Origin: an uncultured Alphaproteobacteria bacterium
GTDB taxonomy: Bacteria; Pseudomonadota; Alphaproteobacteria; ATCC43930; CGMCC-115725
Assembly (NCBI GenBank): GCA_963846635.1
Contig: CAWJXM010000009.1
Location: 1,889 to 65,888, forward strand
Direction: 5' to 3'
DNA length: 64,000 bases
Shown: positions 1 to 64,000 of the stretch, piece by piece
How positions within the stretch are numbered: the first letter of the stretch is position 1
Layout of the letters: each line of letters starts with the position of its first letter
The notes under the pieces: generated by a model
The model's database searches: none
What the model was told of the DNA's origin: nothing
The model's input: the letters and a program-made list of their open reading frames with translations, nothing else
Program-made: the position numbers and the translations under genes

Positions 1-1
1 G

Positions 2-1108
2 TTTCAGCTGGTTGGCGGCTGGTTTGCCGACCGTTTTGGCGCGCGGCGCACATTGACCGTCTGCGGCTTGGCGTGGTCGATCACGACAATCGCGACCGGG
101 GCGGTGACCGGACTTGTTTCGCTGTTTGGCGTGCGTCTTGTACTCGGGATGGGGGAGGGTGCGACGTTGCCGGCGGCTACCCGCGCGTTGTCGAAATGGA
201 CCTCGCTCGAGGCGCGCGGCACCGCGGTCGGCATTACCCATGCTGCCGGGCGTCTTGGCGCCGGAGCGGCGGCGCCGATCGTGGCTTTGCTGATCACCTG
301 GTTCTCCTGGCGTTTTTCATTCGTGTCGCTTGGCATCTTGTCGGCTTTTTGGGCGGTCGTGTGGTGGTGGTATTTCCACGAGGATCCGCGCCAGCATCCC
401 GGTATCACCAGCGCGGAGCTGGCCGCATTACCGACTGCTGACCCCGCAACCTTGGCGGGTTCCGGCCCGGTGCCGTGGCGGCGCCTCGTTCCCCGGGTGG
501 CGCCGTTGATGATCATCTACTTCTGCCAGGGCTGGACCGGGTGGCTGTATGTGACCTGGATGCCGTCCTTGTTTCAGAAGAACTACGGGCTCGATCTGAA
601 GAAATCGTCGCTGTTTTACGCGGCGATGCTGCTCTGCGCGATGTTTGCCGAATTGCTCGGTGGGGTGGCTACCGACTATCTGTTGCGCCGTACCAGAAAC
701 CTGAAGATCGCGCGCTCGCGGCTGATCGCCGCCAGCTGGGTCCTCGCTGTGGCGGGGCTGGTGCCGGCGATCCTCGTGCACGATCTGGTTGTCGGGCTGG
801 CTGGCTTCACGATCGCGTTGTTCTTCCTCGGCTTCGCAATTTCGCCGCTGTGGACCGCGACGATGGACATCGCCCCGAGTTATGCCGGCAGCGCCAGTGC
901 GCTGATGAATGCCGCCGGCGCCGTTGCGGGCATTCTCTCGCCGGTCGCATTCGCCTGGATCCTCGACCGCACCGGCAGCTGGACAACACCGTTCGCGTTC
1001 TCGGTTGGTCTGTTGCTGTTCGCCATTATCATGACCCGCTGGATCCGACCCGACCACTCGATCGGTGAGGTTCCGCAAGTCTCTCGTTTGGCGGCGGCTC
1101 GCGCCTAG
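2..1108 (+). CDS. MFS transporter, 5' end cut by window edge (sugar-acid/anion:cation symporter-like)
   Basis: The frame is open from nt 2. FQLVGGWFADRFGARRTLTVCGL carries the MFS loop 2-3 motif G-x-x-x-D-R-x-G-R-R and precedes the listed TTG at 53. A series of hydrophobic TM segments runs to the stop at 1108. Confidence 0.8.
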   Translation, partial: FQLVGGWFADRFGARRTLTVCGLAWSITTIATGAVTGLVSLFGVRLVLGMGEGATLPAATRALSKWTSLEARGTAVGITHAAGRLGAGAAAPIVALLITWFSWRFSFVSLGILSAFWAVVWWWYFHEDPRQHPGITSAELAALPTADPATLAGSGPVPWRRLVPRVAPLMIIYFCQGWTGWLYVTWMPSLFQKNYGLDLKKSSLFYAAMLLCAMFAELLGGVATDYLLRRTRNLKIARSRLIAASWVLAVAGLVPAILVHDLVVGLAGFTIALFFLGFAISPLWTATMDIAPSYAGSASALMNAAGAVAGILSPVAFAWILDRTGSWTTPFAFSVGLLLFAIIMTRWIRPDHSIGEVPQVSRLAAARA

Positions 1109-1193
1109 AGCGCCGAAAGTACCGATGCCAAATACAGCACCTTCTGCCACAATCGCCCGATTGCGAGACCCTAATCGACCAGGAGCGAACGCC

Positions 1194-1994
1194 ATGCTCG
1201 ACCAACCCATGACCAGCAAGATGATCGCCGAAAAGGACGGGGCGATCGGCCGGCTGATTTTCAACAATCCGGCGCGGCACAATGCGGTCTCGCTCGAAAT
1301 GTGGGAGGCGGTGGCGCGCATCATCGACGATTTCGAGCGTGATGACGCGATCCGGGTCATCGTGGTCAGCGGCGCTGGTGGTCGCGCTTTTGTTTCCGGT
1401 GCTGATATTTCCGAGTTCAAGGAACGGCGCGCCTCGGAAGAAGCGGCCGCCGCCTATTCGAAGATTTCCGAGGGCGCCCGCCTGCGGCTGCAGGAAACCC
1501 TGAAGCCGACGATCGCGATGATCCGCGGCTATTGCATCGGCGGCGGTGTCGGCACCGCGCTCGCCTGCGACATGCGGATTGCTGCCGAGGGCTCGAAATT
1601 CGGCATCCCTGCGGCCAGGCTTGGGCTCGGCTATGCCTATGACGGCATCAAAAAGCTGATCGATCTGGTCGGCCCGGCTCATGCCCGCGAAATCTTCTTT
1701 ACCGCGCGCCAGTTCACCGCCGAGGAGGCGTTGCGGATGGGTCTTGTCAACCAGATCGTGCCAGACGGCGAACTCGAGAATTACGTCAACAATTATTGCG
1801 AGATGATCGCCGCCAACGCGCCCCTGACCGTGCGTGCGGCCAAGGTCGCCATTCGCGAAGCGCTGAAGGACGAGTCGGCCCGCGATCTCGCATTGTGCAA
1901 GCGCTTAGTCGACGAGTGCTTTGCCAGCGCCGACTACGCCGAAGGCCGCACCGCCTTTATGGAAAAGCGCAAACCTGTGTTCAAGGGGCGCTGA
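1194..1994 (+). CDS. enoyl-CoA hydratase/isomerase (crotonase) family protein
   Basis: Crotonase signatures RVIVVSGAGGRAFVSGADISEF and GYCIGGGVGTALACDMRIAAEGSKFGIPAARLGL are present. The ATG at 1194 is preceded by aggag at 1181-1185. The listed ORF start at 1065 overlaps the upstream gene. Confidence 0.85.
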   Translation: MLDQPMTSKMIAEKDGAIGRLIFNNPARHNAVSLEMWEAVARIIDDFERDDAIRVIVVSGAGGRAFVSGADISEFKERRASEEAAAAYSKISEGARLRLQETLKPTIAMIRGYCIGGGVGTALACDMRIAAEGSKFGIPAARLGLGYAYDGIKKLIDLVGPAHAREIFFTARQFTAEEALRMGLVNQIVPDGELENYVNNYCEMIAANAPLTVRAAKVAIREALKDESARDLALCKRLVDECFASADYAEGRTAFMEKRKPVFKGR

Positions 1995-2192
1995 GAAACC
2001 GACAATCCGAAAGGAAAGGATTTCAGATCAAGGCGTAGAAGAACCATCTGACCGCCGAGCGCACCTCGTGTCACGAGGCCAACAATTCCACCCCCTTCCT
2101 GCACGCTGGCGCCTATTGGCTGCTGTGGTCGATCGGGCTAGGATGACCGCAAGGATTGGTAAACGATCCGCGTTCAAGAGGGGGGTTTCGAC

Positions 2193-3470
2193 ATGGTGAC
2201 GATCGCTGCGGGCACGAAGCCCGTTCCGTGGTGGAAGGAACCTACCCGCGACCAATGGTATGCTTGGTGGGCCGCATGGCTCGGCTGGACCTTAGACGGC
2301 TTCGATTTCACCGTCTACCTGTTGATCATGGTGCCGATCTCCAAGGAGTTCCACGTGCCGCTGACCGCGGCGGCGCTGGTGCTGACGCTGACCTTGTGGA
2401 TGCGCCTGTTGGGCGCGAGCGCGGCGGGCTGGCTGGCCGACCGGGTCGGCCGCAAGACCCCGCTGATGATCTCGATCGCCTGGTATTCGATGTGCAATTT
2501 CATCGCCGGCTTTTCGCCGACATTTTGGTTTCTGTTTCTGTTCCGCGCCCTGCTCGGCATCGGCATGGGTGCGGAATGGCCGGTCGGCGCGGCGCTCGTG
2601 ATGGAGACCTGGCCGGTGCGCTCGCGCGGCTTGATGAGCGGCATTCTCCAGGGGTCGGGCAATCTCGGCTTCCTGCTGGCGAGCGTCGTCTACGGCTTGT
2701 TCTACTCCTATCTCGGCTGGCGCGGCATGCTGTGGATCGGCATATTGCCGGCGCTGACGATCATCTATGTGCGCTTCTTCGTGAAAGAGCCGCCGATCTG
2801 GGTCGAGAACCGGCGCCGGCAGCGGCTTGAGGACCGCGAGGTTCGCGCGCCGCTGTTGGCCATCTTCAAGCGCGGCGTCCTCGGCAACACGCTTGGCGCA
2901 TGCTGGTTCATGGCGAGCGGCTTTGTCTGCGACTATTCGATCTGGTCGCTGTTCGCCTCTCATCTGCAGGCCGACCTGCATATGAGCCCGGCAATGATTG
3001 CGACGCCGATCGCTTTTGCCAACCTGTTCGCCTTCATGGCCAGTTCATCATGGGGCTGGTTGTCGGACCGCATCGGCCGGCGCTGGGCGATGATCGCCCC
3101 GGCCTTGTTGGCGATCCCGGTCGCGCCCTTTTATCTGTTCACCAACAATTACGCCGTGCTCGTCGTGGCGTTTATCATGCAGGGCATGGCCGGCGGCGGT
3201 GGCATGTTCGGCCAGCTCCCGAGCTATCTGAACGAGCGGTTCCCGACCGAAGTGCGCGCGACCGCGACCGCCTTCTGCTACCACCAGGGTGCGATCTGGG
3301 GAGGCCTCGTGGGCCCGACCCTCGCCTTCCTCGCCGCCACCTGGGGTACCGGGCTCGCTCTTCCGATGCTGATCGGAACCACGCTCGGCGCCGCCAGCTT
3401 CATCGTCGCGCTGTTGCTGGGGCCGGAGACGCTCGGCAAGGAAATGGTGCCCGATCTCACGATCGCCTAA
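2193..3470 (+). CDS. MFS transporter (sugar/sialate-type 12-TM symporter-like)
   Basis: 425-aa hydrophobic ORF with GWLADRVGRKTPLM (the D-R-x-G-R-K motif) and a second-half WLSDRIGRRWAM motif. It starts with ATG. Confidence 0.8.
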   Translation: MVTIAAGTKPVPWWKEPTRDQWYAWWAAWLGWTLDGFDFTVYLLIMVPISKEFHVPLTAAALVLTLTLWMRLLGASAAGWLADRVGRKTPLMISIAWYSMCNFIAGFSPTFWFLFLFRALLGIGMGAEWPVGAALVMETWPVRSRGLMSGILQGSGNLGFLLASVVYGLFYSYLGWRGMLWIGILPALTIIYVRFFVKEPPIWVENRRRQRLEDREVRAPLLAIFKRGVLGNTLGACWFMASGFVCDYSIWSLFASHLQADLHMSPAMIATPIAFANLFAFMASSSWGWLSDRIGRRWAMIAPALLAIPVAPFYLFTNNYAVLVVAFIMQGMAGGGGMFGQLPSYLNERFPTEVRATATAFCYHQGAIWGGLVGPTLAFLAATWGTGLALPMLIGTTLGAASFIVALLLGPETLGKEMVPDLTIA

Positions 3471-3602
3471 CTCCCTCTGGGCCGCACTTGTCGCCGGCGA
3501 CCGGTTCGCGTAGTCCGGTGCGGCGGAAAGGGTCCATCTTGATATCATGCCGGCGCCGGGGGTTTGATACTCAGCGTGATATTCTTGCACTAGTCTGATT
3601 TC

Positions 3603-3677
3603 GTCACCGCCGCGAAAGCGGGGGTCCAGGACAGCGCAAGAGATTCAGCCCTGGAACCCTGCTTGCGCAGGAATGAC
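3603..3677. repeat. REP-like imperfect palindromic intergenic element
   Basis: Left arm gtcaccgccgcgaaagcgggggtccagg lies at 3603-3630. Right arm cctggaaccctgcttgcgcaggaatgac lies at 3649-3677 and is the imperfect reverse complement. This resembles a repeat family widespread in alpha/beta-proteobacterial intergenic regions. Confidence 0.5.
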
Positions 3678-3711
3678 CAGTAACATCTGCATTCTGCTCA
3701 GGTCAGTCATC

Positions 3712-4608
3712 ATGAAACTCCCTGCCCATAGCCGCTACGACTACGTGCCGATTCATAAGCGGCCGCAATACGACTGGCCGGAAGGCAAACGGCTCGCCGT
3801 GATCTTTAACAACAATATCGAATACTTCGCGTTTGGCGCCGGCCTCGGCAGCGATTCGACTGGCACGCCGGCGGCGCAGAGCCAGCGCAACTACGCCTGG
3901 CGCGATTACGGCAACCGGGTGGGTCTGTGGTACTATCTTGATCTGCTCGACGAGTTCGGGCTGCCGGGCGCGCATAATGTCAACTCGGCTGTGCTCGAAG
4001 CCTGCCCCGAGATCGGCGAACGGCTCAATGCGCGCGGCGACGAATATGTCGGCCATGGCCGCACCAATTCCGAGCGTCAGGACAGTTTATGGGAGGAGGA
4101 CGAGCGTCGACTGATCGCTGAATGCACCGAAATCCTCGCACGGGTCTCTGGCCGGCGCCCGGAAGGATGGCTCGGTCCCTATATTGCCGAGAGTGCGGCG
4201 ACACTCGACCTTCTGAAGGAGGCCGGCTATCGCTATGTCATGGATTGGGCGCTGGACGACCAGCCAATCTGGATGCGCACCCGCGCGGGACCGATCCTGT
4301 CGGTGCCTTACCCGCTTGAACTCAATGACTCGCCGTCAATGGTGTTTCGCCGACACACCGGGCGGCAGTTCGCCGAAATGATCGTCGACCAGTTCGACGA
4401 GATGCTGTTGCAATCGAAAAAGTACCCGCTGGTCTTTGCGGTCTCGGCGCATCCTTTTATCATCGGGCAGCCATTCCGCTTGCACGCGTTCCGCGACGCT
4501 GTCCGACACATTCTCGAACATCGTGACGAATTGTGGATCACCACTCCGGGCGAGATCGCCCGCTTCTGCGCGAGCCTCCCTCAAGGGATCGTTCCCGGCT
4601 CCGAGTAG
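3712..4608 (+). CDS. polysaccharide deacetylase (NodB-homology) family protein
   Basis: The ORF runs 3673-4608. The N-terminal pattern KRLAVIFNNNIEYF...YAWRDYGNRVG...GHGRTNSE is typical of deacetylase-family hydrolases. The ATG at 3673 lies inside the REP palindrome, so I prefer the ATG at 3712 (MKLPAHSRYDY). Confidence 0.6.
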   Translation: MKLPAHSRYDYVPIHKRPQYDWPEGKRLAVIFNNNIEYFAFGAGLGSDSTGTPAAQSQRNYAWRDYGNRVGLWYYLDLLDEFGLPGAHNVNSAVLEACPEIGERLNARGDEYVGHGRTNSERQDSLWEEDERRLIAECTEILARVSGRRPEGWLGPYIAESAATLDLLKEAGYRYVMDWALDDQPIWMRTRAGPILSVPYPLELNDSPSMVFRRHTGRQFAEMIVDQFDEMLLQSKKYPLVFAVSAHPFIIGQPFRLHAFRDAVRHILEHRDELWITTPGEIARFCASLPQGIVPGSE

Positions 4609-4917
4609 CCGACACATGGCTGCGGCGCAACACCCTCTCGTTTTTGCATCGTGCCGACCGGCAGGTGGAACCTCCCAATGGTTTCGCCGTTGCACCCAAT
4701 CGTGGCGCGCCGCTTGACGTTCCTTCTGCGTCGCTCGTGGTAGCATATTTCGGCTGTCGGCGTTGCGGTAACGGAACGTTACAGCAGGGGAGGTTTCGAA
4801 ATTTCGCTCCGTGATCAGCGCAGCTTGCGGCCATCGTCTCAGGCGCCGAACGGGGTGACCCGGGGCGAGCAATCACCGGGGCGCCGGACTGCGAATTTCT
4901 TGTCTGGTGTTGGCGAA

Positions 4918-7900
4918 ATGGGCGCGCTGATCCGTGCCATGGATTGGTCGAAAACGCCAATCGGGCCGATGGAGCGCTGGTCGCAAACGCTGCGCGCGAT
5001 GCTGAGCTTTCTGCTCGTCAACCGCTTTCCGCTGCTACTGTGGTGGGGACCGGAGTTTTGTCAGCTCTACAACGACGCTTACCGGCCAGTGCTCGGAGCA
5101 AAGCATCCGAAATCGATGGGCCAACCCGCTCGTGAGTGCTGGCCAGAGATCTGGCATATCATCGGGCCGCTGATCGAAACACCATTCAATGGCGGTCCTG
5201 CCACATGGATGGAGGACCTTCCTCTCGTGCTGAACCGCTATGGTTTTGCCGAGGAGACGCACTTCACGGTGGCTTACAGCCCGGTCCCCGACGAAGCCGC
5301 GCCCCACGGCATCGGCGGCGTTCTCGCGACCGTCCATGAGATAACCGAAAAGGTCATCGGCGAGCGACGGATCGTGATGCTGCGCGATCTCGGGGCGCCG
5401 GGTGCGCCGGCCAGGAGTGCCGAGGAGGCGTGTGCGATATCGATGGGGGCGCTGGCGAACCACGCCGAGGATGTCCCCTTCGCGTTGCTTTATCTCATCG
5501 ATGCCGATGGGCGGAAAGCAAGTCTTGCGGGCACCGTAGGTATCGAGCCGGGCAAGAAGGCCAGCCCGCTTGCGGTGTCGCTCGACGCTCGCGCAACCGA
5601 CACTCCGTGGCCGCTGGTCGAGGCGCTGCAGCGCGAGAAGGTCGTCGTCGTTGAAGACCTTGCCGGCCGCTTTCCCAGCGTGCCACCCGGCCCGTGGTCG
5701 GATCCGCCGCACTCGGCGGTCATCGTTCCGGTGCACTCGAACAAGACACACCAGCTTGCTGCTCTACTCGTCGCCGGGATTAGTCCTCGTTTGCGGCTTG
5801 ACGACAATTACATCGGTTTTTTCGAACTGCTGGCGGCGCAGGTCGCTACGACGATTGCCAACACCCGTGCTTATGAAGAGGAGCGCAAGCGCGCGGAAGC
5901 CTTGGCGGCGATCGATCGCGCGAAAACGGCGTTCTTTTCAAATGTCAGCCATGAGTTCCGGACGCCGCTTACTCTCATGCTGGCGCCCTTAGAGGACCTT
6001 CTCGGCGAATTTGCGAAGGAAGGTGGGAAGAACCGAGCGCTTTTGGAGGTCGCACACCGCAATGGGCTGCGGCTCTTGAGGCTGGTCAACACGCTTCTCG
6101 ATTTTTCGCGGATCGAGGCCGGGCGCGTCGAGGCGTCCTACGAACCCACCGACCTCGCTGCATTGACGGCCGAACTTGTCAGCAATTTCCGTTCCGCGTG
6201 CGAGAAAGCAGGATTGCATCTGACGGTCGATTGCCCCCCGCTCGCCGAGCTTGTTTATGTCGATCGCGACATGTGGGAAAAAATCGTCCTCAACCTCGTC
6301 TCGAATGCTTTCAAATACACATTGGCGGGCGGCATCGAGGTTCGTCTATGCGTGGCGGGCGGTGCTGCGGTTCTGTCGGTCGTTGATACCGGCTGCGGCA
6401 TTCCCGAGGATGAAATCCCACGGCTGTTCGAGCGCTTCCATCGCGTCGAGGGCGCCTCCGGCCGCACCCACGAGGGTACCGGTATCGGACTGGCGCTCGT
6501 CCAGGAGCTCGTCAAGCTCCATGGCGGGACTGTGCAGGTCGAGAGCGCCTATGGCAGCGGCAGCAGGTTTACGGTTTCGATCCCTCTCGGAAAGGCTCAT
6601 CTGCCCGCGGATCGGATCCGGTCCGAGCGGACACGCAGCTCTACCGCCCTTGGACCCAGGAGTTTTGTCGAGGAAGCGTTGCGCTGGCTGCCGGATGCGC
6701 CGGTCTCGGCGATTGAGGAGGCGGAGTTCGATCCCGCCCTGTTGGGCGGCCAGCCCGGTGAACGACCGGCCAATTCGGAGCGGGCGGTCATACTTGTCGC
6801 CGACGACAACGCGGATATGCGCGAGTACGTCCGCCGACTGCTCAGCGCCCGGTACGACGTCGAAGCGGTCACGAATGGCCTGGCGGCTCTCACCGTGTTG
6901 CGGCAGGGCCGCCGACCGGATCTCTTGCTGAGCGATGTGATGATGCCGCAGCTCGATGGCCTCGGCTTGTTGCGCGTCGTGCGGGCCGATCCAGCGCTCG
7001 CCGATTTGCCGGTTATCCTGCTGTCGGCCCGCGCCGGCGAAGAAGCAAGCATCGTGGGCCTCGAAACCGGCGCCGACGATTACCTGGTAAAGCCGTTCAG
7101 CGCTCGCGAGCTGCTGGCACGCGTTGCTGCCAATATAAAGCTTTCTCAGCTGCGAAGAGAGTTTGAACGGCGGACCGCTTTTGATTTGCGATCCATGACC
7201 TGCCTTCATGAACTCGGTAATTTGTGCGCGCAGCGTGAAATCGACTTTAACGAATGTCTTAATGAAATTCTCGATGCTGCTATCGCTTTGACCGGGGCGG
7301 ACAAGGGAAACATTCAGCTGTTTGACCCGAAATCCGAGTCCCTGACGATTGCTGCTCAGCGCGGGTTCGAGAAGCCGTTCCTCGACTTTTTCGCTGAAGT
7401 TCGGGTCGGGGAGGCCGCGGCCTGTGGTGCCGCGATGGCCGCCGCCAGCCGGATATTGGTCGAAGACGTCGTCGAAAGTGCGATCTTCGCCGGGCAGGAC
7501 TCGCTCGATGTGCTGCTTCAGGCCGGCGTGCGCGCCGTCCAATCCACGCCGCTGACAAGCAGCAGCGGCAGCGTCGTCGGAGTGATATCGACGCATTTCA
7601 GCCTGCCGCACCGGCCGAGCGAGCAGGAATTGCGGTTCATGGATCTGTTGGCGCGACAGGCAGCTGATTTTTTAGAGCGAAAGCAAGCTGATGCCGCGCT
7701 GCACGAGCTCAACGATACGCTTGAACGCAAGATCGAGGAACGCACGCGCGCGCTTGAAAGCGAAATGGCCGAGCGCCAGCGGATCGAAGCAGCGTTGCAA
7801 CAGGCCCAGCGTCTCGAAGTCATTGGCCAGGTAACGGGCGGGGTGGCTCACGACTTCAACAACCTGTTGATGATTGTCGGCGGGAACCTCGAACTGCTGA

Positions 7901-8919
7901 AACACCGTCGGGGCGACGCACAGAAGGTCATCGCCAGGATCGAGCAGGCGGTTGCACGGGGCGAAAATCTGGTTCGCCAGCTGTTGAGCTTTTCGCGCCG
8001 GCAATCGCTGCGCCCCGAGGTGCTTGATCTGTCATCCTGGACGCCAAAACTGATCGAGCTGTTGCGATCGTCGCTGCGCGGCGACATCGACATAGCGGCT
8101 GAGGTCGCGGATGACATTTGGCCGGTCGAGGCCGATCCCGGTGAATTGGAATTGGCTCTCCTCAACATCGCCGTGAATGCGCGCGATGCAATGCCCCGCG
8201 GCGGCCGAATCACCGTAGGCATAAGAAATATACGAATGGATGGGCAGAGCACCGACGGATTGTCGGGCGATTTTGTGCGGATCGCGGTGAGCGACACCGG
8301 AGTCGGTATCCCGGCACACCTTCTGCACAAGGTCTTCGACCCGTTCTTTACGACTAAGGAAGTCGGCAAAGGAACTGGTCTGGGGCTGTCCCAGGTGCAT
8401 GGCTTTGCCAAGCAGGCGGGCGGCACGGCGCTGATAGAAAGCAGGGTAGGGAAGGGGACCACGGTCGCGCTGTTTCTGCCGAGAGCCCGGACATCATTGT
8501 TGCCGAGCGAATTGGAGACCGTCGTACAGTTCGCCGACCGGGCGAGCGGGTCGATTCTGCTTGTCGAGGACAATGATGATGTTGCTGAAGCGACCGCGGA
8601 GATGCTGGCGGGGCTCGGCTACGGCGTCGTGCGGGTAAGCTCCGCGGGGCAGGCGCTGAATTACCTGGAAGGCGGCGGCAATCCCGATCTGTTGCTGAGC
8701 GACATTGTGATGCCTGGCGGCACCAATGGGGTGGATCTCGCAAGGATTGTGCGCAAGCGCTACCCGAAACTGCCGATCCTGCTCAGCACCGGATATAGCG
8801 CCGCGGCGCGCGAGGCCAGCAAGGAAAGGCTCACCATTCTGCCCAAGCCCTATCGGCTTGCTACGTTGGAACGCTTCATCCGCGCGACGCTCGAACGGGA
8901 GCAACACGATCAAGTCTGA
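4918..8919 (+). CDS. double hybrid sensor histidine kinase (PAS-GAF-HisKA-HATPase-REC-GAF-HisKA-HATPase-REC)
   Basis: Two H-boxes are present (FFSNVSHEFRTPL and GGVAHDFNNLL), followed by two ATPase cores (DTGCGIP...GTGIGLA and DTGVGIP...GTGLGLS). Two receivers are present (DLLLSDVMMPQLDG...KPF and DLLLSDIVMPGGTNG...KPY). The likely start is ATG 4918 (MGALIRAMDWSKTPIGP). Confidence 0.85.
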   Translation: MGALIRAMDWSKTPIGPMERWSQTLRAMLSFLLVNRFPLLLWWGPEFCQLYNDAYRPVLGAKHPKSMGQPARECWPEIWHIIGPLIETPFNGGPATWMEDLPLVLNRYGFAEETHFTVAYSPVPDEAAPHGIGGVLATVHEITEKVIGERRIVMLRDLGAPGAPARSAEEACAISMGALANHAEDVPFALLYLIDADGRKASLAGTVGIEPGKKASPLAVSLDARATDTPWPLVEALQREKVVVVEDLAGRFPSVPPGPWSDPPHSAVIVPVHSNKTHQLAALLVAGISPRLRLDDNYIGFFELLAAQVATTIANTRAYEEERKRAEALAAIDRAKTAFFSNVSHEFRTPLTLMLAPLEDLLGEFAKEGGKNRALLEVAHRNGLRLLRLVNTLLDFSRIEAGRVEASYEPTDLAALTAELVSNFRSACEKAGLHLTVDCPPLAELVYVDRDMWEKIVLNLVSNAFKYTLAGGIEVRLCVAGGAAVLSVVDTGCGIPEDEIPRLFERFHRVEGASGRTHEGTGIGLALVQELVKLHGGTVQVESAYGSGSRFTVSIPLGKAHLPADRIRSERTRSSTALGPRSFVEEALRWLPDAPVSAIEEAEFDPALLGGQPGERPANSERAVILVADDNADMREYVRRLLSARYDVEAVTNGLAALTVLRQGRRPDLLLSDVMMPQLDGLGLLRVVRADPALADLPVILLSARAGEEASIVGLETGADDYLVKPFSARELLARVAANIKLSQLRREFERRTAFDLRSMTCLHELGNLCAQREIDFNECLNEILDAAIALTGADKGNIQLFDPKSESLTIAAQRGFEKPFLDFFAEVRVGEAAACGAAMAAASRILVEDVVESAIFAGQDSLDVLLQAGVRAVQSTPLTSSSGSVVGVISTHFSLPHRPSEQELRFMDLLARQAADFLERKQADAALHELNDTLERKIEERTRALESEMAERQRIEAALQQAQRLEVIGQVTGGVAHDFNNLLMIVGGNLELLKHRRGDAQKVIARIEQAVARGENLVRQLLSFSRRQSLRPEVLDLSSWTPKLIELLRSSLRGDIDIAAEVADDIWPVEADPGELELALLNIAVNARDAMPRGGRITVGIRNIRMDGQSTDGLSGDFVRIAVSDTGVGIPAHLLHKVFDPFFTTKEVGKGTGLGLSQVHGFAKQAGGTALIESRVGKGTTVALFLPRARTSLLPSELETVVQFADRASGSILLVEDNDDVAEATAEMLAGLGYGVVRVSSAGQALNYLEGGGNPDLLLSDIVMPGGTNGVDLARIVRKRYPKLPILLSTGYSAAAREASKERLTILPKPYRLATLERFIRATLEREQHDQV

Positions 8920-8999
8920 GCCTGAGCCCGCGGCTTCCCAGCATCAACCGTTGGCAGCGCGGTTCCAAAGGCCGGGTGACAGGCTAGTTCAGGTCCCGC

Positions 9000-9353
9000 T
9001 TACTGCCGCGCCTGCGGCAGATCCATTCGTACGCAGACCGCGGCGCTGGCGATGACGGCGATGTCGCCGGTCTCGTCATCGGGGACGTCAAGTCCGCCTT
9101 TGACGATTTTGACTGTGACCTCGCCGTGCGGCAGCGCTGATTTTACGGCGCCGGCATCGACCTTTTCCGGCCGTTGCACCCCGATCGTCACCTCGACCTG
9201 CATCCGCTCGGCATCGAGCTTGAGGGTACGGATCAGCGGCAGCGAACTGTGATGGAGCGCGTCAGCGACCGCGCGCACCGCCGCCTTGGTATAGTCGCCG
9301 CCGTGCAGATCGTTGCCGGTGCCCATTTCGAGAATGACGCGTTTGGCTGGCAT
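9000..9353 (-). CDS. Lin0512-family conserved protein of unknown function
   Basis: 117 aa. The pattern LEMGTGNDLHGGDYTKAAVRAVADALHHSSL...VEVTIGV matches my memory of the Lin0512 (TIGR02058-like) family. It is a paralog of the next gene. Confidence 0.6.
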   Translation of the reverse strand: MPAKRVILEMGTGNDLHGGDYTKAAVRAVADALHHSSLPLIRTLKLDAERMQVEVTIGVQRPEKVDAGAVKSALPHGEVTVKIVKGGLDVPDDETGDIAVIASAAVCVRMDLPQARQ

Positions 9354-9365
9354 CGGGCTTCTCCT

Positions 9366-9704
9366 TTAAAGATCGAGCCGCACCATCGCCGCGGCATTGG
9401 CGATCACGGTCTTGTTGGTGCCGGCGTCGTTGATGATTTCGAGCCCGCCCTCGACAACATCGACCGTTCCGGTGCCGTGCGGCAGCACAGCCAGGACGGC
9501 CGCCTTGTCGACCTCGTCGGGGCGCGGCACCCCGATCCTGACCTCGACCTGCATCGCATCGACCGGAAGTCCGACCGCGTCGGCCACACTTAGCGAGTTA
9601 TGCCACAGCGCGTCGCGCAGCGCGCGGATCGCTGCCTTGGTGTAATCGCCGCCGCGGATGTCGGTCCCCATGCCGATTTGCAGGACCATGCGCTGCAGAG
9701 CCAT
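9366..9704 (-). CDS. Lin0512-family conserved protein, tandem paralog
   Basis: The sequence MALQRMVLQIGMGTDIRGGDYTKAAIRALRDALWHNSL...VEVRIGVPRP aligns colinearly with 9000-9353. The ATG at 9704 is preceded by gaggagga on the minus strand. Confidence 0.6.
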   Translation of the reverse strand: MALQRMVLQIGMGTDIRGGDYTKAAIRALRDALWHNSLSVADAVGLPVDAMQVEVRIGVPRPDEVDKAAVLAVLPHGTGTVDVVEGGLEIINDAGTNKTVIANAAAMVRLDL

Positions 9705-9976
9705 GCCGTCCTCCTCGCTAAAGCATTTGCCCAAATTTAGCCGCCGGATCGGGCCGCGTCATCCTGCAAGGTTTGCTATGCCACGCGGGCGCTGATGGTT
9801 CGGCGGGGCCCACTAGCGCCACCAGGCCGGGTCGATGACCGCCGCTAAGCGCCTTTCGAACGCGCGAACTCGCGAGGGCCAACCCGTCGGCAGTCCCTTG
9901 ATTCGGCGAGCCTGTTGGAAGGGGCCGGCTCGCCCGCCCTTCGACCAAATTGTATTGCGGTGGAACTGACACCTTT

Positions 9977-10008
9977 CTATAGCGTTTCTGCTCTATAGCG
10001 TTTCTGCT
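9977..10008. repeat. perfect 2 x 16-bp tandem duplication (ctatagcgtttctgct)
   Basis: Read directly from the sequence. The units are 9977-9992 and 9993-10008, in the intergenic region upstream of the Lin0512 pair. Confidence 0.9.
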
Positions 10009-10030
10009 CTGCTCAAAAGAGGATCAAGGC

Positions 10031-10249
10031 GTGTCGGGGGGGCGATACTTAACTCGGTCTCGGAGGAGGGTATTAGCCGCCTGCTGTGTCTCCTTCGGCA
10101 TTCTGCTTTGGATCGCAGCGATTGCTCTGCGGCCAGCGCCGGCAAATGCGGGCGATGTCAACATCCCCCACATTCAGGCGCGGCTACTCGGAATCATTAT
10201 TGGAGGCGCATCGATCACGGTGGGCATCATCGTGATCGCCGCAGGCTGA
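10031..10249 (+). CDS. small hypothetical membrane protein
   Basis: 72-aa ORF with a GTG start and two hydrophobic segments (VLAACCVSFGILLWIAAIAL and LLGIIIGGASITVGIIVIAAG). I recognise no family. Confidence 0.3.
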   Translation: MSGGRYLTRSRRRVLAACCVSFGILLWIAAIALRPAPANAGDVNIPHIQARLLGIIIGGASITVGIIVIAAG

Positions 10250-10413
10250 TACCAAATCCTGATGATAAGGACCCATGCTCACCCCTGTCATTGCGAGGAG
10301 CGAAGTGACGAAGCAATCCCGTCCCGATCCGAGTGCGCACTGTCCGACGAGATTGCTTCGCTGCGCTCGCAATGACAACCACAGCATAGGTTCTGATCAG
10401 AGGGATTTGGTAT
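10249..10413. repeat. MITE/REP-like element with nested inverted repeats
   Basis: The outer inverted repeat is ataccaaatcc (10249-10259) paired with ggatttggtat (10403-10413). The inner imperfect repeat is gtcattgcgag...gaagcaatc (10287-10318) paired with gattgcttc...ctcgcaatgac (10351-10376). Confidence 0.5.
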
Positions 10414-10613
10414 GAGCCCTGCTTTCGACGGGCATGGCCATCAATTGCGCCGGCCCCGGGCAGCTCGCCGCAACTCTTTCGCTTTCCATTGGGCTGTTGC
10501 GACCTCCGGTCGCTCCCGCGACCGGCAATAGCCTTTAAACTTGGCACGCCGCTGAATTATAAGGCAAAAACGTCGGGCATAAAGTCCGACCTCGAACCTG
10601 ATGGGAGGAAACA

Positions 10614-11948
10614 ATGGTCATCTCCGTCGCCGACACCGGCGGCGCCCTGTCGGATCTCGAACATAGCCGGCAATTACGCCGTGCGGTGATCGCGAGCACG
10701 ATTGGCACGACGATCGAGTGGTACGATTTCTTTATCTACGGTACGGTCACCGGGCTTGTCTTTGCCAAGCTCTATTTCCCACAATCCGACCCGCTGGTCG
10801 GCACCTTGCAGGCTTTTGCGGTCTATGCTGTCGGCTTTGTCGCGCGGCCAATCGGCGCCGCGATTTTCGGCTATTATGGCGATCGGATCGGGCGCAAGGC
10901 GGCGCTGATCGCGACCTTGCTGCTGATGGGTTTGGCGACCTTTGCCGTCGCCTTTGTCCCAACCTATGCCAGCATCGGGATCTGGGGCGCGATCATCCTG
11001 ACCGTTTTGCGATTTGTTCAGGGTGTGGGCGTCGGCGGAGAGTGGGGCGGCTCGGTACTGTTGTCGATGGAATGGGCGCGCACCAGCAGCCATCGCGGCT
11101 TTGTCGCGTCCTGGCCACAGTTTGGCGTGCCGGCGGGGCTGTTTTTGGCGAACCTCATCGTCTTGGTGTTCAGCACGATTTCGGGTTCGAGTTTCCTCAG
11201 CTGGGGCTGGCGCATCCCGTTTGCGGTCAGCATCGTGCTCGTCGGGATTGGCCTCTATATAAGGCTTGGCATTCTCGAAACCCCAGTGTTCGCTCGTCTC
11301 GTCGTCGAAAACCGCATCGAGCGCAGCCCGATCGTCGAAGTCATCAAGCGTCATCCTAGAGAAATCATCTTGACTGCGCTGGCGCGAATGGGCGAACAGG
11401 CGCCATTTTACATCTTCACCGCGTTTGTTTTTACCTATGGGATCACAGCGCTGCACATGTCGCGCAACCTGCTGCTGATTGCAGTTTTGACCGCGGCGGT
11501 CGTTTCGTTCTTTACGATTCCTTATGCCGGTTATCTCTCTGACCGGATCGGCCGCCGGCGCATGTATATGATCGGCGCGGCGGCGACCGGGGTTTTCGGG
11601 TTTATATATTTCGCGCTGCTCGATACCGTTGTCCCAGGCTGGGTGTTTCTCGCGATCGTCTTGTCGCTGATCCCGCACGATATGATGTACGGGCCGCAGG
11701 CAGCGTTGATCGCCGAATGCTTTACCGGCCGACTGCGCTACAGCGGCGCCTCGCTTGGCTATCAACTGGCCTCGATCATTGCCGGCGGGCCGGCGCCGCT
11801 GATCGCGACGGCGTTGTTTGCCGCGTACAAATCCGGCTATGCGATCGCGCTCTTCATCTTCGGTTGCGCGGTAGTCAGCCTGATCTCGGCGGCCTTACTG
11901 CCCGACTATACCGGGCGCGACATCTCGGCCGAGTACGATCGGGTCTAA
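10614..11948 (+). CDS. MFS transporter, metabolite:H+ symporter (MHS; KgtP/ShiA/ProP-like) family
   Basis: N-terminal signature STIGTTIEWYDFFIYG plus GYYGDRIGRK. 444 aa. ggagga lies upstream of the ATG. Confidence 0.85.
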   Translation: MVISVADTGGALSDLEHSRQLRRAVIASTIGTTIEWYDFFIYGTVTGLVFAKLYFPQSDPLVGTLQAFAVYAVGFVARPIGAAIFGYYGDRIGRKAALIATLLLMGLATFAVAFVPTYASIGIWGAIILTVLRFVQGVGVGGEWGGSVLLSMEWARTSSHRGFVASWPQFGVPAGLFLANLIVLVFSTISGSSFLSWGWRIPFAVSIVLVGIGLYIRLGILETPVFARLVVENRIERSPIVEVIKRHPREIILTALARMGEQAPFYIFTAFVFTYGITALHMSRNLLLIAVLTAAVVSFFTIPYAGYLSDRIGRRRMYMIGAAATGVFGFIYFALLDTVVPGWVFLAIVLSLIPHDMMYGPQAALIAECFTGRLRYSGASLGYQLASIIAGGPAPLIATALFAAYKSGYAIALFIFGCAVVSLISAALLPDYTGRDISAEYDRV

Positions 11949-12098
11949 TCGACCGCTAGAATATCGAAACTTGACCGAGCAGCGGGCTTGGCAGGCTTTA
12001 GCGCCGCTGATAACTTCCTCAAAAGTAACAACTCCGGCGCTTTAGCGCGCCAGGAGTAGTGACCGTGCGGGCCCAACCGCCGACATTGTGGAGGAGAC

Positions 12099-13430
12099 AT
12101 GACCAGCGCTGAAATGACAGCCCCCGGCATCAGCGACGCCGAGCATCGCGCGCAATTGCGCCGCGCCCTGATCGCCAGCACGGTCGGAACGACGATCGAA
12201 TGGTACGACTTCCTGCTCTACGGCCAAGTGACTGCACTGGTCTTTGGACCGCTCTTCTTCCCCAAATCCACTCCCTTGGTCGGGGTTCTCCAGGCATTCG
12301 GCATCTTCTTTATCGGGTTTGTCGGCCGCCCGATTGGGGCGGCGATCTTCGGTCATTGGGGGGACCGAATCGGGCGCAAGGCGACCTTGATCGCGACCTT
12401 GCTGGTGTCCGGCATCGCAACCGTTGCCGTGGGTTTGGTACCGACCTACGTCAGCATTGGCATCTGGGCCCCGGTTCTGCTGACGGTCATTCGCCTGATC
12501 CAAGGGATCGGGGTCGGCGGCGAATGGGGGGGCTCGGTGCTACTGGCAATGGAATGGGCGCAAACCACCAAGCACCGTGGCTTTATCTCGTCCTGGCCGC
12601 AATTCGGCGCGCCGTTCGGGTTTTTCCTGGCCAATCTCGCGGTGCTGGTTTTCAGCTGGCTTTCCGGCGACCAGTTCCTGGTGTGGGGCTGGCGCATCCC
12701 GTTCCTGATCAGCATTATTATGGTTGGGATCGGGTTGTGGATCCGGCTCGGCATTCTCGAGACCCCGGTTTTCCAGAAGGTGATCGACGAAGAGCGCGTC
12801 GAACGGGTACCGGTACTCGAAGTCTTGAAGCGCCAGCCCAAACAGGTCGCGCTGACTGCGCTGCTGCGGCTGCCGGAGCAGGCGCCGGGTTATATCTTTG
12901 GCGCTTTCGTCTTCACCTACGGTACGACGGTGCTGGGCGCTCCGCGCAACTTTTTGTTGATTGCCGTGCTCGCCTCAGCCGTTCTGTCCTTCCTCTGGGT
13001 TCCGGTCGCCGGGCATCTGTCTGACCGCATCGGCCGCAGGCGCATGTATATCATCGGCTGCGTGTTCGTCGCAGTGTTCGGCTTCATCTACTTCGCCCTG
13101 CTCAATACCAAAGTACCGGGATTGATCTTCATCGCGATCGCGGTGTCGGGGCTGCCGATCATGACGATGTACGGCCCCGAAGCGGCGCTGATCGCGGAAG
13201 CATTCACTCCGCGGCTGCGCTACAGCGGCTGCTCGTTGGGCTATCAGCTCGCCTCGATCATCGCCGGCGGCCCCTCGCCGTTTATCGCCACAGCGCTGTT
13301 TGCCGCCTTTGCTTCTAGCGTTCCGATCGCGCTGTACATCCTCGGCTGCGCGGTGGTCGGCATAACCGCGACCGCGCTCCTGATGGACTACACGAACAAG
13401 GACATTTCCGCCGAATACGATCTAGTCTGA
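12099..13430 (+). CDS. MFS transporter, MHS family, tandem paralog
   Basis: STVGTTIEWYDFLLYG and GHWGDRIGRK are present. It is colinear with 10614-11948 over its full length. ggagga lies upstream of the ATG. Confidence 0.85.
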   Translation: MTSAEMTAPGISDAEHRAQLRRALIASTVGTTIEWYDFLLYGQVTALVFGPLFFPKSTPLVGVLQAFGIFFIGFVGRPIGAAIFGHWGDRIGRKATLIATLLVSGIATVAVGLVPTYVSIGIWAPVLLTVIRLIQGIGVGGEWGGSVLLAMEWAQTTKHRGFISSWPQFGAPFGFFLANLAVLVFSWLSGDQFLVWGWRIPFLISIIMVGIGLWIRLGILETPVFQKVIDEERVERVPVLEVLKRQPKQVALTALLRLPEQAPGYIFGAFVFTYGTTVLGAPRNFLLIAVLASAVLSFLWVPVAGHLSDRIGRRRMYIIGCVFVAVFGFIYFALLNTKVPGLIFIAIAVSGLPIMTMYGPEAALIAEAFTPRLRYSGCSLGYQLASIIAGGPSPFIATALFAAFASSVPIALYILGCAVVGITATALLMDYTNKDISAEYDLV

Positions 13431-13628
13431 TTGCGTTCGTTTGATCTGGGCCGTCCCGGTCCATCGGGCAGTTGAACTTTGCTGCCGTCGGGGCGGCGAG
13501 GGACCCGTCGGTGCTCGGATTGGGGCGGTCTGCAGCACGATGCGCGCGTGGCAAACATGGTTTTGCCGGCTGTTCCGGCCGGCACGATTGCCGGCAATCC
13601 CCCTTCGCTTACCCGGTAAGCTACCGAC

Positions 13629-14537
13629 ATGTTCGATGTGCAAGCGACGATGCGGAATGGCGAAATCCTGTGCTACGGTGTTGTAGCTACAGCGGCATTT
13701 GGAACGGCATTGATCGACAGCGCACGCCTCGGATTGCCCGATCTTGAACCGGGGCATGTCTGGCTGGTCGGGGCTGGTCCCGGCGATCCCGGACTATTGT
13801 CTGCATTGGCCTTGCATGCGCTCAGGCAGGCCGATGTCGTCGTTTATGACGCGCTCGTCGACCCCCGGATTTTGCGCCTCGCTCGGCCTGCTGCCGCGCT
13901 CGATTATGCCGGCAAGCGCGGCGGCCGGCCTTCGCCAAGCCAGCCCGACATCTCGGCGCGGATCATTCGCCTTGCGCGCGAGCAAAAGCGGGTGCTGCGC
14001 CTCAAGGGCGGTGATCCTTTTGTCTTCGGGCGGGGCGCGGAAGAAGCGCTGGCGCTCGTCGCCGCCGGAATCCCATTTCGCATCGTTCCCGGGATCACTT
14101 CCGGGATCGGCGGCCTCGCCTATGCCGGAATTCCGGTCACCCACCGGCAGACAAATTCGGCGGTAACCTTTGTCACCGGCCACAACAGCGCCGGCGCGGT
14201 GCCCGACGGTCTCGATTGGAAGGCGATCGCCCGCGGCTCGCCGGTGCTCGTGCTCTACATGGCGCTAAAGCACCTGCCTTCGATTGTCGGACGGCTGATC
14301 GCGGCAGGCCGGGCAGGCGACGAGCCGGCCGCAATCGTCAGCAATGCAAGCACACCCGACCAGCAAGTACTGGTCTCCACCTTGCAGGAGATTTCTCAGC
14401 GTTCCTTGTCGGCCCCGACGCCGGCAATCATCGTGGTGGGCGAAGTGGTGCGGCTGCGCGCGGGTCTCGACTGGCTGGGCGCACGCGACGGACGGCAGCT
14501 CGATCCCAACCCGCTCAAGCGAGAGGATCGGCGCTGA
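13629..14537 (+). CDS. cobA: uroporphyrinogen-III C-methyltransferase (SUMT)
   Basis: Motifs VWLVGAGPGDPGLL, VVVYDALV, RLKGGDPFVFGRGAEE and VPGITS are present. The start is uncertain and an internal start up to ~13710 is possible. Confidence 0.85.
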   Translation: MFDVQATMRNGEILCYGVVATAAFGTALIDSARLGLPDLEPGHVWLVGAGPGDPGLLSALALHALRQADVVVYDALVDPRILRLARPAAALDYAGKRGGRPSPSQPDISARIIRLAREQKRVLRLKGGDPFVFGRGAEEALALVAAGIPFRIVPGITSGIGGLAYAGIPVTHRQTNSAVTFVTGHNSAGAVPDGLDWKAIARGSPVLVLYMALKHLPSIVGRLIAAGRAGDEPAAIVSNASTPDQQVLVSTLQEISQRSLSAPTPAIIVVGEVVRLRAGLDWLGARDGRQLDPNPLKREDRR

Positions 14538-14814
14538 CACCAGGATATTTGCCGGTCATGGCGCCATCGCGCGCGGAGGCTTGTTAGTTTTCTTGTCGGC
14601 CTTGCGTTTCTTGCAGGGCCAAAGCCCAGGGGAACAGAGGGGAAAGTGCGCCTTGGGGATGGCGTAAAAGCCAAGGTGCATACAGGAACCTGTTGTCATA
14701 TCTGGATCGGCTCAACGGAGATTGCTGCTTGATTATTTTTCCCTTGAGATTGTCGCACGACACGATTGACGAAGCGAGCCGCCGCTACGCGGCTCAGAGG
14801 CCACGATTTCCGGC

Positions 14815-16017
14815 ATGATGACGGATGTGCTCGACCGCTGGCGGCAGCCGCCAAGCGCCGAGTATCTGATCGCCAAAGCCCAGCGCCAGACGGGTTTGAG
14901 CGATTTCGGCGACCTGCCCTTCGAGCAGCCGATGCGCCTCCTGCTGCAGGCTTGTCGCGAGGAAGCTGAACTGAGCCTGTTCGGCGGTGCTGCAATCCGC
15001 TGGGATACGGTGCGGTTCCTCGGAAACCTGCTCCGTTTGCGCGACGAGGAAAAGCGCTGCCCTGAGATCCTCGATCAACCGATCGAGGCACCGATCGTGA
15101 TCGCCGGTCTGCCCCGCTCGGGCACAACCTTTCTGCATAGCCTGCTGGCTGAGGATCCAGCGAACATCGTGCCGCGCGTTTGGCAGCTGATCCATCCTTA
15201 TCCCTCGCCCCGAGACCAAAAGCGGGAGGCGATCGATCGGCGGGAACAGCGGGTGGCCCGGCAATTGAAGATGTTCCAGATCTTGGCGCCGAGATTTCGT
15301 CGGCTGCATCCGATCACGGCGTCGTCGCCGCAGGAATGCTCGGAGATTACCGCGCACGTGTTTGCCAGCCTGCGTTTTGACACCACCTATCGAATTCCAA
15401 GCTACCGACGCTGGCTCGACAATGCCGGACATCTCGACGCTTACCGCTTTCACAAGCGGTTCCTGCAGCATTTGCAGCACCAATGCGGGAAGGGTCGTCG
15501 GTGGGTACTCAAATGCCCCGATCACATTTTCGCGCTCGGGGCGCTGCGCAGCGTCTACCCCGATGTCAATCTGGTGTTCGTGCATCGCGATCCGGTCGCC
15601 GTGCTCGCTTCGGTCGCAAGGCTCACCGAGGTATTGCGCCGGCCCTTTGGTCGGCACGTCGAGCGCTTCGAAGTCGGCCGCGAGGACAGTGACCGGTGGC
15701 TCGCGGCAGCCGAATTGATGATCGATGCGGCCGACGATGACAGGCTCGAACCGCCGATTTTTCATGTTCGCTACCTGGATCTTGTCGCCGACCCCGCGGC
15801 AACCATAGCCGCGCTCTATCGCTATTTTGGCCGCGCGCTCGATCCCGATACAGCGGCTCGCATCAAGCACCGAGTGGCTGCAAACCCTAATGGCGGCTAC
15901 GGCGGCCGTCGTGCGCGGCTCGAGGATTACGGGCTTGATCCCGGTCGCGAGCATCAACGCTATGCCCGCTATATGGCGCGTTTCGGGATTGCTCCAGAGC
16001 CGGGCCGTATTCGCTGA
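14815..16017 (+). CDS. sulfotransferase family protein
   Basis: A PAPS-binding 5'-PSB loop (GLPRSGTTFLHSLL) is present in a 400-aa soluble ORF with coherent composition. Confidence 0.75.
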   Translation: MMTDVLDRWRQPPSAEYLIAKAQRQTGLSDFGDLPFEQPMRLLLQACREEAELSLFGGAAIRWDTVRFLGNLLRLRDEEKRCPEILDQPIEAPIVIAGLPRSGTTFLHSLLAEDPANIVPRVWQLIHPYPSPRDQKREAIDRREQRVARQLKMFQILAPRFRRLHPITASSPQECSEITAHVFASLRFDTTYRIPSYRRWLDNAGHLDAYRFHKRFLQHLQHQCGKGRRWVLKCPDHIFALGALRSVYPDVNLVFVHRDPVAVLASVARLTEVLRRPFGRHVERFEVGREDSDRWLAAAELMIDAADDDRLEPPIFHVRYLDLVADPAATIAALYRYFGRALDPDTAARIKHRVAANPNGGYGGRRARLEDYGLDPGREHQRYARYMARFGIAPEPGRIR

Positions 16018-16040
16018 TCTTTCAGACTGGCTCCGCTCCG

Positions 16041-18695
16041 CTAATCGCGGCGCTCACAGTCGAAGCCACGACCGAGGGCAGAGCCGGATAGGGCGGGGGT
16101 CGCGGGGTCTTTGGGAACCGGCCGAGGCATCGCGGCGAGCAGGGCAGGGATGAACATCAGGCTTGCAACAAGCGTGCAGCCAAGACTGATCAGAAGTAGC
16201 TGCCCCATGCTCGCCGTTCCCGGGTGAGCCGATAAGGCAAGCGAACCGAACGCGGTTCCGGTGGTCAAGGCCGAGAACAGGATTGCCCGCGCCGTCGCCG
16301 AGCCCAGCATAGCGGTGCGTCCTGCCCGCCAGTTCATGACAAAATAGATGTTGAACGACACTCCCACGCCCAACAACAGCGGTAGCGCGATGATGTTCGC
16401 GTAGTTGAGCGGCAAGGGAAGGGCGACCATCACGATGACCGTCATCAGCGCCGATAACAGCAACGGCGCTAGCACCAGCGCGGCATCGAGCAGGCGGCGC
16501 AACGCGACAAACAGGATGACTGCAATTGCCACGACCGCCGCGATCGCCGCTGATCGGAACGAGCCGACAATGGTCGCGCTGGTCGCTTCGATCGTCACCG
16601 CCGGACCGCCGGCATTAGGGGCCACGCTGGTCACCTCGTGGACAAATTCAGCGAGACCGCTGGTGGTGCGTGCCGCGGGCTTTGGCAAAACCTGGATGCG
16701 CGCCCGCCCGTCGGGCAGCACCCAGTCCCGCGCGAGCGAAGCCGGGATGCTCTGCAAAGTGGCGGGCGCGGCAGAGAGTGCGGTGCGCAATTGCTCGAGC
16801 TGCATCGGCAGAAAGCGTATCAGCGCCTCGTTGACCGCCATGATCTGATTGTTGGATGCGGCGACGAGCTGCCGCAGATCGCGTTCAAGCGCCGCGAGCT
16901 GTGGATCGGTCGATTTGCCAACTACCGGAGCGATCTCTTGCGCAGCGTTGTCGGCAGCCGCACGGATTTGGTCGGCAGAGGGCGCAGGAGTCTCTTTGAT
17001 CGGCGTCAGCGTCGGGCCGAGAAGCAGGGCGGCATCCTGGATTTGCGACATCTTCTGTCGCTGGTCCTTGGGCACGAAGCTATTGATTGACAAGACGCTT
17101 GAGACCAGAGGCAATTTGTCGAGCCGTTCCGATAGGGCCGCTGCATCGGCGGCGTTCGGCGACAGGATGTCGATCGTGAATGGATTGGTGACGGGCGAGT
17201 TGATCAAGTCATTGAGTGTCTTCATCGCCTCGGTATTGGGATTCTTGGTATGCAGCGGGTTTGCGTCAAAGCTCAGCCGCGGCACCAGGACGGCACCGAG
17301 GATGGCCACAGCCGCAAACCCGGCGAGCAGCGGGAAACGCCGGCGGCGCACGACATTGTCGAGCGGCGCCGCCCAGCGAAAACCGACCTCGGCCGGCTCG
17401 CCGCGGGGCCGAAACGCGGTGATCAGGGCTGGCAGAAATGTCAGCGTGCAAACAAACGCAATTAGCATGCCCACCCCGGCAATCAAGCCGAGTTCGGCGA
17501 CCCCGCGGAAGTCAGTCGGCACAAAGGCAAGAAACCCGGCCGCGGTCGCCGCCGCCGCGACCAGGATCTGACCGCCAACTCGCCGCCCGGTTTCCCTCAG
17601 CGCCGCTACTGGATCGGGGGCTTCCCGCCTGATTTCGCGATAGCGGACAGAGAATTGGATCGCAAAATCCACGGCGATGCCGACAAACAAGATGCCGAAC
17701 CCCACCGAGACCAAATTCAAGGTTCCGACGGCCGCCGCCGCGAACTGCACCGTCAGCATCAAGCCAAGCCCAAGCGTCAGCAAGATCGGCACGATCAGCC
17801 GCCAGGACCGCACCGCCAAAAACAGCCACAACGAAATCAGCACGATGCTACCGGCCAGCCCGTAGACGGTGCCCTCCGCGACCGAGGCGAATTCCTCATC
17901 AGCCAAGGCCACATTGCCGGTGATGCGGACGCGGGCCTGACCGGATTCGACAAACGGAAGTTTTGCAGCGGCGGCGCGAATTGCGGCCGTCGCAGCCCCC
18001 CCCGGTTCGAGCGCGTTATTGTTGATTACAGCCTGCGCCAGGACGAATTTGTAGGGGCCGCCGAGATCGGCAACGCCGCCGCCCAGCAGGCGCTCCCATG
18101 ACAAGGGTTGCGGATGACCATCGAGTGCGGACGCGATCGTATGGTCGAACCCCTCCAGCGCGCTGTCATAGGGTTTCAGATCGACCTGGCCCTGCTGCAA
18201 TCCCTTGCCCATCAGTGCGAGCGCACCAAAAAGACCGCGCGCGCTCGGGTCCTTCGCTAGTTGGCCGAGGAAGGGTTGCGCATTGATCACTCGATCGAGC
18301 ACTTTTTCGAGCTTTTTGGGACCGAGAAACAGCAACCCCTCTTTTTTCAGAAAGGGCGAGGCGTCAGGGCGGCTGACCGAGCGGAAATGCGCGTGGTCCT
18401 TGGCGAGCGCTGCCGCCAGATCGGCCGCGGTCGCCTCCGCTTCTTCTGGCGCTTTCGCGTCGATGACAACGACCAAGAGATCGGTAAATTGTGGAAATTC
18501 AGCCTGAAATGCCAAGGCTCGCTGCCGCCAGGGAAGGCTTGCCGCGAACATCTTGTCGGTATCGGTGCTGACCCGGAGGTGGCTGGCGGCATAAACGCCG
18601 GAAAACGCCGCGAGAATCGCGGCCGCCCCGATGACCAGCACCGCATGGCGTCGGCAAAAGTCTACAAGGCCGACGAGCAAGCGCTGAAATCGCAT
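16041..18695 (-). CDS. RND/MMPL-family transporter (HpnN-like)
   Basis: ~885 aa with two blocks of about 6 TM segments separated by large soluble loops. The N-terminus MRFQRLLVGLVDFCRRHAVLVIGAAAIL is typical. I prefer ATG 18695 over the listed start at 18851. Confidence 0.8.
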   Translation of the reverse strand: MRFQRLLVGLVDFCRRHAVLVIGAAAILAAFSGVYAASHLRVSTDTDKMFAASLPWRQRALAFQAEFPQFTDLLVVVIDAKAPEEAEATAADLAAALAKDHAHFRSVSRPDASPFLKKEGLLFLGPKKLEKVLDRVINAQPFLGQLAKDPSARGLFGALALMGKGLQQGQVDLKPYDSALEGFDHTIASALDGHPQPLSWERLLGGGVADLGGPYKFVLAQAVINNNALEPGGAATAAIRAAAAKLPFVESGQARVRITGNVALADEEFASVAEGTVYGLAGSIVLISLWLFLAVRSWRLIVPILLTLGLGLMLTVQFAAAAVGTLNLVSVGFGILFVGIAVDFAIQFSVRYREIRREAPDPVAALRETGRRVGGQILVAAAATAAGFLAFVPTDFRGVAELGLIAGVGMLIAFVCTLTFLPALITAFRPRGEPAEVGFRWAAPLDNVVRRRRFPLLAGFAAVAILGAVLVPRLSFDANPLHTKNPNTEAMKTLNDLINSPVTNPFTIDILSPNAADAAALSERLDKLPLVSSVLSINSFVPKDQRQKMSQIQDAALLLGPTLTPIKETPAPSADQIRAAADNAAQEIAPVVGKSTDPQLAALERDLRQLVAASNNQIMAVNEALIRFLPMQLEQLRTALSAAPATLQSIPASLARDWVLPDGRARIQVLPKPAARTTSGLAEFVHEVTSVAPNAGGPAVTIEATSATIVGSFRSAAIAAVVAIAVILFVALRRLLDAALVLAPLLLSALMTVIVMVALPLPLNYANIIALPLLLGVGVSFNIYFVMNWRAGRTAMLGSATARAILFSALTTGTAFGSLALSAHPGTASMGQLLLISLGCTLVASLMFIPALLAAMPRPVPKDPATPALSGSALGRGFDCERRD

Positions 18696-19036
18696 GCGAA
18701 ACCGAGCTCGTGATTTGTTGCGTGGGGCCTCGGGGTGATGGCGGCCTCTCCGGCTCGATAGTGCGGGCCGCCTTGGTCGATCCGGAAGCTCCGGACCCGA
18801 GGCGATAATGGGTAAAGATTGGCGATGCCATCGTAAAAAACACCGGCGCATGCGGCGACCTGCCGCAGTGCTCCGCGGACACGAGCCTGCCCGCAGTTAG
18901 GGAATTTTGCAAAAAAAGCGATATTCTGCCGACCTACCAGCGGAATAAAACCGTCCTTAATAAAGTCATGCTAATGTCAAATCCGGCTCCGCCTTGGCGC
19001 TGGTGATGGCTCGTTTTGCTGACATGAGATGCATTC

Positions 19037-19411
19037 ATGACGCCGCCGCACCTCCAGATCAATCCGTCTGAGATCGTGTTACCGCCGGCGGATACGAAGC
19101 GATGGTCGCCATCCAGGAAAGCTGCGGTCGTGGCCGCCACGCGCGCCAGATTGATCAGCCGTGAAGAGGCCTGCGCGCGTTACGTGATGTCCGATGAAGA
19201 ACTTGCCGAGTGGGAGCGCGCCTATGACCAGAATGGCGTTCCCGGGCTGCGCACTACGCGATTGCAATCCTATCGCCATACCCAGATCCCGAGCGATGGC
19301 CGCCGCCAGCGGCAGGTTGAGCAGAGGCTGCTTCGTTATCGCCAGCCCACCGGGGCAGCTGCGGGTGAGACACCGGTTGCGAGCGATCCCCGGGTGCCCC
19401 CGCCGTTGTAA
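19037..19411 (+). CDS. DUF1153 / SciP-like small HTH protein
   Basis: TKRWSPSRKAAVVAATRARLISREEACARYVMSDEELAEWERAYDQNGVPGLRTTRLQSYR matches the DUF1153 pattern as I recall it. The C-terminal ~35-aa tail is atypical. Confidence 0.65.
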   Translation: MTPPHLQINPSEIVLPPADTKRWSPSRKAAVVAATRARLISREEACARYVMSDEELAEWERAYDQNGVPGLRTTRLQSYRHTQIPSDGRRQRQVEQRLLRYRQPTGAAAGETPVASDPRVPPPL

Positions 19412-19414
19412 ACC

Positions 19415-19708
19415 ATGAATAGCAGCAGGATAGAGCTGTTCTCATTTTTCAATGATGCGCGCTGGAATGAGACGGGGGGCGGCGTGGAATTCGGAGTCGC
19501 GATTGGCGAGTATCGGGGGGTGGTTCGCGTTCCGCGAAGGACATTCCAACGATTGCTCGCCGGACCCGTGACTCCAAAGAGCTGTCTCGAAGCATTCTAT
19601 TTTAATCGATCTGCGTTCGAGCGCGCCGCCGAGACAAAGCTGCGGGCGTACCAACTGACCGATGACGGCAATGTCGAGCTGAACGCCCGCGATCTGGAGA
19701 TGGCGTGA
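19415..19708 (+). CDS. DUF1488-family protein
   Basis: ARWNETGGGVEFGVAIGEYRGVVRVPRRTFQRLL is present. It starts 4 nt after the upstream gene. A paralog lies at 43238-43528. Confidence 0.6.
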   Translation: MNSSRIELFSFFNDARWNETGGGVEFGVAIGEYRGVVRVPRRTFQRLLAGPVTPKSCLEAFYFNRSAFERAAETKLRAYQLTDDGNVELNARDLEMA

Positions 19709-19748
19709 GGAGGGGAGTAGGACCAGGAGCGGTCGCCGAAGCGGGGAA

Positions 19749-20171
19749 TTAGGACGACTCGGTCTCGATCTCCGCCATTTCGCAGATGATTTGCCACTCG
19801 CGATCGGTAACCGGGCACACCGACAGTCGTGACTGACGTAACAGCGACATTCCGGACAGCTCGGGTTCCGCTTTTATTTCCGCCAGGGTCACGGGTTTTT
19901 TAACAGCTCTAACCGGCTTGATATCAATCATGCCGAGCTTGCCGCTCTTGTCATTGGGTTCGGGATAAAAGCTGCGGACGATCTCGGCTATTCCGACGAT
20001 GTCCTTGCCCGCGTTTGAGTGATAAAAAAACACCCGTTCGCCGGGTTTCATGGCACGCAAATTGGCGAGCGCCTGCGCGTTCTTGACGCCATCCCAGTTG
20101 GTGCGGCCGTCAGCGACGAGCCGGTCCCAAGAATAGACCGACGGTTCCGATTTCAATAACCAATGCGCCAT
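19749..20171 (-). CDS. EVE (PUA-like) domain protein
   Basis: MAHWLLKSEPSVYSWDRL...WDGVKNAQALANLRAMKPGERVFFYHS is the typical EVE-domain N-terminus. 140 aa. Confidence 0.8.
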   Translation of the reverse strand: MAHWLLKSEPSVYSWDRLVADGRTNWDGVKNAQALANLRAMKPGERVFFYHSNAGKDIVGIAEIVRSFYPEPNDKSGKLGMIDIKPVRAVKKPVTLAEIKAEPELSGMSLLRQSRLSVCPVTDREWQIICEMAEIETESS

Positions 20172-20186
20172 GGCGATGATCCCCGA

Positions 20187-20724
20187 TCAGTTCCGCAACG
20201 GGTAATCGGCCTGGTCTTCGTAAACCGAGCCGGACTTTGTCGGATAGCTCGCGATCAGGCTGAACGCCTCGACCGGCAACGGCTCGGCACGAAATCCTGC
20301 ATGCACAGCGAGGAACTCGGCGAGCTTGTCGAGTGGCGGGTTTTGCAGCCGTGCCAAGGTCACGTGTGGGGCGAATTTGCGCGGTTCCGGCGGCAGTCCC
20401 ATGCGCGTCAGCGCCTGCTCGATTTTGTCGCGTAGCGCGATAAGATCAGGGTTGCGTTCGACGCCGACCCACAAGCTGCGCGGGCGGTCGCCGCCAAAGA
20501 CCCCGGTGCCGGCCAGTTGCAGCGAAAAGCGCCGGGCCCGCAATTGGGTCAGTGCGTTATCGACGTCGGCCGCGAGATCCTCCGAAATCTCGCCGATAAA
20601 GCGCAAGGTCAGGTGGAGATTTCCCGGGATCGACCCAGCGTGCTTTTGGTATTCCCGAGCACAACAGCGACAATCGCAGCTTGAGCTCGGGCGGAAAGCC
20701 GATGCCGACAAACAGCCGCAGCAT
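20187..20724 (-). pseudogene. thpR: RNA 2',3'-cyclic phosphodiesterase (ThpR/LigT, 2H family), split by a 1-nt frameshift
   Basis: From ATG 20724 the sequence reads MLRLFVGIGFPPELKLRLSLLCSGIPKARWVDPG. The rest (NLHLTLRFIGEI...PHVTLARL, the two H-x-T-x motifs) lies in another frame. The junction is at the TTT run 20620-20622. Confidence 0.75.
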
Positions 20725-20725
20725 A

Positions 20726-21852
20726 TCAGGTGAACAGGGTCAGCACACCGGTGTGACCATAAAGCCGATCGCGCGAAATTTCGCCATTGGCAAAGAAGCC
20801 GACCAGCGGGAAATCGCCCAGCGTCTCCCGGATGAGCTGCGTTTCGATCCCGGGCTCGCCGAATAGATTGGCGCCGCGGGCGACGCAGCTGACATAGACC
20901 CCGCCTTGGGCGGGCCGCCGATCCGGCCCGCGAGCTGACGTACCATCCGTTCCATGTCGCCGCGGGCGCTCTGCGGGTCGCGGCGGCAAAACAGGATTTG
21001 ATCACCGGGCGCGATCTCTGCGCCGACCACGATCCAGCCGCGGCCCGGGTCGATCGCCATCAGATTGCGAACCAGATAGTCGCCGGTATCGGAGCCCGCG
21101 ACCGGCAAGCCCGCAAAGATGACGCCACCGAGGCGCCGCAGGTCGCGCGCCAGCTCCGGGCCGATATCTTCGAGAAACACGCTCAGCGCCGGGCGGCCAT
21201 CGATCACCATGACGATATTGTCGCGAGCCTCATCGATCCGATGCACCGGGCCGATCGGCATGCAGCCTTGGGTCAGCGAAGTCGCGACGGCGATTTCCGG
21301 GGCCAGCATGACCCCTGCGATGCCATTGGCACCGAGTTCCTTTTCTCCCGGAGTGACAGCAACGAGCGGACTTTCGCAGCGATGCGAAACCAGCCCGCCG
21401 ACGAGAAAGGCGCCACTCGCGGCGGCCACATCGGTAGCGGCTTTGGTCAGGTCCGGACAGCGCGGGTCGGCGTGAACCAGCGCCAGGGTCGGTGTCGATT
21501 TCTCGATCCAGGCCGCATGACGCCGCGGCAAATCGGTTCCCGGCTCCTTTGTCGACGCGAAGATGCGGAAGCCGTCATCCGGCAACGCTGCGGTGATTAC
21601 GACGACGGCCGGCTCTTCGAAGATCTCGCTCGCGGCCGAGCAGACACCGAGCCCGACACCGCCAACCCATGATTTGACGCCGGTCTGAGCACCGAACTCC
21701 CGGAGCATATCGGGGAGTGCGGTCGCTGCCGGCTCCGTGACATAGACGATGCCGAAATTCGCCTGATCGACCGGCGCTAGAGCCGCGAGACAGCGCGATG
21801 CGAGACTGCCGGGCGCGCCGGTTGCGGTCGCCGCGGCAAACCGCGCGCTCAT
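20726..21852 (-). pseudogene. FIST N/C-domain signal-transduction protein with a C-terminal frameshift
   Basis: The main frame (20740-21852) ends in a junk tail. The typical FIST_C end GGVYVSCVARGANLFGEPGIE...GFFANGEISRDRLYGHTGVLTLFT sits in the 20726-20989 frame. The junction is around 20900-20910. Confidence 0.7.
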
Positions 21853-22589
21853 GACGCACCTCCTTGATGAGGGGAAATCAGGCCGGCGACAACCGGTCCA
21901 ATACGGTCAACCAATACCTCGACGCCACGCGCATTTGGATGCAGACCATCCGGCTGATTGAGGTCGCGTTTCATCGCCACACCCTCCAGGAAAAACGGAT
22001 AGAGCGTCGCACCATGTGCGCGCGCCAGTTCAGGATAGATCTTGTCAAACGCGCGGCCATAGGCCTCACCCCAATTGGGCGGTGCGAGCATGCCGAGGAT
22101 CAGCACCTTCGCACCAGTAGCCTTGATCTTTTCAAGCATCTTGTCGAGGTTGGCATGCACCGTCGCTGGAGGGATGCCGCGCAGAGCGTCATTGGCCCCG
22201 AGCGCCAGGATAACGAGATCGGGCTTGTCGGCGAGCGCCCAGTCAAGACGTGCCAGACCGCCGGCGGTCGTGTCGCCGGAAACCCCGGCATTGACGACCC
22301 GCGCAGCAAAGCCATGCGCCTTCAGCCATGCTTCGAGCCTGGCCGGAAATGCCTGTTCGGGCATCAGCCCGTAGCCGGCGGTCAGGCTGTCGCCGAAATC
22401 GAGTATCACGGGAACATGTGCCATAGCGGAAGCGGTGACGGCGAGGAGGATGACGAGCGGGGCGGCGGCGAACAGCCCCACCGCGTTGAAAGCGCTGCGG
22501 ATCGGGCCATATCGTCCGCCATGCTGCCGCCCACGCGCCGGCGCCGTCGCATTATTCGGCCCGCAATTTAGATGACCAGCTCGCCTCAT
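21849..22589 (-). CDS. SGNH/GDSL arylesterase-lysophospholipase (TesA-like)
   Basis: Motifs DFGDSLTAGYG (GDS block), GANDALRG and DGLHPN are present, with a signal-like AAPLVILLAVTASAMA. It is divergent from the ABC pair, as in tesA-ybbA-ybbP. The start is uncertain: the only in-frame ATG (22589) overlaps the ABC gene. Confidence 0.75.
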   Translation of the reverse strand: MRRAGHLNCGPNNATAPARGRQHGGRYGPIRSAFNAVGLFAAAPLVILLAVTASAMAHVPVILDFGDSLTAGYGLMPEQAFPARLEAWLKAHGFAARVVNAGVSGDTTAGGLARLDWALADKPDLVILALGANDALRGIPPATVHANLDKMLEKIKATGAKVLILGMLAPPNWGEAYGRAFDKIYPELARAHGATLYPFFLEGVAMKRDLNQPDGLHPNARGVEVLVDRIGPVVAGLISPHQGGAS

Positions 22590-23309
22590 TCCGGCGGCCC
22601 GCTCGTGGTGGTCGAAGATCTCCATCTGACTCTGGGTAGCGCGGCGGGACCCGTCAACATTCTGCGCGGGATCTCGTTCAAGATCGCGCCCGGCGAGACG
22701 GTCGCCGTTGTGGGGCCATCGGGCTCGGGAAAGTCGAGCCTGCTGATGGTCCTGGGCGGGATCGAGCGGCCGACCGCCGGGCGCGTGGTGCTCGACGGTC
22801 AAGATCTGCGTGCCCTCGATGAAGATGCGATAGCGCGGCTGCGGCGCGACCGCATCGGCATCGTGTTCCAGTCGTTTCATTTGATCCCGACGATGACCGC
22901 GCTCGAAAATGTGGCCTTGCCGCTCGAGCTAAGCGGGTTCCGCAATGCTTTCGCAGCCGCCGCGCAAGCCCTTGGCGCGGTCGGTCTCAGCCAACGGCTG
23001 CAGCATTATCCGGCGCAACTGTCCGGCGGTGAACAGCAGCGTGTGGCGATCGCCCGCGCCTTTATTGCCGGCCCCAAATTGCTGTTGGCTGACGAACCAA
23101 CCGGAAATCTCGATGCCGTGACTGGCAATCTCGTCATCGACTGCCTGTTCGAGCAACGGGCCCAGCGCGGCACAACCTTGTTGCTTGTCACCCACGATGA
23201 AGCGCTGGCCGGGCGCTGCGCCCGCCGGATTCAACTCGCCGACGGGATTGTCGCCGAGGATTCCACGACCTCCATGCCGGAATTTGGCGCAACGCGCAGG
23301 GTCGGGTGA
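22572..23309 (+). CDS. ABC transporter ATP-binding protein (YbbA/LolD-like)
   Basis: Walker A GPSGSGKSS, signature LSGGEQQRVAIARA and Walker B LLLADEPTGNLD are all present. Confidence 0.9.
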   Translation: MTSSPHSGGPLVVVEDLHLTLGSAAGPVNILRGISFKIAPGETVAVVGPSGSGKSSLLMVLGGIERPTAGRVVLDGQDLRALDEDAIARLRRDRIGIVFQSFHLIPTMTALENVALPLELSGFRNAFAAAAQALGAVGLSQRLQHYPAQLSGGEQQRVAIARAFIAGPKLLLADEPTGNLDAVTGNLVIDCLFEQRAQRGTTLLLVTHDEALAGRCARRIQLADGIVAEDSTTSMPEFGATRRVG

Positions 23310-25831
23310 GCATCGCCTCACGGCTTTACCCGCTTCGTCTCGCCGGGCGCGAGCTGCGCGGCGGTGTTGGCGGGCTCGGCGTGTTCGTCGCTGCTCTCGT
23401 GCTCGGCGTCGGAGCGATTGCCGGCATCGGTTCCCTGGCCGCATCGCTGAGTGCCGGCATCGCCCGCGATGCCCGCGAATTGCTGGGCGGCGATGTCGAG
23501 GCGCAGCTCGCCTATCGGCCGGCCGGGGCCGAGGAACAGGCCTTCCTGGCGAAGAGCGGCACATTGTCCGAGGTCGGCTCGATGCGGGCAATGGCGCGCA
23601 CGGCTGACGGGCAGAAGCAGAGCCTGATCGAGCTGAAGGCGGTTGACAACGAATATCCGCTTTATGGCGAGGTCGCGCTTTTGCCGCCGCAAAACCTCGG
23701 CGCCGCGCTGGAACAAAAGGAGCGAGTTTTTGGCGCCGTGGTCGATCCGGCGCTGCTGATTCGGCTTGACGTCAAAATCGGTGGCACGATCAAAATCGGC
23801 GAGGCGGCGGTGCAGATCCGCGGCACGATCGAGCGCGAGCCCGATGCTGCGGCAAGCGGGCTGATCTTTGGCCCACGGGTCATGATTTCGCTACCTGCAC
23901 TGGCGGAAACCCGTCTGATTCAGCCGGGAGCCTTGGTCACTTACCGCTATCGCTTGCGCCTGCCTGCGGGTGTCACGCCAGCCGCATGGGAAAATGAGGC
24001 GCGAGCTGCCTTTCCCGATGCAGGTTGGCAAATTCGCAGCTTCAGCCGAGCCTCGCCAGGTCTGCAGCGGCTGATCGAACGCGTAACGATGTTTTTGTCG
24101 CTCGTCGGCCTGTCGACGTTGCTGGTCGGCGGCGTTGGAATTGGCAATGCGGTGCGTGGCCACATCGCGGCCAAGACCGCAACTATAGCGACCCTCAAAT
24201 GTCTCGGCGCTCCGACCCGCCTCGTTTTCGCGGTCTATTTATGCGAGATTATGGCGTTGGCATTGCTGGCGATTCTCGCCGCGTTAATGATCGGGGCGGT
24301 GCTGCCGACAGCCGTAGCACCACTCATCGGGCACTTGCTGCCGATCTCGCCAAGGCCCGGGATTTATGTTCGACCGCTCGCCTGGGCGGCGTTGTACGGG
24401 GTACTGACAACGCTGGTCTTTTCATTATGGCCGCTCGCGGCGATCGGCAGGATCCCGGCTGGTGCATTGTTCCGCGACACCGTCGACCGTGCCCGACGGC
24501 GCATCCCGCTGCCCACGGCTGCAGCGAGCGCAGTTCTGGTGCTGTGCCTCGCGGCGGCCGCGGTCCTCGGCACACAGGACCGGCATGTCGCGTTATGGTT
24601 TGTGGCCGGGGCCGCGGCTGCCTTCGCATTGTTTTGGAGCGCCGGCCGGGCGATCATGTTCGGCGCGAGCAAAGTTTCCCGCCCGCGCCGGCCGGTGCTA
24701 CGCCTGGCACTCGCCAACCTGCACCGGCCGGGCGCCCTCACTGCGCAAATCGTGCTCTCGCTGGGGATCGGGCTGACCGTTCTGGTAGCGGTGGCGCTCG
24801 TCCAAGGCAATATCGGCCGCCAGATCCAGGAGCGGCTGCCCGCCGCCGCACCAGCGTTTTTCTTTATCGATATTCAGCCGGCGCAACTGCCCGGCTTCGA
24901 GGCTATCGTGCACGACATTCCCGGTGCGCGTCTCGAAGAAGTGCCGATGATGCGCGGCCGCATCACGCGGCTGAATGGTGTGCCGGTCGAACGCGCGCCG
25001 GTCGCACCCGAGGCGCGTTGGGCATTGCGCAGCGATCGTGGCCTAACCTATTCGGCCGCGCTGCCGAAAGGCTCGCAACTGGCCGCCGGAACCTGGTGGC
25101 CAGCTGACTATCATGGCCCGCCGCTGATTTCGTTCGACGCCGCGCTCGCGCGTGGCATGGGCCTCAAGATCGGCGATACGTTGACGGTGAACCTGCTCGG
25201 CCGCGAGATCACCGCCCGCATCGCCAATCTCAGAAACATCGATTGGGAGCGGCTCGGTATCAATTTCGCGATCGTGTTTGCTCCTGGCACCCTCGAACAT
25301 GCACCACACACCGAGCTCGCCGCGGTCTATCTGCCGCAAGCCGAGGAAGAAAACCTGGTTCGCCGCGTCACCAATACCTTCCCGAACATCTCGGCAATTC
25401 ATGTCCGCGAAGCGCTCGCGGCGGTTAGCCGGGTTGTCGGCCTGATCGGCGGGGCGGTGCGGCTAACCGCCCTCGTCACGCTGCTGGCGGGTGCGCTGGT
25501 GCTGGGCGGCGCAATCGCCGCCGGCCACCACCGGCGAGTTTATGACGCCGTCGTGCTAAAGGTCCTCGGAGCGACGCGCGGCGTGATCTTGCGGAGTTTT
25601 GTGATCGAGTACGGATTGTTGGGGTTGCTCGCCGGGGTCGTGGCTGGCGGATTCGGCACGATCGTGGCCTATCTGTTGGTGCGGCATTTGATGGACGCCA
25701 ATTGGGTATTTCTCCCGGGCCCGGTTTTGTCGACCACGATGCTGGCGATCGTCTTGACCCTGATCCTCGGCTTTGCCGGCACTTGGCGCGCGCTCGGCGT
25801 CAAAGCCGCGCCCTTTTTGCGCAATGAGTAA
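23306..25831 (+). CDS. ABC transporter permease, FtsX-like (YbbP-like)
   Basis: 841 aa with two FtsX-type TM bundles separated by large extracytoplasmic domains. There is a 4-nt overlap with the ATPase gene. Confidence 0.85.
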   Translation: MSIASRLYPLRLAGRELRGGVGGLGVFVAALVLGVGAIAGIGSLAASLSAGIARDARELLGGDVEAQLAYRPAGAEEQAFLAKSGTLSEVGSMRAMARTADGQKQSLIELKAVDNEYPLYGEVALLPPQNLGAALEQKERVFGAVVDPALLIRLDVKIGGTIKIGEAAVQIRGTIEREPDAAASGLIFGPRVMISLPALAETRLIQPGALVTYRYRLRLPAGVTPAAWENEARAAFPDAGWQIRSFSRASPGLQRLIERVTMFLSLVGLSTLLVGGVGIGNAVRGHIAAKTATIATLKCLGAPTRLVFAVYLCEIMALALLAILAALMIGAVLPTAVAPLIGHLLPISPRPGIYVRPLAWAALYGVLTTLVFSLWPLAAIGRIPAGALFRDTVDRARRRIPLPTAAASAVLVLCLAAAAVLGTQDRHVALWFVAGAAAAFALFWSAGRAIMFGASKVSRPRRPVLRLALANLHRPGALTAQIVLSLGIGLTVLVAVALVQGNIGRQIQERLPAAAPAFFFIDIQPAQLPGFEAIVHDIPGARLEEVPMMRGRITRLNGVPVERAPVAPEARWALRSDRGLTYSAALPKGSQLAAGTWWPADYHGPPLISFDAALARGMGLKIGDTLTVNLLGREITARIANLRNIDWERLGINFAIVFAPGTLEHAPHTELAAVYLPQAEEENLVRRVTNTFPNISAIHVREALAAVSRVVGLIGGAVRLTALVTLLAGALVLGGAIAAGHHRRVYDAVVLKVLGATRGVILRSFVIEYGLLGLLAGVVAGGFGTIVAYLLVRHLMDANWVFLPGPVLSTTMLAIVLTLILGFAGTWRALGVKAAPFLRNE

Positions 25832-25952
25832 CCTTGATGCGGACTTGGCGCGCCGCTTGCGGCGTTGCGGTCATTGAAAAGATCGCGTTTTGTGCCAATA
25901 TGCGCCTCGACATGGGGAATGGCCCCCGTGATGCTCTCTCTGGAGGGGGTTT

Positions 25953-26669
25953 ATGGCTCTCGGTTCGCAGCCCCGTTGGACAGTGCGACCGGCAGACACC
26001 GCATACGGCATCGATGTCGGTCTGCGGCAGTATATGCTCCGCGTCTACAACTACATGGCGTCGGGGCTCGCACTGACCGGAATCGTGGCTTATATCGCAG
26101 CCTATTCCGGCTTCTACACCTCGATTGCGCGGACGCCGGCGATCTGGCTTGTTATTCTGGCGCCGCTCGGGCTCGTGATGCTGATGAGCTTTGGCGTCCA
26201 AAAGATGCAGGCGAGCACACTGCAGCTCGTCTTCTGGCTATATTCGGGCCTGATGGGCCTGTCGATGGCTGTGCTGTTTCTGGCGTTTACCGGAGCCAGC
26301 ATCGCCCGTGTCTTCTTTATTACGGCGGGCACCTTCGCCGCGATGAGCCTTTACGGCTATACGACCCGCCGCGATCTGTCGCAGTTCGGCTCGTTCCTGT
26401 TCATGGGGCTGATCGGCATCATCATCGCCTCGCTCGTGAACATGTTCTTCCACTCCTCGGCAATGCAGTTCGCGATCTCGGTGATCGGCGTCATTGTCTT
26501 CACCGGCTTGACCGCGTGGGACACCCAGCAGATCAAGGAGATGTACTACGAGGCTGATGGCGCGGAGATCGCTAGCAAAAAGGCGGTCATGGGCGCGTTG
26601 CGGCTCTATCTCGACTTCATCAATCTGTTCATGATGCTGATGCAGTTGCTTGGCACCCGCCGCGACTGA
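25953..26669 (+). CDS. Bax inhibitor-1/YccA family membrane protein
   Basis: DVGLRQYMLRVYNYMASGLALTG is followed by about 7 TM segments and a basic C-terminus. ggaggggg lies upstream of the ATG. Confidence 0.8.
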   Translation: MALGSQPRWTVRPADTAYGIDVGLRQYMLRVYNYMASGLALTGIVAYIAAYSGFYTSIARTPAIWLVILAPLGLVMLMSFGVQKMQASTLQLVFWLYSGLMGLSMAVLFLAFTGASIARVFFITAGTFAAMSLYGYTTRRDLSQFGSFLFMGLIGIIIASLVNMFFHSSAMQFAISVIGVIVFTGLTAWDTQQIKEMYYEADGAEIASKKAVMGALRLYLDFINLFMMLMQLLGTRRD

Positions 26670-26915
26670 CATCCGCACTCAAGCTCCGAACTGAGGCTAT
26701 CGGCCGGGCGCTCTGCCCGGCCGATTTGTATTAGGCTCTGCCGTCGCCGGATAGACCGGGTATAGATAGATGAGCGAGGTCACAAATGCGTACATCCGCG
26801 AAAATCGTAGACGCCGATACGATCGGGTTGGCGGGCAAGGGGCGCAACGCCGGAGATTTGACGTCCTCGACCGCCCGGTCGTGGTGCCGGGCGCACCTGT
26901 GATTTAACCGGTGAG

Positions 26916-27364
26916 CTAACGCCGGTCGCGGAAAAATTCGCGCAGCAGCAGAGCGGCGCGGCGTTCTTCGATGCCACCATAGACCTCGGGGCGGTGATGA
27001 ATCGTCGGCTGACTCGAACAGGCGTGGGCCGTGCTCGACCGCGCCGCCTTTTGGGTCCCAGGCGCCGAAATAGAGCCGCCGCAGCCGGGCAAAAGCGATT
27101 GCGGCGGCGCACATCGCACACGGCTCCAACGTCACCCATAAATCGCATTCCGCAAGCTGCGCGGTCCGCAGCCTTGCAGCGGCAGCGCGCAAAACCAGCA
27201 TCTCGGCATGCGCGGTCGGGTCATGGTCGCGCTCGACCCGGTTGCCCGCGGCCGCGAGCACATTCCCAGCCGCATCGACCAGCACCGCGCCGACCGGCAC
27301 CTCGCCGCATCCGCCCGCGGCCTTGGCCTCGGCCAGTGCCAAGAGCCATCGGCGAGCCGCTCAT
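26916..27364 (-). pseudogene. tadA: tRNA adenosine(34) deaminase, frameshifted
   Basis: GEVPVGAVLV, HAEMLVLR and PCAMCAAAI motifs lie in one frame. The conserved C-terminus QPTIHHRPEVYGGIEERRAALLLREFFRDRR lies in the 26916-27119 frame, consistent with an extra base near 27012. The 5' end is ambiguous (TTG 27342 in frame, or ATG 27364/27349 one frame off). Confidence 0.75.
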
Positions 27365-27757
27365 CCGCTGTGCCGGCGGCGGATCGAGCTCCGGGATCGC
27401 GATCGGCTGTCGCGTCGAGAGCCGCACAAATAGCCCCTCCTGCTCGGCATCGGCATGAACCACGCCACCAACGGTGAACTCGGCGACGAGGCGCCAGCGC
27501 ACGCGGCCGAGCCCAGCGACGCGCATCCGCCCCAGCAATTTGTCGGTGATCGTCACCGGTCGGCGATAACTGATCCGCGTCGAGGTCAGGATCGGCGCGA
27601 CATCGTCGGCCAGTGCCTGGATCAGCGGATAGGCTTGATCCATCAGCGCAAGTCGTAAATCCTCAAGCCAGCGGATGAACACGATGTTGCTGACGATGCC
27701 GGCAAAATCGATGTCGTAGGTCTGGACGTGAAACGGCATTTCGTAAAATTCGCTCAT
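27221..27757 (-). CDS. acyl-CoA thioesterase (4HBT/YbgC-like hotdog fold)
   Basis: The sequence MSEFYEMPFHVQTYDIDFAGIVSNIVFIRWLE... is typical. The conserved part ends near 27365 (…IPELDPPPAQR). No stop follows there, and the ORF continues as a Gly/Arg-rich out-of-frame read of tadA down to 27221. Confidence 0.65.
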   Translation of the reverse strand: MSEFYEMPFHVQTYDIDFAGIVSNIVFIRWLEDLRLALMDQAYPLIQALADDVAPILTSTRISYRRPVTITDKLLGRMRVAGLGRVRWRLVAEFTVGGVVHADAEQEGLFVRLSTRQPIAIPELDPPPAQRMSGSPMALGTGRGQGRGRMRRGAGRRGAGRCGWECARGRGQPGRARP

Positions 27758-27988
27758 CGCTCCATCCGAAATTCCGATTAGTCGCAGCATCGCACAACGA
27801 CCATCTCACTGATACCGATCCGAACCGGCTCCGTTGCTGCAAATTCGCTGGGCAAAGCATCCGAAACAGCTGCAAGGGTCCAGGCGGCGGGGAAATCACC
27901 AGCTGAGCAGGCTTATCCTGCGGCGGTGTTGGCAAATAAGCGGCCGCGGAGTTATTTCATGGCCTGCAGCGGAGCAAGCAGAGCCAGC

Positions 27989-28704
27989 ATGGCACCACCG
28001 GTCATCGGCCTCACCCTCGATCACGAACCCGGCGGCGGCTGGTCGAAATTTCCATGGTATGCGATCCGCGAGAATTATTGCAACGCGGTGCGCGATGCGG
28101 GCGGGCTACCGGTATTACTGCCGCACGAGCCCGATGCCGCCGGGCTCTATCTCGAGCGGATCGATGGGCTGATCGTGACCGGTGGCGGGTTCGATGTCGA
28201 TCCCGCCTTGTTCGGCGCGACGAATCGCCATCCGACGGTGACAACGAAGGACCGCCGCACCGCCTTCGAGCTCGCCGTAACCAGCGGCGCGCTCGCCCGC
28301 GAAATGCCGGTTCTCGGGATTTGCGGCGGCCAGCAATTGCTGAACGTTGCCCTCGGCGGCACGCTTGCTTCAGCATATTCCCGACGAAGTGCCAAATGCA
28401 CTTCCGCATCGCCAAGCGAACCCGCGCAACGAGCCCGGCCACGATGTCCGAATCGTCGTCGGCACTTTGCTGCATCGCATCGCCGAGGACCGAGCGGCTC
28501 CCGGTCAACAGCGCCCACCACCAAGCGGTCAAGGATGCCGGGCCGGGGGTCGTCATCGATGCGGTGGCCGAGGACGGCGTCGTCGAAGGAATTGAAGATC
28601 CACGCTGGCGCTTCTGCCTTGGCGTCCAATGGCACCCGGAATTCCAAATCAACGAGGCCGACCGGCGCATTTTTCGCGCCTTTGTCGCAGCTGCGGCAGG
28701 GTGA
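27989..28704 (+). pseudogene. class I glutamine amidotransferase / peptidase C26 (PuuD-like gamma-glutamyl hydrolase), two frameshifts
   Basis: GICGGQQLLNVALGGT lies in frame a. LLQHIPDEVPNALPHRQANPRNEPGHDVRIVVGTLLHRIAED lies in frame c. ERLPVNSAHHQAV...GVQWHPEF lies in frame b. The junctions are near 28364 and 28491. Confidence 0.75.
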
Positions 28705-28940
28705 GCCGCCCCGCAAGGCGATTTAGGTTCCACACACTCCCTTGCAGACGCAGTGCAACCTCGTACTGCAAGGCAGCCCTGTGTTCGGGATCGCCTTGTC
28801 GCCTTCGGGCTTTCTCGCAACAACGCTCCCCTCAACTCATATAGCCATATGAAGACGGGCATTAGCCTATCGATGGGCGTTGGTTCACTGCCGTGCACGG
28901 TGATCACGGTGCCCATAATAATTATCCAAAGAGGTCGCCG

Positions 28941-29757
28941 ATGCCTGATCTCGGCCTGATCAAACAGGCAGAACAGGATTCCCGAAGGGAAAGCGACGCA
29001 GGTCGACCACGCGAGCGGATTGCCAAGGTGTTGGCCCGGGCCGGGCTATGCTCGCGCCGCGACGCAGAGCGCTGGATTGCCGAGGGGCGCGTCTCGATCA
29101 ACGGCAAGGTGTTGGCCAGCCCGGCGGTCGTCGTCGGTGTCGACAGCGATATCAGAGTCGACGGCAAGGCAATTCCGCAAGCGGACAGGGCGCGGTTGTG
29201 GCGCTATCACAAGCCTGCGGGTCTCGTTACCTCGCATCGCGACGAAAAAGGCCGGCCGACCGTGTTCGATGCCTTGCCAAAGGATTTGCCGCGACTGATT
29301 TCGATCGGGCGGCTCGACCTCAATTCCGAAGGGTTGTTGCTGCTGACCAATGACGGCGCGCTCGCGCGTCGATTGGAGTTGCCGGCGACCGGCTGGGTGC
29401 GGCGCTACAAGGTCCGCGTCCATGGCGAGGTTGACCCGGACCGACTCGTCGGCCCTCGCCGACGGGATCACGATCGACGGCATTGCTTATGGCCCGATCC
29501 GCGCCAGCCTTGAACGCACCCAGGGCAGCAATGCCTGGATCGCGATGGCGCTCAACGAGGGCAAGAACCGCGAGGTGCGCCGCGTTCTGGAGCATTTGGG
29601 CTTGCAGGTGACGCGGCTGATCCGCCTGTCGTATGGCCCGTTCCAGCTCGGCAATCTGGAGCGTGGTGCGATCGCCGAGATCCCGCGCAAAGCGCTCGCC
29701 GAGCAGCTCGGCGCCGAAGCGCCCAAATGGGCGGTGCATGCGGATCGTCGGCGGTAG
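28941..29757 (+). pseudogene. RsuA/RluB-family rRNA pseudouridine synthase, frameshifted
   Basis: An S4 domain (RIAKVLARAGLCSRRDAERWIAEGRVSINGK) and the catalytic GRLDLNSEGLLLLTNDG lie in frame a. ALADGITIDGIAYGPIRASL...NREVRRVLEHLG lies in frame b. An extra G is likely near 29451. Confidence 0.75.
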
Positions 29758-30358
29758 CCATCGCGGCCGCCGCCTCGTCGTCCCGCCGGGGGAGGTGGTT
29801 CGCCCGACCAGTGACCGCGCCCGCGAAGCCCTGTTCAACATCCTCTCGCATGGCGCTTTTGCCGCCGCGGGAATCCCGTTTGCCGATAGGGCGGTGCTCG
29901 ACGCCTTCGCCGGCACCGGTGCGCTTGGCCTCGAAGCGCTGTCGCGAGGCGCCGCCGAGGCCGTATTCATCGAAAACGACCGCGAGGCGCTCGTTGTCTT
30001 GCGCCGCAACATCGCCGATCTCGGTGAGACCAGACGCACTCGGATCATCCCCGGCGACGCGACCCGACCGCCGCCGGCGCTCGTCGCCTGCGCTGTCGCT
30101 TTTCTCGACCCGCCTTACGCGAGCGGCCTCGCGGCCCCAGCGCTCGCGGCACTTGCCGCTGCCCACTGGCTGACACAAGACGCACTCGTCGTAGTCGAGA
30201 TCGGAGCGCGCGAACCATTTACTGTGCCGGAGGGTTTTGCCGCGATCGACGAGCGCGTCTACGGCGCTGCCCGCCTGATCTTCCTGCGCCGCGAAGACGA
30301 TCGATCTGCCGACCCACCAAACCCGGATCGCTCCGATCGGCTCAGAGGCGGCGCTTGA
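29738..30358 (+). CDS. rsmD: 16S rRNA (guanine966-N2)-methyltransferase
   Basis: MRIVGGSHRGRRL, RPTSDRAREALFN, DAFAGTGALGLEALSRGA and FLDPPY are present. Confidence 0.8.
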   Translation: MRIVGGSHRGRRLVVPPGEVVRPTSDRAREALFNILSHGAFAAAGIPFADRAVLDAFAGTGALGLEALSRGAAEAVFIENDREALVVLRRNIADLGETRRTRIIPGDATRPPPALVACAVAFLDPPYASGLAAPALAALAAAHWLTQDALVVVEIGAREPFTVPEGFAAIDERVYGAARLIFLRREDDRSADPPNPDRSDRLRGGA

Positions 30359-30431
30359 CCATTAGCCTCGGCCGCGAAACCGGACTACGATCGATTGCGG
30401 AACGGCCAACTGACCTCGAGGACCGATCGCG

Positions 30432-31385
30432 ATGCGTACGAGCTTTTCCGTCAATGATATGACGATCCACCGTGTGGTCGAGCAGGAGGCGGGGTTCACG
30501 CCGATACTGGAATTCTTGCCGAGCCTGAGCCCGGAACTGCTCGACGAAAACCGGTCGTGGCTGCAGCCCGCGGCGCTCGACCTCGCCGGCATGGCGGTTT
30601 TGTGCTTTCAGTCCTATATCGTCAAAACCCCGCATCACACCATTCTGGTCGACAGCTGCATCGGCAATGACAAGTCGTTTCCGCATCGCCCGACCTGGCA
30701 CAAAAAGACCGACAATAATTGGATGCAGGCTCTAGAGGCCGCCGGCCTCCGCGTCGACGACATCGATTTTGTCATGTGCACTCATCTGCATGGCGACCAT
30801 GTCGGCTGGAACACGCGGCTCGAAAACGGCCGCTGGGTACCCACCTTCCCGAAGGCCAAGTATCTCTTTTCCAAGAAGGAATACGAGTATTGGGAGGGCA
30901 TCAATCGCGAAACCCCGCTGGATCCGATGCGGGATAGCGTGCTGCCGATCATCGAGGCCAAACAGGCGGAATTGGTGACCAGCGACTACGCGCTCAACGA
31001 CCATATCCGCCTGACCCCGACCCCGGGTCACACGCCTGATCACTTCGCGGTCTGCGCCGGGCGCGGCGGCGATCAGGCGGTTTTTACCGGGGATCTGATC
31101 CATTCGCCGATCCAGGCGCGCTATCCCGATTTGGTGATGCGGGTCGACTACAACCCGCAACAGGCGGTCGCCACCCGCCGGGCCTTCCTCGAACGCTACT
31201 GCGACACGGCGACCTTATGCTGCACGATGCACTTTCCATCGCCATCGGTCGGGTACGTCAAACGCTGGGCTGACGGCTTCCGCCACGAAGGGCCAGGTCA
31301 AGGATTGACGCGAGCGCCAACTGCCCCTGGCAGCGGCGGGACGCGCTCTCGCCGCCAAGTTCTCGTTCGCTACCACAGCGGATAG
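30432..31385 (+). CDS. MBL-fold metallo-hydrolase
   Basis: The HLHGDHVGW (H-x-H-x-D-H) motif is present, with downstream TPGHTPDH. The C-terminal ~35 aa look atypical, so another indel is possible. Confidence 0.75.
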   Translation: MRTSFSVNDMTIHRVVEQEAGFTPILEFLPSLSPELLDENRSWLQPAALDLAGMAVLCFQSYIVKTPHHTILVDSCIGNDKSFPHRPTWHKKTDNNWMQALEAAGLRVDDIDFVMCTHLHGDHVGWNTRLENGRWVPTFPKAKYLFSKKEYEYWEGINRETPLDPMRDSVLPIIEAKQAELVTSDYALNDHIRLTPTPGHTPDHFAVCAGRGGDQAVFTGDLIHSPIQARYPDLVMRVDYNPQQAVATRRAFLERYCDTATLCCTMHFPSPSVGYVKRWADGFRHEGPGQGLTRAPTAPGSGGTRSRRQVLVRYHSG

Positions 31386-31507
31386 ATGTTTTTGGTTTCC
31401 TGCGGATTTGCGCGCCGCGGTTTGCGCAAACGCGCGATCGCAGCCACGCCCGATACGGCCAGGACGACGCCCGCCAAGATCCACCATTCCATGACCCATT
31501 CCCCCTG

Positions 31508-32699
31508 CTATTGCGTTTGCCGACGCTCAGCGATCGACGCCACCGCCGCGCCGATCGCCGGGAGCATCGCCTCGGCGACCGCGGCGTTGCCGGCTTCCGA
31601 GAGATGATAAAGATCGATGTAAACAGGGTCGCTCCAGGCGTCAAACAGCGCCGACAGATCGAACGCATCGGCCGCAGCCGCCAAATCGCGGCAAGCCTCT
31701 CCGCTCGCCGATGATTGCATTGTAGAGCCGTTTGCGCGCGGCGGGGTCACGGGTGTAGTCGCGCTCCCAGCGCTGCTCGTCCGCAGTTTTTAGTGCTTTG
31801 GTGGTGATCACCGGTTGCCAGAAAAAGATCGGATAAAACCCGTATTCGCGACCCAATATCCGAATAAGTCGCACATTTTGTTTATAAACCTCGATGACCG
31901 CGCCGGCGAGGACGGCGATGTCGATCTGTGCCAGATCCGCTGGGGGCGCCGGCATCGGCCCGTGCAGCGGCAAACCGGTCAGCTGGCGCAGTCGTCGCAA
32001 TGTGCGCGGGGTGGCGGCCATCAAAGCCGCGACGATCAGATCGCGGCGTCGCTCAGGAAGGAGCAGATTAAATTCGGCACGTCGCCTTGCCTCGTTGAAC
32101 AACGCATCGGCTCGTCCGGTCTGCTCGGCGCAGGCCATCTCGTTGATGCCGTCGTAAAACACCGCAATGTCAATGCGCGCGCCGGCTTTCAGTAGCTGTT
32201 GCAGGGTAATCGTCTCCTGCGTGCTGTTGTGCCCGAGCTGGCCGTAATTGGTCACGGACACCGGATAGCCAAGCTCGGTCAGTCGCCGTGCGAGCACCGC
32301 CGGGATCGTATGCTGGTCCCGCGCCCCCATGCCCATCATCGTCGATCCGCCAAAGCACAGAATGCGCATCGCATCCTTACCGGCGCTGTTTTCGCCCGGG
32401 GTTGGCCGCAGCCCGCGTTCGTCGATCGTCACATAAGCGCCGTGATACGGCCGCTGCCACCATTCGACATAGGGCTTCCACTCGACCCGAACGGCGCGGT
32501 GAAATTCGTCGAAATAGGCGGCAGACCAATCGGCGCCGGCATAAGCATCGGCGGCGGCGTTGCGGTCGGGACGGGTCGGGCGACGATAGCGCAGCAAACG
32601 GCTCGAACGTCGCCATCCTTCGACGCCGAATTCGACGACCAACACCGTCAGCAGCAAGATGCCGACGACGTGCCACAACGCGACGAGAAAGCGCAGCAT
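31508..32699 (-). pseudogene. SGNH-hydrolase-like membrane-anchored protein, frameshifted near the C-terminus
   Basis: ATG 32699 (MLRFLVALWHVVGILLLTVLVV) gives a TM anchor. ILCFGGSTMMGMG is a GDS-like block. The C-terminal continuation ACRDLAAAADAFDLSALFDAWSDPVYIDLYHLSEAGN lies in the 31508-31750 frame, with the junction near 31700. Confidence 0.55.
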
Positions 32700-32828
32700 C
32701 AGCGTCGCCGCGCGCGCAGCCGAATAGCAGGGCGGGCTGGCTGGGCGATCATTTGCACCTCGCCTTCGCTGGCGGAAATGCGGATGATCGAGGCATTCGG
32801 AGCTTGCGGAGAAGAGGAAGGAAGAGCG

Positions 32829-34139
32829 ATGAGTGCGATCGACGAAACCCATGACCCTCGGCGCGAAAGTTGGGTCGCCTCGGCGAATGGGCATAGCGAG
32901 TTCCCGATACAGAATTTGCCGCTCGGCGTCTTTAGCCCGCCGGGCGAGGGTCCGCGTGGTGGCATTGCGATTGGAGATATGATTTTTGATCTCAGAGGCG
33001 CACTCGAATCGGGGCTGTTTTCCGGTGAGGCCGAGAAGGCTGCCCAGGCGGCAGCGGGCACCGCTTTGAACCCGCTGATGGAACTTGGTGCCAGGCCGCG
33101 GATTGCTCTCCGCAAACAGGTTTCGGCGCTGCTTGCGGCCGATGGCGCCGACCGCGCCAAAATCGAGGGGCTCGCCCTGCGGCTACTGCACCGCGCCGAC
33201 CAATGCACGATGCATCTGCCGGCCACGATCGGTGAATTCACCGATTTCTTCGCCGGCATCCATCATGCGCGCAATGGCGGCAGGCGGCGCGACCCGAACA
33301 ATCCGCTGAACCCAAATTACAAATATGTGCCGGTTGCCTATCACAGCCGCGCCTCCTCAGTGCGGCCGTCGAATGTGCCGATCCGGCGGCCGAATGGCCA
33401 GCGCAAGGCGCCAAATGAGGCGGAACCAACCTATGGCCCGTGCCAAAAGCTCGATTACGAGCTCGAACTCGCGGTCTGGATCGGACCGGGGAACACCCAG
33501 GGCGAGCCGATCCCGATCAGCCGCGCGGCGGAGCACATTGTCGGGCTTGGCCTCGTCAATGACTGGTCGGCGCGCGATGTTCAGGGATGGGAATCGCAAC
33601 CGCTTGGACCGTTTCTCGGGAAAAATTTCGGCTCGACGGTGTCGCCGTGGATTGTCACGGTCGAAGCCTTGGCGCCGTTTCGTGTGGCGCAGCCGGCACG
33701 GCCCGAGGGCGATCCGCGGCCCTTACAATACCTCTGGGATGATGCCGATCAGCGCGAGGGTGCCTTCGACATCGCCCTCGAAGCCTTTATCTTGACCGAA
33801 GGGTTGCGCGCCAAGGATTTGCCGCAGCACCGAATGTCGGCCAGCAATACGACCGACCTCTATTGGACCCTGGCGCAATTGGTGGCGCATCATACGAGCG
33901 GCGGGTGCAATCTCCGCGCCGGCGATCTCTTTGGCACCGGCACAATTTCGGGCCCGACCCGCGACGGCTATGGCAGCCTGATGGAGCTGAGCGAGGACGG
34001 GCAACGGGCTACAACCCTCGAATTGGGCGAGACCCGGACATTTCTCGAAAACGGCGACGAGGCGGTCTTTCGCGCGCATTGTCACAAGCCAGGGTTTGTC
34101 TCGATCGGCTTTGGCGAGTGCCGCGGCCGGATCGTCTAA
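32829..34139 (+). CDS. fahA: fumarylacetoacetase
   Basis: N-terminus ...SWVASANGHSEFPIQNLPLGVF followed by a FAH-fold C-terminal half. ATG 32829 is preceded by a purine-rich ggaagaggaaggaag. The listed start at 32199 overlaps the divergent gene. Confidence 0.85.
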   Translation: MSAIDETHDPRRESWVASANGHSEFPIQNLPLGVFSPPGEGPRGGIAIGDMIFDLRGALESGLFSGEAEKAAQAAAGTALNPLMELGARPRIALRKQVSALLAADGADRAKIEGLALRLLHRADQCTMHLPATIGEFTDFFAGIHHARNGGRRRDPNNPLNPNYKYVPVAYHSRASSVRPSNVPIRRPNGQRKAPNEAEPTYGPCQKLDYELELAVWIGPGNTQGEPIPISRAAEHIVGLGLVNDWSARDVQGWESQPLGPFLGKNFGSTVSPWIVTVEALAPFRVAQPARPEGDPRPLQYLWDDADQREGAFDIALEAFILTEGLRAKDLPQHRMSASNTTDLYWTLAQLVAHHTSGGCNLRAGDLFGTGTISGPTRDGYGSLMELSEDGQRATTLELGETRTFLENGDEAVFRAHCHKPGFVSIGFGECRGRIV

Positions 34140-34169
34140 TCGCACAGAGTCTGAGGGAGGAAGGGCGGG

Positions 34170-34916
34170 ATGACGGACGCGCTGGGCTGGCGGATGAAAT
34201 TCGGCGTCATCGCGCCGAGCACGAATACGGTGGTTCAGCCGGAATACGACATGATGCGGCCGCGCGGTGTCACCAATCATTTCGCCCGCATCCATATCCC
34301 CAATGATCCGCTGCGCGGTGACGCCGATTTCGAGACCCTGATCGACCGTGTGCGCGGCGAGCTGCTGGCCGCAGTTGATCGGGTCATGACTTGCGAGCCC
34401 AATCATCTGATCATGGGGATGTCGTCAGAGACCTTCTGGGACGGGATCGAGGGCAGCGAAAGGCTGCGCGAGCGCATCGAAGCGCATGCCGGAATTGCAG
34501 TCACAATGGGCTCGGAGGCGTCGCGCCGGGCATTAGAGCGCTATGGCGACATTAAACGAATTGGGGTCGTTACCCCCTATATGCCGGTCGCGGATCAACA
34601 AGTTCGGCGCTTCTTTACCGATTGCGGCTTTGAAGTGGTACGGCTCGTCGGGCTCAAATGCGCGAGCCCGGTGCTGATCGCGCATGTCGGGGAGCGGGAA
34701 TTGCGCGACGCGGTGCTCGCAGTCAACGGACCGGAAGTCGAAGCGATCGTCCAGGTCGGCACCAACCTGGCAATGGCGCAGCTCGCTGCCGCGGCCGAGC
34801 TATGGCTCGACAAACCGGTACTGGCGATCAACACCGCGACGTATTGGTGGGCGTTGCGCCGCAACGGCATCACCGACCCGATCGACGGCTTCGGGCCGCT
34901 GCTGCGCAATCACTAG
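34170..34916 (+). CDS. maleate isomerase / arylmalonate decarboxylase (Asp-Glu racemase superfamily) family protein
   Basis: KFGVIAPSTNTVVQPEYDMM and the overall ~250-aa layout fit the family. gagggagga lies upstream of the ATG. The exact activity cannot be determined. Confidence 0.6.
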   Translation: MTDALGWRMKFGVIAPSTNTVVQPEYDMMRPRGVTNHFARIHIPNDPLRGDADFETLIDRVRGELLAAVDRVMTCEPNHLIMGMSSETFWDGIEGSERLRERIEAHAGIAVTMGSEASRRALERYGDIKRIGVVTPYMPVADQQVRRFFTDCGFEVVRLVGLKCASPVLIAHVGERELRDAVLAVNGPEVEAIVQVGTNLAMAQLAAAAELWLDKPVLAINTATYWWALRRNGITDPIDGFGPLLRNH

Positions 34917-35025
34917 CGCGGGCGGCGCGGCGGGGCAGGGGGCGCCACGCTCCAAATGCCGGGCGGTGATCAGACAACCCGTTTCGTTACCTGCTGATGA
35001 ATCGGCATTCAACCCACCGGCGCGC

Positions 35026-35928
35026 TCAGCCTGCCGACATAAACGACCAGTACCAGCTAAAAAAGTCGCGATCGAGCGGGGCGCCTTCGGCTACGGTTTC
35101 CGCATCGCCGGCTTGGCGCAAGGCCTCGGCGAGACGATCGGGCCCGTTCTCTAGAGGCGTGGCCGGCGGTGCCATCCGGATTATCTGGATATCGGTGTGA
35201 GCGGCCGATCTTGGGATCACGCGCACTAACGTCGCGCGGTTCGGCCGCGCGGACATCAGGCTCAGCGGTCCAAACACAACAAAGTCGTCGGAATCGGGAT
35301 CGCGCGAAAACAGATGCGGCGACGACCGCACGAATTGCAGCGCCAACTTCCAATTCCAATTGGTCGCGTAGCGCAATCGGGCGGTGACATTGGCTTCGGG
35401 AAGCCAGTCGGGAACGATGTCGGGTGTGATCGAAATGTCCTCGACCTCGTCAGTCATAGCGGCCGGTTTCGATAGATCGACGAAGATAAGCCCGTCGCGA
35501 ACATAGACCGGATGGCTCGCGAGCCGCAGCCGCGCGGGGTCGATGCGAGCCGACAGATCCGGTTCGACGAGCCGGCCGTCAGCGGCAAATTCCCAGCCGT
35601 GATAAGGACAGATCAGTCGATCGGCGGGACCCTCTTCGGCCTCGCAAACCGGGTAACCGGCATGGATGCAAACGTTGCGCAGAGCGCGCAACTCTCCCTC
35701 GGCATCACGGACGAGTAAAATGGATCGGGTGGCGGCCTCGAACCTGACGTAGCGGCCGGGCTCCTCAATGCGAGATTGATGATCGACGGCCACCCAAGGC
35801 CGCAGAAACAGCCGTTGGCGCTCGGCGGCAAACACGTCGGCGCTGTTCAGCAATCGGGGATCGGCGACAATCTCTCGATCTGCCCCAAGTTGCTCTCCAA
35901 TCGCGGCGATGCTGTCAGGAAGGTCCAT
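35026..35928 (-). CDS. Rieske [2Fe-2S] domain oxygenase-like protein
   Basis: The Rieske motif CIHAGYPV...CPYHGWEF (C-x-H ... C-x-x-H) is present. 300 aa. Confidence 0.75.
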   Translation of the reverse strand: MDLPDSIAAIGEQLGADREIVADPRLLNSADVFAAERQRLFLRPWVAVDHQSRIEEPGRYVRFEAATRSILLVRDAEGELRALRNVCIHAGYPVCEAEEGPADRLICPYHGWEFAADGRLVEPDLSARIDPARLRLASHPVYVRDGLIFVDLSKPAAMTDEVEDISITPDIVPDWLPEANVTARLRYATNWNWKLALQFVRSSPHLFSRDPDSDDFVVFGPLSLMSARPNRATLVRVIPRSAAHTDIQIIRMAPPATPLENGPDRLAEALRQAGDAETVAEGAPLDRDFFSWYWSFMSAG

Positions 35929-36020
35929 TGTGCTATTCGCTGGTTATCAGATTCGCTGTTTCGCGAGACTGGACCGGACGCGGCACCGAGGTCAAAACCT
36001 TTGTGCTTTCCGCACTTGAT

Positions 36021-36356
36021 TCATCGGCCTAATTGCACCGAGTCCTGGGACCTGGGTGCTTCGTGCGCTAGCTGCGACTGGGTCGCAGCAAGTTCTCTCG
36101 ATAGCGCTGCGTTTTGCCGCCGGCATTCGCGCAATTCGCGGCGCCGATGACGACCTCTAATCCATACCGCGAGCGCCCCGATTAAAACGCCAAACAGCAG
36201 AGATACCACAACAATCAGGTAGAGGGGTGCATCGGCGACGAACTGAACCGGCCAGAACCCGAGCGACACCGTTTGGCGGTTCGAGGCGGCAAAAAGGCTC
36301 ACGACTGCCGCAATGACAATGACGCCTGCCCAATAGACTGCGCGCATCGCACCCAT
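36021..36356 (-). CDS. LapA/DUF1049-family inner-membrane protein
   Basis: Two TM segments and then a basic coiled tail (RGRHRRRELRECRRQNAALSRELA). It sits immediately downstream of ihfB, as is common in alphaproteobacteria. Confidence 0.6.
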   Translation of the reverse strand: MGAMRAVYWAGVIVIAAVVSLFAASNRQTVSLGFWPVQFVADAPLYLIVVVSLLFGVLIGALAVWIRGRHRRRELRECRRQNAALSRELAATQSQLAHEAPRSQDSVQLGR

Positions 36357-36374
36357 GGGATGTTGCCGTTTGCG

Positions 36375-36662
36375 TCAGGGCGCGCTCTGGTTCAAGCGGT
36401 CACGCAATTGCTTTCCCGTCTTAAAGAACGGGATGTGTTTCTCGGCCACGCGCACACTGTCTCCAGTCCTTGGATTGCGACCGACCCGGGCGTCACGGCG
36501 CTTGACCGAAAACGCCCCGAAGCCCCGCAACTCGACCCGATCGCCTCGCGCCAAGGCCGCGGTGATCTCATCGAAAATGGCGGTCACGATGACTTCCACA
36601 TCACGCTGGAACAAATGCGGATTCGCCTCGGACAGTTTTATCACGAGCTCCGATTTCGTCAT
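36375..36662 (-). CDS. ihfB: integration host factor subunit beta
   Basis: MTKSELV...[50 protein letters not shown] is a canonical HU/IHF-beta sequence. Confidence 0.9.
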
Positions 36663-36820
36663 TCAAACATCTCGCTCTGATGCTTCAGGAATGACAAGAC
36701 GGTGCCAAAGCGCAGCGGTACGGTCAAGGCAAAGCCAAATGCGCCCGGCTGCTCGGGTTGACGTCCCCCCACTCCATCTGCCCGGTCCTCTTCTGTTTGG
36801 AAGAGGCCGTGACTTCGCGA

Positions 36821-38563
36821 TCAGGTCTTGTCTTCGGTCTCGGCCTGCCGCTCGGCATCTTGCCGGCGCGCGCGATTGATCGCCGCGCCGAGGATTTCGC
36901 CGAGGCTCGCACCCGAATCCGATGAACCGAACTCGGCCATTGCCCGTTTCTCCTCGTCGACCTCCTTGGCTTTGATCGACAATGTGACCTTGCGGGTGGC
37001 GCGATCGATTGTCGTGATCTTGGCATCGACCTTTTCGCCGACGGCAAACCGATCCGGCCGCTGTTCGCTGCGGTCACGCGACAGTTCGGATTTGCGGATA
37101 AAGCCGAGGAGCCCATCGCCGACAGTTACTTCGATACCGCCCTCGGTAATCCCGGCCACCGTCCCCGTGACGACCTCGCCCTTGCGCAGCTTGGCCATCC
37201 CGGACTCAAACGGATCGGCTTCCAATTGCTTTATGCCGAGGCTGATGCGTTCCTTTTCGACGTCGACATCGAGCACCTTGGCGCGCACGACCTCGCCCTT
37301 GTGATAGAGGTCGAGGGCATCCTCGCCAGAGCGGTTCCAATCGACATCGGATAGATGAACCATGCCGTCGATATCACCGGGCAGGCCGATAAATAGCCCG
37401 AACTCGGTAATATTGCGGATCTCGCCTTCAACCTCACTGCCGATCGGGTGTTCGTCGGCAAAGGTCTCCCACGGATTGGCCAAGGTCTGCTTGAGGCCAA
37501 GGCTAATGCGCCGCTTCTGCGGGTCGACATCCAGCACCATGACCTCGACCTCCTGGCTGGTCGAGACAATCTTGCCGGGATGCACGTTCTTTTTGGTCCA
37601 GCTCATTTCTGAAACATGGACCAACCCTTCGACACCCGGCTCCAATTCGACAAAGGCGCCGTAATCGGTGATGTTGGTGACACGGCCGCGGAATTTGGCG
37701 CCAGCTGGGTATTTGAGCTCGACCCCTTCCCACGGATCGGCTTCGAGCTGCTTCATGCCGAGCGAGATGCGTTGCGTCTCGGGGTTGAAGCGGATGACCT
37801 GAACCTTGACGTTCTGCCCGATATTGAGCGCCTCGGACGGATGATTGATGCGCCGCCACGCAATATCGGTGACATGCAACAGCCCGTCCACGCCGCCGAG
37901 ATCGACAAAGGCGCCGTAATCGGTGATGTTCTTGACCACACCGTTGAGGATTTGCCCTTCTTTGAGGCTGGCGACCAGTTCGGAGCGCTGTTCGGCGCGG
38001 CTCTCTTCGAGCACGGCACGGCGCGACACGACGATGTTACCGCGCGAGCGGTCCATTTTCAGAATCTGAAACGGCTGCGGCGAGCCCAACAGCGGGGCGA
38101 TGTCGCGTACGGGGCGAATGTCGACCTGACTGCCGGGGAGAAAAGCGACCGCGCCGTTGAGGTCGACCGTAAATCCGCCCTTGACCCGACCAAATATCAC
38201 ACCCGTTACGCGCTCATTCGCCTGAAAGCTTTTTTCGAGCTGCGTCCAGGCTTCTTCACGGCGAGCCTTTTCACGCGAGAGCTGAGCCTCGCCGTTTTTG
38301 TCTTCCATGCGCTCGAGGAAAACCTCGACCGTATCACCGATATGGAGCTCAGGTTCGGTCCCCCCGGCAGCGAATTCCTTCAGCGGTACACGGCCCTCGG
38401 ATTTGAGGCCGACATCGATGAGCACGATGTCATTTTCGAGGGCGATGACGCGCCCTTTGACAACGGTGCCCTCGAGACCATTGGCCATCCCCATAGATTG
38501 ATCGAGAAGCGCCGCGAAACTTTCTTTCGCCGGCGCCTCCGCGGTTTGTGTTGCTAAAGCCAT
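36821..38563 (-). CDS. rpsA: 30S ribosomal protein S1
   Basis: Six S1-motif repeats of the pattern G..V.G.V..I...G.FV.L. ATG 38563 is preceded by gaggagaagga. The listed start at 38683 is an upstream extension. Confidence 0.95.
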   Translation of the reverse strand: MALATQTAEAPAKESFAALLDQSMGMANGLEGTVVKGRVIALENDIVLIDVGLKSEGRVPLKEFAAGGTEPELHIGDTVEVFLERMEDKNGEAQLSREKARREEAWTQLEKSFQANERVTGVIFGRVKGGFTVDLNGAVAFLPGSQVDIRPVRDIAPLLGSPQPFQILKMDRSRGNIVVSRRAVLEESRAEQRSELVASLKEGQILNGVVKNITDYGAFVDLGGVDGLLHVTDIAWRRINHPSEALNIGQNVKVQVIRFNPETQRISLGMKQLEADPWEGVELKYPAGAKFRGRVTNITDYGAFVELEPGVEGLVHVSEMSWTKKNVHPGKIVSTSQEVEVMVLDVDPQKRRISLGLKQTLANPWETFADEHPIGSEVEGEIRNITEFGLFIGLPGDIDGMVHLSDVDWNRSGEDALDLYHKGEVVRAKVLDVDVEKERISLGIKQLEADPFESGMAKLRKGEVVTGTVAGITEGGIEVTVGDGLLGFIRKSELSRDRSEQRPDRFAVGEKVDAKITTIDRATRKVTLSIKAKEVDEEKRAMAEFGSSDSGASLGEILGAAINRARRQDAERQAETEDKT

Positions 38564-38726
38564 TCCTTCTCCTCGATACCCTGAAAACGAAGAAAGCCGG
38601 CTCCGCTGGTATCGGCGTGGAGCACGGCATCCGCCGGCAGCGTCGCGCGCGGCGGGAAAAGACCTGTCCTGCAGCGGCTGCACCGCTGGAGGACGACAGC
38701 AACTCTATACGGCAATCAATGCTCCG

Positions 38727-39383
38727 TCAGCGCCCCCCAGCGAGCGCCCGCGACACAACCTGCGACGCGCGTTCGACCGCCGCATCGATATCGAGCGCGG
38801 TCGTATCGATGATAGTGGCGTCGATTGGCACCGCCATAGGGGCGGCGTCGCGCCCGGCGTCGCGCCTGTCGCGATCTTTCAACTCCTGCAAGACATCCTG
38901 ATATATAGCGCTCGACCCGCAGGCTCGCAACTCGTCAAGGCGGCGACGGGCGCGCACTTCTGCGTCGGCCGTGACAAAAAGCTTGACATTCGCGGCCGGG
39001 CAGACCACCGAACCGATGTCTCTGCCGTCGAGGATCGCACCGCGAGCCGGCGGCGGCGGATGTGCTGCAAAATCCCGCTGGAAGTCGAGCAATGACCGGC
39101 GAACCTCGGGGTCGGCTGCAATAATCGAAGCAGCACGGGCTACATCCTCGCCGCGCAGCCGCGGATCCGACGACAGATGCGGACTTACCCGGCGAGCGGC
39201 GGCCACAGCGGTAGGGGTATCGGCGGGATCGCCACCCTCATCGAGGATCAGGAGTGCGCTCGCCCGGTACAACGCGCCGGTCTCGAGGTGAGCGAAACCG
39301 AAACGCTCAGCGAGACGACGCGCCAGGGTGCCCTTGCCGGAAGCAGCCGGCCCGTCGATCGCGACAACAAAGGTTCCCGGCAA
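38727..39383 (-). CDS. cmk: (d)CMP kinase
   Basis: VAIDGPAASGKGTLARRLAE is the P-loop. Its position between aroA and rpsA is the conserved order. Confidence 0.9.
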   Translation of the reverse strand: MPGTFVVAIDGPAASGKGTLARRLAERFGFAHLETGALYRASALLILDEGGDPADTPTAVAAARRVSPHLSSDPRLRGEDVARAASIIAADPEVRRSLLDFQRDFAAHPPPPARGAILDGRDIGSVVCPAANVKLFVTADAEVRARRRLDELRACGSSAIYQDVLQELKDRDRRDAGRDAAPMAVPIDATIIDTTALDIDAAVERASQVVSRALAGGR

Positions 39384-39412
39384 CTATCGACTTGCATTTG
39401 CCATTGCAGGGA

Positions 39413-40768
39413 TCAGCCCGGGTTGCGGAAAACGGCGCCGAGACTGGTCATCAGCGGCACGAAGTCGGGAAAGCTGGTTGCGATCGGTGCGCCGTCGTCG
39501 ACCCGCACCGGCTCGTTCGCGGCAAGCCCTAGCACCAGGAAAGCCATCGCGATCCGGTGATCGAGCTGGGTCGTGATCAAGGCGCCGCCAGCCGGGAAAT
39601 TGTCGGCCCCTTCGACGATCAAGTCGTCGCCTTCAACCGCGACGCGGACGCCGCAGCCGGAGAGCCCTGCGGCGATCGCCGACAGCCGGTCGCTTTCCTT
39701 GACCCTGAGTTCGGCGAGCCCGCGCATGATTGTGCGGCCGCGCGCGCACGCCGCGGCGACCGCCAGGATCGGATATTCGTCGATCATCCGCGGCGCGCGC
39801 TCGGCCGGGATATCGGCACCGGTGAGAGTGCCGGCGCGCGCGACGAGATCGGCGACCGGCTCGCCGCCCTCCTCGCGCTCATTGACCAGCGCCAAATCGG
39901 CGCGCATTTCGCGCAGGCATTCGACGAGCCCGGCGCGCAGCGGGTTGAGCCCGACACCCTCGATCGTGACCTCCGACCCCGGCACGATCAAGGCGGCGAT
40001 CAGTGGAAAGGCGGCCGAGGATATGTCTCCCGGCACGATGATTGGCGCGGCTGTCAGTTCGGGACAGCCCTCGACAGTGATCCGCTTGCCGCCGCCCGCG
40101 GCCGGCTCGACCGTCACCTTGGCGCCGAAATGGCGCAGCATGCGCTCGGTGTGGTCGCGCGTTCCCAGCGGCTCGACGACCGTCGTTTCGCCGGGCGTAT
40201 TGAGGCCAGCGAGCAGTACCGACGACTTGACCTGAGCCGAGGGGACGGGCAGGCGGTATTCGATCGGGATCGGGCTTTTCGCTCCGGTCACCGCGAGCGG
40301 CAGGCGCCCTCCTTCACGGGTCAGAAAATGCGCGCCGAAGCGGCTCAGCGGCTCGGTGACGCGGCTCATCGGCCGGCGCCGCAGCGACGCATCGCCGGTG
40401 ACAAAGGCGGTCAGCGAGTGCGTTGCCAAAATGCCGAGCAGCAATCGTGCGGAGGTCCCGGAATTGCCGAGGTCAAGCAAATTGTCCGGCTCGGCGAGAC
40501 CGCCGATGCCAACCCCGTCAACGGTCCAGTGCCCGTTCGCGCGCGCGGCATGGGCACCGAGTGCGTTCAACGCCGCCGCGGTGGCAAGCACGTCCTCGCC
40601 TTCGAGGAGACCGGTAATTTCGGTTCGGCCGACCGCGAGCGCCCCCAGCATCAGCGCGCGATGCGAAATCGATTTATCTCCCGGGACCCGAATCGTCCCA
40701 AAAAGCGGTGCGGCGGCGCGCGACGATTCGAGCGGCTTGGGAGCGGCGAGCGATGAAGAATGGGCCAT
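39413..40768 (-). CDS. aroA: 3-phosphoshikimate 1-carboxyvinyltransferase (EPSP synthase)
   Basis: [31 protein letters not shown] and LRVKESDRL are present. The start is taken at ATG 40768. Confidence 0.9.
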
Positions 40769-40925
40769 TACGACAGCTGTTCGAAATGAAATGGCGGTTG
40801 TAGCCACGGCGCCCCAGCCTATATCGGATAGCCGGTTTCGCGCCACTCAGCGAATTTGCTTTTGACAGGGTGACGCCCTCATGGCAATGGCGCGCCAATC
40901 GATATGATCAATATGGAGCTTTAAT

Positions 40926-41297
40926 GTGGCCAAGCCCGAATGGGGCACCAAGCGAATCTGTCCGAGCTGCGGCACCCGCTACTACGATTTGATGCGCCGG
41001 CCAGTCATCTGCCCGAAATGCGCGACGCCGTTTGATCCGGAAGCATTTTTGAAATCGCGCCGGGCGCGCCCCGCCGCACCCGTTGAAAAGGAACTCGAAC
41101 CGGTCGGCGCCGAGGAACTCGACACCGATGTCGAGACCGAGGAGGAGGAGGGCGACGTCGCTGTCGAAGAAGAGGCGCTGCCGCTCGAGGAAGCCGAGGA
41201 GGAGGATGAGGAGCTGCTCGAGGACGCCTCCGAACTGGGCGAAGACGAGGACGATATGGCCGAGGTCATCGAAAACGTCGAAGAAGACGAGCACTGA
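40926..41297 (+). CDS. TIGR02300-family (FYDLN_acid) zinc-ribbon protein with acidic tail
   Basis: VAKPEWGTKRICPSCGTRYYDLMRRPVICPKCATPFDPE is followed by an E/D-rich C-terminus. It has a GTG start. Confidence 0.7.
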   Translation: MAKPEWGTKRICPSCGTRYYDLMRRPVICPKCATPFDPEAFLKSRRARPAAPVEKELEPVGAEELDTDVETEEEEGDVAVEEEALPLEEAEEEDEELLEDASELGEDEDDMAEVIENVEEDEH

Positions 41298-41387
41298 CGA
41301 CAGCCGGGCCGAGACCGCGTTTTTCGCTTGCCCGTACCGGATGGTGTTCCTAACTTGGGCATTGGGAAGAAGCCGCCCGCTTACCAA

Positions 41388-41464
<77 letters not shown>

Positions 41465-41472
41465 TTCATCAA

Positions 41473-41506
41473 GGGCTTAGTCGGACAACCGCCTAGGCCC
41501 TTTTTC
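41473..41506 (+). terminator. rho-independent terminator after tRNA-Ala
   Basis: The stem is GGGCTTAGtCGG / CCGcCTAGGCCC, with a 4-nt loop, one mismatch and one G:U pair. It is followed by TTTTTC. Confidence 0.5.
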
Positions 41507-42417
41507 TTGCCGGAAGCCCTACGGAAGAACCACGCTGGATTTCGGATTCCCGCGGCAAGGGTCGGCCGCGACAGAATGCCACAGCTACCATTCAGTGCTT
41601 TGGCACCTCGGGCGATCCCCTCCGTGCGCCTTGCCAGCCCTCGCGCGCGCGCATCGGGCCGCGGTCGGGTTTCGTCAGGATCTCGGGACCGCCGCTCCCA
41701 GCGCCCATAACTCATTGATACCCCACGCTCCGGGGGGCATTTCCCCCAAGGCCCTCGATGGAACCAGCGCGGCGCGAGGGGGTCCAGCGGGCGCAAAAAG
41801 CCAAATTTAAAAATGAGAATCAATGGGTTAGGGTAATTCGGCGGGCGCATGGCTCCCGGGCTCGCTGACGGGTTCGGGCGAGGGCGGCTAAAAGACTGTC
41901 ATCATTGGCATTTCTGGGCAAACGGTGTCTCACGGCTGGCTTCGGAGCGCGCTGAAAAGGCCGAATAAGTCGGCGGAAACCCGACCCTAACGGGCTGCTC
42001 GGGGCTGGTTCCCGCTAACTCCATTGGGAGCAAATATCTTGCCACGTCGGCAAGAAGGATCGCGGTGAGACGGCAAACAGAGGCATTTCTCGCCCGGCGG
42101 TCGATGGCCCGGCCGAGCCTAACTCGAAACCGACCGACCCTGGTGCGGACCTATAGTGGCCAACGTCGGAAGGCTGCTACCCCAGGTCGATGGTTAGGGT
42201 TGGTGGCAAGCCGTCCTCCCATGCCCCCGAGGCGAGCGGCAGCAAAGCGGCGAGAGCGGCCGTTCACTCTAGTGCGGTCGAACTCGGGCGCGAGAAAGGT
42301 TGCATTCCCTCTCGATAACGCCGACGATCTTCGACAAAACACGTGTAGCTTCAAGTCGGTAACCACGCGCTGCCGTGTCGTGCGGCCAAAAATGTCAGCA
42401 TTAAGGAGGAGGATTTG

Positions 42418-42834
42418 ATGGCTCGAACATTCGTGGCACTCGGCCTGTTTTTGGCGACTTCGATCGGCTTTGCCGGTCCCGCACCGGCCCAGTACAACGT
42501 CCAGTACAATCCTCAGTACAACAATCCTCAATACAATCCCCAGCCCCAGTACAACAGCCCGGGACCCTACCAAGGTTACCAAGGCAACCAAGGCTATCCG
42601 GGCGGCTACCAAGGCGGTTACCAAGGCAACCAAGGCTATCCGGGCGGCTACCAAGGCAACCAGACCGGATGCCCCTATGGTCAGCAATTCGATCCCCGAC
42701 AGAACCGTTGCGTTACGGCGGCGGCCGCGATGCCGTCATGCCCGAGTGGGCAGCAATTCGACCAGAGCCAGAACCGCTGCGTCTATGCGCTGCCGGGCGG
42801 AGTGACGGTGCCGGGGCAGCTCCTCGGAAGGTGA
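42418..42834 (+). CDS. secreted Q/N/Y/G-rich repeat protein with two C-terminal CP.GQQFD..QNRCV motifs
   Basis: aaggaggagg lies upstream of the ATG. The signal peptide is MARTFVALGLFLATSIGFAGPAPA. QYN and GYQGNQGYPGG repeats follow. There are four Cys in two repeated motifs. Confidence 0.6.
   Translation: MARTFVALGLFLATSIGFAGPAPAQYNVQYNPQYNNPQYNPQPQYNSPGPYQGYQGNQGYPGGYQGGYQGNQGYPGGYQGNQTGCPYGQQFDPRQNRCVTAAAAMPSCPSGQQFDQSQNRCVYALPGGVTVPGQLLGR
42574..42657 (+). repeat. perfect 2 x 42-nt in-frame tandem duplication inside the repeat protein gene
   Basis: The unit ggttaccaaggcaaccaaggctatccgggcggctaccaaggc occurs at 42574-42615 and 42616-42657. It encodes GYQGNQGYPGGYQG twice. Confidence 0.9.
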
Positions 42835-43237
42835 CGCGCTAGCGGTCCTCATCTGTTCGTAAGTCGTGGCGGATAAGAGCGGGGTGAGCCGATCGTAAAG
42901 CAGGCACGCGGCCGCGTTGTCCTCCCTCCGGCTCTAATGGATGACAAAAAAAATCGTGCTCGGGCAGGGTGCGACGCGTCCTTGGGCCGATAGAAGGGCG
43001 CATAGGTTGGCGCATCGCTCTGACCAAAGACCTCCGGGCTTCGCATCTGAGAGGATGACCGCAATGGGCAAATCCAGCCGTTGGATCGCGGTACTGACAA
43101 CGGCAGCGCAGGATCGACAGCGACGTTTAGTCGAGCGCTCGGTGGAGGCCTAGGGCACAGGCCCAAGCAGGCCCGTTGCAATCCTATCATAGAACGTTTA
43201 GAGAACAGTTGAAGGACAATCGAGCCGGGGACGCGCC

Positions 43238-43528
43238 ATGTTCTTCACCTTTCCCGAGGATGCCAGGTGGAATACGGAGCGGCAAGCCGTGGAGTTCGGT
43301 GTTGCCATCGGCGATTACGAAGGTGTGGTCCGGGTTCCCAGGCGGGTATTCCAACGCCTGGTGCCGGAGATCCCTACCCCCGAGCGGTGCCTCGAAGCCT
43401 ATCACCTACAGCGAACCCGTTTCGAGCGGATCGCCGAGCGGAAGCTCCGTCGCCGGCAATTGACCGAAGACGGCAACATCGAGATTACCGGGCGGGACTT
43501 GCGAGAAAGATCGCAGGCTGCCTTCTGA
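43238..43528 (+). CDS. DUF1488-family protein, island-borne paralog
   Basis: ARWNTERQAVEFGVAIGDYEGVVRVPRRVFQRLV...CLEAY...FERIAERKL is colinear with 19415-19708. Confidence 0.6.
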   Translation: MFFTFPEDARWNTERQAVEFGVAIGDYEGVVRVPRRVFQRLVPEIPTPERCLEAYHLQRTRFERIAERKLRRRQLTEDGNIEITGRDLRERSQAAF

Positions 43529-43822
43529 AGCGCGACACAGCGGAGCACGGCGGTCACTGCCCGCGGCAACGTGCCTTATTATATCGTTCCGATATAGTCA
43601 GCACCCAGAGCTGGGCGACTGCTGGGGTCTTTGCACGAGAATAGGGTTTTCGACACAATTTCTCGGCGATCCTTAGTTCTGCACACAAACTCGGAGGGGA
43701 GTTACCGGGTTTCCGAGGACTGGCGAGTTGGCTGAGACGGGTAGCCCTCATGGATAGTCCATGGATGATCCGCGCGACCTCGCCTCACCCGCGCAGATCC
43801 GTTCCTACACCACCGCAGTCGC

Positions 43823-44245
43823 TTACTTGGGCACCCGCAAGGCGATTTGGGACACCAGCAGCCATTGGCCGCCGCGCTTTTCGAAAATCATCGCGTCGTA
43901 GGTGGGCGCGGTGAATGTTTGGCCCGTCTTGGTTTTGATCACGGCCTCCTCGATGCCCGTCGCCCAAGCCACATCGCCTCTTACTTGAATATAAGGCCCA
44001 GCTATCTCGGTGACCTTCAGTTCCGAATTGTGTCCAAAAGTGTTTTCCCAATCCTTCTTGACGGCATCCCAGCCAACGGAAATGCTTTTGTCTCGCGGCT
44101 GGATCGATATCACATCGGCATCGTGCGCCCACAACGGTTCCATTTTTGATACGTCGAGAGATCCGAGGGCAGCATGGAACGCATTGATGGTGGCTTTGAT
44201 ATCGGCTTCCTGCGCGGAGCCCTTTCCGTTGCCAGCAAGCAGCAC
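43823..44245 (-). CDS. SnoaL/NTF2-like (DUF4440-like) protein, probably secreted
   Basis: INAFHAALGSLDVSKMEPLWAHDADVISIQP...IFEKRGGQWLLVSQ is typical of the NTF2-like fold. The in-frame upstream residues RRSITLIARTLLFAAVVLLAG look like a signal peptide but lack a start codon, so the 5' end is unresolved. Confidence 0.5.
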   Translation of the reverse strand: MLLAGNGKGSAQEADIKATINAFHAALGSLDVSKMEPLWAHDADVISIQPRDKSISVGWDAVKKDWENTFGHNSELKVTEIAGPYIQVRGDVAWATGIEEAVIKTKTGQTFTAPTYDAMIFEKRGGQWLLVSQIALRVPK

Positions 44246-44939
44246 GACGGCAGCAAACAGCAGCGTGCGCGCGATCAGTGTGATTGACCTGCGATTTATG
44301 GCGTTCCCTTTTGACTTTCGATTGGGGAAGATTTCCCTCCGCGGGATTACAGAGGATCTAAACTACAATCAAGAGAAATCGTTCCAGTTTTGGCGGTGTT
44401 GTCTGTCGATCTTCCGGGTGCGAGGGCGCGCTGTTGCCCGGCATACCGAACCTCGTTCCGCTATAGTTAATGTGCAAGAATTCGTCATTTCTGTGCACGA
44501 TGCATTTCTCGTGCAAAGCCGGTGCTGGGGGGTCAATGCCCACCAAAGACATTCTCTTCGGCATGGGCATCCTGACTTTGGGTGGCCTCATTATGACGGC
44601 GTTTGGCCTCACTTGCATCGAGCGGCAAATGCCGGAATGCCGTTGTGCATCGGCGTGATGGGTGTCGGGACGGCTCTGGTGCTGGCCGGGCTGTAGGTGA
44701 GCGGTGGCCGCACTGAGGCTGGGGAATTGCTCTGCGGAGTCGAATAACCGTGTGGTCGGCGGCTGTCGTTAAGAAACCCTAATCCCTAATAATAGATTAG
44801 ATAAGATAAGACTTCGGGGGGTTATTCCGGGACGGAGCCGGAGGCTGCTCCGTTTCCAGCGGCCAAGCGGCCGCGTTAGCACATGCCGCCGCGATCGTCT
44901 TGTGGGGCGCCGAGGTCGAAAACTGTGTACCCGTCTGGG

Positions 44940-45196
44940 TCAGCTGTGTTTATGAGTGTACAGATGTTGGTACTCTTGGTTAGTGACGCACTGACCCTCG
45001 TGATATACATTCAGCCGATCGTAATAGGCCGGCAACCAGACACGTCCCTGCGGGCAGGCCAACCCCCCGGGCTGCTGTGCGGGTTGCGCAACTGCCGGGG
45101 GGGGGTCACGGGAGGTCGTGTGGATTGCGCGTTTGCGGGACCGACGAGGGCTGCGGCACCGATCGCGGTGATTACCGCCAATACGAGCATACGCAT
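44940..45196 (-). pseudogene. small secreted Cys-containing protein interrupted at a poly-G(9) tract
   Basis: MRMLVLAVITAIGAAALVGPANA-QSTRPPVTPP lies in one frame. PAVAQPAQQPGGLACPQGRVWLPAYYDRLNVYHEGQCVTNQEYQHLYTHKHS lies in another. The two are joined at the G9 run 45097-45105. Confidence 0.45.
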
Positions 45197-45950
45197 TTCG
45201 TGCTCCTGCCTTTGCGAGCAATGCAACCAACAATGGTCTCAGCTCTTCAGTAGCGCGCCACCGGATGCAACATCAGTGAAATCGGGTTAACTGCGATGAA
45301 GCGTTGTCATGCAGCTCCGGTCGTTCGCACGCTCGTGCGTGCATGACGACGGCCGGGCCGGGAGTTTTCGCGATATGACCGAAAGTGACCCGCAAAATCG
45401 ACGATCCTGGTTATGCTTCGCGTCACCAGCTACGCCCGCCGCGGTGCCCGTACCGCCTCGATCGCGAGCCTGATCCGCGCCCACACCTGCCACCCCTCGC
45501 TGTCGCGCGGTCACGCAGAAGGTCGGCGACGTAGGCATTGCAAGTACAGGGTTAGGCGAGCCCAACCTCGTTACCATGTCGTGGTCAGAGATCACCGCAC
45601 TGGAAGCTCGGATCGTCGAGGCGGAAGACCACGAAGTAGACCTGAAGGAACGCATCCGGGAACTGGAACGGCGCGTGGCGAAGTTGGAGTAAGCCGTCGA
45701 GTTCCTGCTGAAGGAAGATGACGAATTCGAGAGCGAGGATGGGGACGAGTTCGAGTTCTCCGAGGAACTCCCCGAGGAGGAATAATCTCATCGAAGATGG
45801 GCCGGCACTTAGTCGGCCCCGCTCTCCGTCCTATATTAAGGACGGGTTTGGAACGGCAATTCCTACCCGGAGATGACGGTTTCTTGCGCCGATCCGTGTA
45901 GGCAGCTACTCGGCACGGATGGGAGCGGTTGTCCATGTGGAAGTTGCGGG

Positions 45951-46652
45951 ATGGGGTTCTGGCATTTTTTTCGCAACTATATATACGCCGGAATTGCCCT
46001 AGTTCTCGGCGCGGTTATCAGTGCTGGTAGCCTTCTCTTGCACGGGTATGCACTTCACGAAATGGGATTGCCGGTCGATGCGTGGGTGGCGATCGGGTTG
46101 TTTATTTTCTTCTCTGGTGTAATCGGCGTTCTCTATCAGGCCTTAGCGGGTCCGAACACCGGCAGTACGACGCTACGAACATCAAACCGTTTCCCGGCGC
46201 ATGAAATCGAACCGCGCTCTGCGTCGAAAATCCTCGCGCCACTGGATATTTGGCTTGAAACAACCGAAGCTCCACAAATTCATTACAAGCGAAAGTTAAG
46301 GATTGTTGTACAAAATATAAGTGGGAAAAACGTTCTTGCGCGAGCTGGGGTATGGGAGCGGAGGGGTGGCACCGACATACAAATCCGCCCATTGGAGCGT
46401 CATTTATGGCAAGTCGAGGGACCCAGCGGGTGGGACAGCGAGAGCTGGGGACCCGGTGAACGTGAAGAGGTGTTAGTTCGTCCTGGTGGAGTGCTACGCA
46501 CTTGGATTGGCTTACATGACGGAGCCACTGACCATGAGGTCCGTCGAAGATTGGTCCAGGGTACTGTTGGAATTCTTACCATTCCTTTGGTCGTCGATGG
46601 ACAACCGACCCAACAGAAGCTCACCTTCGGCCCCATTTCCACTCAACCTTAG
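45951..46652 (+). CDS. hypothetical membrane-anchored protein (2 TM plus ~150-aa C-terminal domain)
   Basis: ATG 45951 gives MGFWHFFRNYIYAGIALVLGAVISAGSLLL and a second TM segment. I recognise no family. The region is AT-richer than the core by eye. Confidence 0.5.
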   Translation: MGFWHFFRNYIYAGIALVLGAVISAGSLLLHGYALHEMGLPVDAWVAIGLFIFFSGVIGVLYQALAGPNTGSTTLRTSNRFPAHEIEPRSASKILAPLDIWLETTEAPQIHYKRKLRIVVQNISGKNVLARAGVWERRGGTDIQIRPLERHLWQVEGPSGWDSESWGPGEREEVLVRPGGVLRTWIGLHDGATDHEVRRRLVQGTVGILTIPLVVDGQPTQQKLTFGPISTQP

Positions 46653-46714
46653 AGCCAGGAAGGGCGCGCGAGGGCGCCCCTCCCCGAAGCGGCGACGCTC
46701 ACGATCTCACCGCG

Positions 46715-46951
46715 ATGCACCTTGACCTAACCGACGAAGAGGCCCGCGCGCTCGCCCACCATCTCCGCGACGCGCTCGATTACGCCCGCGACCCGTTCGC
46801 CCCGCGGCTCGATCCGTTGAAGTCGATCCTTGCTAAGCTCGATCCTCCGGCGCCGCGGCCCGAACCGTTGCCGCCGCTGTCGGCCGGCATGGGCCGAGCG
46901 TCAGGCGTGCAGGGAGAAAGTAATCGCGTTGGCCGTACCGGCCGAAATTAA
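46715..46951 (+). CDS. small conserved hypothetical protein
   Basis: MHLDLTDEEARALAHHLRDALDYARDPFAPRLDPLKSILAKL resembles small ORFs I recall from rhizobial accessory DNA. It ends 20 nt before the next gene. Confidence 0.4.
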   Translation: MHLDLTDEEARALAHHLRDALDYARDPFAPRLDPLKSILAKLDPPAPRPEPLPPLSAGMGRASGVQGESNRVGRTGRN

Positions 46952-46971
46952 GGAAGTTTGGGAAGCGGGAC

Positions 46972-47877
46972 ATGGAAAAAGCGCCTTGTGGGATTTGCCG
47001 TAATGATCAAGCGGAATGTGAACTCACTGAGAAGCTGGTGAATTGGCGATGCCTGCGGTGCGGACAATTTTGCTACGACAAGGTAGACGGCCCACCAATC
47101 CTCGGTTCAACTGACGACGTGGTACGATTGTCTGGATGGGTTCGTGATCAGAACGATGCAGGAATAGTACCCGTTCACCTAAGTACAGAAACAATAGGAC
47201 GCGTAACAAATATGAGGTTGCCACGTCTTCCTGAGCGCGCAACTCGGCTTCTCGTTACACTAGCGCATCATTTCCCGACAGGAAACACCTTCTTTACTAT
47301 ACCGCCTACAAATCCTGAACTAGAGGGTCCCTCATATTCTCGTAATAAGGAGGAACTTTTGCTCTTACTCAATATTCTCGAAGAAAATGGTTTAGTACAA
47401 TCAATTAATGAAGCTTTTTCAATATCGGCTCGGGGGTTGGTGCGTGCTGAAGAACTTGGAGCTAGTGGATCGGGCTCACAAGGATTTGTTGCAATGTGGT
47501 TCGATGACAGTATGAACGACGCTTGGTTAAATGGATTTGAAGCTGGGATACGAGAAGCTGGATATTTCCCACGTCGGATCGACAGCAAAGATTATATCGG
47601 CGGGGTCTCCGATGAGATAATGGCAGAAATTCGCCGCTCGCTCTTTGTTGTGGCAGATTATACAGGTCAACGGAATGGCGTTTATTTTGAGGCAGGCTTT
47701 GCGGTGGGGCTTGGCCTTACGATTATTCCGACATGCCGATCCGATCAAATCGACAACCTCCATTTCGACATTAGGCACCTCAACACGCTAGTTTGGAACA
47801 CACCCGCAGAGTTGGCTGACAAACTCAACAAGCGAATAAGGGCTGTAATTGGAGCCGGACCCGACGCTACGGACTAG
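46972..47877 (+). CDS. Zn-ribbon + winged-helix + nucleoside 2-deoxyribosyltransferase-like (TIR-like Rossmannoid) domain protein
   Basis: CxxC pairs occur at aa 6-9 and 27-30. The middle segment is LLLLLNILEENGLVQSINEAFSISARGLVRAEELG. The C-terminal pattern FVAMWF...RRID...SDEIMAEIRRSLFVVADYTGQRNGVYFEAGFAVGLGLTIIP fits the Nuc_deoxyri_tr2-type signature, with Glu240 as the candidate catalytic residue. The gene is markedly AT-rich. Confidence 0.6.
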   Translation: MEKAPCGICRNDQAECELTEKLVNWRCLRCGQFCYDKVDGPPILGSTDDVVRLSGWVRDQNDAGIVPVHLSTETIGRVTNMRLPRLPERATRLLVTLAHHFPTGNTFFTIPPTNPELEGPSYSRNKEELLLLLNILEENGLVQSINEAFSISARGLVRAEELGASGSGSQGFVAMWFDDSMNDAWLNGFEAGIREAGYFPRRIDSKDYIGGVSDEIMAEIRRSLFVVADYTGQRNGVYFEAGFAVGLGLTIIPTCRSDQIDNLHFDIRHLNTLVWNTPAELADKLNKRIRAVIGAGPDATD

Positions 47878-47986
47878 CCCCGGTGAATGCCTACCACGGC
47901 CCGCCAATGACGCTCGGCAACGCCGCTGCGGCCGGTGCGGTAGCCGCCACGATGGTATGGCGGTAATCGGGACGAAATGGTCGGGC

Positions 47987-48184
47987 TTACCGCTTCAATC
48001 TGCGGGTTTGCAGCATCAGCTCTCGGTGACGGATTTCAACTGCCCCAACCTCGACATCTTCGGCGATTTCCTCGAAATCCCGCGCCGCTCGCTGCAGGAT
48101 TTCTCTCACCTTCGGTTGATGGGCCATTCCAGCCAGCCGGCGGGCTCGCTGAGCCATCCCACGGAAATCATCGGGCCGCTCCAT
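47987..48184 (-). CDS. small hypothetical protein
   Basis: 65-aa ORF with helical, charged composition. I recognise no family. Confidence 0.3.
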   Translation of the reverse strand: MERPDDFRGMAQRARRLAGMAHQPKVREILQRAARDFEEIAEDVEVGAVEIRHRELMLQTRRLKR

Positions 48185-48352
48185 GTAAGAGCAACGCCTG
48201 GACGGTCGAAATCGCTCCCCTCACGAGGTGATTTGAACTATTTTATTAAACCGCGTCCAATTCGGAAGCCATAGTTCCGCCCTTTGACCGCGCCTTTAAA
48301 AGCCTTGCGTGAGCCTCGGGAGCAGGGATACGGGTCTTAATCAGGCTGCGGT

Positions 48353-48745
48353 TTAGTCGATGCCGAGCAGTGCCTTGGCCTCGTCCCCCGAGACGTATCT
48401 ACCGCCAGGATATTCCTGTAAGGTTTGGTAGGTGTGCGGCCGCCCCCCGAGCCAGGCAAAGTATTCCTCTGCGTTCAGCACCTGAACCTTCAGATCAAGT
48501 CCGTGTGCCAACATGACTTTGGCAATCTCGGCGTTGGTACGCTGCCTGTGCTCGAAGTCGGTACCTTCTTCGGGCAGCCTCATCGCATGGAATGACCCCT
48601 CGTCGGCGTAGTAGGTCAACGTAATCTCCTCTACGCCGTCGGCGATTAGCCGGCGGGCCATGTTGCGAGCGCGCGCTCTGTTCTTCTTGAGCGCTGTCTG
48701 TCTTTGCTTGTCCGATAACATCAGCAACCCGCGCCATAGCTCCAA
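48353..48745 (-). CDS. hypothetical protein
   Basis: 130-aa ORF with balanced, protein-like composition (…EITLTYYADEGSFHAMRLPEEGTDFEHRQRT…). The start may be the internal ATG at 48721. Confidence 0.45.
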   Translation of the reverse strand: MELWRGLLMLSDKQRQTALKKNRARARNMARRLIADGVEEITLTYYADEGSFHAMRLPEEGTDFEHRQRTNAEIAKVMLAHGLDLKVQVLNAEEYFAWLGGRPHTYQTLQEYPGGRYVSGDEAKALLGID

Positions 48746-49249
48746 AGTACCGGTCTTCGCCGCGCTCCACTACCGACCAGTAGGAAATGTCGGCAGCGAC
48801 AATCATCCTTCCGAAGAGCTGTTCCCTGACACCCCTCGGTGAGGGAGGACACCTCCTACTCCAGCAAAAAGCATGCTCCTCCCCATTTTCAAGCCCAGAG
48901 GCGCAGACCATGCCCGGAAACTACACCTCTCAAACTGGACGCGGGTTAGCTTGCTTCTGGATATTGCCCCAAAAATGTCACAGAACATCGTTAAGCAGGC
49001 AGCAAACTGAGAATTGGCCGCACAAAAAAGCCCGGCCTCGCGACCGAGCAGAAGAACGACCGGGGCGGGGAGACGGGAAGCCTCGGTCGAAGTTTGGTTT
49101 AGAGCGCAAACGCAGCCCTATACGGGGAGGTTCCGCTCCGCGACAAAACTGGTCGGGACGAGTTGAAACAGGGGGACAGATTACCGCGCTACCGGCCCGA
49201 CAATTCTCTTGCCGAATGACCGCCTGCACAGCCTCGCTGTCATCCGCGG

Positions 49250-49426
49250 TCACCGTTCCGACGCCGCGGCGAAGCGAACCGCACCGGCCTGCCGAGCCTG
49301 CCAAAGCGCCGCATACGTCTTGGCGATTTCCAATGACGTGACGACGTTCAGATCCTCGCTGTTCCAGGCCGCACTCGCTGAGAGATTGTAGCTGCCCGTG
49401 ATCGTCATGCGGAGGTCGATGATCAC
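49250..49426 (-). pseudogene. remnant of a PLD/Nuc-family nuclease (C-terminal part only)
   Basis: The 58-codon ORF is not in the track. VIIDLRMTITGSYNLSASAAWNSEDLNVV resembles the region after the HKD motif (..IID....TGS.N.S.SA...N.E). A stop codon lies immediately upstream. Confidence 0.3.
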
Positions 49427-49993
49427 TCACGGTGCGCAGCCGGGAGGGGGTGGATGTGGTTTCACCGGGACCGAGCGGCGGTAGGCGGGCGGTCTATCGT
49501 GTTATGACTCGGCGCCCGCGGAGAGAATTAGCGCGGGGTCAACCCGCAACGTGCAGCTTGCGGCGATCTGGCGGCGGGCCTTCTCGATATCAGTCTCTCG
49601 CCAAACCGGACCGAGCCGATGCAACCGATAGCCCATTCTGGCGATCAACCGTGCCGGCTTCTGCGGCACAAAAAGAGTGGCCGAGGCAGGACCTCGGCCT
49701 AGTTTTTGCGGGTGGCAAAAGCCCGCACAGGGAGACTTTGCCACACTAGCATATGGGGAGCCGGCACCTTGCCGGTTAGTTCCGGTTGCAACCGAGCGGT
49801 GCTAATGGCTCCGGGCAGGGAGAGCAGGTTCTGCGGCAGGTGCGACCCGATCTAGTGGTGCTGGATTACCAGCTCATTGGCGGTGTCGGGCTCGAAGCTG
49901 CGAAAATCGCTTCGGAAAAGAACGTGCCGGTGATCGTGACTTCCGGTCATCGGAATATATTCGAGCGCGTGAAGAAGGCCGGTTATTTCTTTC

Positions 49994-51681
49994 GTAAGTG
50001 GGGCAAAATGGCGGGCAGCAGAATTTATGCAGGTTGGCCGCGGCACCGGATGATATCTGGCAGGAGCAGTACAGCGGGTTGCTCGGAAATGCCGAGGCGG
50101 CGGCCGAGATAATCCCAAAACGCGATGCCCAATTTGGCGCAGGTCTTGGCGAGCCCGAGGAAGGCATCGCGACAGTCTCGCCCGACATCACTGCGGGTGC
50201 CGCCGCTGACCTTACGCTTGGTCACGTGGCTGCGGATGTCGCGCTCGGAACCGTTGGTATGCAGTGGGATATCGGGGTGATCCAGCACGGCCAGCAATTC
50301 GGGCTTGTTGGCATGCAGCCGCACCAGCAGGCGATCAAGCGTGACGAAGCCGGTGCGGCGGCAAAAGATACGATCGAAGCGGGCGCGAAGTTGTCCGCGA
50401 CGGCGGGGCGTGGGGTTGAGGCGGTACGCTTTCAGATCGGCGTAGAACCGCCAGATCAACGCGCGGACATGCTTCTGCGCGACACGCTGCTGCGCGGTGA
50501 ACGTGTCGAGCTTATGAATCAGCCGCTCCGCGTGAACCCAGCATAACGCGTGCCGACCGACGTTGAACTGGCCAGCGTCATCGCTGACGATCACCGTATC
50601 ACGCAGAAACGCGTGCCCGTGGATGCTGCCCCACAGCGCGCCCTCGGTGGCGATCTGCACCGGGTTGGGCGTCACGTTGAGCGCCGTGAGGCCCAACCGT
50701 TCAAGGTGCGCCTGCCAGGCGGCCGGATCGGCAAACTGTTTGTCGGGATGTTCCGCGAGCCTGGCAATGGTCAGCCCAGCCAGCGCATGTTCGCGCATGT
50801 AGGCCAGGGCGGCATCATTGATCACGTAATCGGTGTGCCCGGCACGCAGCAGACCGAGGAAGTTTAGGCGACTCTTGCTTTCCGTCGTCCCGAACCAGGT
50901 GAAGTTGTCGTTGCCGATCTGCGTGCAGACGCCGGTCGTGCCCTTGTGACGTGCACCGGTGTCATCCACCGTAATCCAACGGGCGGTCTCCAGACCCACG
51001 CGCAGCACGTCACGCGCTTCGGCCAGGAATTCATCCTGCCCGGCGATCAGCAAACGCATGACCTGCCGCTTGGAGATGGCGAGGCCCATCGCTTGCAGCA
51101 GCGCCATCAGCCGCGGCACGCTCACTTGCCCCTGGTGGTATTGCATCAGCACAAAGCGGCGCAGCGCCGGCCCGAAGTGCCCCCTGACATCAGGCGGCAA
51201 GGGCGCGATCACCGTCTGACCATCTGGGCTCACCCAGCGCTCGCGCCGATAACGGATCACCCGGGCCCGCAGCTCGAGGTCCTGCACCACGAAATCCTCA
51301 TACCCTTTGAAGCGCGAGCCTTCAGGAACCTCCGCCTTGAGGATCTGCTCCTCGACCTTGACCCGCGGCACGACCTTGCCGCGCCTGCGGCGACGGGCCC
51401 CTCTTTCGCCGGGCTTCGGCGAGGTGCCGTTCTCCATCCCACTGGGTTTGATCGACGGTCGGCCCTTCAGCCCTTTCAGGCGTGCGATCTCCTCGCGCAG
51501 CTCAGCATTCTGGCGCTTCAGCTCGGCGTTGTTCTCCAGCAGCTTCAGAAGCAACTGCCTCAGCTCGGCCGGCGGCAGACCATCGATGTCGGGCGGGACG
51601 ACCACAGGGAGGTTGAATCAAACCGCACCGCGTCGGGGCAAGAAAAAAATCGACCCCCGCCCGGAATTTTGCCCCTCTTAC
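49994..51681 (-). mobile_element. IS66-family insertion sequence (single-ORF, ISBst12-like layout), 1688 bp
   Basis: The terminal inverted repeats are GTAAGTGGGGCAAAATGGCGGGC at 49994 and GTAAGAGGGGCAAAATTCCGGGC as the reverse complement ending at 51681. They are flanked by a perfect 8-bp direct repeat TTTCTTTC (49986-49993 and 51682-51689). Confidence 0.85.
50025..51605 (-). CDS. IS66-family DDE transposase
   Basis: 526 aa. It has an N-terminal leucine zipper (LRQLLLKLLENNAELKRQNAELREEIARLKG) and the C-terminal HTNGSERDIRSHVTKRKVSGGTRS...LAKTCAKLGIAFWDYL pattern typical of IS66 TnpC-like proteins. Confidence 0.8.
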   Translation of the reverse strand: MVVPPDIDGLPPAELRQLLLKLLENNAELKRQNAELREEIARLKGLKGRPSIKPSGMENGTSPKPGERGARRRRRGKVVPRVKVEEQILKAEVPEGSRFKGYEDFVVQDLELRARVIRYRRERWVSPDGQTVIAPLPPDVRGHFGPALRRFVLMQYHQGQVSVPRLMALLQAMGLAISKRQVMRLLIAGQDEFLAEARDVLRVGLETARWITVDDTGARHKGTTGVCTQIGNDNFTWFGTTESKSRLNFLGLLRAGHTDYVINDAALAYMREHALAGLTIARLAEHPDKQFADPAAWQAHLERLGLTALNVTPNPVQIATEGALWGSIHGHAFLRDTVIVSDDAGQFNVGRHALCWVHAERLIHKLDTFTAQQRVAQKHVRALIWRFYADLKAYRLNPTPRRRGQLRARFDRIFCRRTGFVTLDRLLVRLHANKPELLAVLDHPDIPLHTNGSERDIRSHVTKRKVSGGTRSDVGRDCRDAFLGLAKTCAKLGIAFWDYLGRRLGISEQPAVLLLPDIIRCRGQPA

Positions 51682-51876
51682 TTTCTTTCTACCCAAGCCC
51701 TTCGCGCTCTCAGAGTTGTTGGATTTGGCGTCTGTGGCACTGGGCATGGATCTGGGCTCGTTTGAACGCCCGTCGATCCAATTACATTGAGCGCCGCACG
51801 GCAATGCAGAAAGGCCAGAGCCCAATCGCTCCCGGTTGGTGGACTGCTTCTGTTCCACAGAATGCGGGCACCTTCG

Positions 51877-52251
51877 CTAGCTCCCGGCGAACTCCCAACC
51901 TGGCGTTTGGTGGTTAGGGCCGCAGTGTTCGACTAGGCCCATCGCGGCAAAGACGCGGCAGTCGAAGGTGCGACAGACAGAGGGCCTCTGATCATAGACG
52001 GTGCAACCCTGCGCTCCTAGATGAACGCAGGCTCCGTCCGACCGTCGCTGGAGCACCAGCTCACCATCAGGGCTCCGTTCCGTCAGCAGGTGAGCCAAGC
52101 GCTTCCTATCGCGCCGCTCGTCCACGACGATGCTGGGGTAGTAGCAGCAAGCCGTGCATGTGCCGCACGGCACCGGCCCCGCGTCTTCGCGCCACCAAGC
52201 CTCCAGGAAGTCCCGCCGAGTGCAGTCCACGGAACGCTTAGTCTCGCCCAT
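51877..52251 (-). CDS. YkgJ-family cysteine-cluster (CxxCxxCC, UPF0153) protein
   Basis: PCGTCTACCY plus downstream CVHL..GCTVY...CRTFDC cysteine clusters are present. Confidence 0.6.
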   Translation of the reverse strand: MGETKRSVDCTRRDFLEAWWREDAGPVPCGTCTACCYYPSIVVDERRDRKRLAHLLTERSPDGELVLQRRSDGACVHLGAQGCTVYDQRPSVCRTFDCRVFAAMGLVEHCGPNHQTPGWEFAGS

Positions 52252-52336
52252 CGCCCTCAGTCTCCTCCCATCACGAACACCTGGGCAGCCAGGCCGTCTT
52301 GGGGCGTGTTGGGCGCTTCCTGTTGCGATGAAGCGC

Positions 52337-52567
52337 TTATGTCGGCCGGCTGGATACCCTCAGCAACTCCGCCGGCTCGCATTCCAGCACAGTGGCGAGC
52401 TTGGCAATGATTTCCAGGCCCGGATAGCTGACGCCCTTCTCCAACTTACTCAGGTAGGTCCTGTTCACCCCAGCCTCATAGGCGAGGTTCTCCTGCGAGA
52501 TGCCTTTCGCGTGTCGCAGCCGGCGCAGATTATTCGCGAAGGCTTGCCGGAGGTCCTTCGGGTCCAT
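52337..52567 (-). CDS. XRE-family helix-turn-helix transcriptional regulator
   Basis: FANNLRRLRHAKGISQENLAYEAGVNRTYLSKLEKGVSYPGLEIIAKLATVL is a canonical HTH_3/XRE pattern. Confidence 0.8.
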   Translation of the reverse strand: MDPKDLRQAFANNLRRLRHAKGISQENLAYEAGVNRTYLSKLEKGVSYPGLEIIAKLATVLECEPAELLRVSSRPT

Positions 52568-52679
52568 CCGGCAGACAGGTCCGGGTGTTGTCTACGAGCC
52601 CACCGCTTTAAAGCAACAAAATGTTAGCGAGCGGTGCTTTAGGGTCTCGAACTAGACCGCGGGTTCGGGAGGCGAGGGT

Positions 52680-53060
52680 ATGGCGGGCGTGATCAGTGGC
52701 GTGGCCCGGACGGCTTTGGCCGTGGTGCTAGCCGGATCGGTCGCGGCTTGCGGAATAGCGGCTAAAGTCAATGCGCGGGATGACATGGAGACATCAAGGG
52801 CGGCCTACAAGGCATGCCTCGTGCAGCATTCTCAGAAGGTTGCGGCTTGCGACGGGCCGCGCGAAGCATATCAGGCCGACTTGGCGGCCTATCGTGCAAT
52901 GTCAGCCGGCATCAGGTCCCCAGACACGATCACTGTTAAGCAACCGACAGATTTCGCACCGCCACCGCCTCCGGCGAACCCGATGTCCATCATCGTGGGA
53001 CCGAACGGACAGCCTCACCCGTGCTTGCCAATGGGACCGATGATGACGGTTTGCAACTGA
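52680..53060 (+). CDS. putative lipoprotein
   Basis: The signal peptide has a lipobox-like LAGSVAAC. It is followed by a small Cys/Pro-containing mature domain. Confidence 0.55.
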   Translation: MAGVISGVARTALAVVLAGSVAACGIAAKVNARDDMETSRAAYKACLVQHSQKVAACDGPREAYQADLAAYRAMSAGIRSPDTITVKQPTDFAPPPPPANPMSIIVGPNGQPHPCLPMGPMMTVCN

Positions 53061-53082
53061 TCAGCTGTCGAATGTGCGGGTA

Positions 53083-54219
53083 ATGGCGGACGAGCCCATC
53101 TCCGATCCCGATCCCGTATTGACGAAGCGCGATCAGATCATATCGGCAAAACGGGAGAATGGCCTCAAACGAACGCTGTTGCTTGTGCTGATCATTACCG
53201 CCGGCCTGATAGCAACCGGGAGCGTCGTCGCCTACCTAGACCGCGAACCCGACTATGGCATCTCATCCCAGGTCATCGCACGGCTCAGCCCTAAAATGCA
53301 GGAATGGGCGGGGCGGCTTCGTGACGAACCCTGCAACCGTACGCTTGCGGCGCAGGTGGTGAGTGGGTTGCTGGCGCAGGCCGAATACGGGACAATCACG
53401 CGATATGTAGAAAGAGCCCACGAAAAATGCGGGCCGAACGAGGCGCTCCTCCCAGACCTATATGCGGCTCAAATAGGCTCCTCCGATTATCCGGCGGCTG
53501 AGCGAACCGCCAATGATTTAGTCTCGCAAGATCCTGCCGATCCGAATGCGTATGGGTGGAGAGCCGAAACGCGTGAGAGGCTGGGTGATATTTCCGGAGC
53601 CGACGCGGACATGCGTACCGCGCTGTCGCTCTTTCTCGACCCTTCCGACGTAGCCCTGTCGGTTTATTACGATCTGGCTCGGTTAGCGGCGAAGGTCGGC
53701 CATTACTGCGAGGCAGTGGCCACACTCCGGGACTACATCGCTTACGACCCTGAAAACCGACGCACTCAGCAGCTCAGCACACTAATGCGAAATTGGCAGC
53801 AGCAAGGTTCATGCGCGCCCTTATCTGGTACAGGTTCAGCCTTTTTCCGCTACGATCCCAACTCGACGGCAATCATTGTCCCGGTAGAGGTCAACGGTCT
53901 GCCGGCCCAGATGGTCCTCGATACCGGAGCGAGCCGGACCCTTCTAACCCAACGCTTGGCCGCCAAAGCTGGAATTGAGGTATCCGCTCCTCAAGGTGCG
54001 GTTGTCACGACTGCCAATGGTGCGACGTGGGTTCCGGGCGGTCGCGCCCGAAGCATCTCGGTTGGTGGGGCTCATCTGAGCGACGTGCCAGTGTTCATTG
54101 AGAACTCCGCTGACCCCTCTTTCGGCTTCGGCGTCGATGGTTTACTCGGCCTCTCATTTCTCGGGAACTTTCAGGTTCGCGTGGGAGGGGGCATGCTGGA
54201 GCTTCGACCCCTTCAATAA
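53083..54219 (+). CDS. membrane-anchored TPR-like + retropepsin-like (clan AA) aspartic protease
   Basis: One TM segment (TLLLVLIITAGLIATGSVVAYL) and a helical-repeat middle region are present. The C-terminal VEVNGLPAQMVLDTGASRTLL...GVDGLLGLSFL has the D-T-G-A active-site motif. The GTG at 53074 is an alternative start. Confidence 0.65.
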   Translation: MADEPISDPDPVLTKRDQIISAKRENGLKRTLLLVLIITAGLIATGSVVAYLDREPDYGISSQVIARLSPKMQEWAGRLRDEPCNRTLAAQVVSGLLAQAEYGTITRYVERAHEKCGPNEALLPDLYAAQIGSSDYPAAERTANDLVSQDPADPNAYGWRAETRERLGDISGADADMRTALSLFLDPSDVALSVYYDLARLAAKVGHYCEAVATLRDYIAYDPENRRTQQLSTLMRNWQQQGSCAPLSGTGSAFFRYDPNSTAIIVPVEVNGLPAQMVLDTGASRTLLTQRLAAKAGIEVSAPQGAVVTTANGATWVPGGRARSISVGGAHLSDVPVFIENSADPSFGFGVDGLLGLSFLGNFQVRVGGGMLELRPLQ

Positions 54220-54844
54220 TCGGAGACCAATCATTCCCACGCCCCGAGAATAACCCAGGTGCTCCGAGACGCGGATCTTCCCCGATAAGCAGCCTTCCGA
54301 CCTGGGCCATGTGGTCGATTGCTGTGCCCTGGGTTCTCCTCGGCCCGGTGATCGCGTTCCTCCTGGCGCTGGCGGTGGAGATCTGATCTGCGCGTCGGCG
54401 GATGCTGGGGTCTGGGCGAGGCGTGAACAGGTCCGCTGGGGCCCGCGGGCAATGAGGTCACACGAACCCAATCATGCCCACTGCATTGCCTCAGGACCTT
54501 CCTCGGGAGGATCAAATACGGCCCGATTACGTCAGGCCGTTCCCCTGGCGAGGGGTGCGCCTGAACGCTAACCAAACCAAATCAGGCAAGCCGTAACTGC
54601 CAATGGCAGCGCTAACCAGAGGAAGACTGTCACCAAAGGTGAAGATTTGCTCGCGGTGTTTGGTTCCATCGCGGGGTATATAGGATTACGTCATGCTTTG
54701 CAACCTCCCCTTGATCACCGTTAACTTTCAACTATCTTTGCGCGTTCACGCCCGAACGCTTCCTCTCCTGATACGCGCGTGTGCTTCCCAGCCATTGCCG
54801 GGCCTTTGGCGTGCCGAGGCTGGCCGAAAACGAGGGGCGGAACG

Positions 54845-55061
54845 GTATCCACATTTTCGGCGTCAGTATTCTCGCTACGTATCCGGGGTTAAGTCATTGA
54901 TACAGCTACGGTATCCGGGTATCTGGGCTTTAGGCCAAAACTTCTCCTATATATATTGCTTTCATTCCCAAAAAGATTTTATGAGGAAATACTGAAATAC
55001 CTGGATACGATAACTATATCAATGACTTAGACCTGGATACTGTTCGGATACCGTGGGATAC
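54845..55061. promoter_or_regulatory. iteron-like dyad: 4 x GTATC(C/T) and 4 x GGATAC flanking an AT-rich core (candidate ori or protein-binding array)
   Basis: GTATCC occurs at 54845, 54879 and 54911, and GTATCT at 54919. GGATAC occurs at 55003, 55035, 55046 and 55056. There is also the inverted repeat aagtcattgata (54891-54902) with tatcaatgactt (55017-55028). The core 54925-55000 is AT-rich. Confidence 0.4.
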
Positions 55062-55119
55062 GGAGCCCCGCACAAGGCTAGGGTTCCGACCGCGTGCAGA
55101 CACAAGCCGTTTAGAGAGT

Positions 55120-56604
55120 TCATACCGAGGCTGCGGGATGAAGCTCCACGACATTCCCCGCGATCCTCGCGCCTCTGGTCGCCAGCCTAACGCCCAAGCA
55201 CATATAGCGTTGCTTGCCGCGTGGTCCTAATTTCCGCACCCCCACTTCGGGGGCAGCCGCGACGAGAGCTTGCTGAAAGCGCGAGGTGGACTTTACCTTG
55301 TGACCGTTATTCTCGCACCATGTTTGGTATATCTCGTAGAGAACCTTTAGCGCTTCCTCGTAATCCGGGCCGGTCTCGCATTTGTCACCTAGAAATCTTG
55401 TGATCGGACTTGCGATGTGTTCCATCATCTCGATCATGTCAGCCGCGCTTTTAGGTTGCTGGAAGTGACCCCTCTCCCGAAGTCTTTTCAACCCCGCAAT
55501 CGCTCGATTGAGAATGCCCGATCGCTCCTTGAGCAGCTTCGACGTGAGGGCAGTGTCCGGGTTCGCTTCAAAGCTCTGCCGAAACCGGATCAGGATAAAC
55601 CGGCTGACAATCGTAGCACTCGCATCCGTGAAGCCCGGGGCCTCATTGGAAAGCAGCAGGAACCGCACCGGGAGTGTGCCTTCCCAATCCTCTCTGTACT
55701 TCCTCGGGATGGAGATTGCGTCCTCGCCGCTGATCGTCAACATTCGCTCGACTAACTCATTCGTCGAGCCGTCAAGCCGGGCATCGCCAATTGTGGCTAC
55801 TTTCTTATCAATCAGTGACGCTAAGCCGAACTGTGTCTTGAGGCTCGCCATTGTCGGGTGAGCCACATTCGCTGCGCCGCCGAGTAAACCATCTAAGACG
55901 CGCGAAATCGTCCCCTTGCCCGAGCGCCTCTTTCCGATGAGCGCGAAGGCTTTCTGTTGTGTGGTATCGGCGGTGAGGAGATAGCCGAGCATTTCCTCGA
56001 TCGTCTGTTGCGCTTCGATATCGCCGGGCAGGATCTCTTCGAGGAACTTCTCCCAAAGGGGTGCCTGAGCTTCCGCGTCGAACGTGTAATCTACCGCGTT
56101 CATAGAGAAGAAGTCGTCCGAGTGGGGCAACAGTTCCGTAGTCGTAAGATCGAGAAGCCCGTTGCTGCACGGCAGGATATCCGCGGCCTTGTGCTTGCGC
56201 TGCTCTGGACTTGCCTCCGGCCCCCAAACGGGTGCTTGCAGATCACTGGAAACCCGAACTCGCGCTTTCAGTGCGTCGATAACTTGATTAACGTCTCGAC
56301 TGGTGGGGCGGAAGGGTCGCTCAGCTGTTAAGAGGGTTCCTTCGCTGTCTTTCTCGGTAATGCGGACGAACCCATTGTCCAGGAACTCATAGATCCGCTC
56401 ACGTATCGCCCCATCTTCGACCTCCAGATAATGGGTTCCTGTCCACTCGTAGAACATTTCGCGGTAATGGATTAGGGGCGATCTTGCCTGTGTCACAAAC
56501 TTCTTAGCAGTATCATAAGGCGCTGAGCGTTTGATTACTACACGCCCAGGGGAGACCCGAACTTGTCCTTCAGAGGCTCCTTGTGCTATATTATCTTCTG
56601 TCAT
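55120..56604 (-). CDS. phage/plasmid primase P4-family C-terminal domain / D5-like SF3 helicase
   Basis: Walker A IGKRRSGKGT is preceded by FLEEILPGDIEAQQTIEEMLGYLLT and followed by the RFLLLSNE (Walker B region) layout typical of TIGR01613/D5 proteins. Confidence 0.8.
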   Translation of the reverse strand: MTEDNIAQGASEGQVRVSPGRVVIKRSAPYDTAKKFVTQARSPLIHYREMFYEWTGTHYLEVEDGAIRERIYEFLDNGFVRITEKDSEGTLLTAERPFRPTSRDVNQVIDALKARVRVSSDLQAPVWGPEASPEQRKHKAADILPCSNGLLDLTTTELLPHSDDFFSMNAVDYTFDAEAQAPLWEKFLEEILPGDIEAQQTIEEMLGYLLTADTTQQKAFALIGKRRSGKGTISRVLDGLLGGAANVAHPTMASLKTQFGLASLIDKKVATIGDARLDGSTNELVERMLTISGEDAISIPRKYREDWEGTLPVRFLLLSNEAPGFTDASATIVSRFILIRFRQSFEANPDTALTSKLLKERSGILNRAIAGLKRLRERGHFQQPKSAADMIEMMEHIASPITRFLGDKCETGPDYEEALKVLYEIYQTWCENNGHKVKSTSRFQQALVAAAPEVGVRKLGPRGKQRYMCLGVRLATRGARIAGNVVELHPAASV

Positions 56605-56683
56605 CTCACGTCCTTCGAGGGAACTGCCGTCCCTCGTGCTTGAGAATTAAGCCTCACTCTGCCGGTGGGGCTTTTCTTTACCA

Positions 56684-56869
56684 TCAGGCCGTAGCCTGCT
56701 TGCGCGCTGCCAACTCCTCGACGATTGCGCGCGGGATGCGGAACTCTTGCCGTGTCACCTTGGCGCGTCGCGCCGCGATCTTGTTGTCCTCGATAAGCTG
56801 ATACAGGCGGGCACGAATGTAGCCCGTAGCTTTCGCTGCTTCCGAGACCGATAATTCGTTAGTCATCAT
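56684..56869 (-). CDS. excisionase-family (HTH_17) DNA-binding protein
   Basis: LSVSEAAKATGYIRARLYQLIEDNKIAARRA...RIPRAIVEEL is a short HTH ORF inside the integrative module. Confidence 0.6.
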   Translation of the reverse strand: MMTNELSVSEAAKATGYIRARLYQLIEDNKIAARRAKVTRQEFRIPRAIVEELAARKQATA

Positions 56870-57186
56870 TTATGATCCTTTGTATATGTCTCGACAAAAA
56901 GTCTTGATAGTATTAAATCACCTGGAGTATAGCGGCGTCAATACATCGACGCCATTCTGCCTCGTCTGTCGAGAACTGAGCCCGGGAGGCGTTGTCATCT
57001 GCTCCATTGCTTCCGGCAAGTTGGTTCTGCTGATCACCGGGCTACGCCTTCGCCAGGTCTTGATACCCATCGGTCCGCGGTCAGTGCTGGCAGCCTTTGC
57101 CGAGTAGGCCGCCGCAGCCTCAGCATGGCCTTAGGAAGCCCGCCAAAGTAATGAGCCCTAAGGCACTTCGCCGCGGGTTCAGCAAG

Positions 57187-57432
57187 CTAGGCCGCCTCCT
57201 GCACCGCACCGGGATCACTTGTCGATCGCCGTGGCCCGGTCGTTTTCGCATACGCCCACGCCAGCAAATCCGCCTCTCGGTAAAGCGGCTTGCGGCCGAA
57301 GCTCTCAAACGTCGGCCCGCCCCCGATACACGCCAGCTTAGCCAGGGTTGCGGGAGCGGTGCGGTAGCCGCGTTCTGTCAAAAATTGAGCCGCCTGCTTG
57401 CGGTCGAGTTTGCACTCAAAGGTCATGTTCAA
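57187..57432 (-). CDS. AlpA/excisionase-like HTH protein
   Basis: LDRKQAAQFLTERGYRTAPATLAKLACIGGGPTFESFGRKPLYREADLLAWA fits the AlpA/MerR-like HTH_17 layout. Confidence 0.5.
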   Translation of the reverse strand: MNMTFECKLDRKQAAQFLTERGYRTAPATLAKLACIGGGPTFESFGRKPLYREADLLAWAYAKTTGPRRSTSDPGAVQEAA

Positions 57433-57589
57433 GGTTTCCTTTGTCGCTACGTCAAAAGACCCGCGACAATTCGGGGTCTTAAAACATCATATGGTGTGCG
57501 ACATAGCTATACACAAGTAAAGGTTGCGCAAAGCTGCTTCACCGGATTTATTAGGGCTTAGGATCGAGGGGTTTTTCACCTACGATTTG

Positions 57590-58264
57590 CTACTTGTCCA
57601 ATGGCCAGCGCTTGCGCAGTCCGTCACCTATAGAGGACGGATTATCAGGCAGATTTGTAAGCAATTGCCGCTCACTGAGATTGGCCCGGAGGCACTTGGT
57701 CACGGCAACTACGAAGTCATAAAAGTCGCCAGCGTACTTGCTTCCGCCAACCCATCTGGGTTTGTCGGCTTGTTTATTTGTCCATTTCCGATATACGCGG
57801 ACGAGATCCGCACCGAGCTGCCAAAATTCTTTCCGCGGTCTTCCGCCTACGCCGCGTTCGGACCGCAGCTTGGCGATGCTCGCCTCCGCTCGTTCGGCGA
57901 TGAGGCGAATGGATACCCGAAATTTCTCGTAGAAAAGGGGATCGTCCTCGCCGCCCGACGCGGCTGTCATCAAGACTAAGCGGTATGGAAGGGATTTGAG
58001 CAACGCCCGGGCTGCATCCCGCATGTCTGTAAGCGCGCAAATCCAATCGTCACGGGAAGGGGTTTCCCCGGAGCTGCTCACGTAGAAGAAATAGAACAAC
58101 TCTAGGAGCGAGCGCCGGAGGCCTGCTAGGATTTGTGGGCCAGGGCGCAGCCTCAATGCCTCCGCTATCCCCACAAACGCCTCGGCCGGAAAGCGTGCCT
58201 CGAAGGCTTCCTTCTCCGCCATCAACTCCTGAAACGCTAAGTCGTCGCTGTCAGCGTCGGGCAT
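57590..58264 (-). CDS. hypothetical protein of the integrative module
   Basis: 224-aa ORF that ends 9 nt downstream of the integrase stop, on the same strand. I recognise no family. Confidence 0.5.
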   Translation of the reverse strand: MPDADSDDLAFQELMAEKEAFEARFPAEAFVGIAEALRLRPGPQILAGLRRSLLELFYFFYVSSSGETPSRDDWICALTDMRDAARALLKSLPYRLVLMTAASGGEDDPLFYEKFRVSIRLIAERAEASIAKLRSERGVGGRPRKEFWQLGADLVRVYRKWTNKQADKPRWVGGSKYAGDFYDFVVAVTKCLRANLSERQLLTNLPDNPSSIGDGLRKRWPLDK

Positions 58265-58272
58265 GACGCTTG

Positions 58273-59538
58273 CTACGAGGTATGAGAGCGCAGTGGAACA
58301 ACTTTGCCATCGTCGGACACGCTACCTTTCATCGCCGCGGAGATCCGAGCTGCTGTGCGATCGGCGACCGCCCGCAACGGATCATCAGCGAGGTGCGCAT
58401 ACCCTTCGGTGGTTCGTGCCTGTTTGTGACCAAGCACTTTCCCCACCATGTAGAGGGTGTTTCCATCCGCCACCGCGAACGACGCGAATGAATGGCGAAG
58501 GTCGTGCAACCGCAATCCAGGAAGTCCAGCGCGGACGCGCACTCGTTCCCAATCCTTTTGTAATCCGCTGTAATGGCCATCGCCTTTGGCGGCCGGCAGG
58601 ACGTGCACGGACGTTCGCGGCAGCCCACTCAGCAATTCCAGCGCTGCCGCGGCCAGTGGCACGACCTTCGCACCGGTCTTGCTGTCGGGAAGTCTGAGAC
58701 AGCCCCGCGCACCATCAACCCATTCCCAGCGGAGAGATAGGATCTCAGACTTGCGGCAACCGGTCAGGAGCAACAGTCGGACCGCGGCCGCTGCAGTAGG
58801 GCGCAGCCGATGCTCGGCTTCCATCGCCGTCAAAGCGTCCGCGAGGCTTGCAACTTCGGCCTCGGAAAGAAACCGCTCTTTCTTCTCGCCCTTCAGCAGC
58901 TGCACGCCCTTCGCAGGGTTTGCGGAGATCAGCTTGCGCCCGACTGCGAACTGCAGCATTGCGCCAAGGACGGCAAGTGAGCGAGCCGCCGTGCCCCGCC
59001 CACCTTCGACAATTGCCCGACCGCGCTTCCCGGTCTTGATATCCGCCTTGTTCTTGCCCGCGGCAACGTCGGCCTGGAATTTGGCGACATCTGCGCTGGT
59101 CAGAGTATTTAGCATTTTGCGGCCCAAGACCGGCTTTATATGCCGCTCGATGTTGGAACGGTCGGTTTCCCAACTCGACGCCTTTTTGTTCGGCTTGTCC
59201 GCCGACCCTTCAGAGAGATACAGCGCAGCCAGGTCCGCAACCGTAAGTGCCCGCTTGGCGTCAGCACGTTCCGAGGCAGGATCAGCACCGTCAGCGACAG
59301 CACCAAGCAGTTTCGCAGCCCGCTTGCGCGCCTCCTCAGGGGTCAGCTTCCCATGCAAGCCGAGCGAGATCCGCCGCGTCCGCCCACCGCGTCCGCCGAG
59401 CTTATATTGAACAACGTAGGACTTTCGGCCCGACGGAAATACGCGCAACCCGAAACCGGGCAGGTCCTCATCCCAGATAAATTTCTCACGTTCTTCCGGG
59501 CGCTCCGCGTCAACCGTTCTCTTGGTCAGCTTGGCCAT
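58273..59538 (-). CDS. int: tyrosine integrase, P4/CP4-57 type with DUF4102 arm-binding N-terminus
   Basis: The N-terminus is MAKLTKRTVDA...FIWDEDLPGFGLRVFPSGRKSYVVQYK. The catalytic region contains LLLLTGCRKSEIL, LRLHDLRHSFAS and LGHKQARTTEGYAHL. Confidence 0.9.
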   Translation of the reverse strand: MAKLTKRTVDAERPEEREKFIWDEDLPGFGLRVFPSGRKSYVVQYKLGGRGGRTRRISLGLHGKLTPEEARKRAAKLLGAVADGADPASERADAKRALTVADLAALYLSEGSADKPNKKASSWETDRSNIERHIKPVLGRKMLNTLTSADVAKFQADVAAGKNKADIKTGKRGRAIVEGGRGTAARSLAVLGAMLQFAVGRKLISANPAKGVQLLKGEKKERFLSEAEVASLADALTAMEAEHRLRPTAAAAVRLLLLTGCRKSEILSLRWEWVDGARGCLRLPDSKTGAKVVPLAAAALELLSGLPRTSVHVLPAAKGDGHYSGLQKDWERVRVRAGLPGLRLHDLRHSFASFAVADGNTLYMVGKVLGHKQARTTEGYAHLADDPLRAVADRTAARISAAMKGSVSDDGKVVPLRSHTS

Positions 59539-59681
59539 ATCCGCACCTCTTCGCATGCTCGTTCGCGTTCTTCCGCGGCAGGAAACGGAAGCCCCACGGA
59601 AGCCCGGCGATACGATTGCTGGAAATTTCGCACCTACCTCTACAATTTCAAGAGGCCCTTATCATTAGTAATTACGTTTGC

Positions 59682-60938
59682 TTAGGAAATTTCAGAAAGA
59701 AGCGGAAGACCCTGGAAAACAGGTATCCTTGACAATGGCATTGTAGAGGTCACCGGTTCGATCCCGGTTGGCTCCACCAACAAACCCAAGGGCTTACGGA
59801 AATTCGCGGGGCTCGCTAACACGCTACTAACACGCAACGCAAGTTGGGGAAGTTGGAGGCGAGCCCCCAACGCCTTCAAATCCGCAAAGTAGGCATCGAT
59901 GGCCTGGGTCGCTCCAGCAAGGTGATCCGGGCCAAATTTTGCGTATCGCTCCGTCGTTTTGTACCCGGAGGTGTGACCGAGGAAGCCAGCGACCTCCCAA
60001 ACCGGCACGCCGCGCTTACGCATTTCCGCCGCGATCGTGTGCCGGATCACGTAGGGCGTTACATCTGATATCGCTGGGATCTGACGGGCGGCTCGTTCCG
60101 TGAGGTGATCGAACGTCGACTTTATGCTCTTGAGGGGTCTTCCGTGGTATTGCACGACCGGTCCCGCGGGAAGAGCGCGAAGATAAGGGAGGAGCGTGTC
60201 ACAGATCGGCAGCGTTGGGCGGCGCTTCTTGTTTTGAGGCCGTCCGGGTGGATTGAGGCGGATCAGGCGGGCATCGCAATCGATCTGAAACGACGTGAGA
60301 TCGAGGATCGCCTTCGGACGGGCAGCCGTGCCGAACGCCAGCATCAAGTACATCGTTTGATGAGGCTCGGTAGCGGCATCGAATAGAGCCTTCGCTTCCT
60401 CGAGTTTCAAGAGCCGTTCGCGTGGCTCCCCTTCGGGAGCAAGTGCCAGCGAGATTGTCGGCGCGGCAGAGATTTCGCCTTCACGCTGAGCGCGGTTCAG
60501 AGCGGCTTGCCCCACCGCGAGCACTCGGCGGATATAGCCACTACTCAAACCTTGATCGCGGAGCGATTCGACGAATTCACGTTGGCGGGCGGATGTGATC
60601 TCCGAAACCAGAGCGCCCGCGAAGAATTCAGACCATTTGGCTAGGCCGTAGCGCGTCGGCTCGGCACTCGCGAGATGTCTGGCGTGCTGCTCGTAATAGC
60701 GAACCAGGCAAGTTTCGAGGTGCGCCTCATCGGAGCGTTGCTGCTCCATCTTTCCGTTGGCGATCACCCACGCGGCGAGCGCGAGTTTGGCGGCCTCAAG
60801 ATTATCTGTGCCGAGCGATGCACGGCAAGTCTGTCGAGTTGTGGTATCGAACCATGTGCGACACCAGGCTGAACTGCCGCGGCGCTGACTGAGCCAATAT
60901 CCGCCGATTTCCGCAATTCTGTCATGCTTTTGACGCAT
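59682..60938 (-). CDS. tyrosine recombinase/integrase (second element)
   Basis: LAFGTAARPKAIL (R), YVIRHTIAAEM (H-x-x-R region) and GHTSGYKTTERYAKF (H...Y) are present. The ORF has no stop before it reads through the tRNA fragment (…VEPTGIEPVTSTMP…). Confidence 0.85.
   Translation of the reverse strand: MRQKHDRIAEIGGYWLSQRRGSSAWCRTWFDTTTRQTCRASLGTDNLEAAKLALAAWVIANGKMEQQRSDEAHLETCLVRYYEQHARHLASAEPTRYGLAKWSEFFAGALVSEITSARQREFVESLRDQGLSSGYIRRVLAVGQAALNRAQREGEISAAPTISLALAPEGEPRERLLKLEEAKALFDAATEPHQTMYLMLAFGTAARPKAILDLTSFQIDCDARLIRLNPPGRPQNKKRRPTLPICDTLLPYLRALPAGPVVQYHGRPLKSIKSTFDHLTERAARQIPAISDVTPYVIRHTIAAEMRKRGVPVWEVAGFLGHTSGYKTTERYAKFGPDHLAGATQAIDAYFADLKALGARLQLPQLALRVSSVLASPANFRKPLGLLVEPTGIEPVTSTMPLSRIPVFQGLPLLSEIS
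59732..59780 (+). repeat. attR-like partial tRNA-Ala copy (49 bp)
   Basis: It is identical to 41416-41464. The base preceding it differs (g versus t), so it is a fragment and not a second tRNA gene. Confidence 0.85.
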
Positions 60939-61123
60939 GGGTCCTCTCGCTGGTTATTGAGGTATGCGGCGATTTGATCTTCGGCGTACCTGATGCGTCC
61001 GCCGATCTTGGTGAAGCCCAGCCGCCCGCGCTTACGCTCGCGTCGAACCGTGTCAGGTGAACAACCCAATGCGGCGGCGACTTGCTTTTCATTGAGTAGA
61101 CGAGGCAAGGAAAGAACAGTCAT
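60764..61123 (-). CDS. excisionase/HTH DNA-binding protein (only the first ~60 aa look genuine)
   Basis: MTVLSLPRLLNEKQVAAALGCSPDTVRRERKRGRLGFTKIGGRIRYAEDQIAAYL is an HTH_17-like domain. The remaining ~58 codons overlap the integrase start in another frame. Confidence 0.5.
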   Translation of the reverse strand: MTVLSLPRLLNEKQVAAALGCSPDTVRRERKRGRLGFTKIGGRIRYAEDQIAAYLNNQREDPCVKSMTELRKSADIGSVSAAAVQPGVAHGSIPQLDRLAVHRSAQIILRPPNSRSPRG

Positions 61124-61138
61124 TTTGTGTTCCGTTCT

Positions 61139-61801
61139 TTACGGCTGGTCATCTTCACCTAGAGCTTTCCTAATACGTCCAACGGCCTCTTCGCCGAGCC
61201 ATTCGTTGATCACACGCGCCCAAGGCCCAAGAGGGCCGCTGTCATCGGGGAAAGCTATCGCTCGACACACTGCCGCGGCGGCGGCTCGGCCGGAATTCCT
61301 GGCGACTTCCCGGAGCTCATCGGATGGCAGAGATTGGAGCAACGCAGGCTCAACCGGCTCACCATCGGGTTTGACGCCTTTAATGATTTCGGCAATGGCG
61401 GCAGAGACCTGACTAAACGCAAACGGGTTCTCTAGCCACGGGCGCTCACTGACGTTCAAAGGACCTCCGGAGAACACCATGGCATGGTCGCCAGCGGCTT
61501 TCGCCGCGAAGCCCGACAGCAACGTGATCCCCGCGACCCGCGGCCCAAGCGCTAGTTCAAGCGCCTCCTTAAGCCGGTTTTGATCATCGAGGGATCGCTC
61601 TAGCCGAAATTCAATCTCTTCAGAGAGACTGCGGCCGGCTTGTATTGCCGCATCATTGATCCGGTCCCGCACAGCGACACGCAAGCGCGTATTGAATTGC
61701 GTCCGCTTGGCCTCGTCGCCCTTTGGAGGTCGCCCAGGCGATCTTCTCCCCACCTTGGGAGGTCGCCCAGGCGATCTTCTCCCCACCTTGTCGTCCAACA
61801 T
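61139..61801 (-). CDS. ribbon-helix-helix (Arc/MetJ-like) protein with duplicated AT-hook-like N-terminal motif
   Basis: KVGRRSPGRPP appears twice at the N-terminus. RTQFNTRLRVAVRDRINDAAIQAGRSLSEEIEFRLERSL fits a beta-strand plus two-helix RHH layout. The gene is divergent from the operator palindromes. Confidence 0.5.
   Translation of the reverse strand: MLDDKVGRRSPGRPPKVGRRSPGRPPKGDEAKRTQFNTRLRVAVRDRINDAAIQAGRSLSEEIEFRLERSLDDQNRLKEALELALGPRVAGITLLSGFAAKAAGDHAMVFSGGPLNVSERPWLENPFAFSQVSAAIAEIIKGVKPDGEPVEPALLQSLPSDELREVARNSGRAAAAAVCRAIAFPDDSGPLGPWARVINEWLGEEAVGRIRKALGEDDQP
61725..61790. repeat. perfect 2 x 33-bp tandem duplication
   Basis: The unit ggaggtcgcccaggcgatcttctccccaccttg occurs at 61725-61757 and 61758-61790. 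It is in frame and lies within the 5' end of the RHH gene. Confidence 0.9.
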
Positions 61802-61826
61802 CCGTCGCGCCTCAAGCGTTTGTGAA

Positions 61827-61908
61827 TTATGACGACAATATAATTGTCATAACCCCTTGCGACAAGTGGGGCCTTTCAGTTATGACAACATATCAGTTGT
61901 CATAACTG
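61827..61908. promoter_or_regulatory. two palindromic operator-like sites built from TTATGACAA(C/T) half-sites
   Basis: The first is ttatgacGACaat-ata-attgtcataa at 61827-61852. The second is cagttatgacaac-atatca-gttgtcataactg at 61877-61908, with perfect 13-bp arms. Both lie in the divergent intergenic region. Confidence 0.45.
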
Positions 61909-61966
61909 AAATCCTGGCCAGGCGGCGACCTGGCGGGGCTTCGATTTTTGTCTAGGACGTTGAGAA

Positions 61967-62476
61967 ATGTATAATTGCACAAATCGATACTACGGTCAAC
62001 AGACTTCACCGGAACCACACGACAGTGAGGCCGAGCGCGACCACCTGGCAGCTATAGAACGGGTACTGGCTGACCCCATAGCCGCCATAGACGCGGTGCG
62101 CGAACGGCACCCCCTCCTCGGTTCACACGGTTTCGGAGAGCGCGAGCCGTTCCCTACCGGAGATCACGTCGAAAACTTTCGGCGTCTGCGGGCCGAAATG
62201 ACGGAGCCCCATCAAGTGGGGCAATTCATCCGCGCCGTCGAGTTCTTGGCCACCCGACGGAACCGGAAGACCCTCAATAAAGAGCATTCAAGCTACGGGC
62301 TGAAACATAGCGCTGAGAGTTGGTGCCGGCGCCGGGTGGGGTACTCGGCAGACGTCTACGTTTCGAACGGGATGTTTATCGCAGCGGCTTTGGCGCTTGG
62401 GTTTCGCGCCGAGCCGATCCGGTGGAGCTCAATCAACGCCTGGACAAGCGTTGGTGCGCCTCTCATTCGCGAATGA
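61967..62476 (+). CDS. hypothetical protein
   Basis: 169-aa ORF downstream of the operator region with protein-like composition. I recognise no family. Confidence 0.4.
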   Translation: MYNCTNRYYGQQTSPEPHDSEAERDHLAAIERVLADPIAAIDAVRERHPLLGSHGFGEREPFPTGDHVENFRRLRAEMTEPHQVGQFIRAVEFLATRRNRKTLNKEHSSYGLKHSAESWCRRRVGYSADVYVSNGMFIAAALALGFRAEPIRWSSINAWTSVGAPLIRE

Positions 62477-62495
62477 AAACTGAGGACGGTGTGCT

Positions 62496-63710
62496 GTGAC
62501 CGCCGACTTCGTAACGATCCTGACCGCAACGGGTCGCCGGCGCGCGGTAAAGCTGATCCAGCCGGCCAGAGACAAGACGACCTGGCCGGCCAAAGATATC
62601 CCAGGTCAGATCGACATCATCCCTTACGAATATATGAAGACCTTCCGCGCCGAGGAGCGCCCGGTATCCTCAATCTATGAGCTGGCCAAGATCCTCGACG
62701 ACATCGAGCGCAGTATCTCCTCGTTCATTGTGCGCGGGCGTATTGCTGATGGCGTCGACCGCAATCGGATGGTGCGCCGGGTGCGTGACCGTAGTGACGG
62801 TGTCGATCCGACCTTACTGCCCGCGGAGCATTACTGGATCGCGCTCGACCTCGATGCGATCCCTTGCCCGGAATACATCGATCCGGCACACGAGCCGAAG
62901 GCCGCAGTCGAGTATGTCATCGACCGGTTGCCGGAGGAATTCCACAACGCGACATGCCGATGGCAGTTCACTTCATCCCAAGGGTTCAAGACTAGCACGA
63001 TCAGCCTTCGACGCTACTTCTGGGCCGACCGGCCGCTTTCGGATAGCGACTTAAAAAGCTGGCTATGCGCGTGTAAGTCCGGAACAAAGATCCGGCGGTG
63101 GCCGATGATCGACGGCGCTGTCTTCTCACCGGCACAGCCGATCTATACCGCCGCGCCGCTCATATGCGGCGGCCTGCGCGATCCCATGCCCGTGCGCAGT
63201 GGAATCCTCTTCGGCGCTTGTGATGAGGTATTGGCGCCTGAGATCGTCCCCGAGCATCGACGCAGCGGCTATAGCGGCCACGGCGGGGGCACACAGGCAC
63301 CGGGAGAGCCCGGCCTAGGGATGGAAGGCTTCTGCTCTCGAATAGGCGACCACGAGGCCGGAGATGGTTTTTTCCGGCCGATCAAAAGTGCGGTCGCAGC
63401 CTACATCGCCCGGCATGGTTCACAGGTCGACACGACATGGCTTCGCGCGGACCTCGAAGCGGTCATTCGAGGCGCGCCGCGTGCCCTTGCGAAGCACCCG
63501 GACGACTACGTTGAGCTTAGGGTCTCCGACCTTGATCCGCTGATCGCCGCCATCGTTGATATGGAACGCGCGGCCGAAGAGGCAGAGAAGGCCGCCGCCG
63601 AGGCGCCTGAAGATTCAGACACACCGGACGAGCTCGCCGTTCTCGTAGATCAGCACTGGGACGAGATAGTTGCTTGGGCGCGTCAGAATATTCCTGGGTG
63701 CAAGCTGTGA
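62496..63710 (+). CDS. hypothetical protein, possibly primase-polymerase (AEP)-like
   Basis: 404 aa. HYWIALDLDAI (a possible D-x-D motif), a TSSQGFKTSTISLRRYFW segment and MIDGAVFSPAQPIYTAAP are present. The resemblance to AEP motifs I-III is judged by eye only. Confidence 0.4.
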   Translation: MTADFVTILTATGRRRAVKLIQPARDKTTWPAKDIPGQIDIIPYEYMKTFRAEERPVSSIYELAKILDDIERSISSFIVRGRIADGVDRNRMVRRVRDRSDGVDPTLLPAEHYWIALDLDAIPCPEYIDPAHEPKAAVEYVIDRLPEEFHNATCRWQFTSSQGFKTSTISLRRYFWADRPLSDSDLKSWLCACKSGTKIRRWPMIDGAVFSPAQPIYTAAPLICGGLRDPMPVRSGILFGACDEVLAPEIVPEHRRSGYSGHGGGTQAPGEPGLGMEGFCSRIGDHEAGDGFFRPIKSAVAAYIARHGSQVDTTWLRADLEAVIRGAPRALAKHPDDYVELRVSDLDPLIAAIVDMERAAEEAEKAAAEAPEDSDTPDELAVLVDQHWDEIVAWARQNIPGCKL

Positions 63711-64000
63711 CGATAGATTTTAATCCGCCACCCCCGCCAAAACCGAAGTTCTTCGTCTTTGGCGACGCTAGAACGACAGGAGCCGGCAAGACCACTGAAT
63801 TGATCAACATGCTGGTCCACGAAATGACCGCACGTCCCGATTACCGAGTCGCCTTTGCCGTTCCGAGACACCGTCTGGGCGAAGATATCGCCAAGCAATT
63901 TATCCATCGTGGCTTTGACGCTCGCGTTTTCTACGGACGCAACGCGCTTGACCCGGCAATCCCCAGCCAAAAAATGTGCAGGGAACTCGAGCGCACCGAC
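63707..64000 (+). CDS. P-loop NTPase (helicase-like), 3' end beyond the window
   Basis: It is not in the ORF track because it has no stop. The GTG at 63707 overlaps the previous stop (GTGA). The frame is open to 64000 and contains Walker A GDARTTGAGKTT. Confidence 0.5.
   Translation, partial: MTIDFNPPPPPKPKFFVFGDARTTGAGKTTELINMLVHEMTARPDYRVAFAVPRHRLGEDIAKQFIHRGFDARVFYGRNALDPAIPSQKMCRELERTD

Follow-up and report, generated by a model that had tools for sequence, protein, structure and literature searches.

A candidate single-protein anti-phage N-glycosidase carried by a P4-type island integrated at a tRNA-Ala gene

Main finding

The gene at 46972..47877 (+ strand) of the window, i.e., the whole 64,000-nt stretch of DNA analyzed here, encodes a 301-aa protein in which a zinc ribbon, a helical connector and a winged helix precede a C-terminal domain of the TIR/nucleoside 2-deoxyribosyltransferase (NDT) type. 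We regard it as a candidate stand-alone anti-phage N-glycosidase, acting as a single protein either as an NADase or as a nucleotide hydrolase and carried as cargo by a P4-type island integrated at a tRNA-Ala gene, and give this reading about an even chance of being correct. The case for a defense role of the family is circumstantial. By analogy with related immune enzymes, NAD+ would be the most likely substrate, with a (deoxy)nucleotide as the alternative.

Composition of the gene and of its island

The reading frame starts with ATG and is complete (301 aa plus stop), and the ORF listing places it exactly where the preliminary description had it. Its GC content is 0.482 and its GC3 0.421, against a mean GC of 0.612 +/- 0.031 for 906-nt segments slid along all 64,000 nt. 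Only 0.08% of these segments are as low in GC as the gene, the minimum among them (start 46941) falls on it, and no 1-kb bin of the window has a lower GC than 47001-48000 (0.503). The gene had been described by eye as the most compositionally foreign stretch, richer in AT than its surroundings, and the measurement agrees; the flanks, put at about 65% GC, actually lie at about 0.61-0.63. A scan for promoter and terminator consensus sequences around the gene gave nothing informative. A co-directional ORF of 78 aa (46715..46951, + strand, GC 0.671; ORF listing) lies 21 nt upstream and has no match in Pfam, PHROG or PADLOC. Its homologs were found in two other distinct loci: in L005, the one case of a position directly upstream of the family gene, and in L007, at a distance of 2.1 kb; it is a lineage-specific neighbor, not a family-wide partner.

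The gene lies inside an island of 18.3 kb enclosed by 49-nt repeats of a tRNA-Ala 3' end. The integration target, tRNA-Ala(GGC) (41388..41463, + strand; ARAGORN, Rfam), forms with its 3' end the left border attL (41416..41464), of which attR at the right border (59732..59780) is a perfect, 100% identical copy. Between these direct repeats we found a P4-type tyrosine integrase (58273..59556, - strand; Arm-DNA-bind_3 3.6e-18, Phage_integrase 1.2e-17), a P4 alpha-like primase-helicase of the D5_N/DUF5906/Pox_D5 type (55120..56604, - strand; Pfam, and matches to DNA primase families of PHROG, the best at 1.2e-66) and an inserted IS66-family transposase (50025..51605, - strand; DDE_Tnp_IS66 4.5e-17). 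The att repeats at tRNA-Ala, the integrase and the D5-type primase-helicase bear out the earlier claim that the gene is island-borne, and integration at a tRNA 3' end together with a P4-type integrase and a P4-alpha/D5-like primase-helicase fits a P4-like, or satellite-type, island. As for genes that exploit a helper phage, of the capsid-size or psu/sid/delta type, the nine unannotated island ORFs scanned gave no PHROG match, and no Pfam match of this kind was seen among the ORFs scanned, which included part of the small ones. PADLOC recognized no known defense system in the remaining cargo, the island's sole other match being a weak one of a TPR-protease to PDC-M08B. The suggestion that the island is a hotspot of defense cargo is therefore not independently supported here.

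The N-terminal module

Conservation was assessed in an alignment of 72 relatives of the protein (49-83% identity). C6, C9, C27 and C30 are invariant in it, as is D229 of the C-terminal domain. The four cysteines form the CxxC pairs C6/C9 and C27/C30 of a zinc ribbon (aa 1-40; 46972..47091, + strand), at the positions at which they had been noticed, and the AlphaFold2 model has a four-stranded beta ribbon at residues 2-36 with pLDDT above 93. Several Zn-ribbon families of Pfam were matched weakly among the relatives, and the ribbon is missing altogether from a sub-branch whose members have about 255 aa. The helical connector that follows (aa 41-84; 47092..47223, + strand) carries a conserved LSGWVR(D/E)QN motif, and its surface is basic, with a mean net charge of +2.7; its residues W56, R58, N61 and G64 show no or almost no variation.

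The winged-helix domain spans aa 85-165 (47224..47466, + strand), as had been expected. In the AlphaFold2 model it follows the helical region at residues 86-163, and residues 1-165 modeled alone reach a pLDDT of 95 and a pTM of 0.87. Foldseek matched this model to CRP/FNR DNA-binding domains, with E-values of 0.015-0.07 (4ev0_A: probability 1.0, rmsd 3.3 over 81 columns). Throughout the family an acidic helix (mean charge -3.1, pI 4.3) occupies the recognition position (aa 124-139), and classical DNA reading is therefore unlikely. Modular swapping of sensors is typical of many defense families. All 145 matches to the N-terminal module had the same architecture or were fragments or the ribbon-less variant, and none was fused to another effector; sensor-swapping is therefore not seen for this cap, which counts against the preferred reading.

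The C-terminal domain

A TIR/NDT-like Rossmannoid catalytic domain is predicted at aa 169-295 (47476..47856, + strand) by PADLOC, PF05014, PHROG and Foldseek. The signature on which the preliminary description had relied was located in the translation: FVAMWF at 172-177, RRID at 201-204 and the D...E pair at 229-240, within DYTGQRNGVYFE. The putative active-site segment D229-YTGQRNGVYF-E240 is encoded at 47656..47691 (+ strand), with the D229 codon at 47656-47658 and the E240 codon at 47689-47691. E240 is kept in at least 90% of the 72 relatives, and both residues fall within the PF05014-aligned stretch. E240 may correspond to the catalytic Glu in enzymes of the NDT and TIR types. The D at the end of a strand and the ExGxAxGxG motif that follows it resemble those of NDT/DNPH1.

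The best profile match to a defense protein was the PADLOC "Effector/TIR" model PDLC00733, which hit the protein at E 1.6e-10 (aa 202-285) over only 84 residues of its 388 positions and recurred in 72/72 relatives (best 1.4e-14). PF05014 was the only Pfam family detected for the catalytic domain, at 16.6 bits and E 0.0091 (aa 216-253), below its gathering threshold of 28.8 bits. Sub-threshold matches to it occurred in 68 of the 72 relatives (best E 6e-5), and the best detailed score among distant relatives, 25.7 bits, was also under this threshold. The Pfam models TIR and TIR_2 did not match the protein; TIR_2 appeared in one of the 72 relatives at E 0.095, and one distant relative gave a match at E 0.0085. 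NCBIfam gave no match for the protein. The PHROG family phrog_16139 matched the catalytic domain at E 1.5e-41. Direct PDB sequence searches, run both from the protein itself and from a profile of the 72 sequences, returned nothing for the catalytic domain and just noise for the zinc ribbon. That the protein stays under the gathering thresholds of the Pfam TIR and NDT models is an observation that counts against the reading preferred here.

The full-length AlphaFold2 model has a mean pLDDT of 86, with parts of the catalytic domain at only 59-72, and shows a five-stranded alpha/beta domain at residues 170-292. Among PDB structures, Foldseek matched it with probability 1.0 to SPARTA TIR-APAZ, SARM1, NDT and DNPH1. 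Matches of the TIR fold (8i87_C, E 1.9e-4; 7djt_A, 1.9e-4; 8spo, 4c6t, 4lqc and 3h16) and of the NDT fold (8qc0, 8rh3, 6qai, 8qhq and 4p5e; target-normalized TM 0.5-0.6), all at probability 1.0, tie for this domain, and the best E-value, 1.9e-4, is modest. A search of BFVD structures (probability 1.0) returned viral NDTs, the top match being a 303-aa "CMP/hydroxymethyl CMP hydrolase", and 8qhq is DNPH1 bound to hmdUMP. Profile and structure searches alike therefore place the domain inside, and not outside, the NDT/TIR-like fold to which it had first been assigned. The models support a TIR/NDT fold, within which the TIR and NDT branches are not separable, and judged by its sequence the domain appears to sit between canonical TIR and NDT enzymes.

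Spread and genomic context of the family

We collected 674 homologs, mostly full-length and of about 300 aa. Among GTDB species-representative genomes, which stand for 185,579 species, 491 stretches contain the family; its distribution over more than 10 phyla is patchy and sparse. A profile of the catalytic domain reached 14,304 representative clusters at 50% identity, 1,796 of them at E <= 1e-30. Relatives were present on 21 plasmid records and 15 IMG/VR viral contigs. In 77 of 80 loci (96%) the gene has a lower GC content than the flanking DNA (mean -0.094, p 1.5e-14); the dip does not extend beyond the coding sequence. The family is large, unnamed and horizontally scattered. So far its members are annotated as "hypothetical protein" or "nucleoside 2-deoxyribosyltransferase", the latter being the PGAP name for the relatives in Bacillus and Leptospira. 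The salvage-enzyme annotation is misleading, and since the family is large, settling its role would correct annotation at scale. PADLOC v2, Pfam and NCBIfam matched the family to no named system, and our literature search found no named Zn-ribbon/wHTH/TIR-like or single-gene NDT-like defense system, in keeping with the earlier impression that the three-domain combination is not a named one.

All ORFs within +/-6 kb of the gene in 87 loci were clustered all-against-all, and no conserved neighbor or partner, antitoxin or immunity gene emerged. Among the clusters that overlapped the gene, only antisense shadow ORFs recurred, and the 78-aa upstream ORF was confined to its two loci; a toxin-antitoxin pair or a multigene system was therefore rejected.

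Nearest neighbors were assigned by taking the longest ORF near the gene. The top families among them were ATPases of the AAA_21/AriA/PtuA/GajA type and Type I methyltransferases; tRNA-synt_2, GshA, ApbE and SDRs were also common among the 134 nearest neighbors. Several distant homologs (X) lie inside Type I restriction-modification (R-M) operons, in the orders hsdM-X-hsdS (L060), hsdR-hsdM-hsdS-X (L102) and hsdM-X-AAA ATPase (L013), and in five viral-contig loci HsdM is encoded 1-3 kb upstream. Experiments have established genes located within Type I R-M operons as defense systems (PMC11411939; bioRxiv 10.1101/2024.01.29.577857). Other relatives were found in a D5-primase/resolvase island, beside a DUF3631/XRE/HNH block and 3 kb from a P4-type integrase. 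Plasmid-borne relatives adjoin prophage remnants, and a distant relative sits in the lysogeny module of the Streptococcus prophage 315.2, on the strand of the repressor and integrase. When a small set of recombinase, primase and IS sequences served as tblastn queries, recombinases turned up in at least 4 of 80 loci, within +/-10 kb of the gene; because this crude probe is insensitive across phyla, the figure is just a lower bound.

Most homolog neighborhoods contain no recognizable mobile-element or defense gene. Synteny with housekeeping genes is kept in Pirellulales/Thermoguttaceae (SDR/oxidoreductase) and in Gallionellales (gshA/tRNA-synt_2), and other homologs adjoin recA or secA. The ordinary surroundings of most homologs also count against the preferred reading. 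Nevertheless, the homologs are not uniformly placed in housekeeping contexts, given the R-M operons, islands, plasmids and prophage and the foreign composition of 77/80 loci.

Comparison with known defense systems

TIR NADase effectors (the CBASS-type PDLC00733, SPARTA TIR-APAZ and SARM1) supplied the best PDB matches in Foldseek, 8i87_C and 7djt_A. A conserved Glu after the third strand would be common to them and the protein, as presumably would abortive infection by NAD+ consumption; in contrast to them, the protein has no cyclase, Argonaute or other partner, and its Glu motif reads more NDT-like. The enzymes of PF05014 (NDT, DNPH1 (Rcl) and MilB-type CMP hydrolases) have the same fold, as the Foldseek scores given above indicate. 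Classical NDTs, however, are small stand-alone salvage enzymes that lack the Zn-ribbon and wHTH and are not foreign cargo.

Effectors of type II retrons combine an NDT-like domain and a winged helix in one polypeptide (PMC7736814), and that of retron Ec86 depletes NAD+ in phage defense (PMC13276650). The type II-A effectors (Retron-Eco1/Ec86, Sen2) thus resemble the protein in joining an NDT-like N-glycosidase to a winged-helix module, but their NDT domain is N-terminal and their wHTH C-terminal, the reverse of the order found here, and they need an adjacent reverse transcriptase and an ncRNA/msDNA, which are absent at this locus. A type II retron was rejected on these grounds: neither the island nor the neighboring ORFs encode a reverse transcriptase, Rfam found no retron RNA in the window, and the domain order is reversed. 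The retron-effector models of PADLOC did not match the protein.

Swarozyc (KpSwz) is likewise a single protein, composed of a TIR-like NADase and an HTH/winged sensor that binds not DNA but a structural protein of the phage, the portal, whereupon an active oligomer forms (bioRxiv 10.64898/2026.05.01.722283). It is the closest functional analogy for an acidic winged helix that does not read DNA. Its catalytic domain is DUF4062 and its AUX domain is HTH/winged; the family studied here has a Zn ribbon, and membership was rejected because DUF4062 (PF13271) was absent at E <= 0.1 in all 72 relatives. CBASS was rejected as well, there being no conserved neighbor in the 87 loci, no cyclase among the top neighbor families, no PADLOC match in nearby island ORFs, and an N-terminus of Zn-ribbon and wHTH in place of SAVED or STING. 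Thoeris was set aside for want of a conserved partner and of Thoeris models among the top neighbor matches. Compared with R-M-embedded defense genes (TgvAB and the PDC/HEC candidates of PADLOC), the distant homologs hold like positions, between or after hsdM, hsdS and hsdR; there is no sequence relationship to these genes, none of the PDC/HEC models of PADLOC-DB v2 matched the protein, and the copy in the window is not beside an R-M system.

Proposed mechanism and alternative explanations

If the preferred reading is right, the C-terminal domain would be an N-glycosidase of the TIR/nucleoside-2-deoxyribosyltransferase superfamily in which E240, with help from D229, would carry out the attack on the C1' of a ribosyl or deoxyribosyl nucleotide. 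The zinc ribbon, the helical connector and the winged helix would together make up a rigid module, serving as sensor or scaffold, and a flexible linker (aa 164-168) would connect it to the enzyme. In the uninfected cell the enzyme would be inactive and expressed at a low level. Binding of a cue from the phage, in all likelihood either a protein or a nucleic acid, by the N-terminal module would lead to oligomerization, which would assemble the active sites; the ensuing depletion of NAD+ or nucleotides would block phage replication through abortive infection or growth arrest.

The same fold could serve defense on another substrate: an N-glycosidase acting on phage-specific or bulk (deoxy)nucleotides (hydroxymethyl-dCMP/dUMP, dNMPs) or on modified bases of phage DNA would starve the phage or damage it, and the cell would not necessarily die. 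PF05014 as the sole Pfam family (68/72 relatives), the PGAP name of the Bacillus and Leptospira relatives, the hydroxymethyl CMP hydrolase at the top of the BFVD matches, the DNPH1-hmdUMP structure among the PDB matches and the presumably NDT/DNPH1-like ExGxAxGxG all point in this direction, and where the gene resides alongside Type I R-M, its action and the restriction of unmodified DNA would be complementary, by analogy with TgvAB (PMC11411939). Yet the strongest sequence profile is a TIR-labeled effector model, the NDT-like effector of retron Ec86 is itself reported to deplete NAD+ (PMC13276650), and a winged helix that looks poorly suited to DNA binding speaks against the DNA-glycosylase version; we consider this alternative to NAD+ depletion rather unlikely. 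A bolder form of this idea is an unlikely one too: thousands of clusters would represent an unrecognized class of one-protein immune sensors, in which the Zn-ribbon and a non-DNA-binding winged helix recognize a phage component and switch on an NDT-type N-glycosidase directed at a nucleotide or phage-modified nucleotide, not at NAD+, complementing R-M; the AT-richness limited to the coding sequence would then reflect selection for silencing a toxic enzyme.

Outside defense, the protein might be a housekeeping or regulatory enzyme of nucleoside/nucleotide salvage, or a ligand-sensing transcription factor whose NDT-like domain binds or converts a nucleoside while the winged helix regulates genes. 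The many metabolic neighbors, the synteny within lineages of Planctomycetes and Gallionellales, the homologs beside recA and secA, the fold match to CRP/FNR DNA-binding domains and the relatives annotated as NDT would suit such a role. It fits poorly with a very sparse spread (491 stretches against 185,579 species) over many phyla, with a composition that is foreign in 96% of loci, the dip not reaching beyond the coding sequence, with copies on islands, plasmids and prophages and in R-M operons, with an acidic recognition-position helix throughout the family, and with the lack of any conserved target operon or neighbor among the loci compared; we judge it improbable. A counter-defense gene, or one that benefits the mobile element itself, has a smaller chance still. 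Such a protein could, for example, hydrolyze nucleotide messengers of host immunity, of the cADPR type or others, or manipulate the nucleotide pool for the island or prophage; the gene does travel on an integrative island, plasmids and viral contigs and is represented in PHROG families, and TIR-fold enzymes that hydrolyze cADPR exist (PMC13455253). However, embedding in R-M operons and a position on the repressor/integrase strand of a lysogeny module point to expression in the uninfected or lysogenic cell and to host protection, the majority of copies are on chromosomes and lack a mobile-element hallmark in their vicinity, and the closest sequence profile is that of a defense effector. Least probable, with a very slim chance, is a ThsB-like TIR sensor that generates a signal for an effector encoded elsewhere in the genome. 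A TIR-like fold with a conserved Glu would allow this, and sensor TIRs carry variable recognition domains; against it stand the lack of a conserved partner in 87 loci and of ThsA or another Thoeris model among the neighbors, a profile match to an effector-type TIR model, and the consideration that a gene moving horizontally alone would lose an unlinked effector.

Should the stand-alone N-glycosidase reading be confirmed, the protein would be a compact single-gene addition to the immune enzymes that target NAD+ or nucleotides (TIR, SIR2, retron NDT-like effectors, Swarozyc), and the zinc ribbon with its acidic winged helix would constitute a new sensor module. As the catalytic domain appears to lie between TIR and NDT in sequence, it could clarify how N-glycosidases were recruited to immunity and how the choice of substrate, NAD+ or nucleotides, evolved. 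With a length of 0.9 kb and the candidate catalytic residues D229 and E240, the gene lends itself to an easy direct test.

The candidate gene and its base composition

The ORF encoding the zinc-ribbon/winged-helix/TIR-NDT-like protein was found at 46972..47877 on the forward strand, starting with ATG and encoding 301 aa, and the CxxC pairs (C6/C9 and C27/C30) and C-terminal motifs quoted in the preliminary description were present. A Shine-Dalgarno-like motif (GGGAAG) lies 7–12 nt upstream. The GC content of the gene was 0.482 (GC3 0.421), compared to a mean of 0.612 ± 0.031 for 906-nt windows over the 64 kb; only 0.08% of these windows were as GC-poor, and the minimum of the whole window sits on the ORF. 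The change is sharp at both edges, with a GC content of 0.671 in the preceding 78-aa ORF and GC-rich sequence again straight past the stop codon. The foreign, AT-rich composition had therefore been recognized correctly and is strong, but the flanks had been estimated at 0.65, while the computed value is about 0.61–0.63.

The 78-aa ORF (46715-46951, +) abuts the AT-rich gene, ends with its stop codon 21 nt upstream in the same direction and has no family match. Its homologues recur in just two other distinct loci: L005, where the ORF is directly 5' of the family gene, and L007, where it lies on the opposite strand at a distance of 2.1 kb. They were absent at all other family loci compared.

The AT-richness was shared by the family. 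In 77 of 80 genome loci carrying a relative (L007–L086) the gene was AT-richer than its flanks, with a mean difference of -0.094 and values down to -0.23 (Wilcoxon p = 1.5e-14). In end-aligned GC profiles the difference was about 0 from 600 nt outward on the upstream side, reached -0.08 to -0.125 inside the gene and returned to about 0 within 200 nt past the stop; the dip is limited to the coding sequence. At three loci (L035, L042, and L048) the gene had a GC content of 0.34–0.37 against flanks of about 0.55 despite conserved housekeeping synteny. Recent transfer alone is an insufficient explanation. Possibly, the AT-richness reflects selection to silence a toxic gene or keep its expression low.

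Protein architecture and catalytic domain

A search of 5.8 billion proteins retrieved 674 relatives, nearly all of about 300 aa and aligning end to end, none of which carried an informative name. Among 72 relatives with 49–83% identity to the window protein, C6, C9, C27, C30, and D229 were invariant and E240 was conserved in at least 90%. The full-length AlphaFold2 model, built with the alignment of these 72 relatives (mean pLDDT 86, pTM 0.61), contains a four-stranded ribbon (residues 2–36), two helices (47–62 and 72–79), a winged helix (helices 86–100, 115–118, and 126–138, hairpin 142–151, helix 153–163), a disordered linker (164–168) and a five-stranded alpha/beta domain (170–292). Residues 1–165 modeled separately reached a pLDDT of 95 and a pTM of 0.87, so that the N-terminal half is a rigid unit, while the pTM of the full-length model indicates that the orientation between the two halves is not fixed.

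The winged helix proposed from the sequence was recovered in the model, and Foldseek matched the N-terminal half to CRP/FNR DNA-binding winged helices (4ev0_A, probability 1.0, rmsd 3.3 Å over 81 columns), with E-values of only 0.015–0.07 for the CRP/FNR matches. A regulator of the CRP family, 2zcw, was also matched weakly in a profile search (E = 1.3). Throughout the protein family, the helix in the recognition position (aa 124–139, RNKEELLLLLNILEEN) is acidic (mean net charge -3.1, pI 4.3), and the conserved basic residues R52, R58, R77, R89, and R92 lie in the helices ahead of it. Canonical major-groove reading is therefore unlikely, and the winged helix presumably senses a protein or ligand instead, or acts as a scaffold.

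For the catalytic domain, the sole Pfam match was PF05014 (NDT), which scored 16.6 bits and so stayed below the cut-off (28.8); it spans aa 216–253 and includes D229 and E240. This weak match recurred in 68 of the 72 relatives (best E = 6e-5) and rose to 25.7 bits in more distant ones. The PADLOC 'Effector / TIR' model PDLC00733 matched the window protein clearly (E = 1.6e-10, aa 202–285) and all 72 relatives (best E = 1.4e-14), on which the Pfam TIR models were essentially silent; there was no NCBIfam match for the window protein. Foldseek searches of the PDB with the catalytic fold returned the SPARTA TIR-APAZ protein (8i87_C, E = 1.9e-4), SARM1, plant and bacterial TIRs, NDTs and DNPH1, the TIR and NDT/DNPH1 matches all having a probability of 1.0 and E-values that differ by no more than about two orders of magnitude. 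A viral library yielded a 303-aa 'CMP/hydroxymethyl CMP hydrolase' together with several NDTs. From these profile and structural matches, the C-terminal domain belongs to the TIR/NDT N-glycosidase superfamily as a whole, without assignment to the TIR or the NDT branch, in agreement with the clade named at first reading. The motif D229-x10-E240-AGFAVGLG resembles the 'ExGxAxxxG' signature of NDT/DNPH1, which we take as a lead.

Distribution and modularity of the family

Scanning one genome per GTDB species, 491 stretches were found to encode a relative. These occur in Alpha-, Beta-, and Gammaproteobacteria, in Dehalococcoidia (mostly a ribbon-less form), Latescibacterota, Planctomycetota, Verrucomicrobiota, and Spirochaetia, and in Acidobacteriota, Gemmatimonadota, Desulfobacterota, Ignavibacteria, and Deinococcota; the distribution is very sparse and patchy.

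At E ≤ 1e-3, a profile of the catalytic domain alone, searched against 1.84 billion representatives, matched 14,304 clusters, of which 1,796 remained at E ≤ 1e-30. Of 148 sequences retrieved from the best 150 of these clusters, 110 carried the N-terminal module of the window protein, and the others had different N-terminal caps with a similar helical, winged-helix-like segment ahead of the enzyme. The module was never found joined to another effector. On the Bacillus mycoides plasmid pl395 (L087, 6491-7444; WP_078178485.1), a protein encoded beside ArpU and integrase genes shares the layout of the window protein, with CxxC...CxxC followed by a helical, winged-helix-like middle and the catalytic domain. 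The two catalytic domains are 46% identical, while the N-terminal part has diverged beyond BLAST detection. PGAP names it 'nucleoside 2-deoxyribosyltransferase', a salvage-enzyme name that is probably misleading for this branch. In a protein of a Streptococcus prophage the enzyme is N-terminal and followed by an unrelated tail.

Genomic neighborhoods

All-against-all ORF clustering at 87 loci revealed no conserved neighbor within ±6 kb, the large clusters being only antisense shadow ORFs of the family gene; the gene is thus a stand-alone unit. The nearest neighbors give a mixed picture. The commonest Pfam families among 134 nearest-neighbor ORFs were AAA_21 (6), SMC_N (5), tRNA-synt_2 and AAA_23 (4 each), followed by GshA, SDRs, ApbE, and resolvase (3 each) and Type I S subunits, integrases, and DNA methylases (2 each); the commonest PADLOC matches were mad3, AriA, and AbiLi (6 each), NsnB and PtuA-type ATPases (5), GajA (4), and Type I MTases (3). 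Some lineages have housekeeping genes in conserved synteny: in four Pirellulales/Thermoguttaceae genomes an SDR gene lies directly upstream and an oxidoreductase-like ORF downstream (recognized by eye from an N-terminal dinucleotide-binding motif), and in three Gallionellales-type genomes gshA lies 5' and a tRNA-synt_2 gene 3'. A crude probe detected recombinases within 10 kb at only 4 of 80 loci.

Distant members (30–48% identical) were embedded in Type I R-M operons of unrelated organisms, in the same direction and with tiny gaps or overlaps. The order was hsdM–gene–hsdS in L060 (4029-7925; gaps of 20–30 nt, S subunit matching 1yf2 at 1e-102), hsdR–hsdM–hsdS–gene in L102 (2566-8906; 16-nt overlap with hsdS) and hsdM–gene–AAA ATPase in L013 (7594-12432). 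HsdM was also encoded within 3 kb in L057, L069, and L105-107. With about six distinct loci among roughly 89, this adjacency would, by a rough estimate, be far above chance. Genes embedded in Type I R-M operons have repeatedly been shown to be defence systems (PMC11411939; bioRxiv 10.1101/2024.01.29.577857).

Relatives were also found in a D5-primase/resolvase island, in a DUF3631/XRE/HNH block, 3 kb from a P4-type integrase, on 21 plasmid records including Bacillus mycoides megaplasmids with ArpU and an integrase alongside, on a Bradyrhizobium plasmid among ThiF, helicase, and AAA-ATPase genes, on 15 IMG/VR viral contigs and in the PHROG family phrog_16139 (E = 1.5e-41); in Streptococcus prophage 315.2, a distant one is part of the lysogeny module, flanked by the cI-like repressor and cro. 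A comM-like Mg-chelatase gene occurs twice near the closest genome-resolved homologue (58% identity; L002/L007), as a partial second copy at a distance of about 1.2 kb and as a full copy 5 kb further (1539-3074 and 7884-8756), which suggests an element inserted at comM.

Proposed function and relation to known systems

The case for a defence role is circumstantial, but its parts converge: the homology is of effector type, the gene is autonomous with no partner gene, the distribution is patchy, the composition is foreign in nearly all loci, and relatives are embedded in R-M operons and carried by mobile elements. This supports the candidate single-gene conflict effector proposed in the preliminary description, whose domain reading is borne out as well. 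Beyond fold, conservation and context, we infer with moderate confidence a one-protein sensor-effector as the best-supported model. The N-terminal module would recognize an infection cue and activate the N-glycosidase, probably via oligomerisation. Active sites of TIR and NDT enzymes form between subunits, and by analogy the window protein may require such a step. The C-terminal domain would cleave NAD+ or a nucleotide, using E240 with D229, and thereby halt phage replication.

A variant of the same defence logic, in which specifically a nucleotide or modified nucleotide is the substrate, seems rather unlikely. The many ordinary neighborhoods temper the defence reading, and a housekeeping or regulatory nucleoside enzyme has to be considered beside them, though we regard it as unlikely. 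An enzyme acting in counter-defence, or benefiting the mobile element, is improbable. For a gene standing alone, it is highly improbable that the protein generates a signal, as ThsB does, for an effector encoded elsewhere.

We classify the window protein as a candidate immune effector made of one polypeptide, in which a TIR/NDT-type N-glycosidase of a divergent catalytic branch is joined to a new sensor module. It stays below the Pfam thresholds for both NDT and TIR, yet is clearly of their fold. As anticipated in the preliminary description, no named system with this three-domain architecture was found in the literature, and no PDC or HEC candidate model of PADLOC-DB v2 matched; a recent systematic TIR survey explicitly left out stand-alone TIR proteins. 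CBASS was ruled out because there is neither a cyclase nor a SAVED or STING domain, Thoeris because ThsA is absent, type II retrons because RT and ncRNA are missing and the domains come in the opposite order, and Swarozyc because there is no DUF4062. A winged helix likewise accompanies the NDT-like domain of type II retron effectors (PMC7736814), and the retron Ec86 effector depletes NAD+ (PMC13276650). Swarozyc is also a single protein, with a TIR-like NADase and an HTH/winged domain that binds the phage portal (bioRxiv 10.64898/2026.05.01.722283). Given the TIR, NDT-like and Swarozyc precedents the window protein is not conceptually surprising, but as a member of a very large family without annotation it is a worthwhile candidate that can readily be tested.

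The island and its surroundings

The 3' end of tRNA-Ala(GGC) at 41416-41464 is repeated perfectly over 49 nt at 59732-59780, and these direct repeats bound an integrated element of 18.3 kb. Together with a P4-type integrase (58273-59556; Arm-DNA-bind_3 and Phage_integrase) and a D5_N/DUF5906/Pox_D5 primase-helicase (55120-56604; PHROG DNA primase match, 1.2e-66), they bear out the claim that the gene is island-borne. The mean GC content of the island is 0.587, lower than that of the chromosome on its left side (0.626). Its remaining content comprises an IS66 transposase, a SnoaL-like protein, a TPR-aspartyl protease and many ORFs without family match. PADLOC detected no known defence system in this other cargo, and the suggested defence hotspot found no independent support here. 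A TPR-repeat protein fused to a retropepsin-like aspartyl protease (53074-54219, +) gave the only match, a weak one to PDC-M08B (E = 5.8e-5).

Next to IS66 (50025-51605, -), a short ORF at 49250-49426 (-) resembles by eye the C-terminal region of a PLD/Nuc-type nuclease, which the insertion of IS66 may have truncated; a 150-aa ORF overlapping it had no Pfam match. A glycine/tyrosine/glutamine-rich ORF (42415-42834, +; weak Pfam GRP and CBM_14 matches) contains an exact 42-nt tandem duplication (42574-42657). Immediately right of attR, the right-hand repeat, the 3' end of a second tyrosine integrase (59682-60938, -) overlaps the 49-nt tRNA-Ala fragment, which suggests an older island at the same tRNA-Ala and a later, tandem insertion of the 18.3-kb island. 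In this neighboring element, an Arc-like DNA-binding ORF (61139-61801, -) carries a 33-nt tandem repeat of 97% identity (61720-61785).
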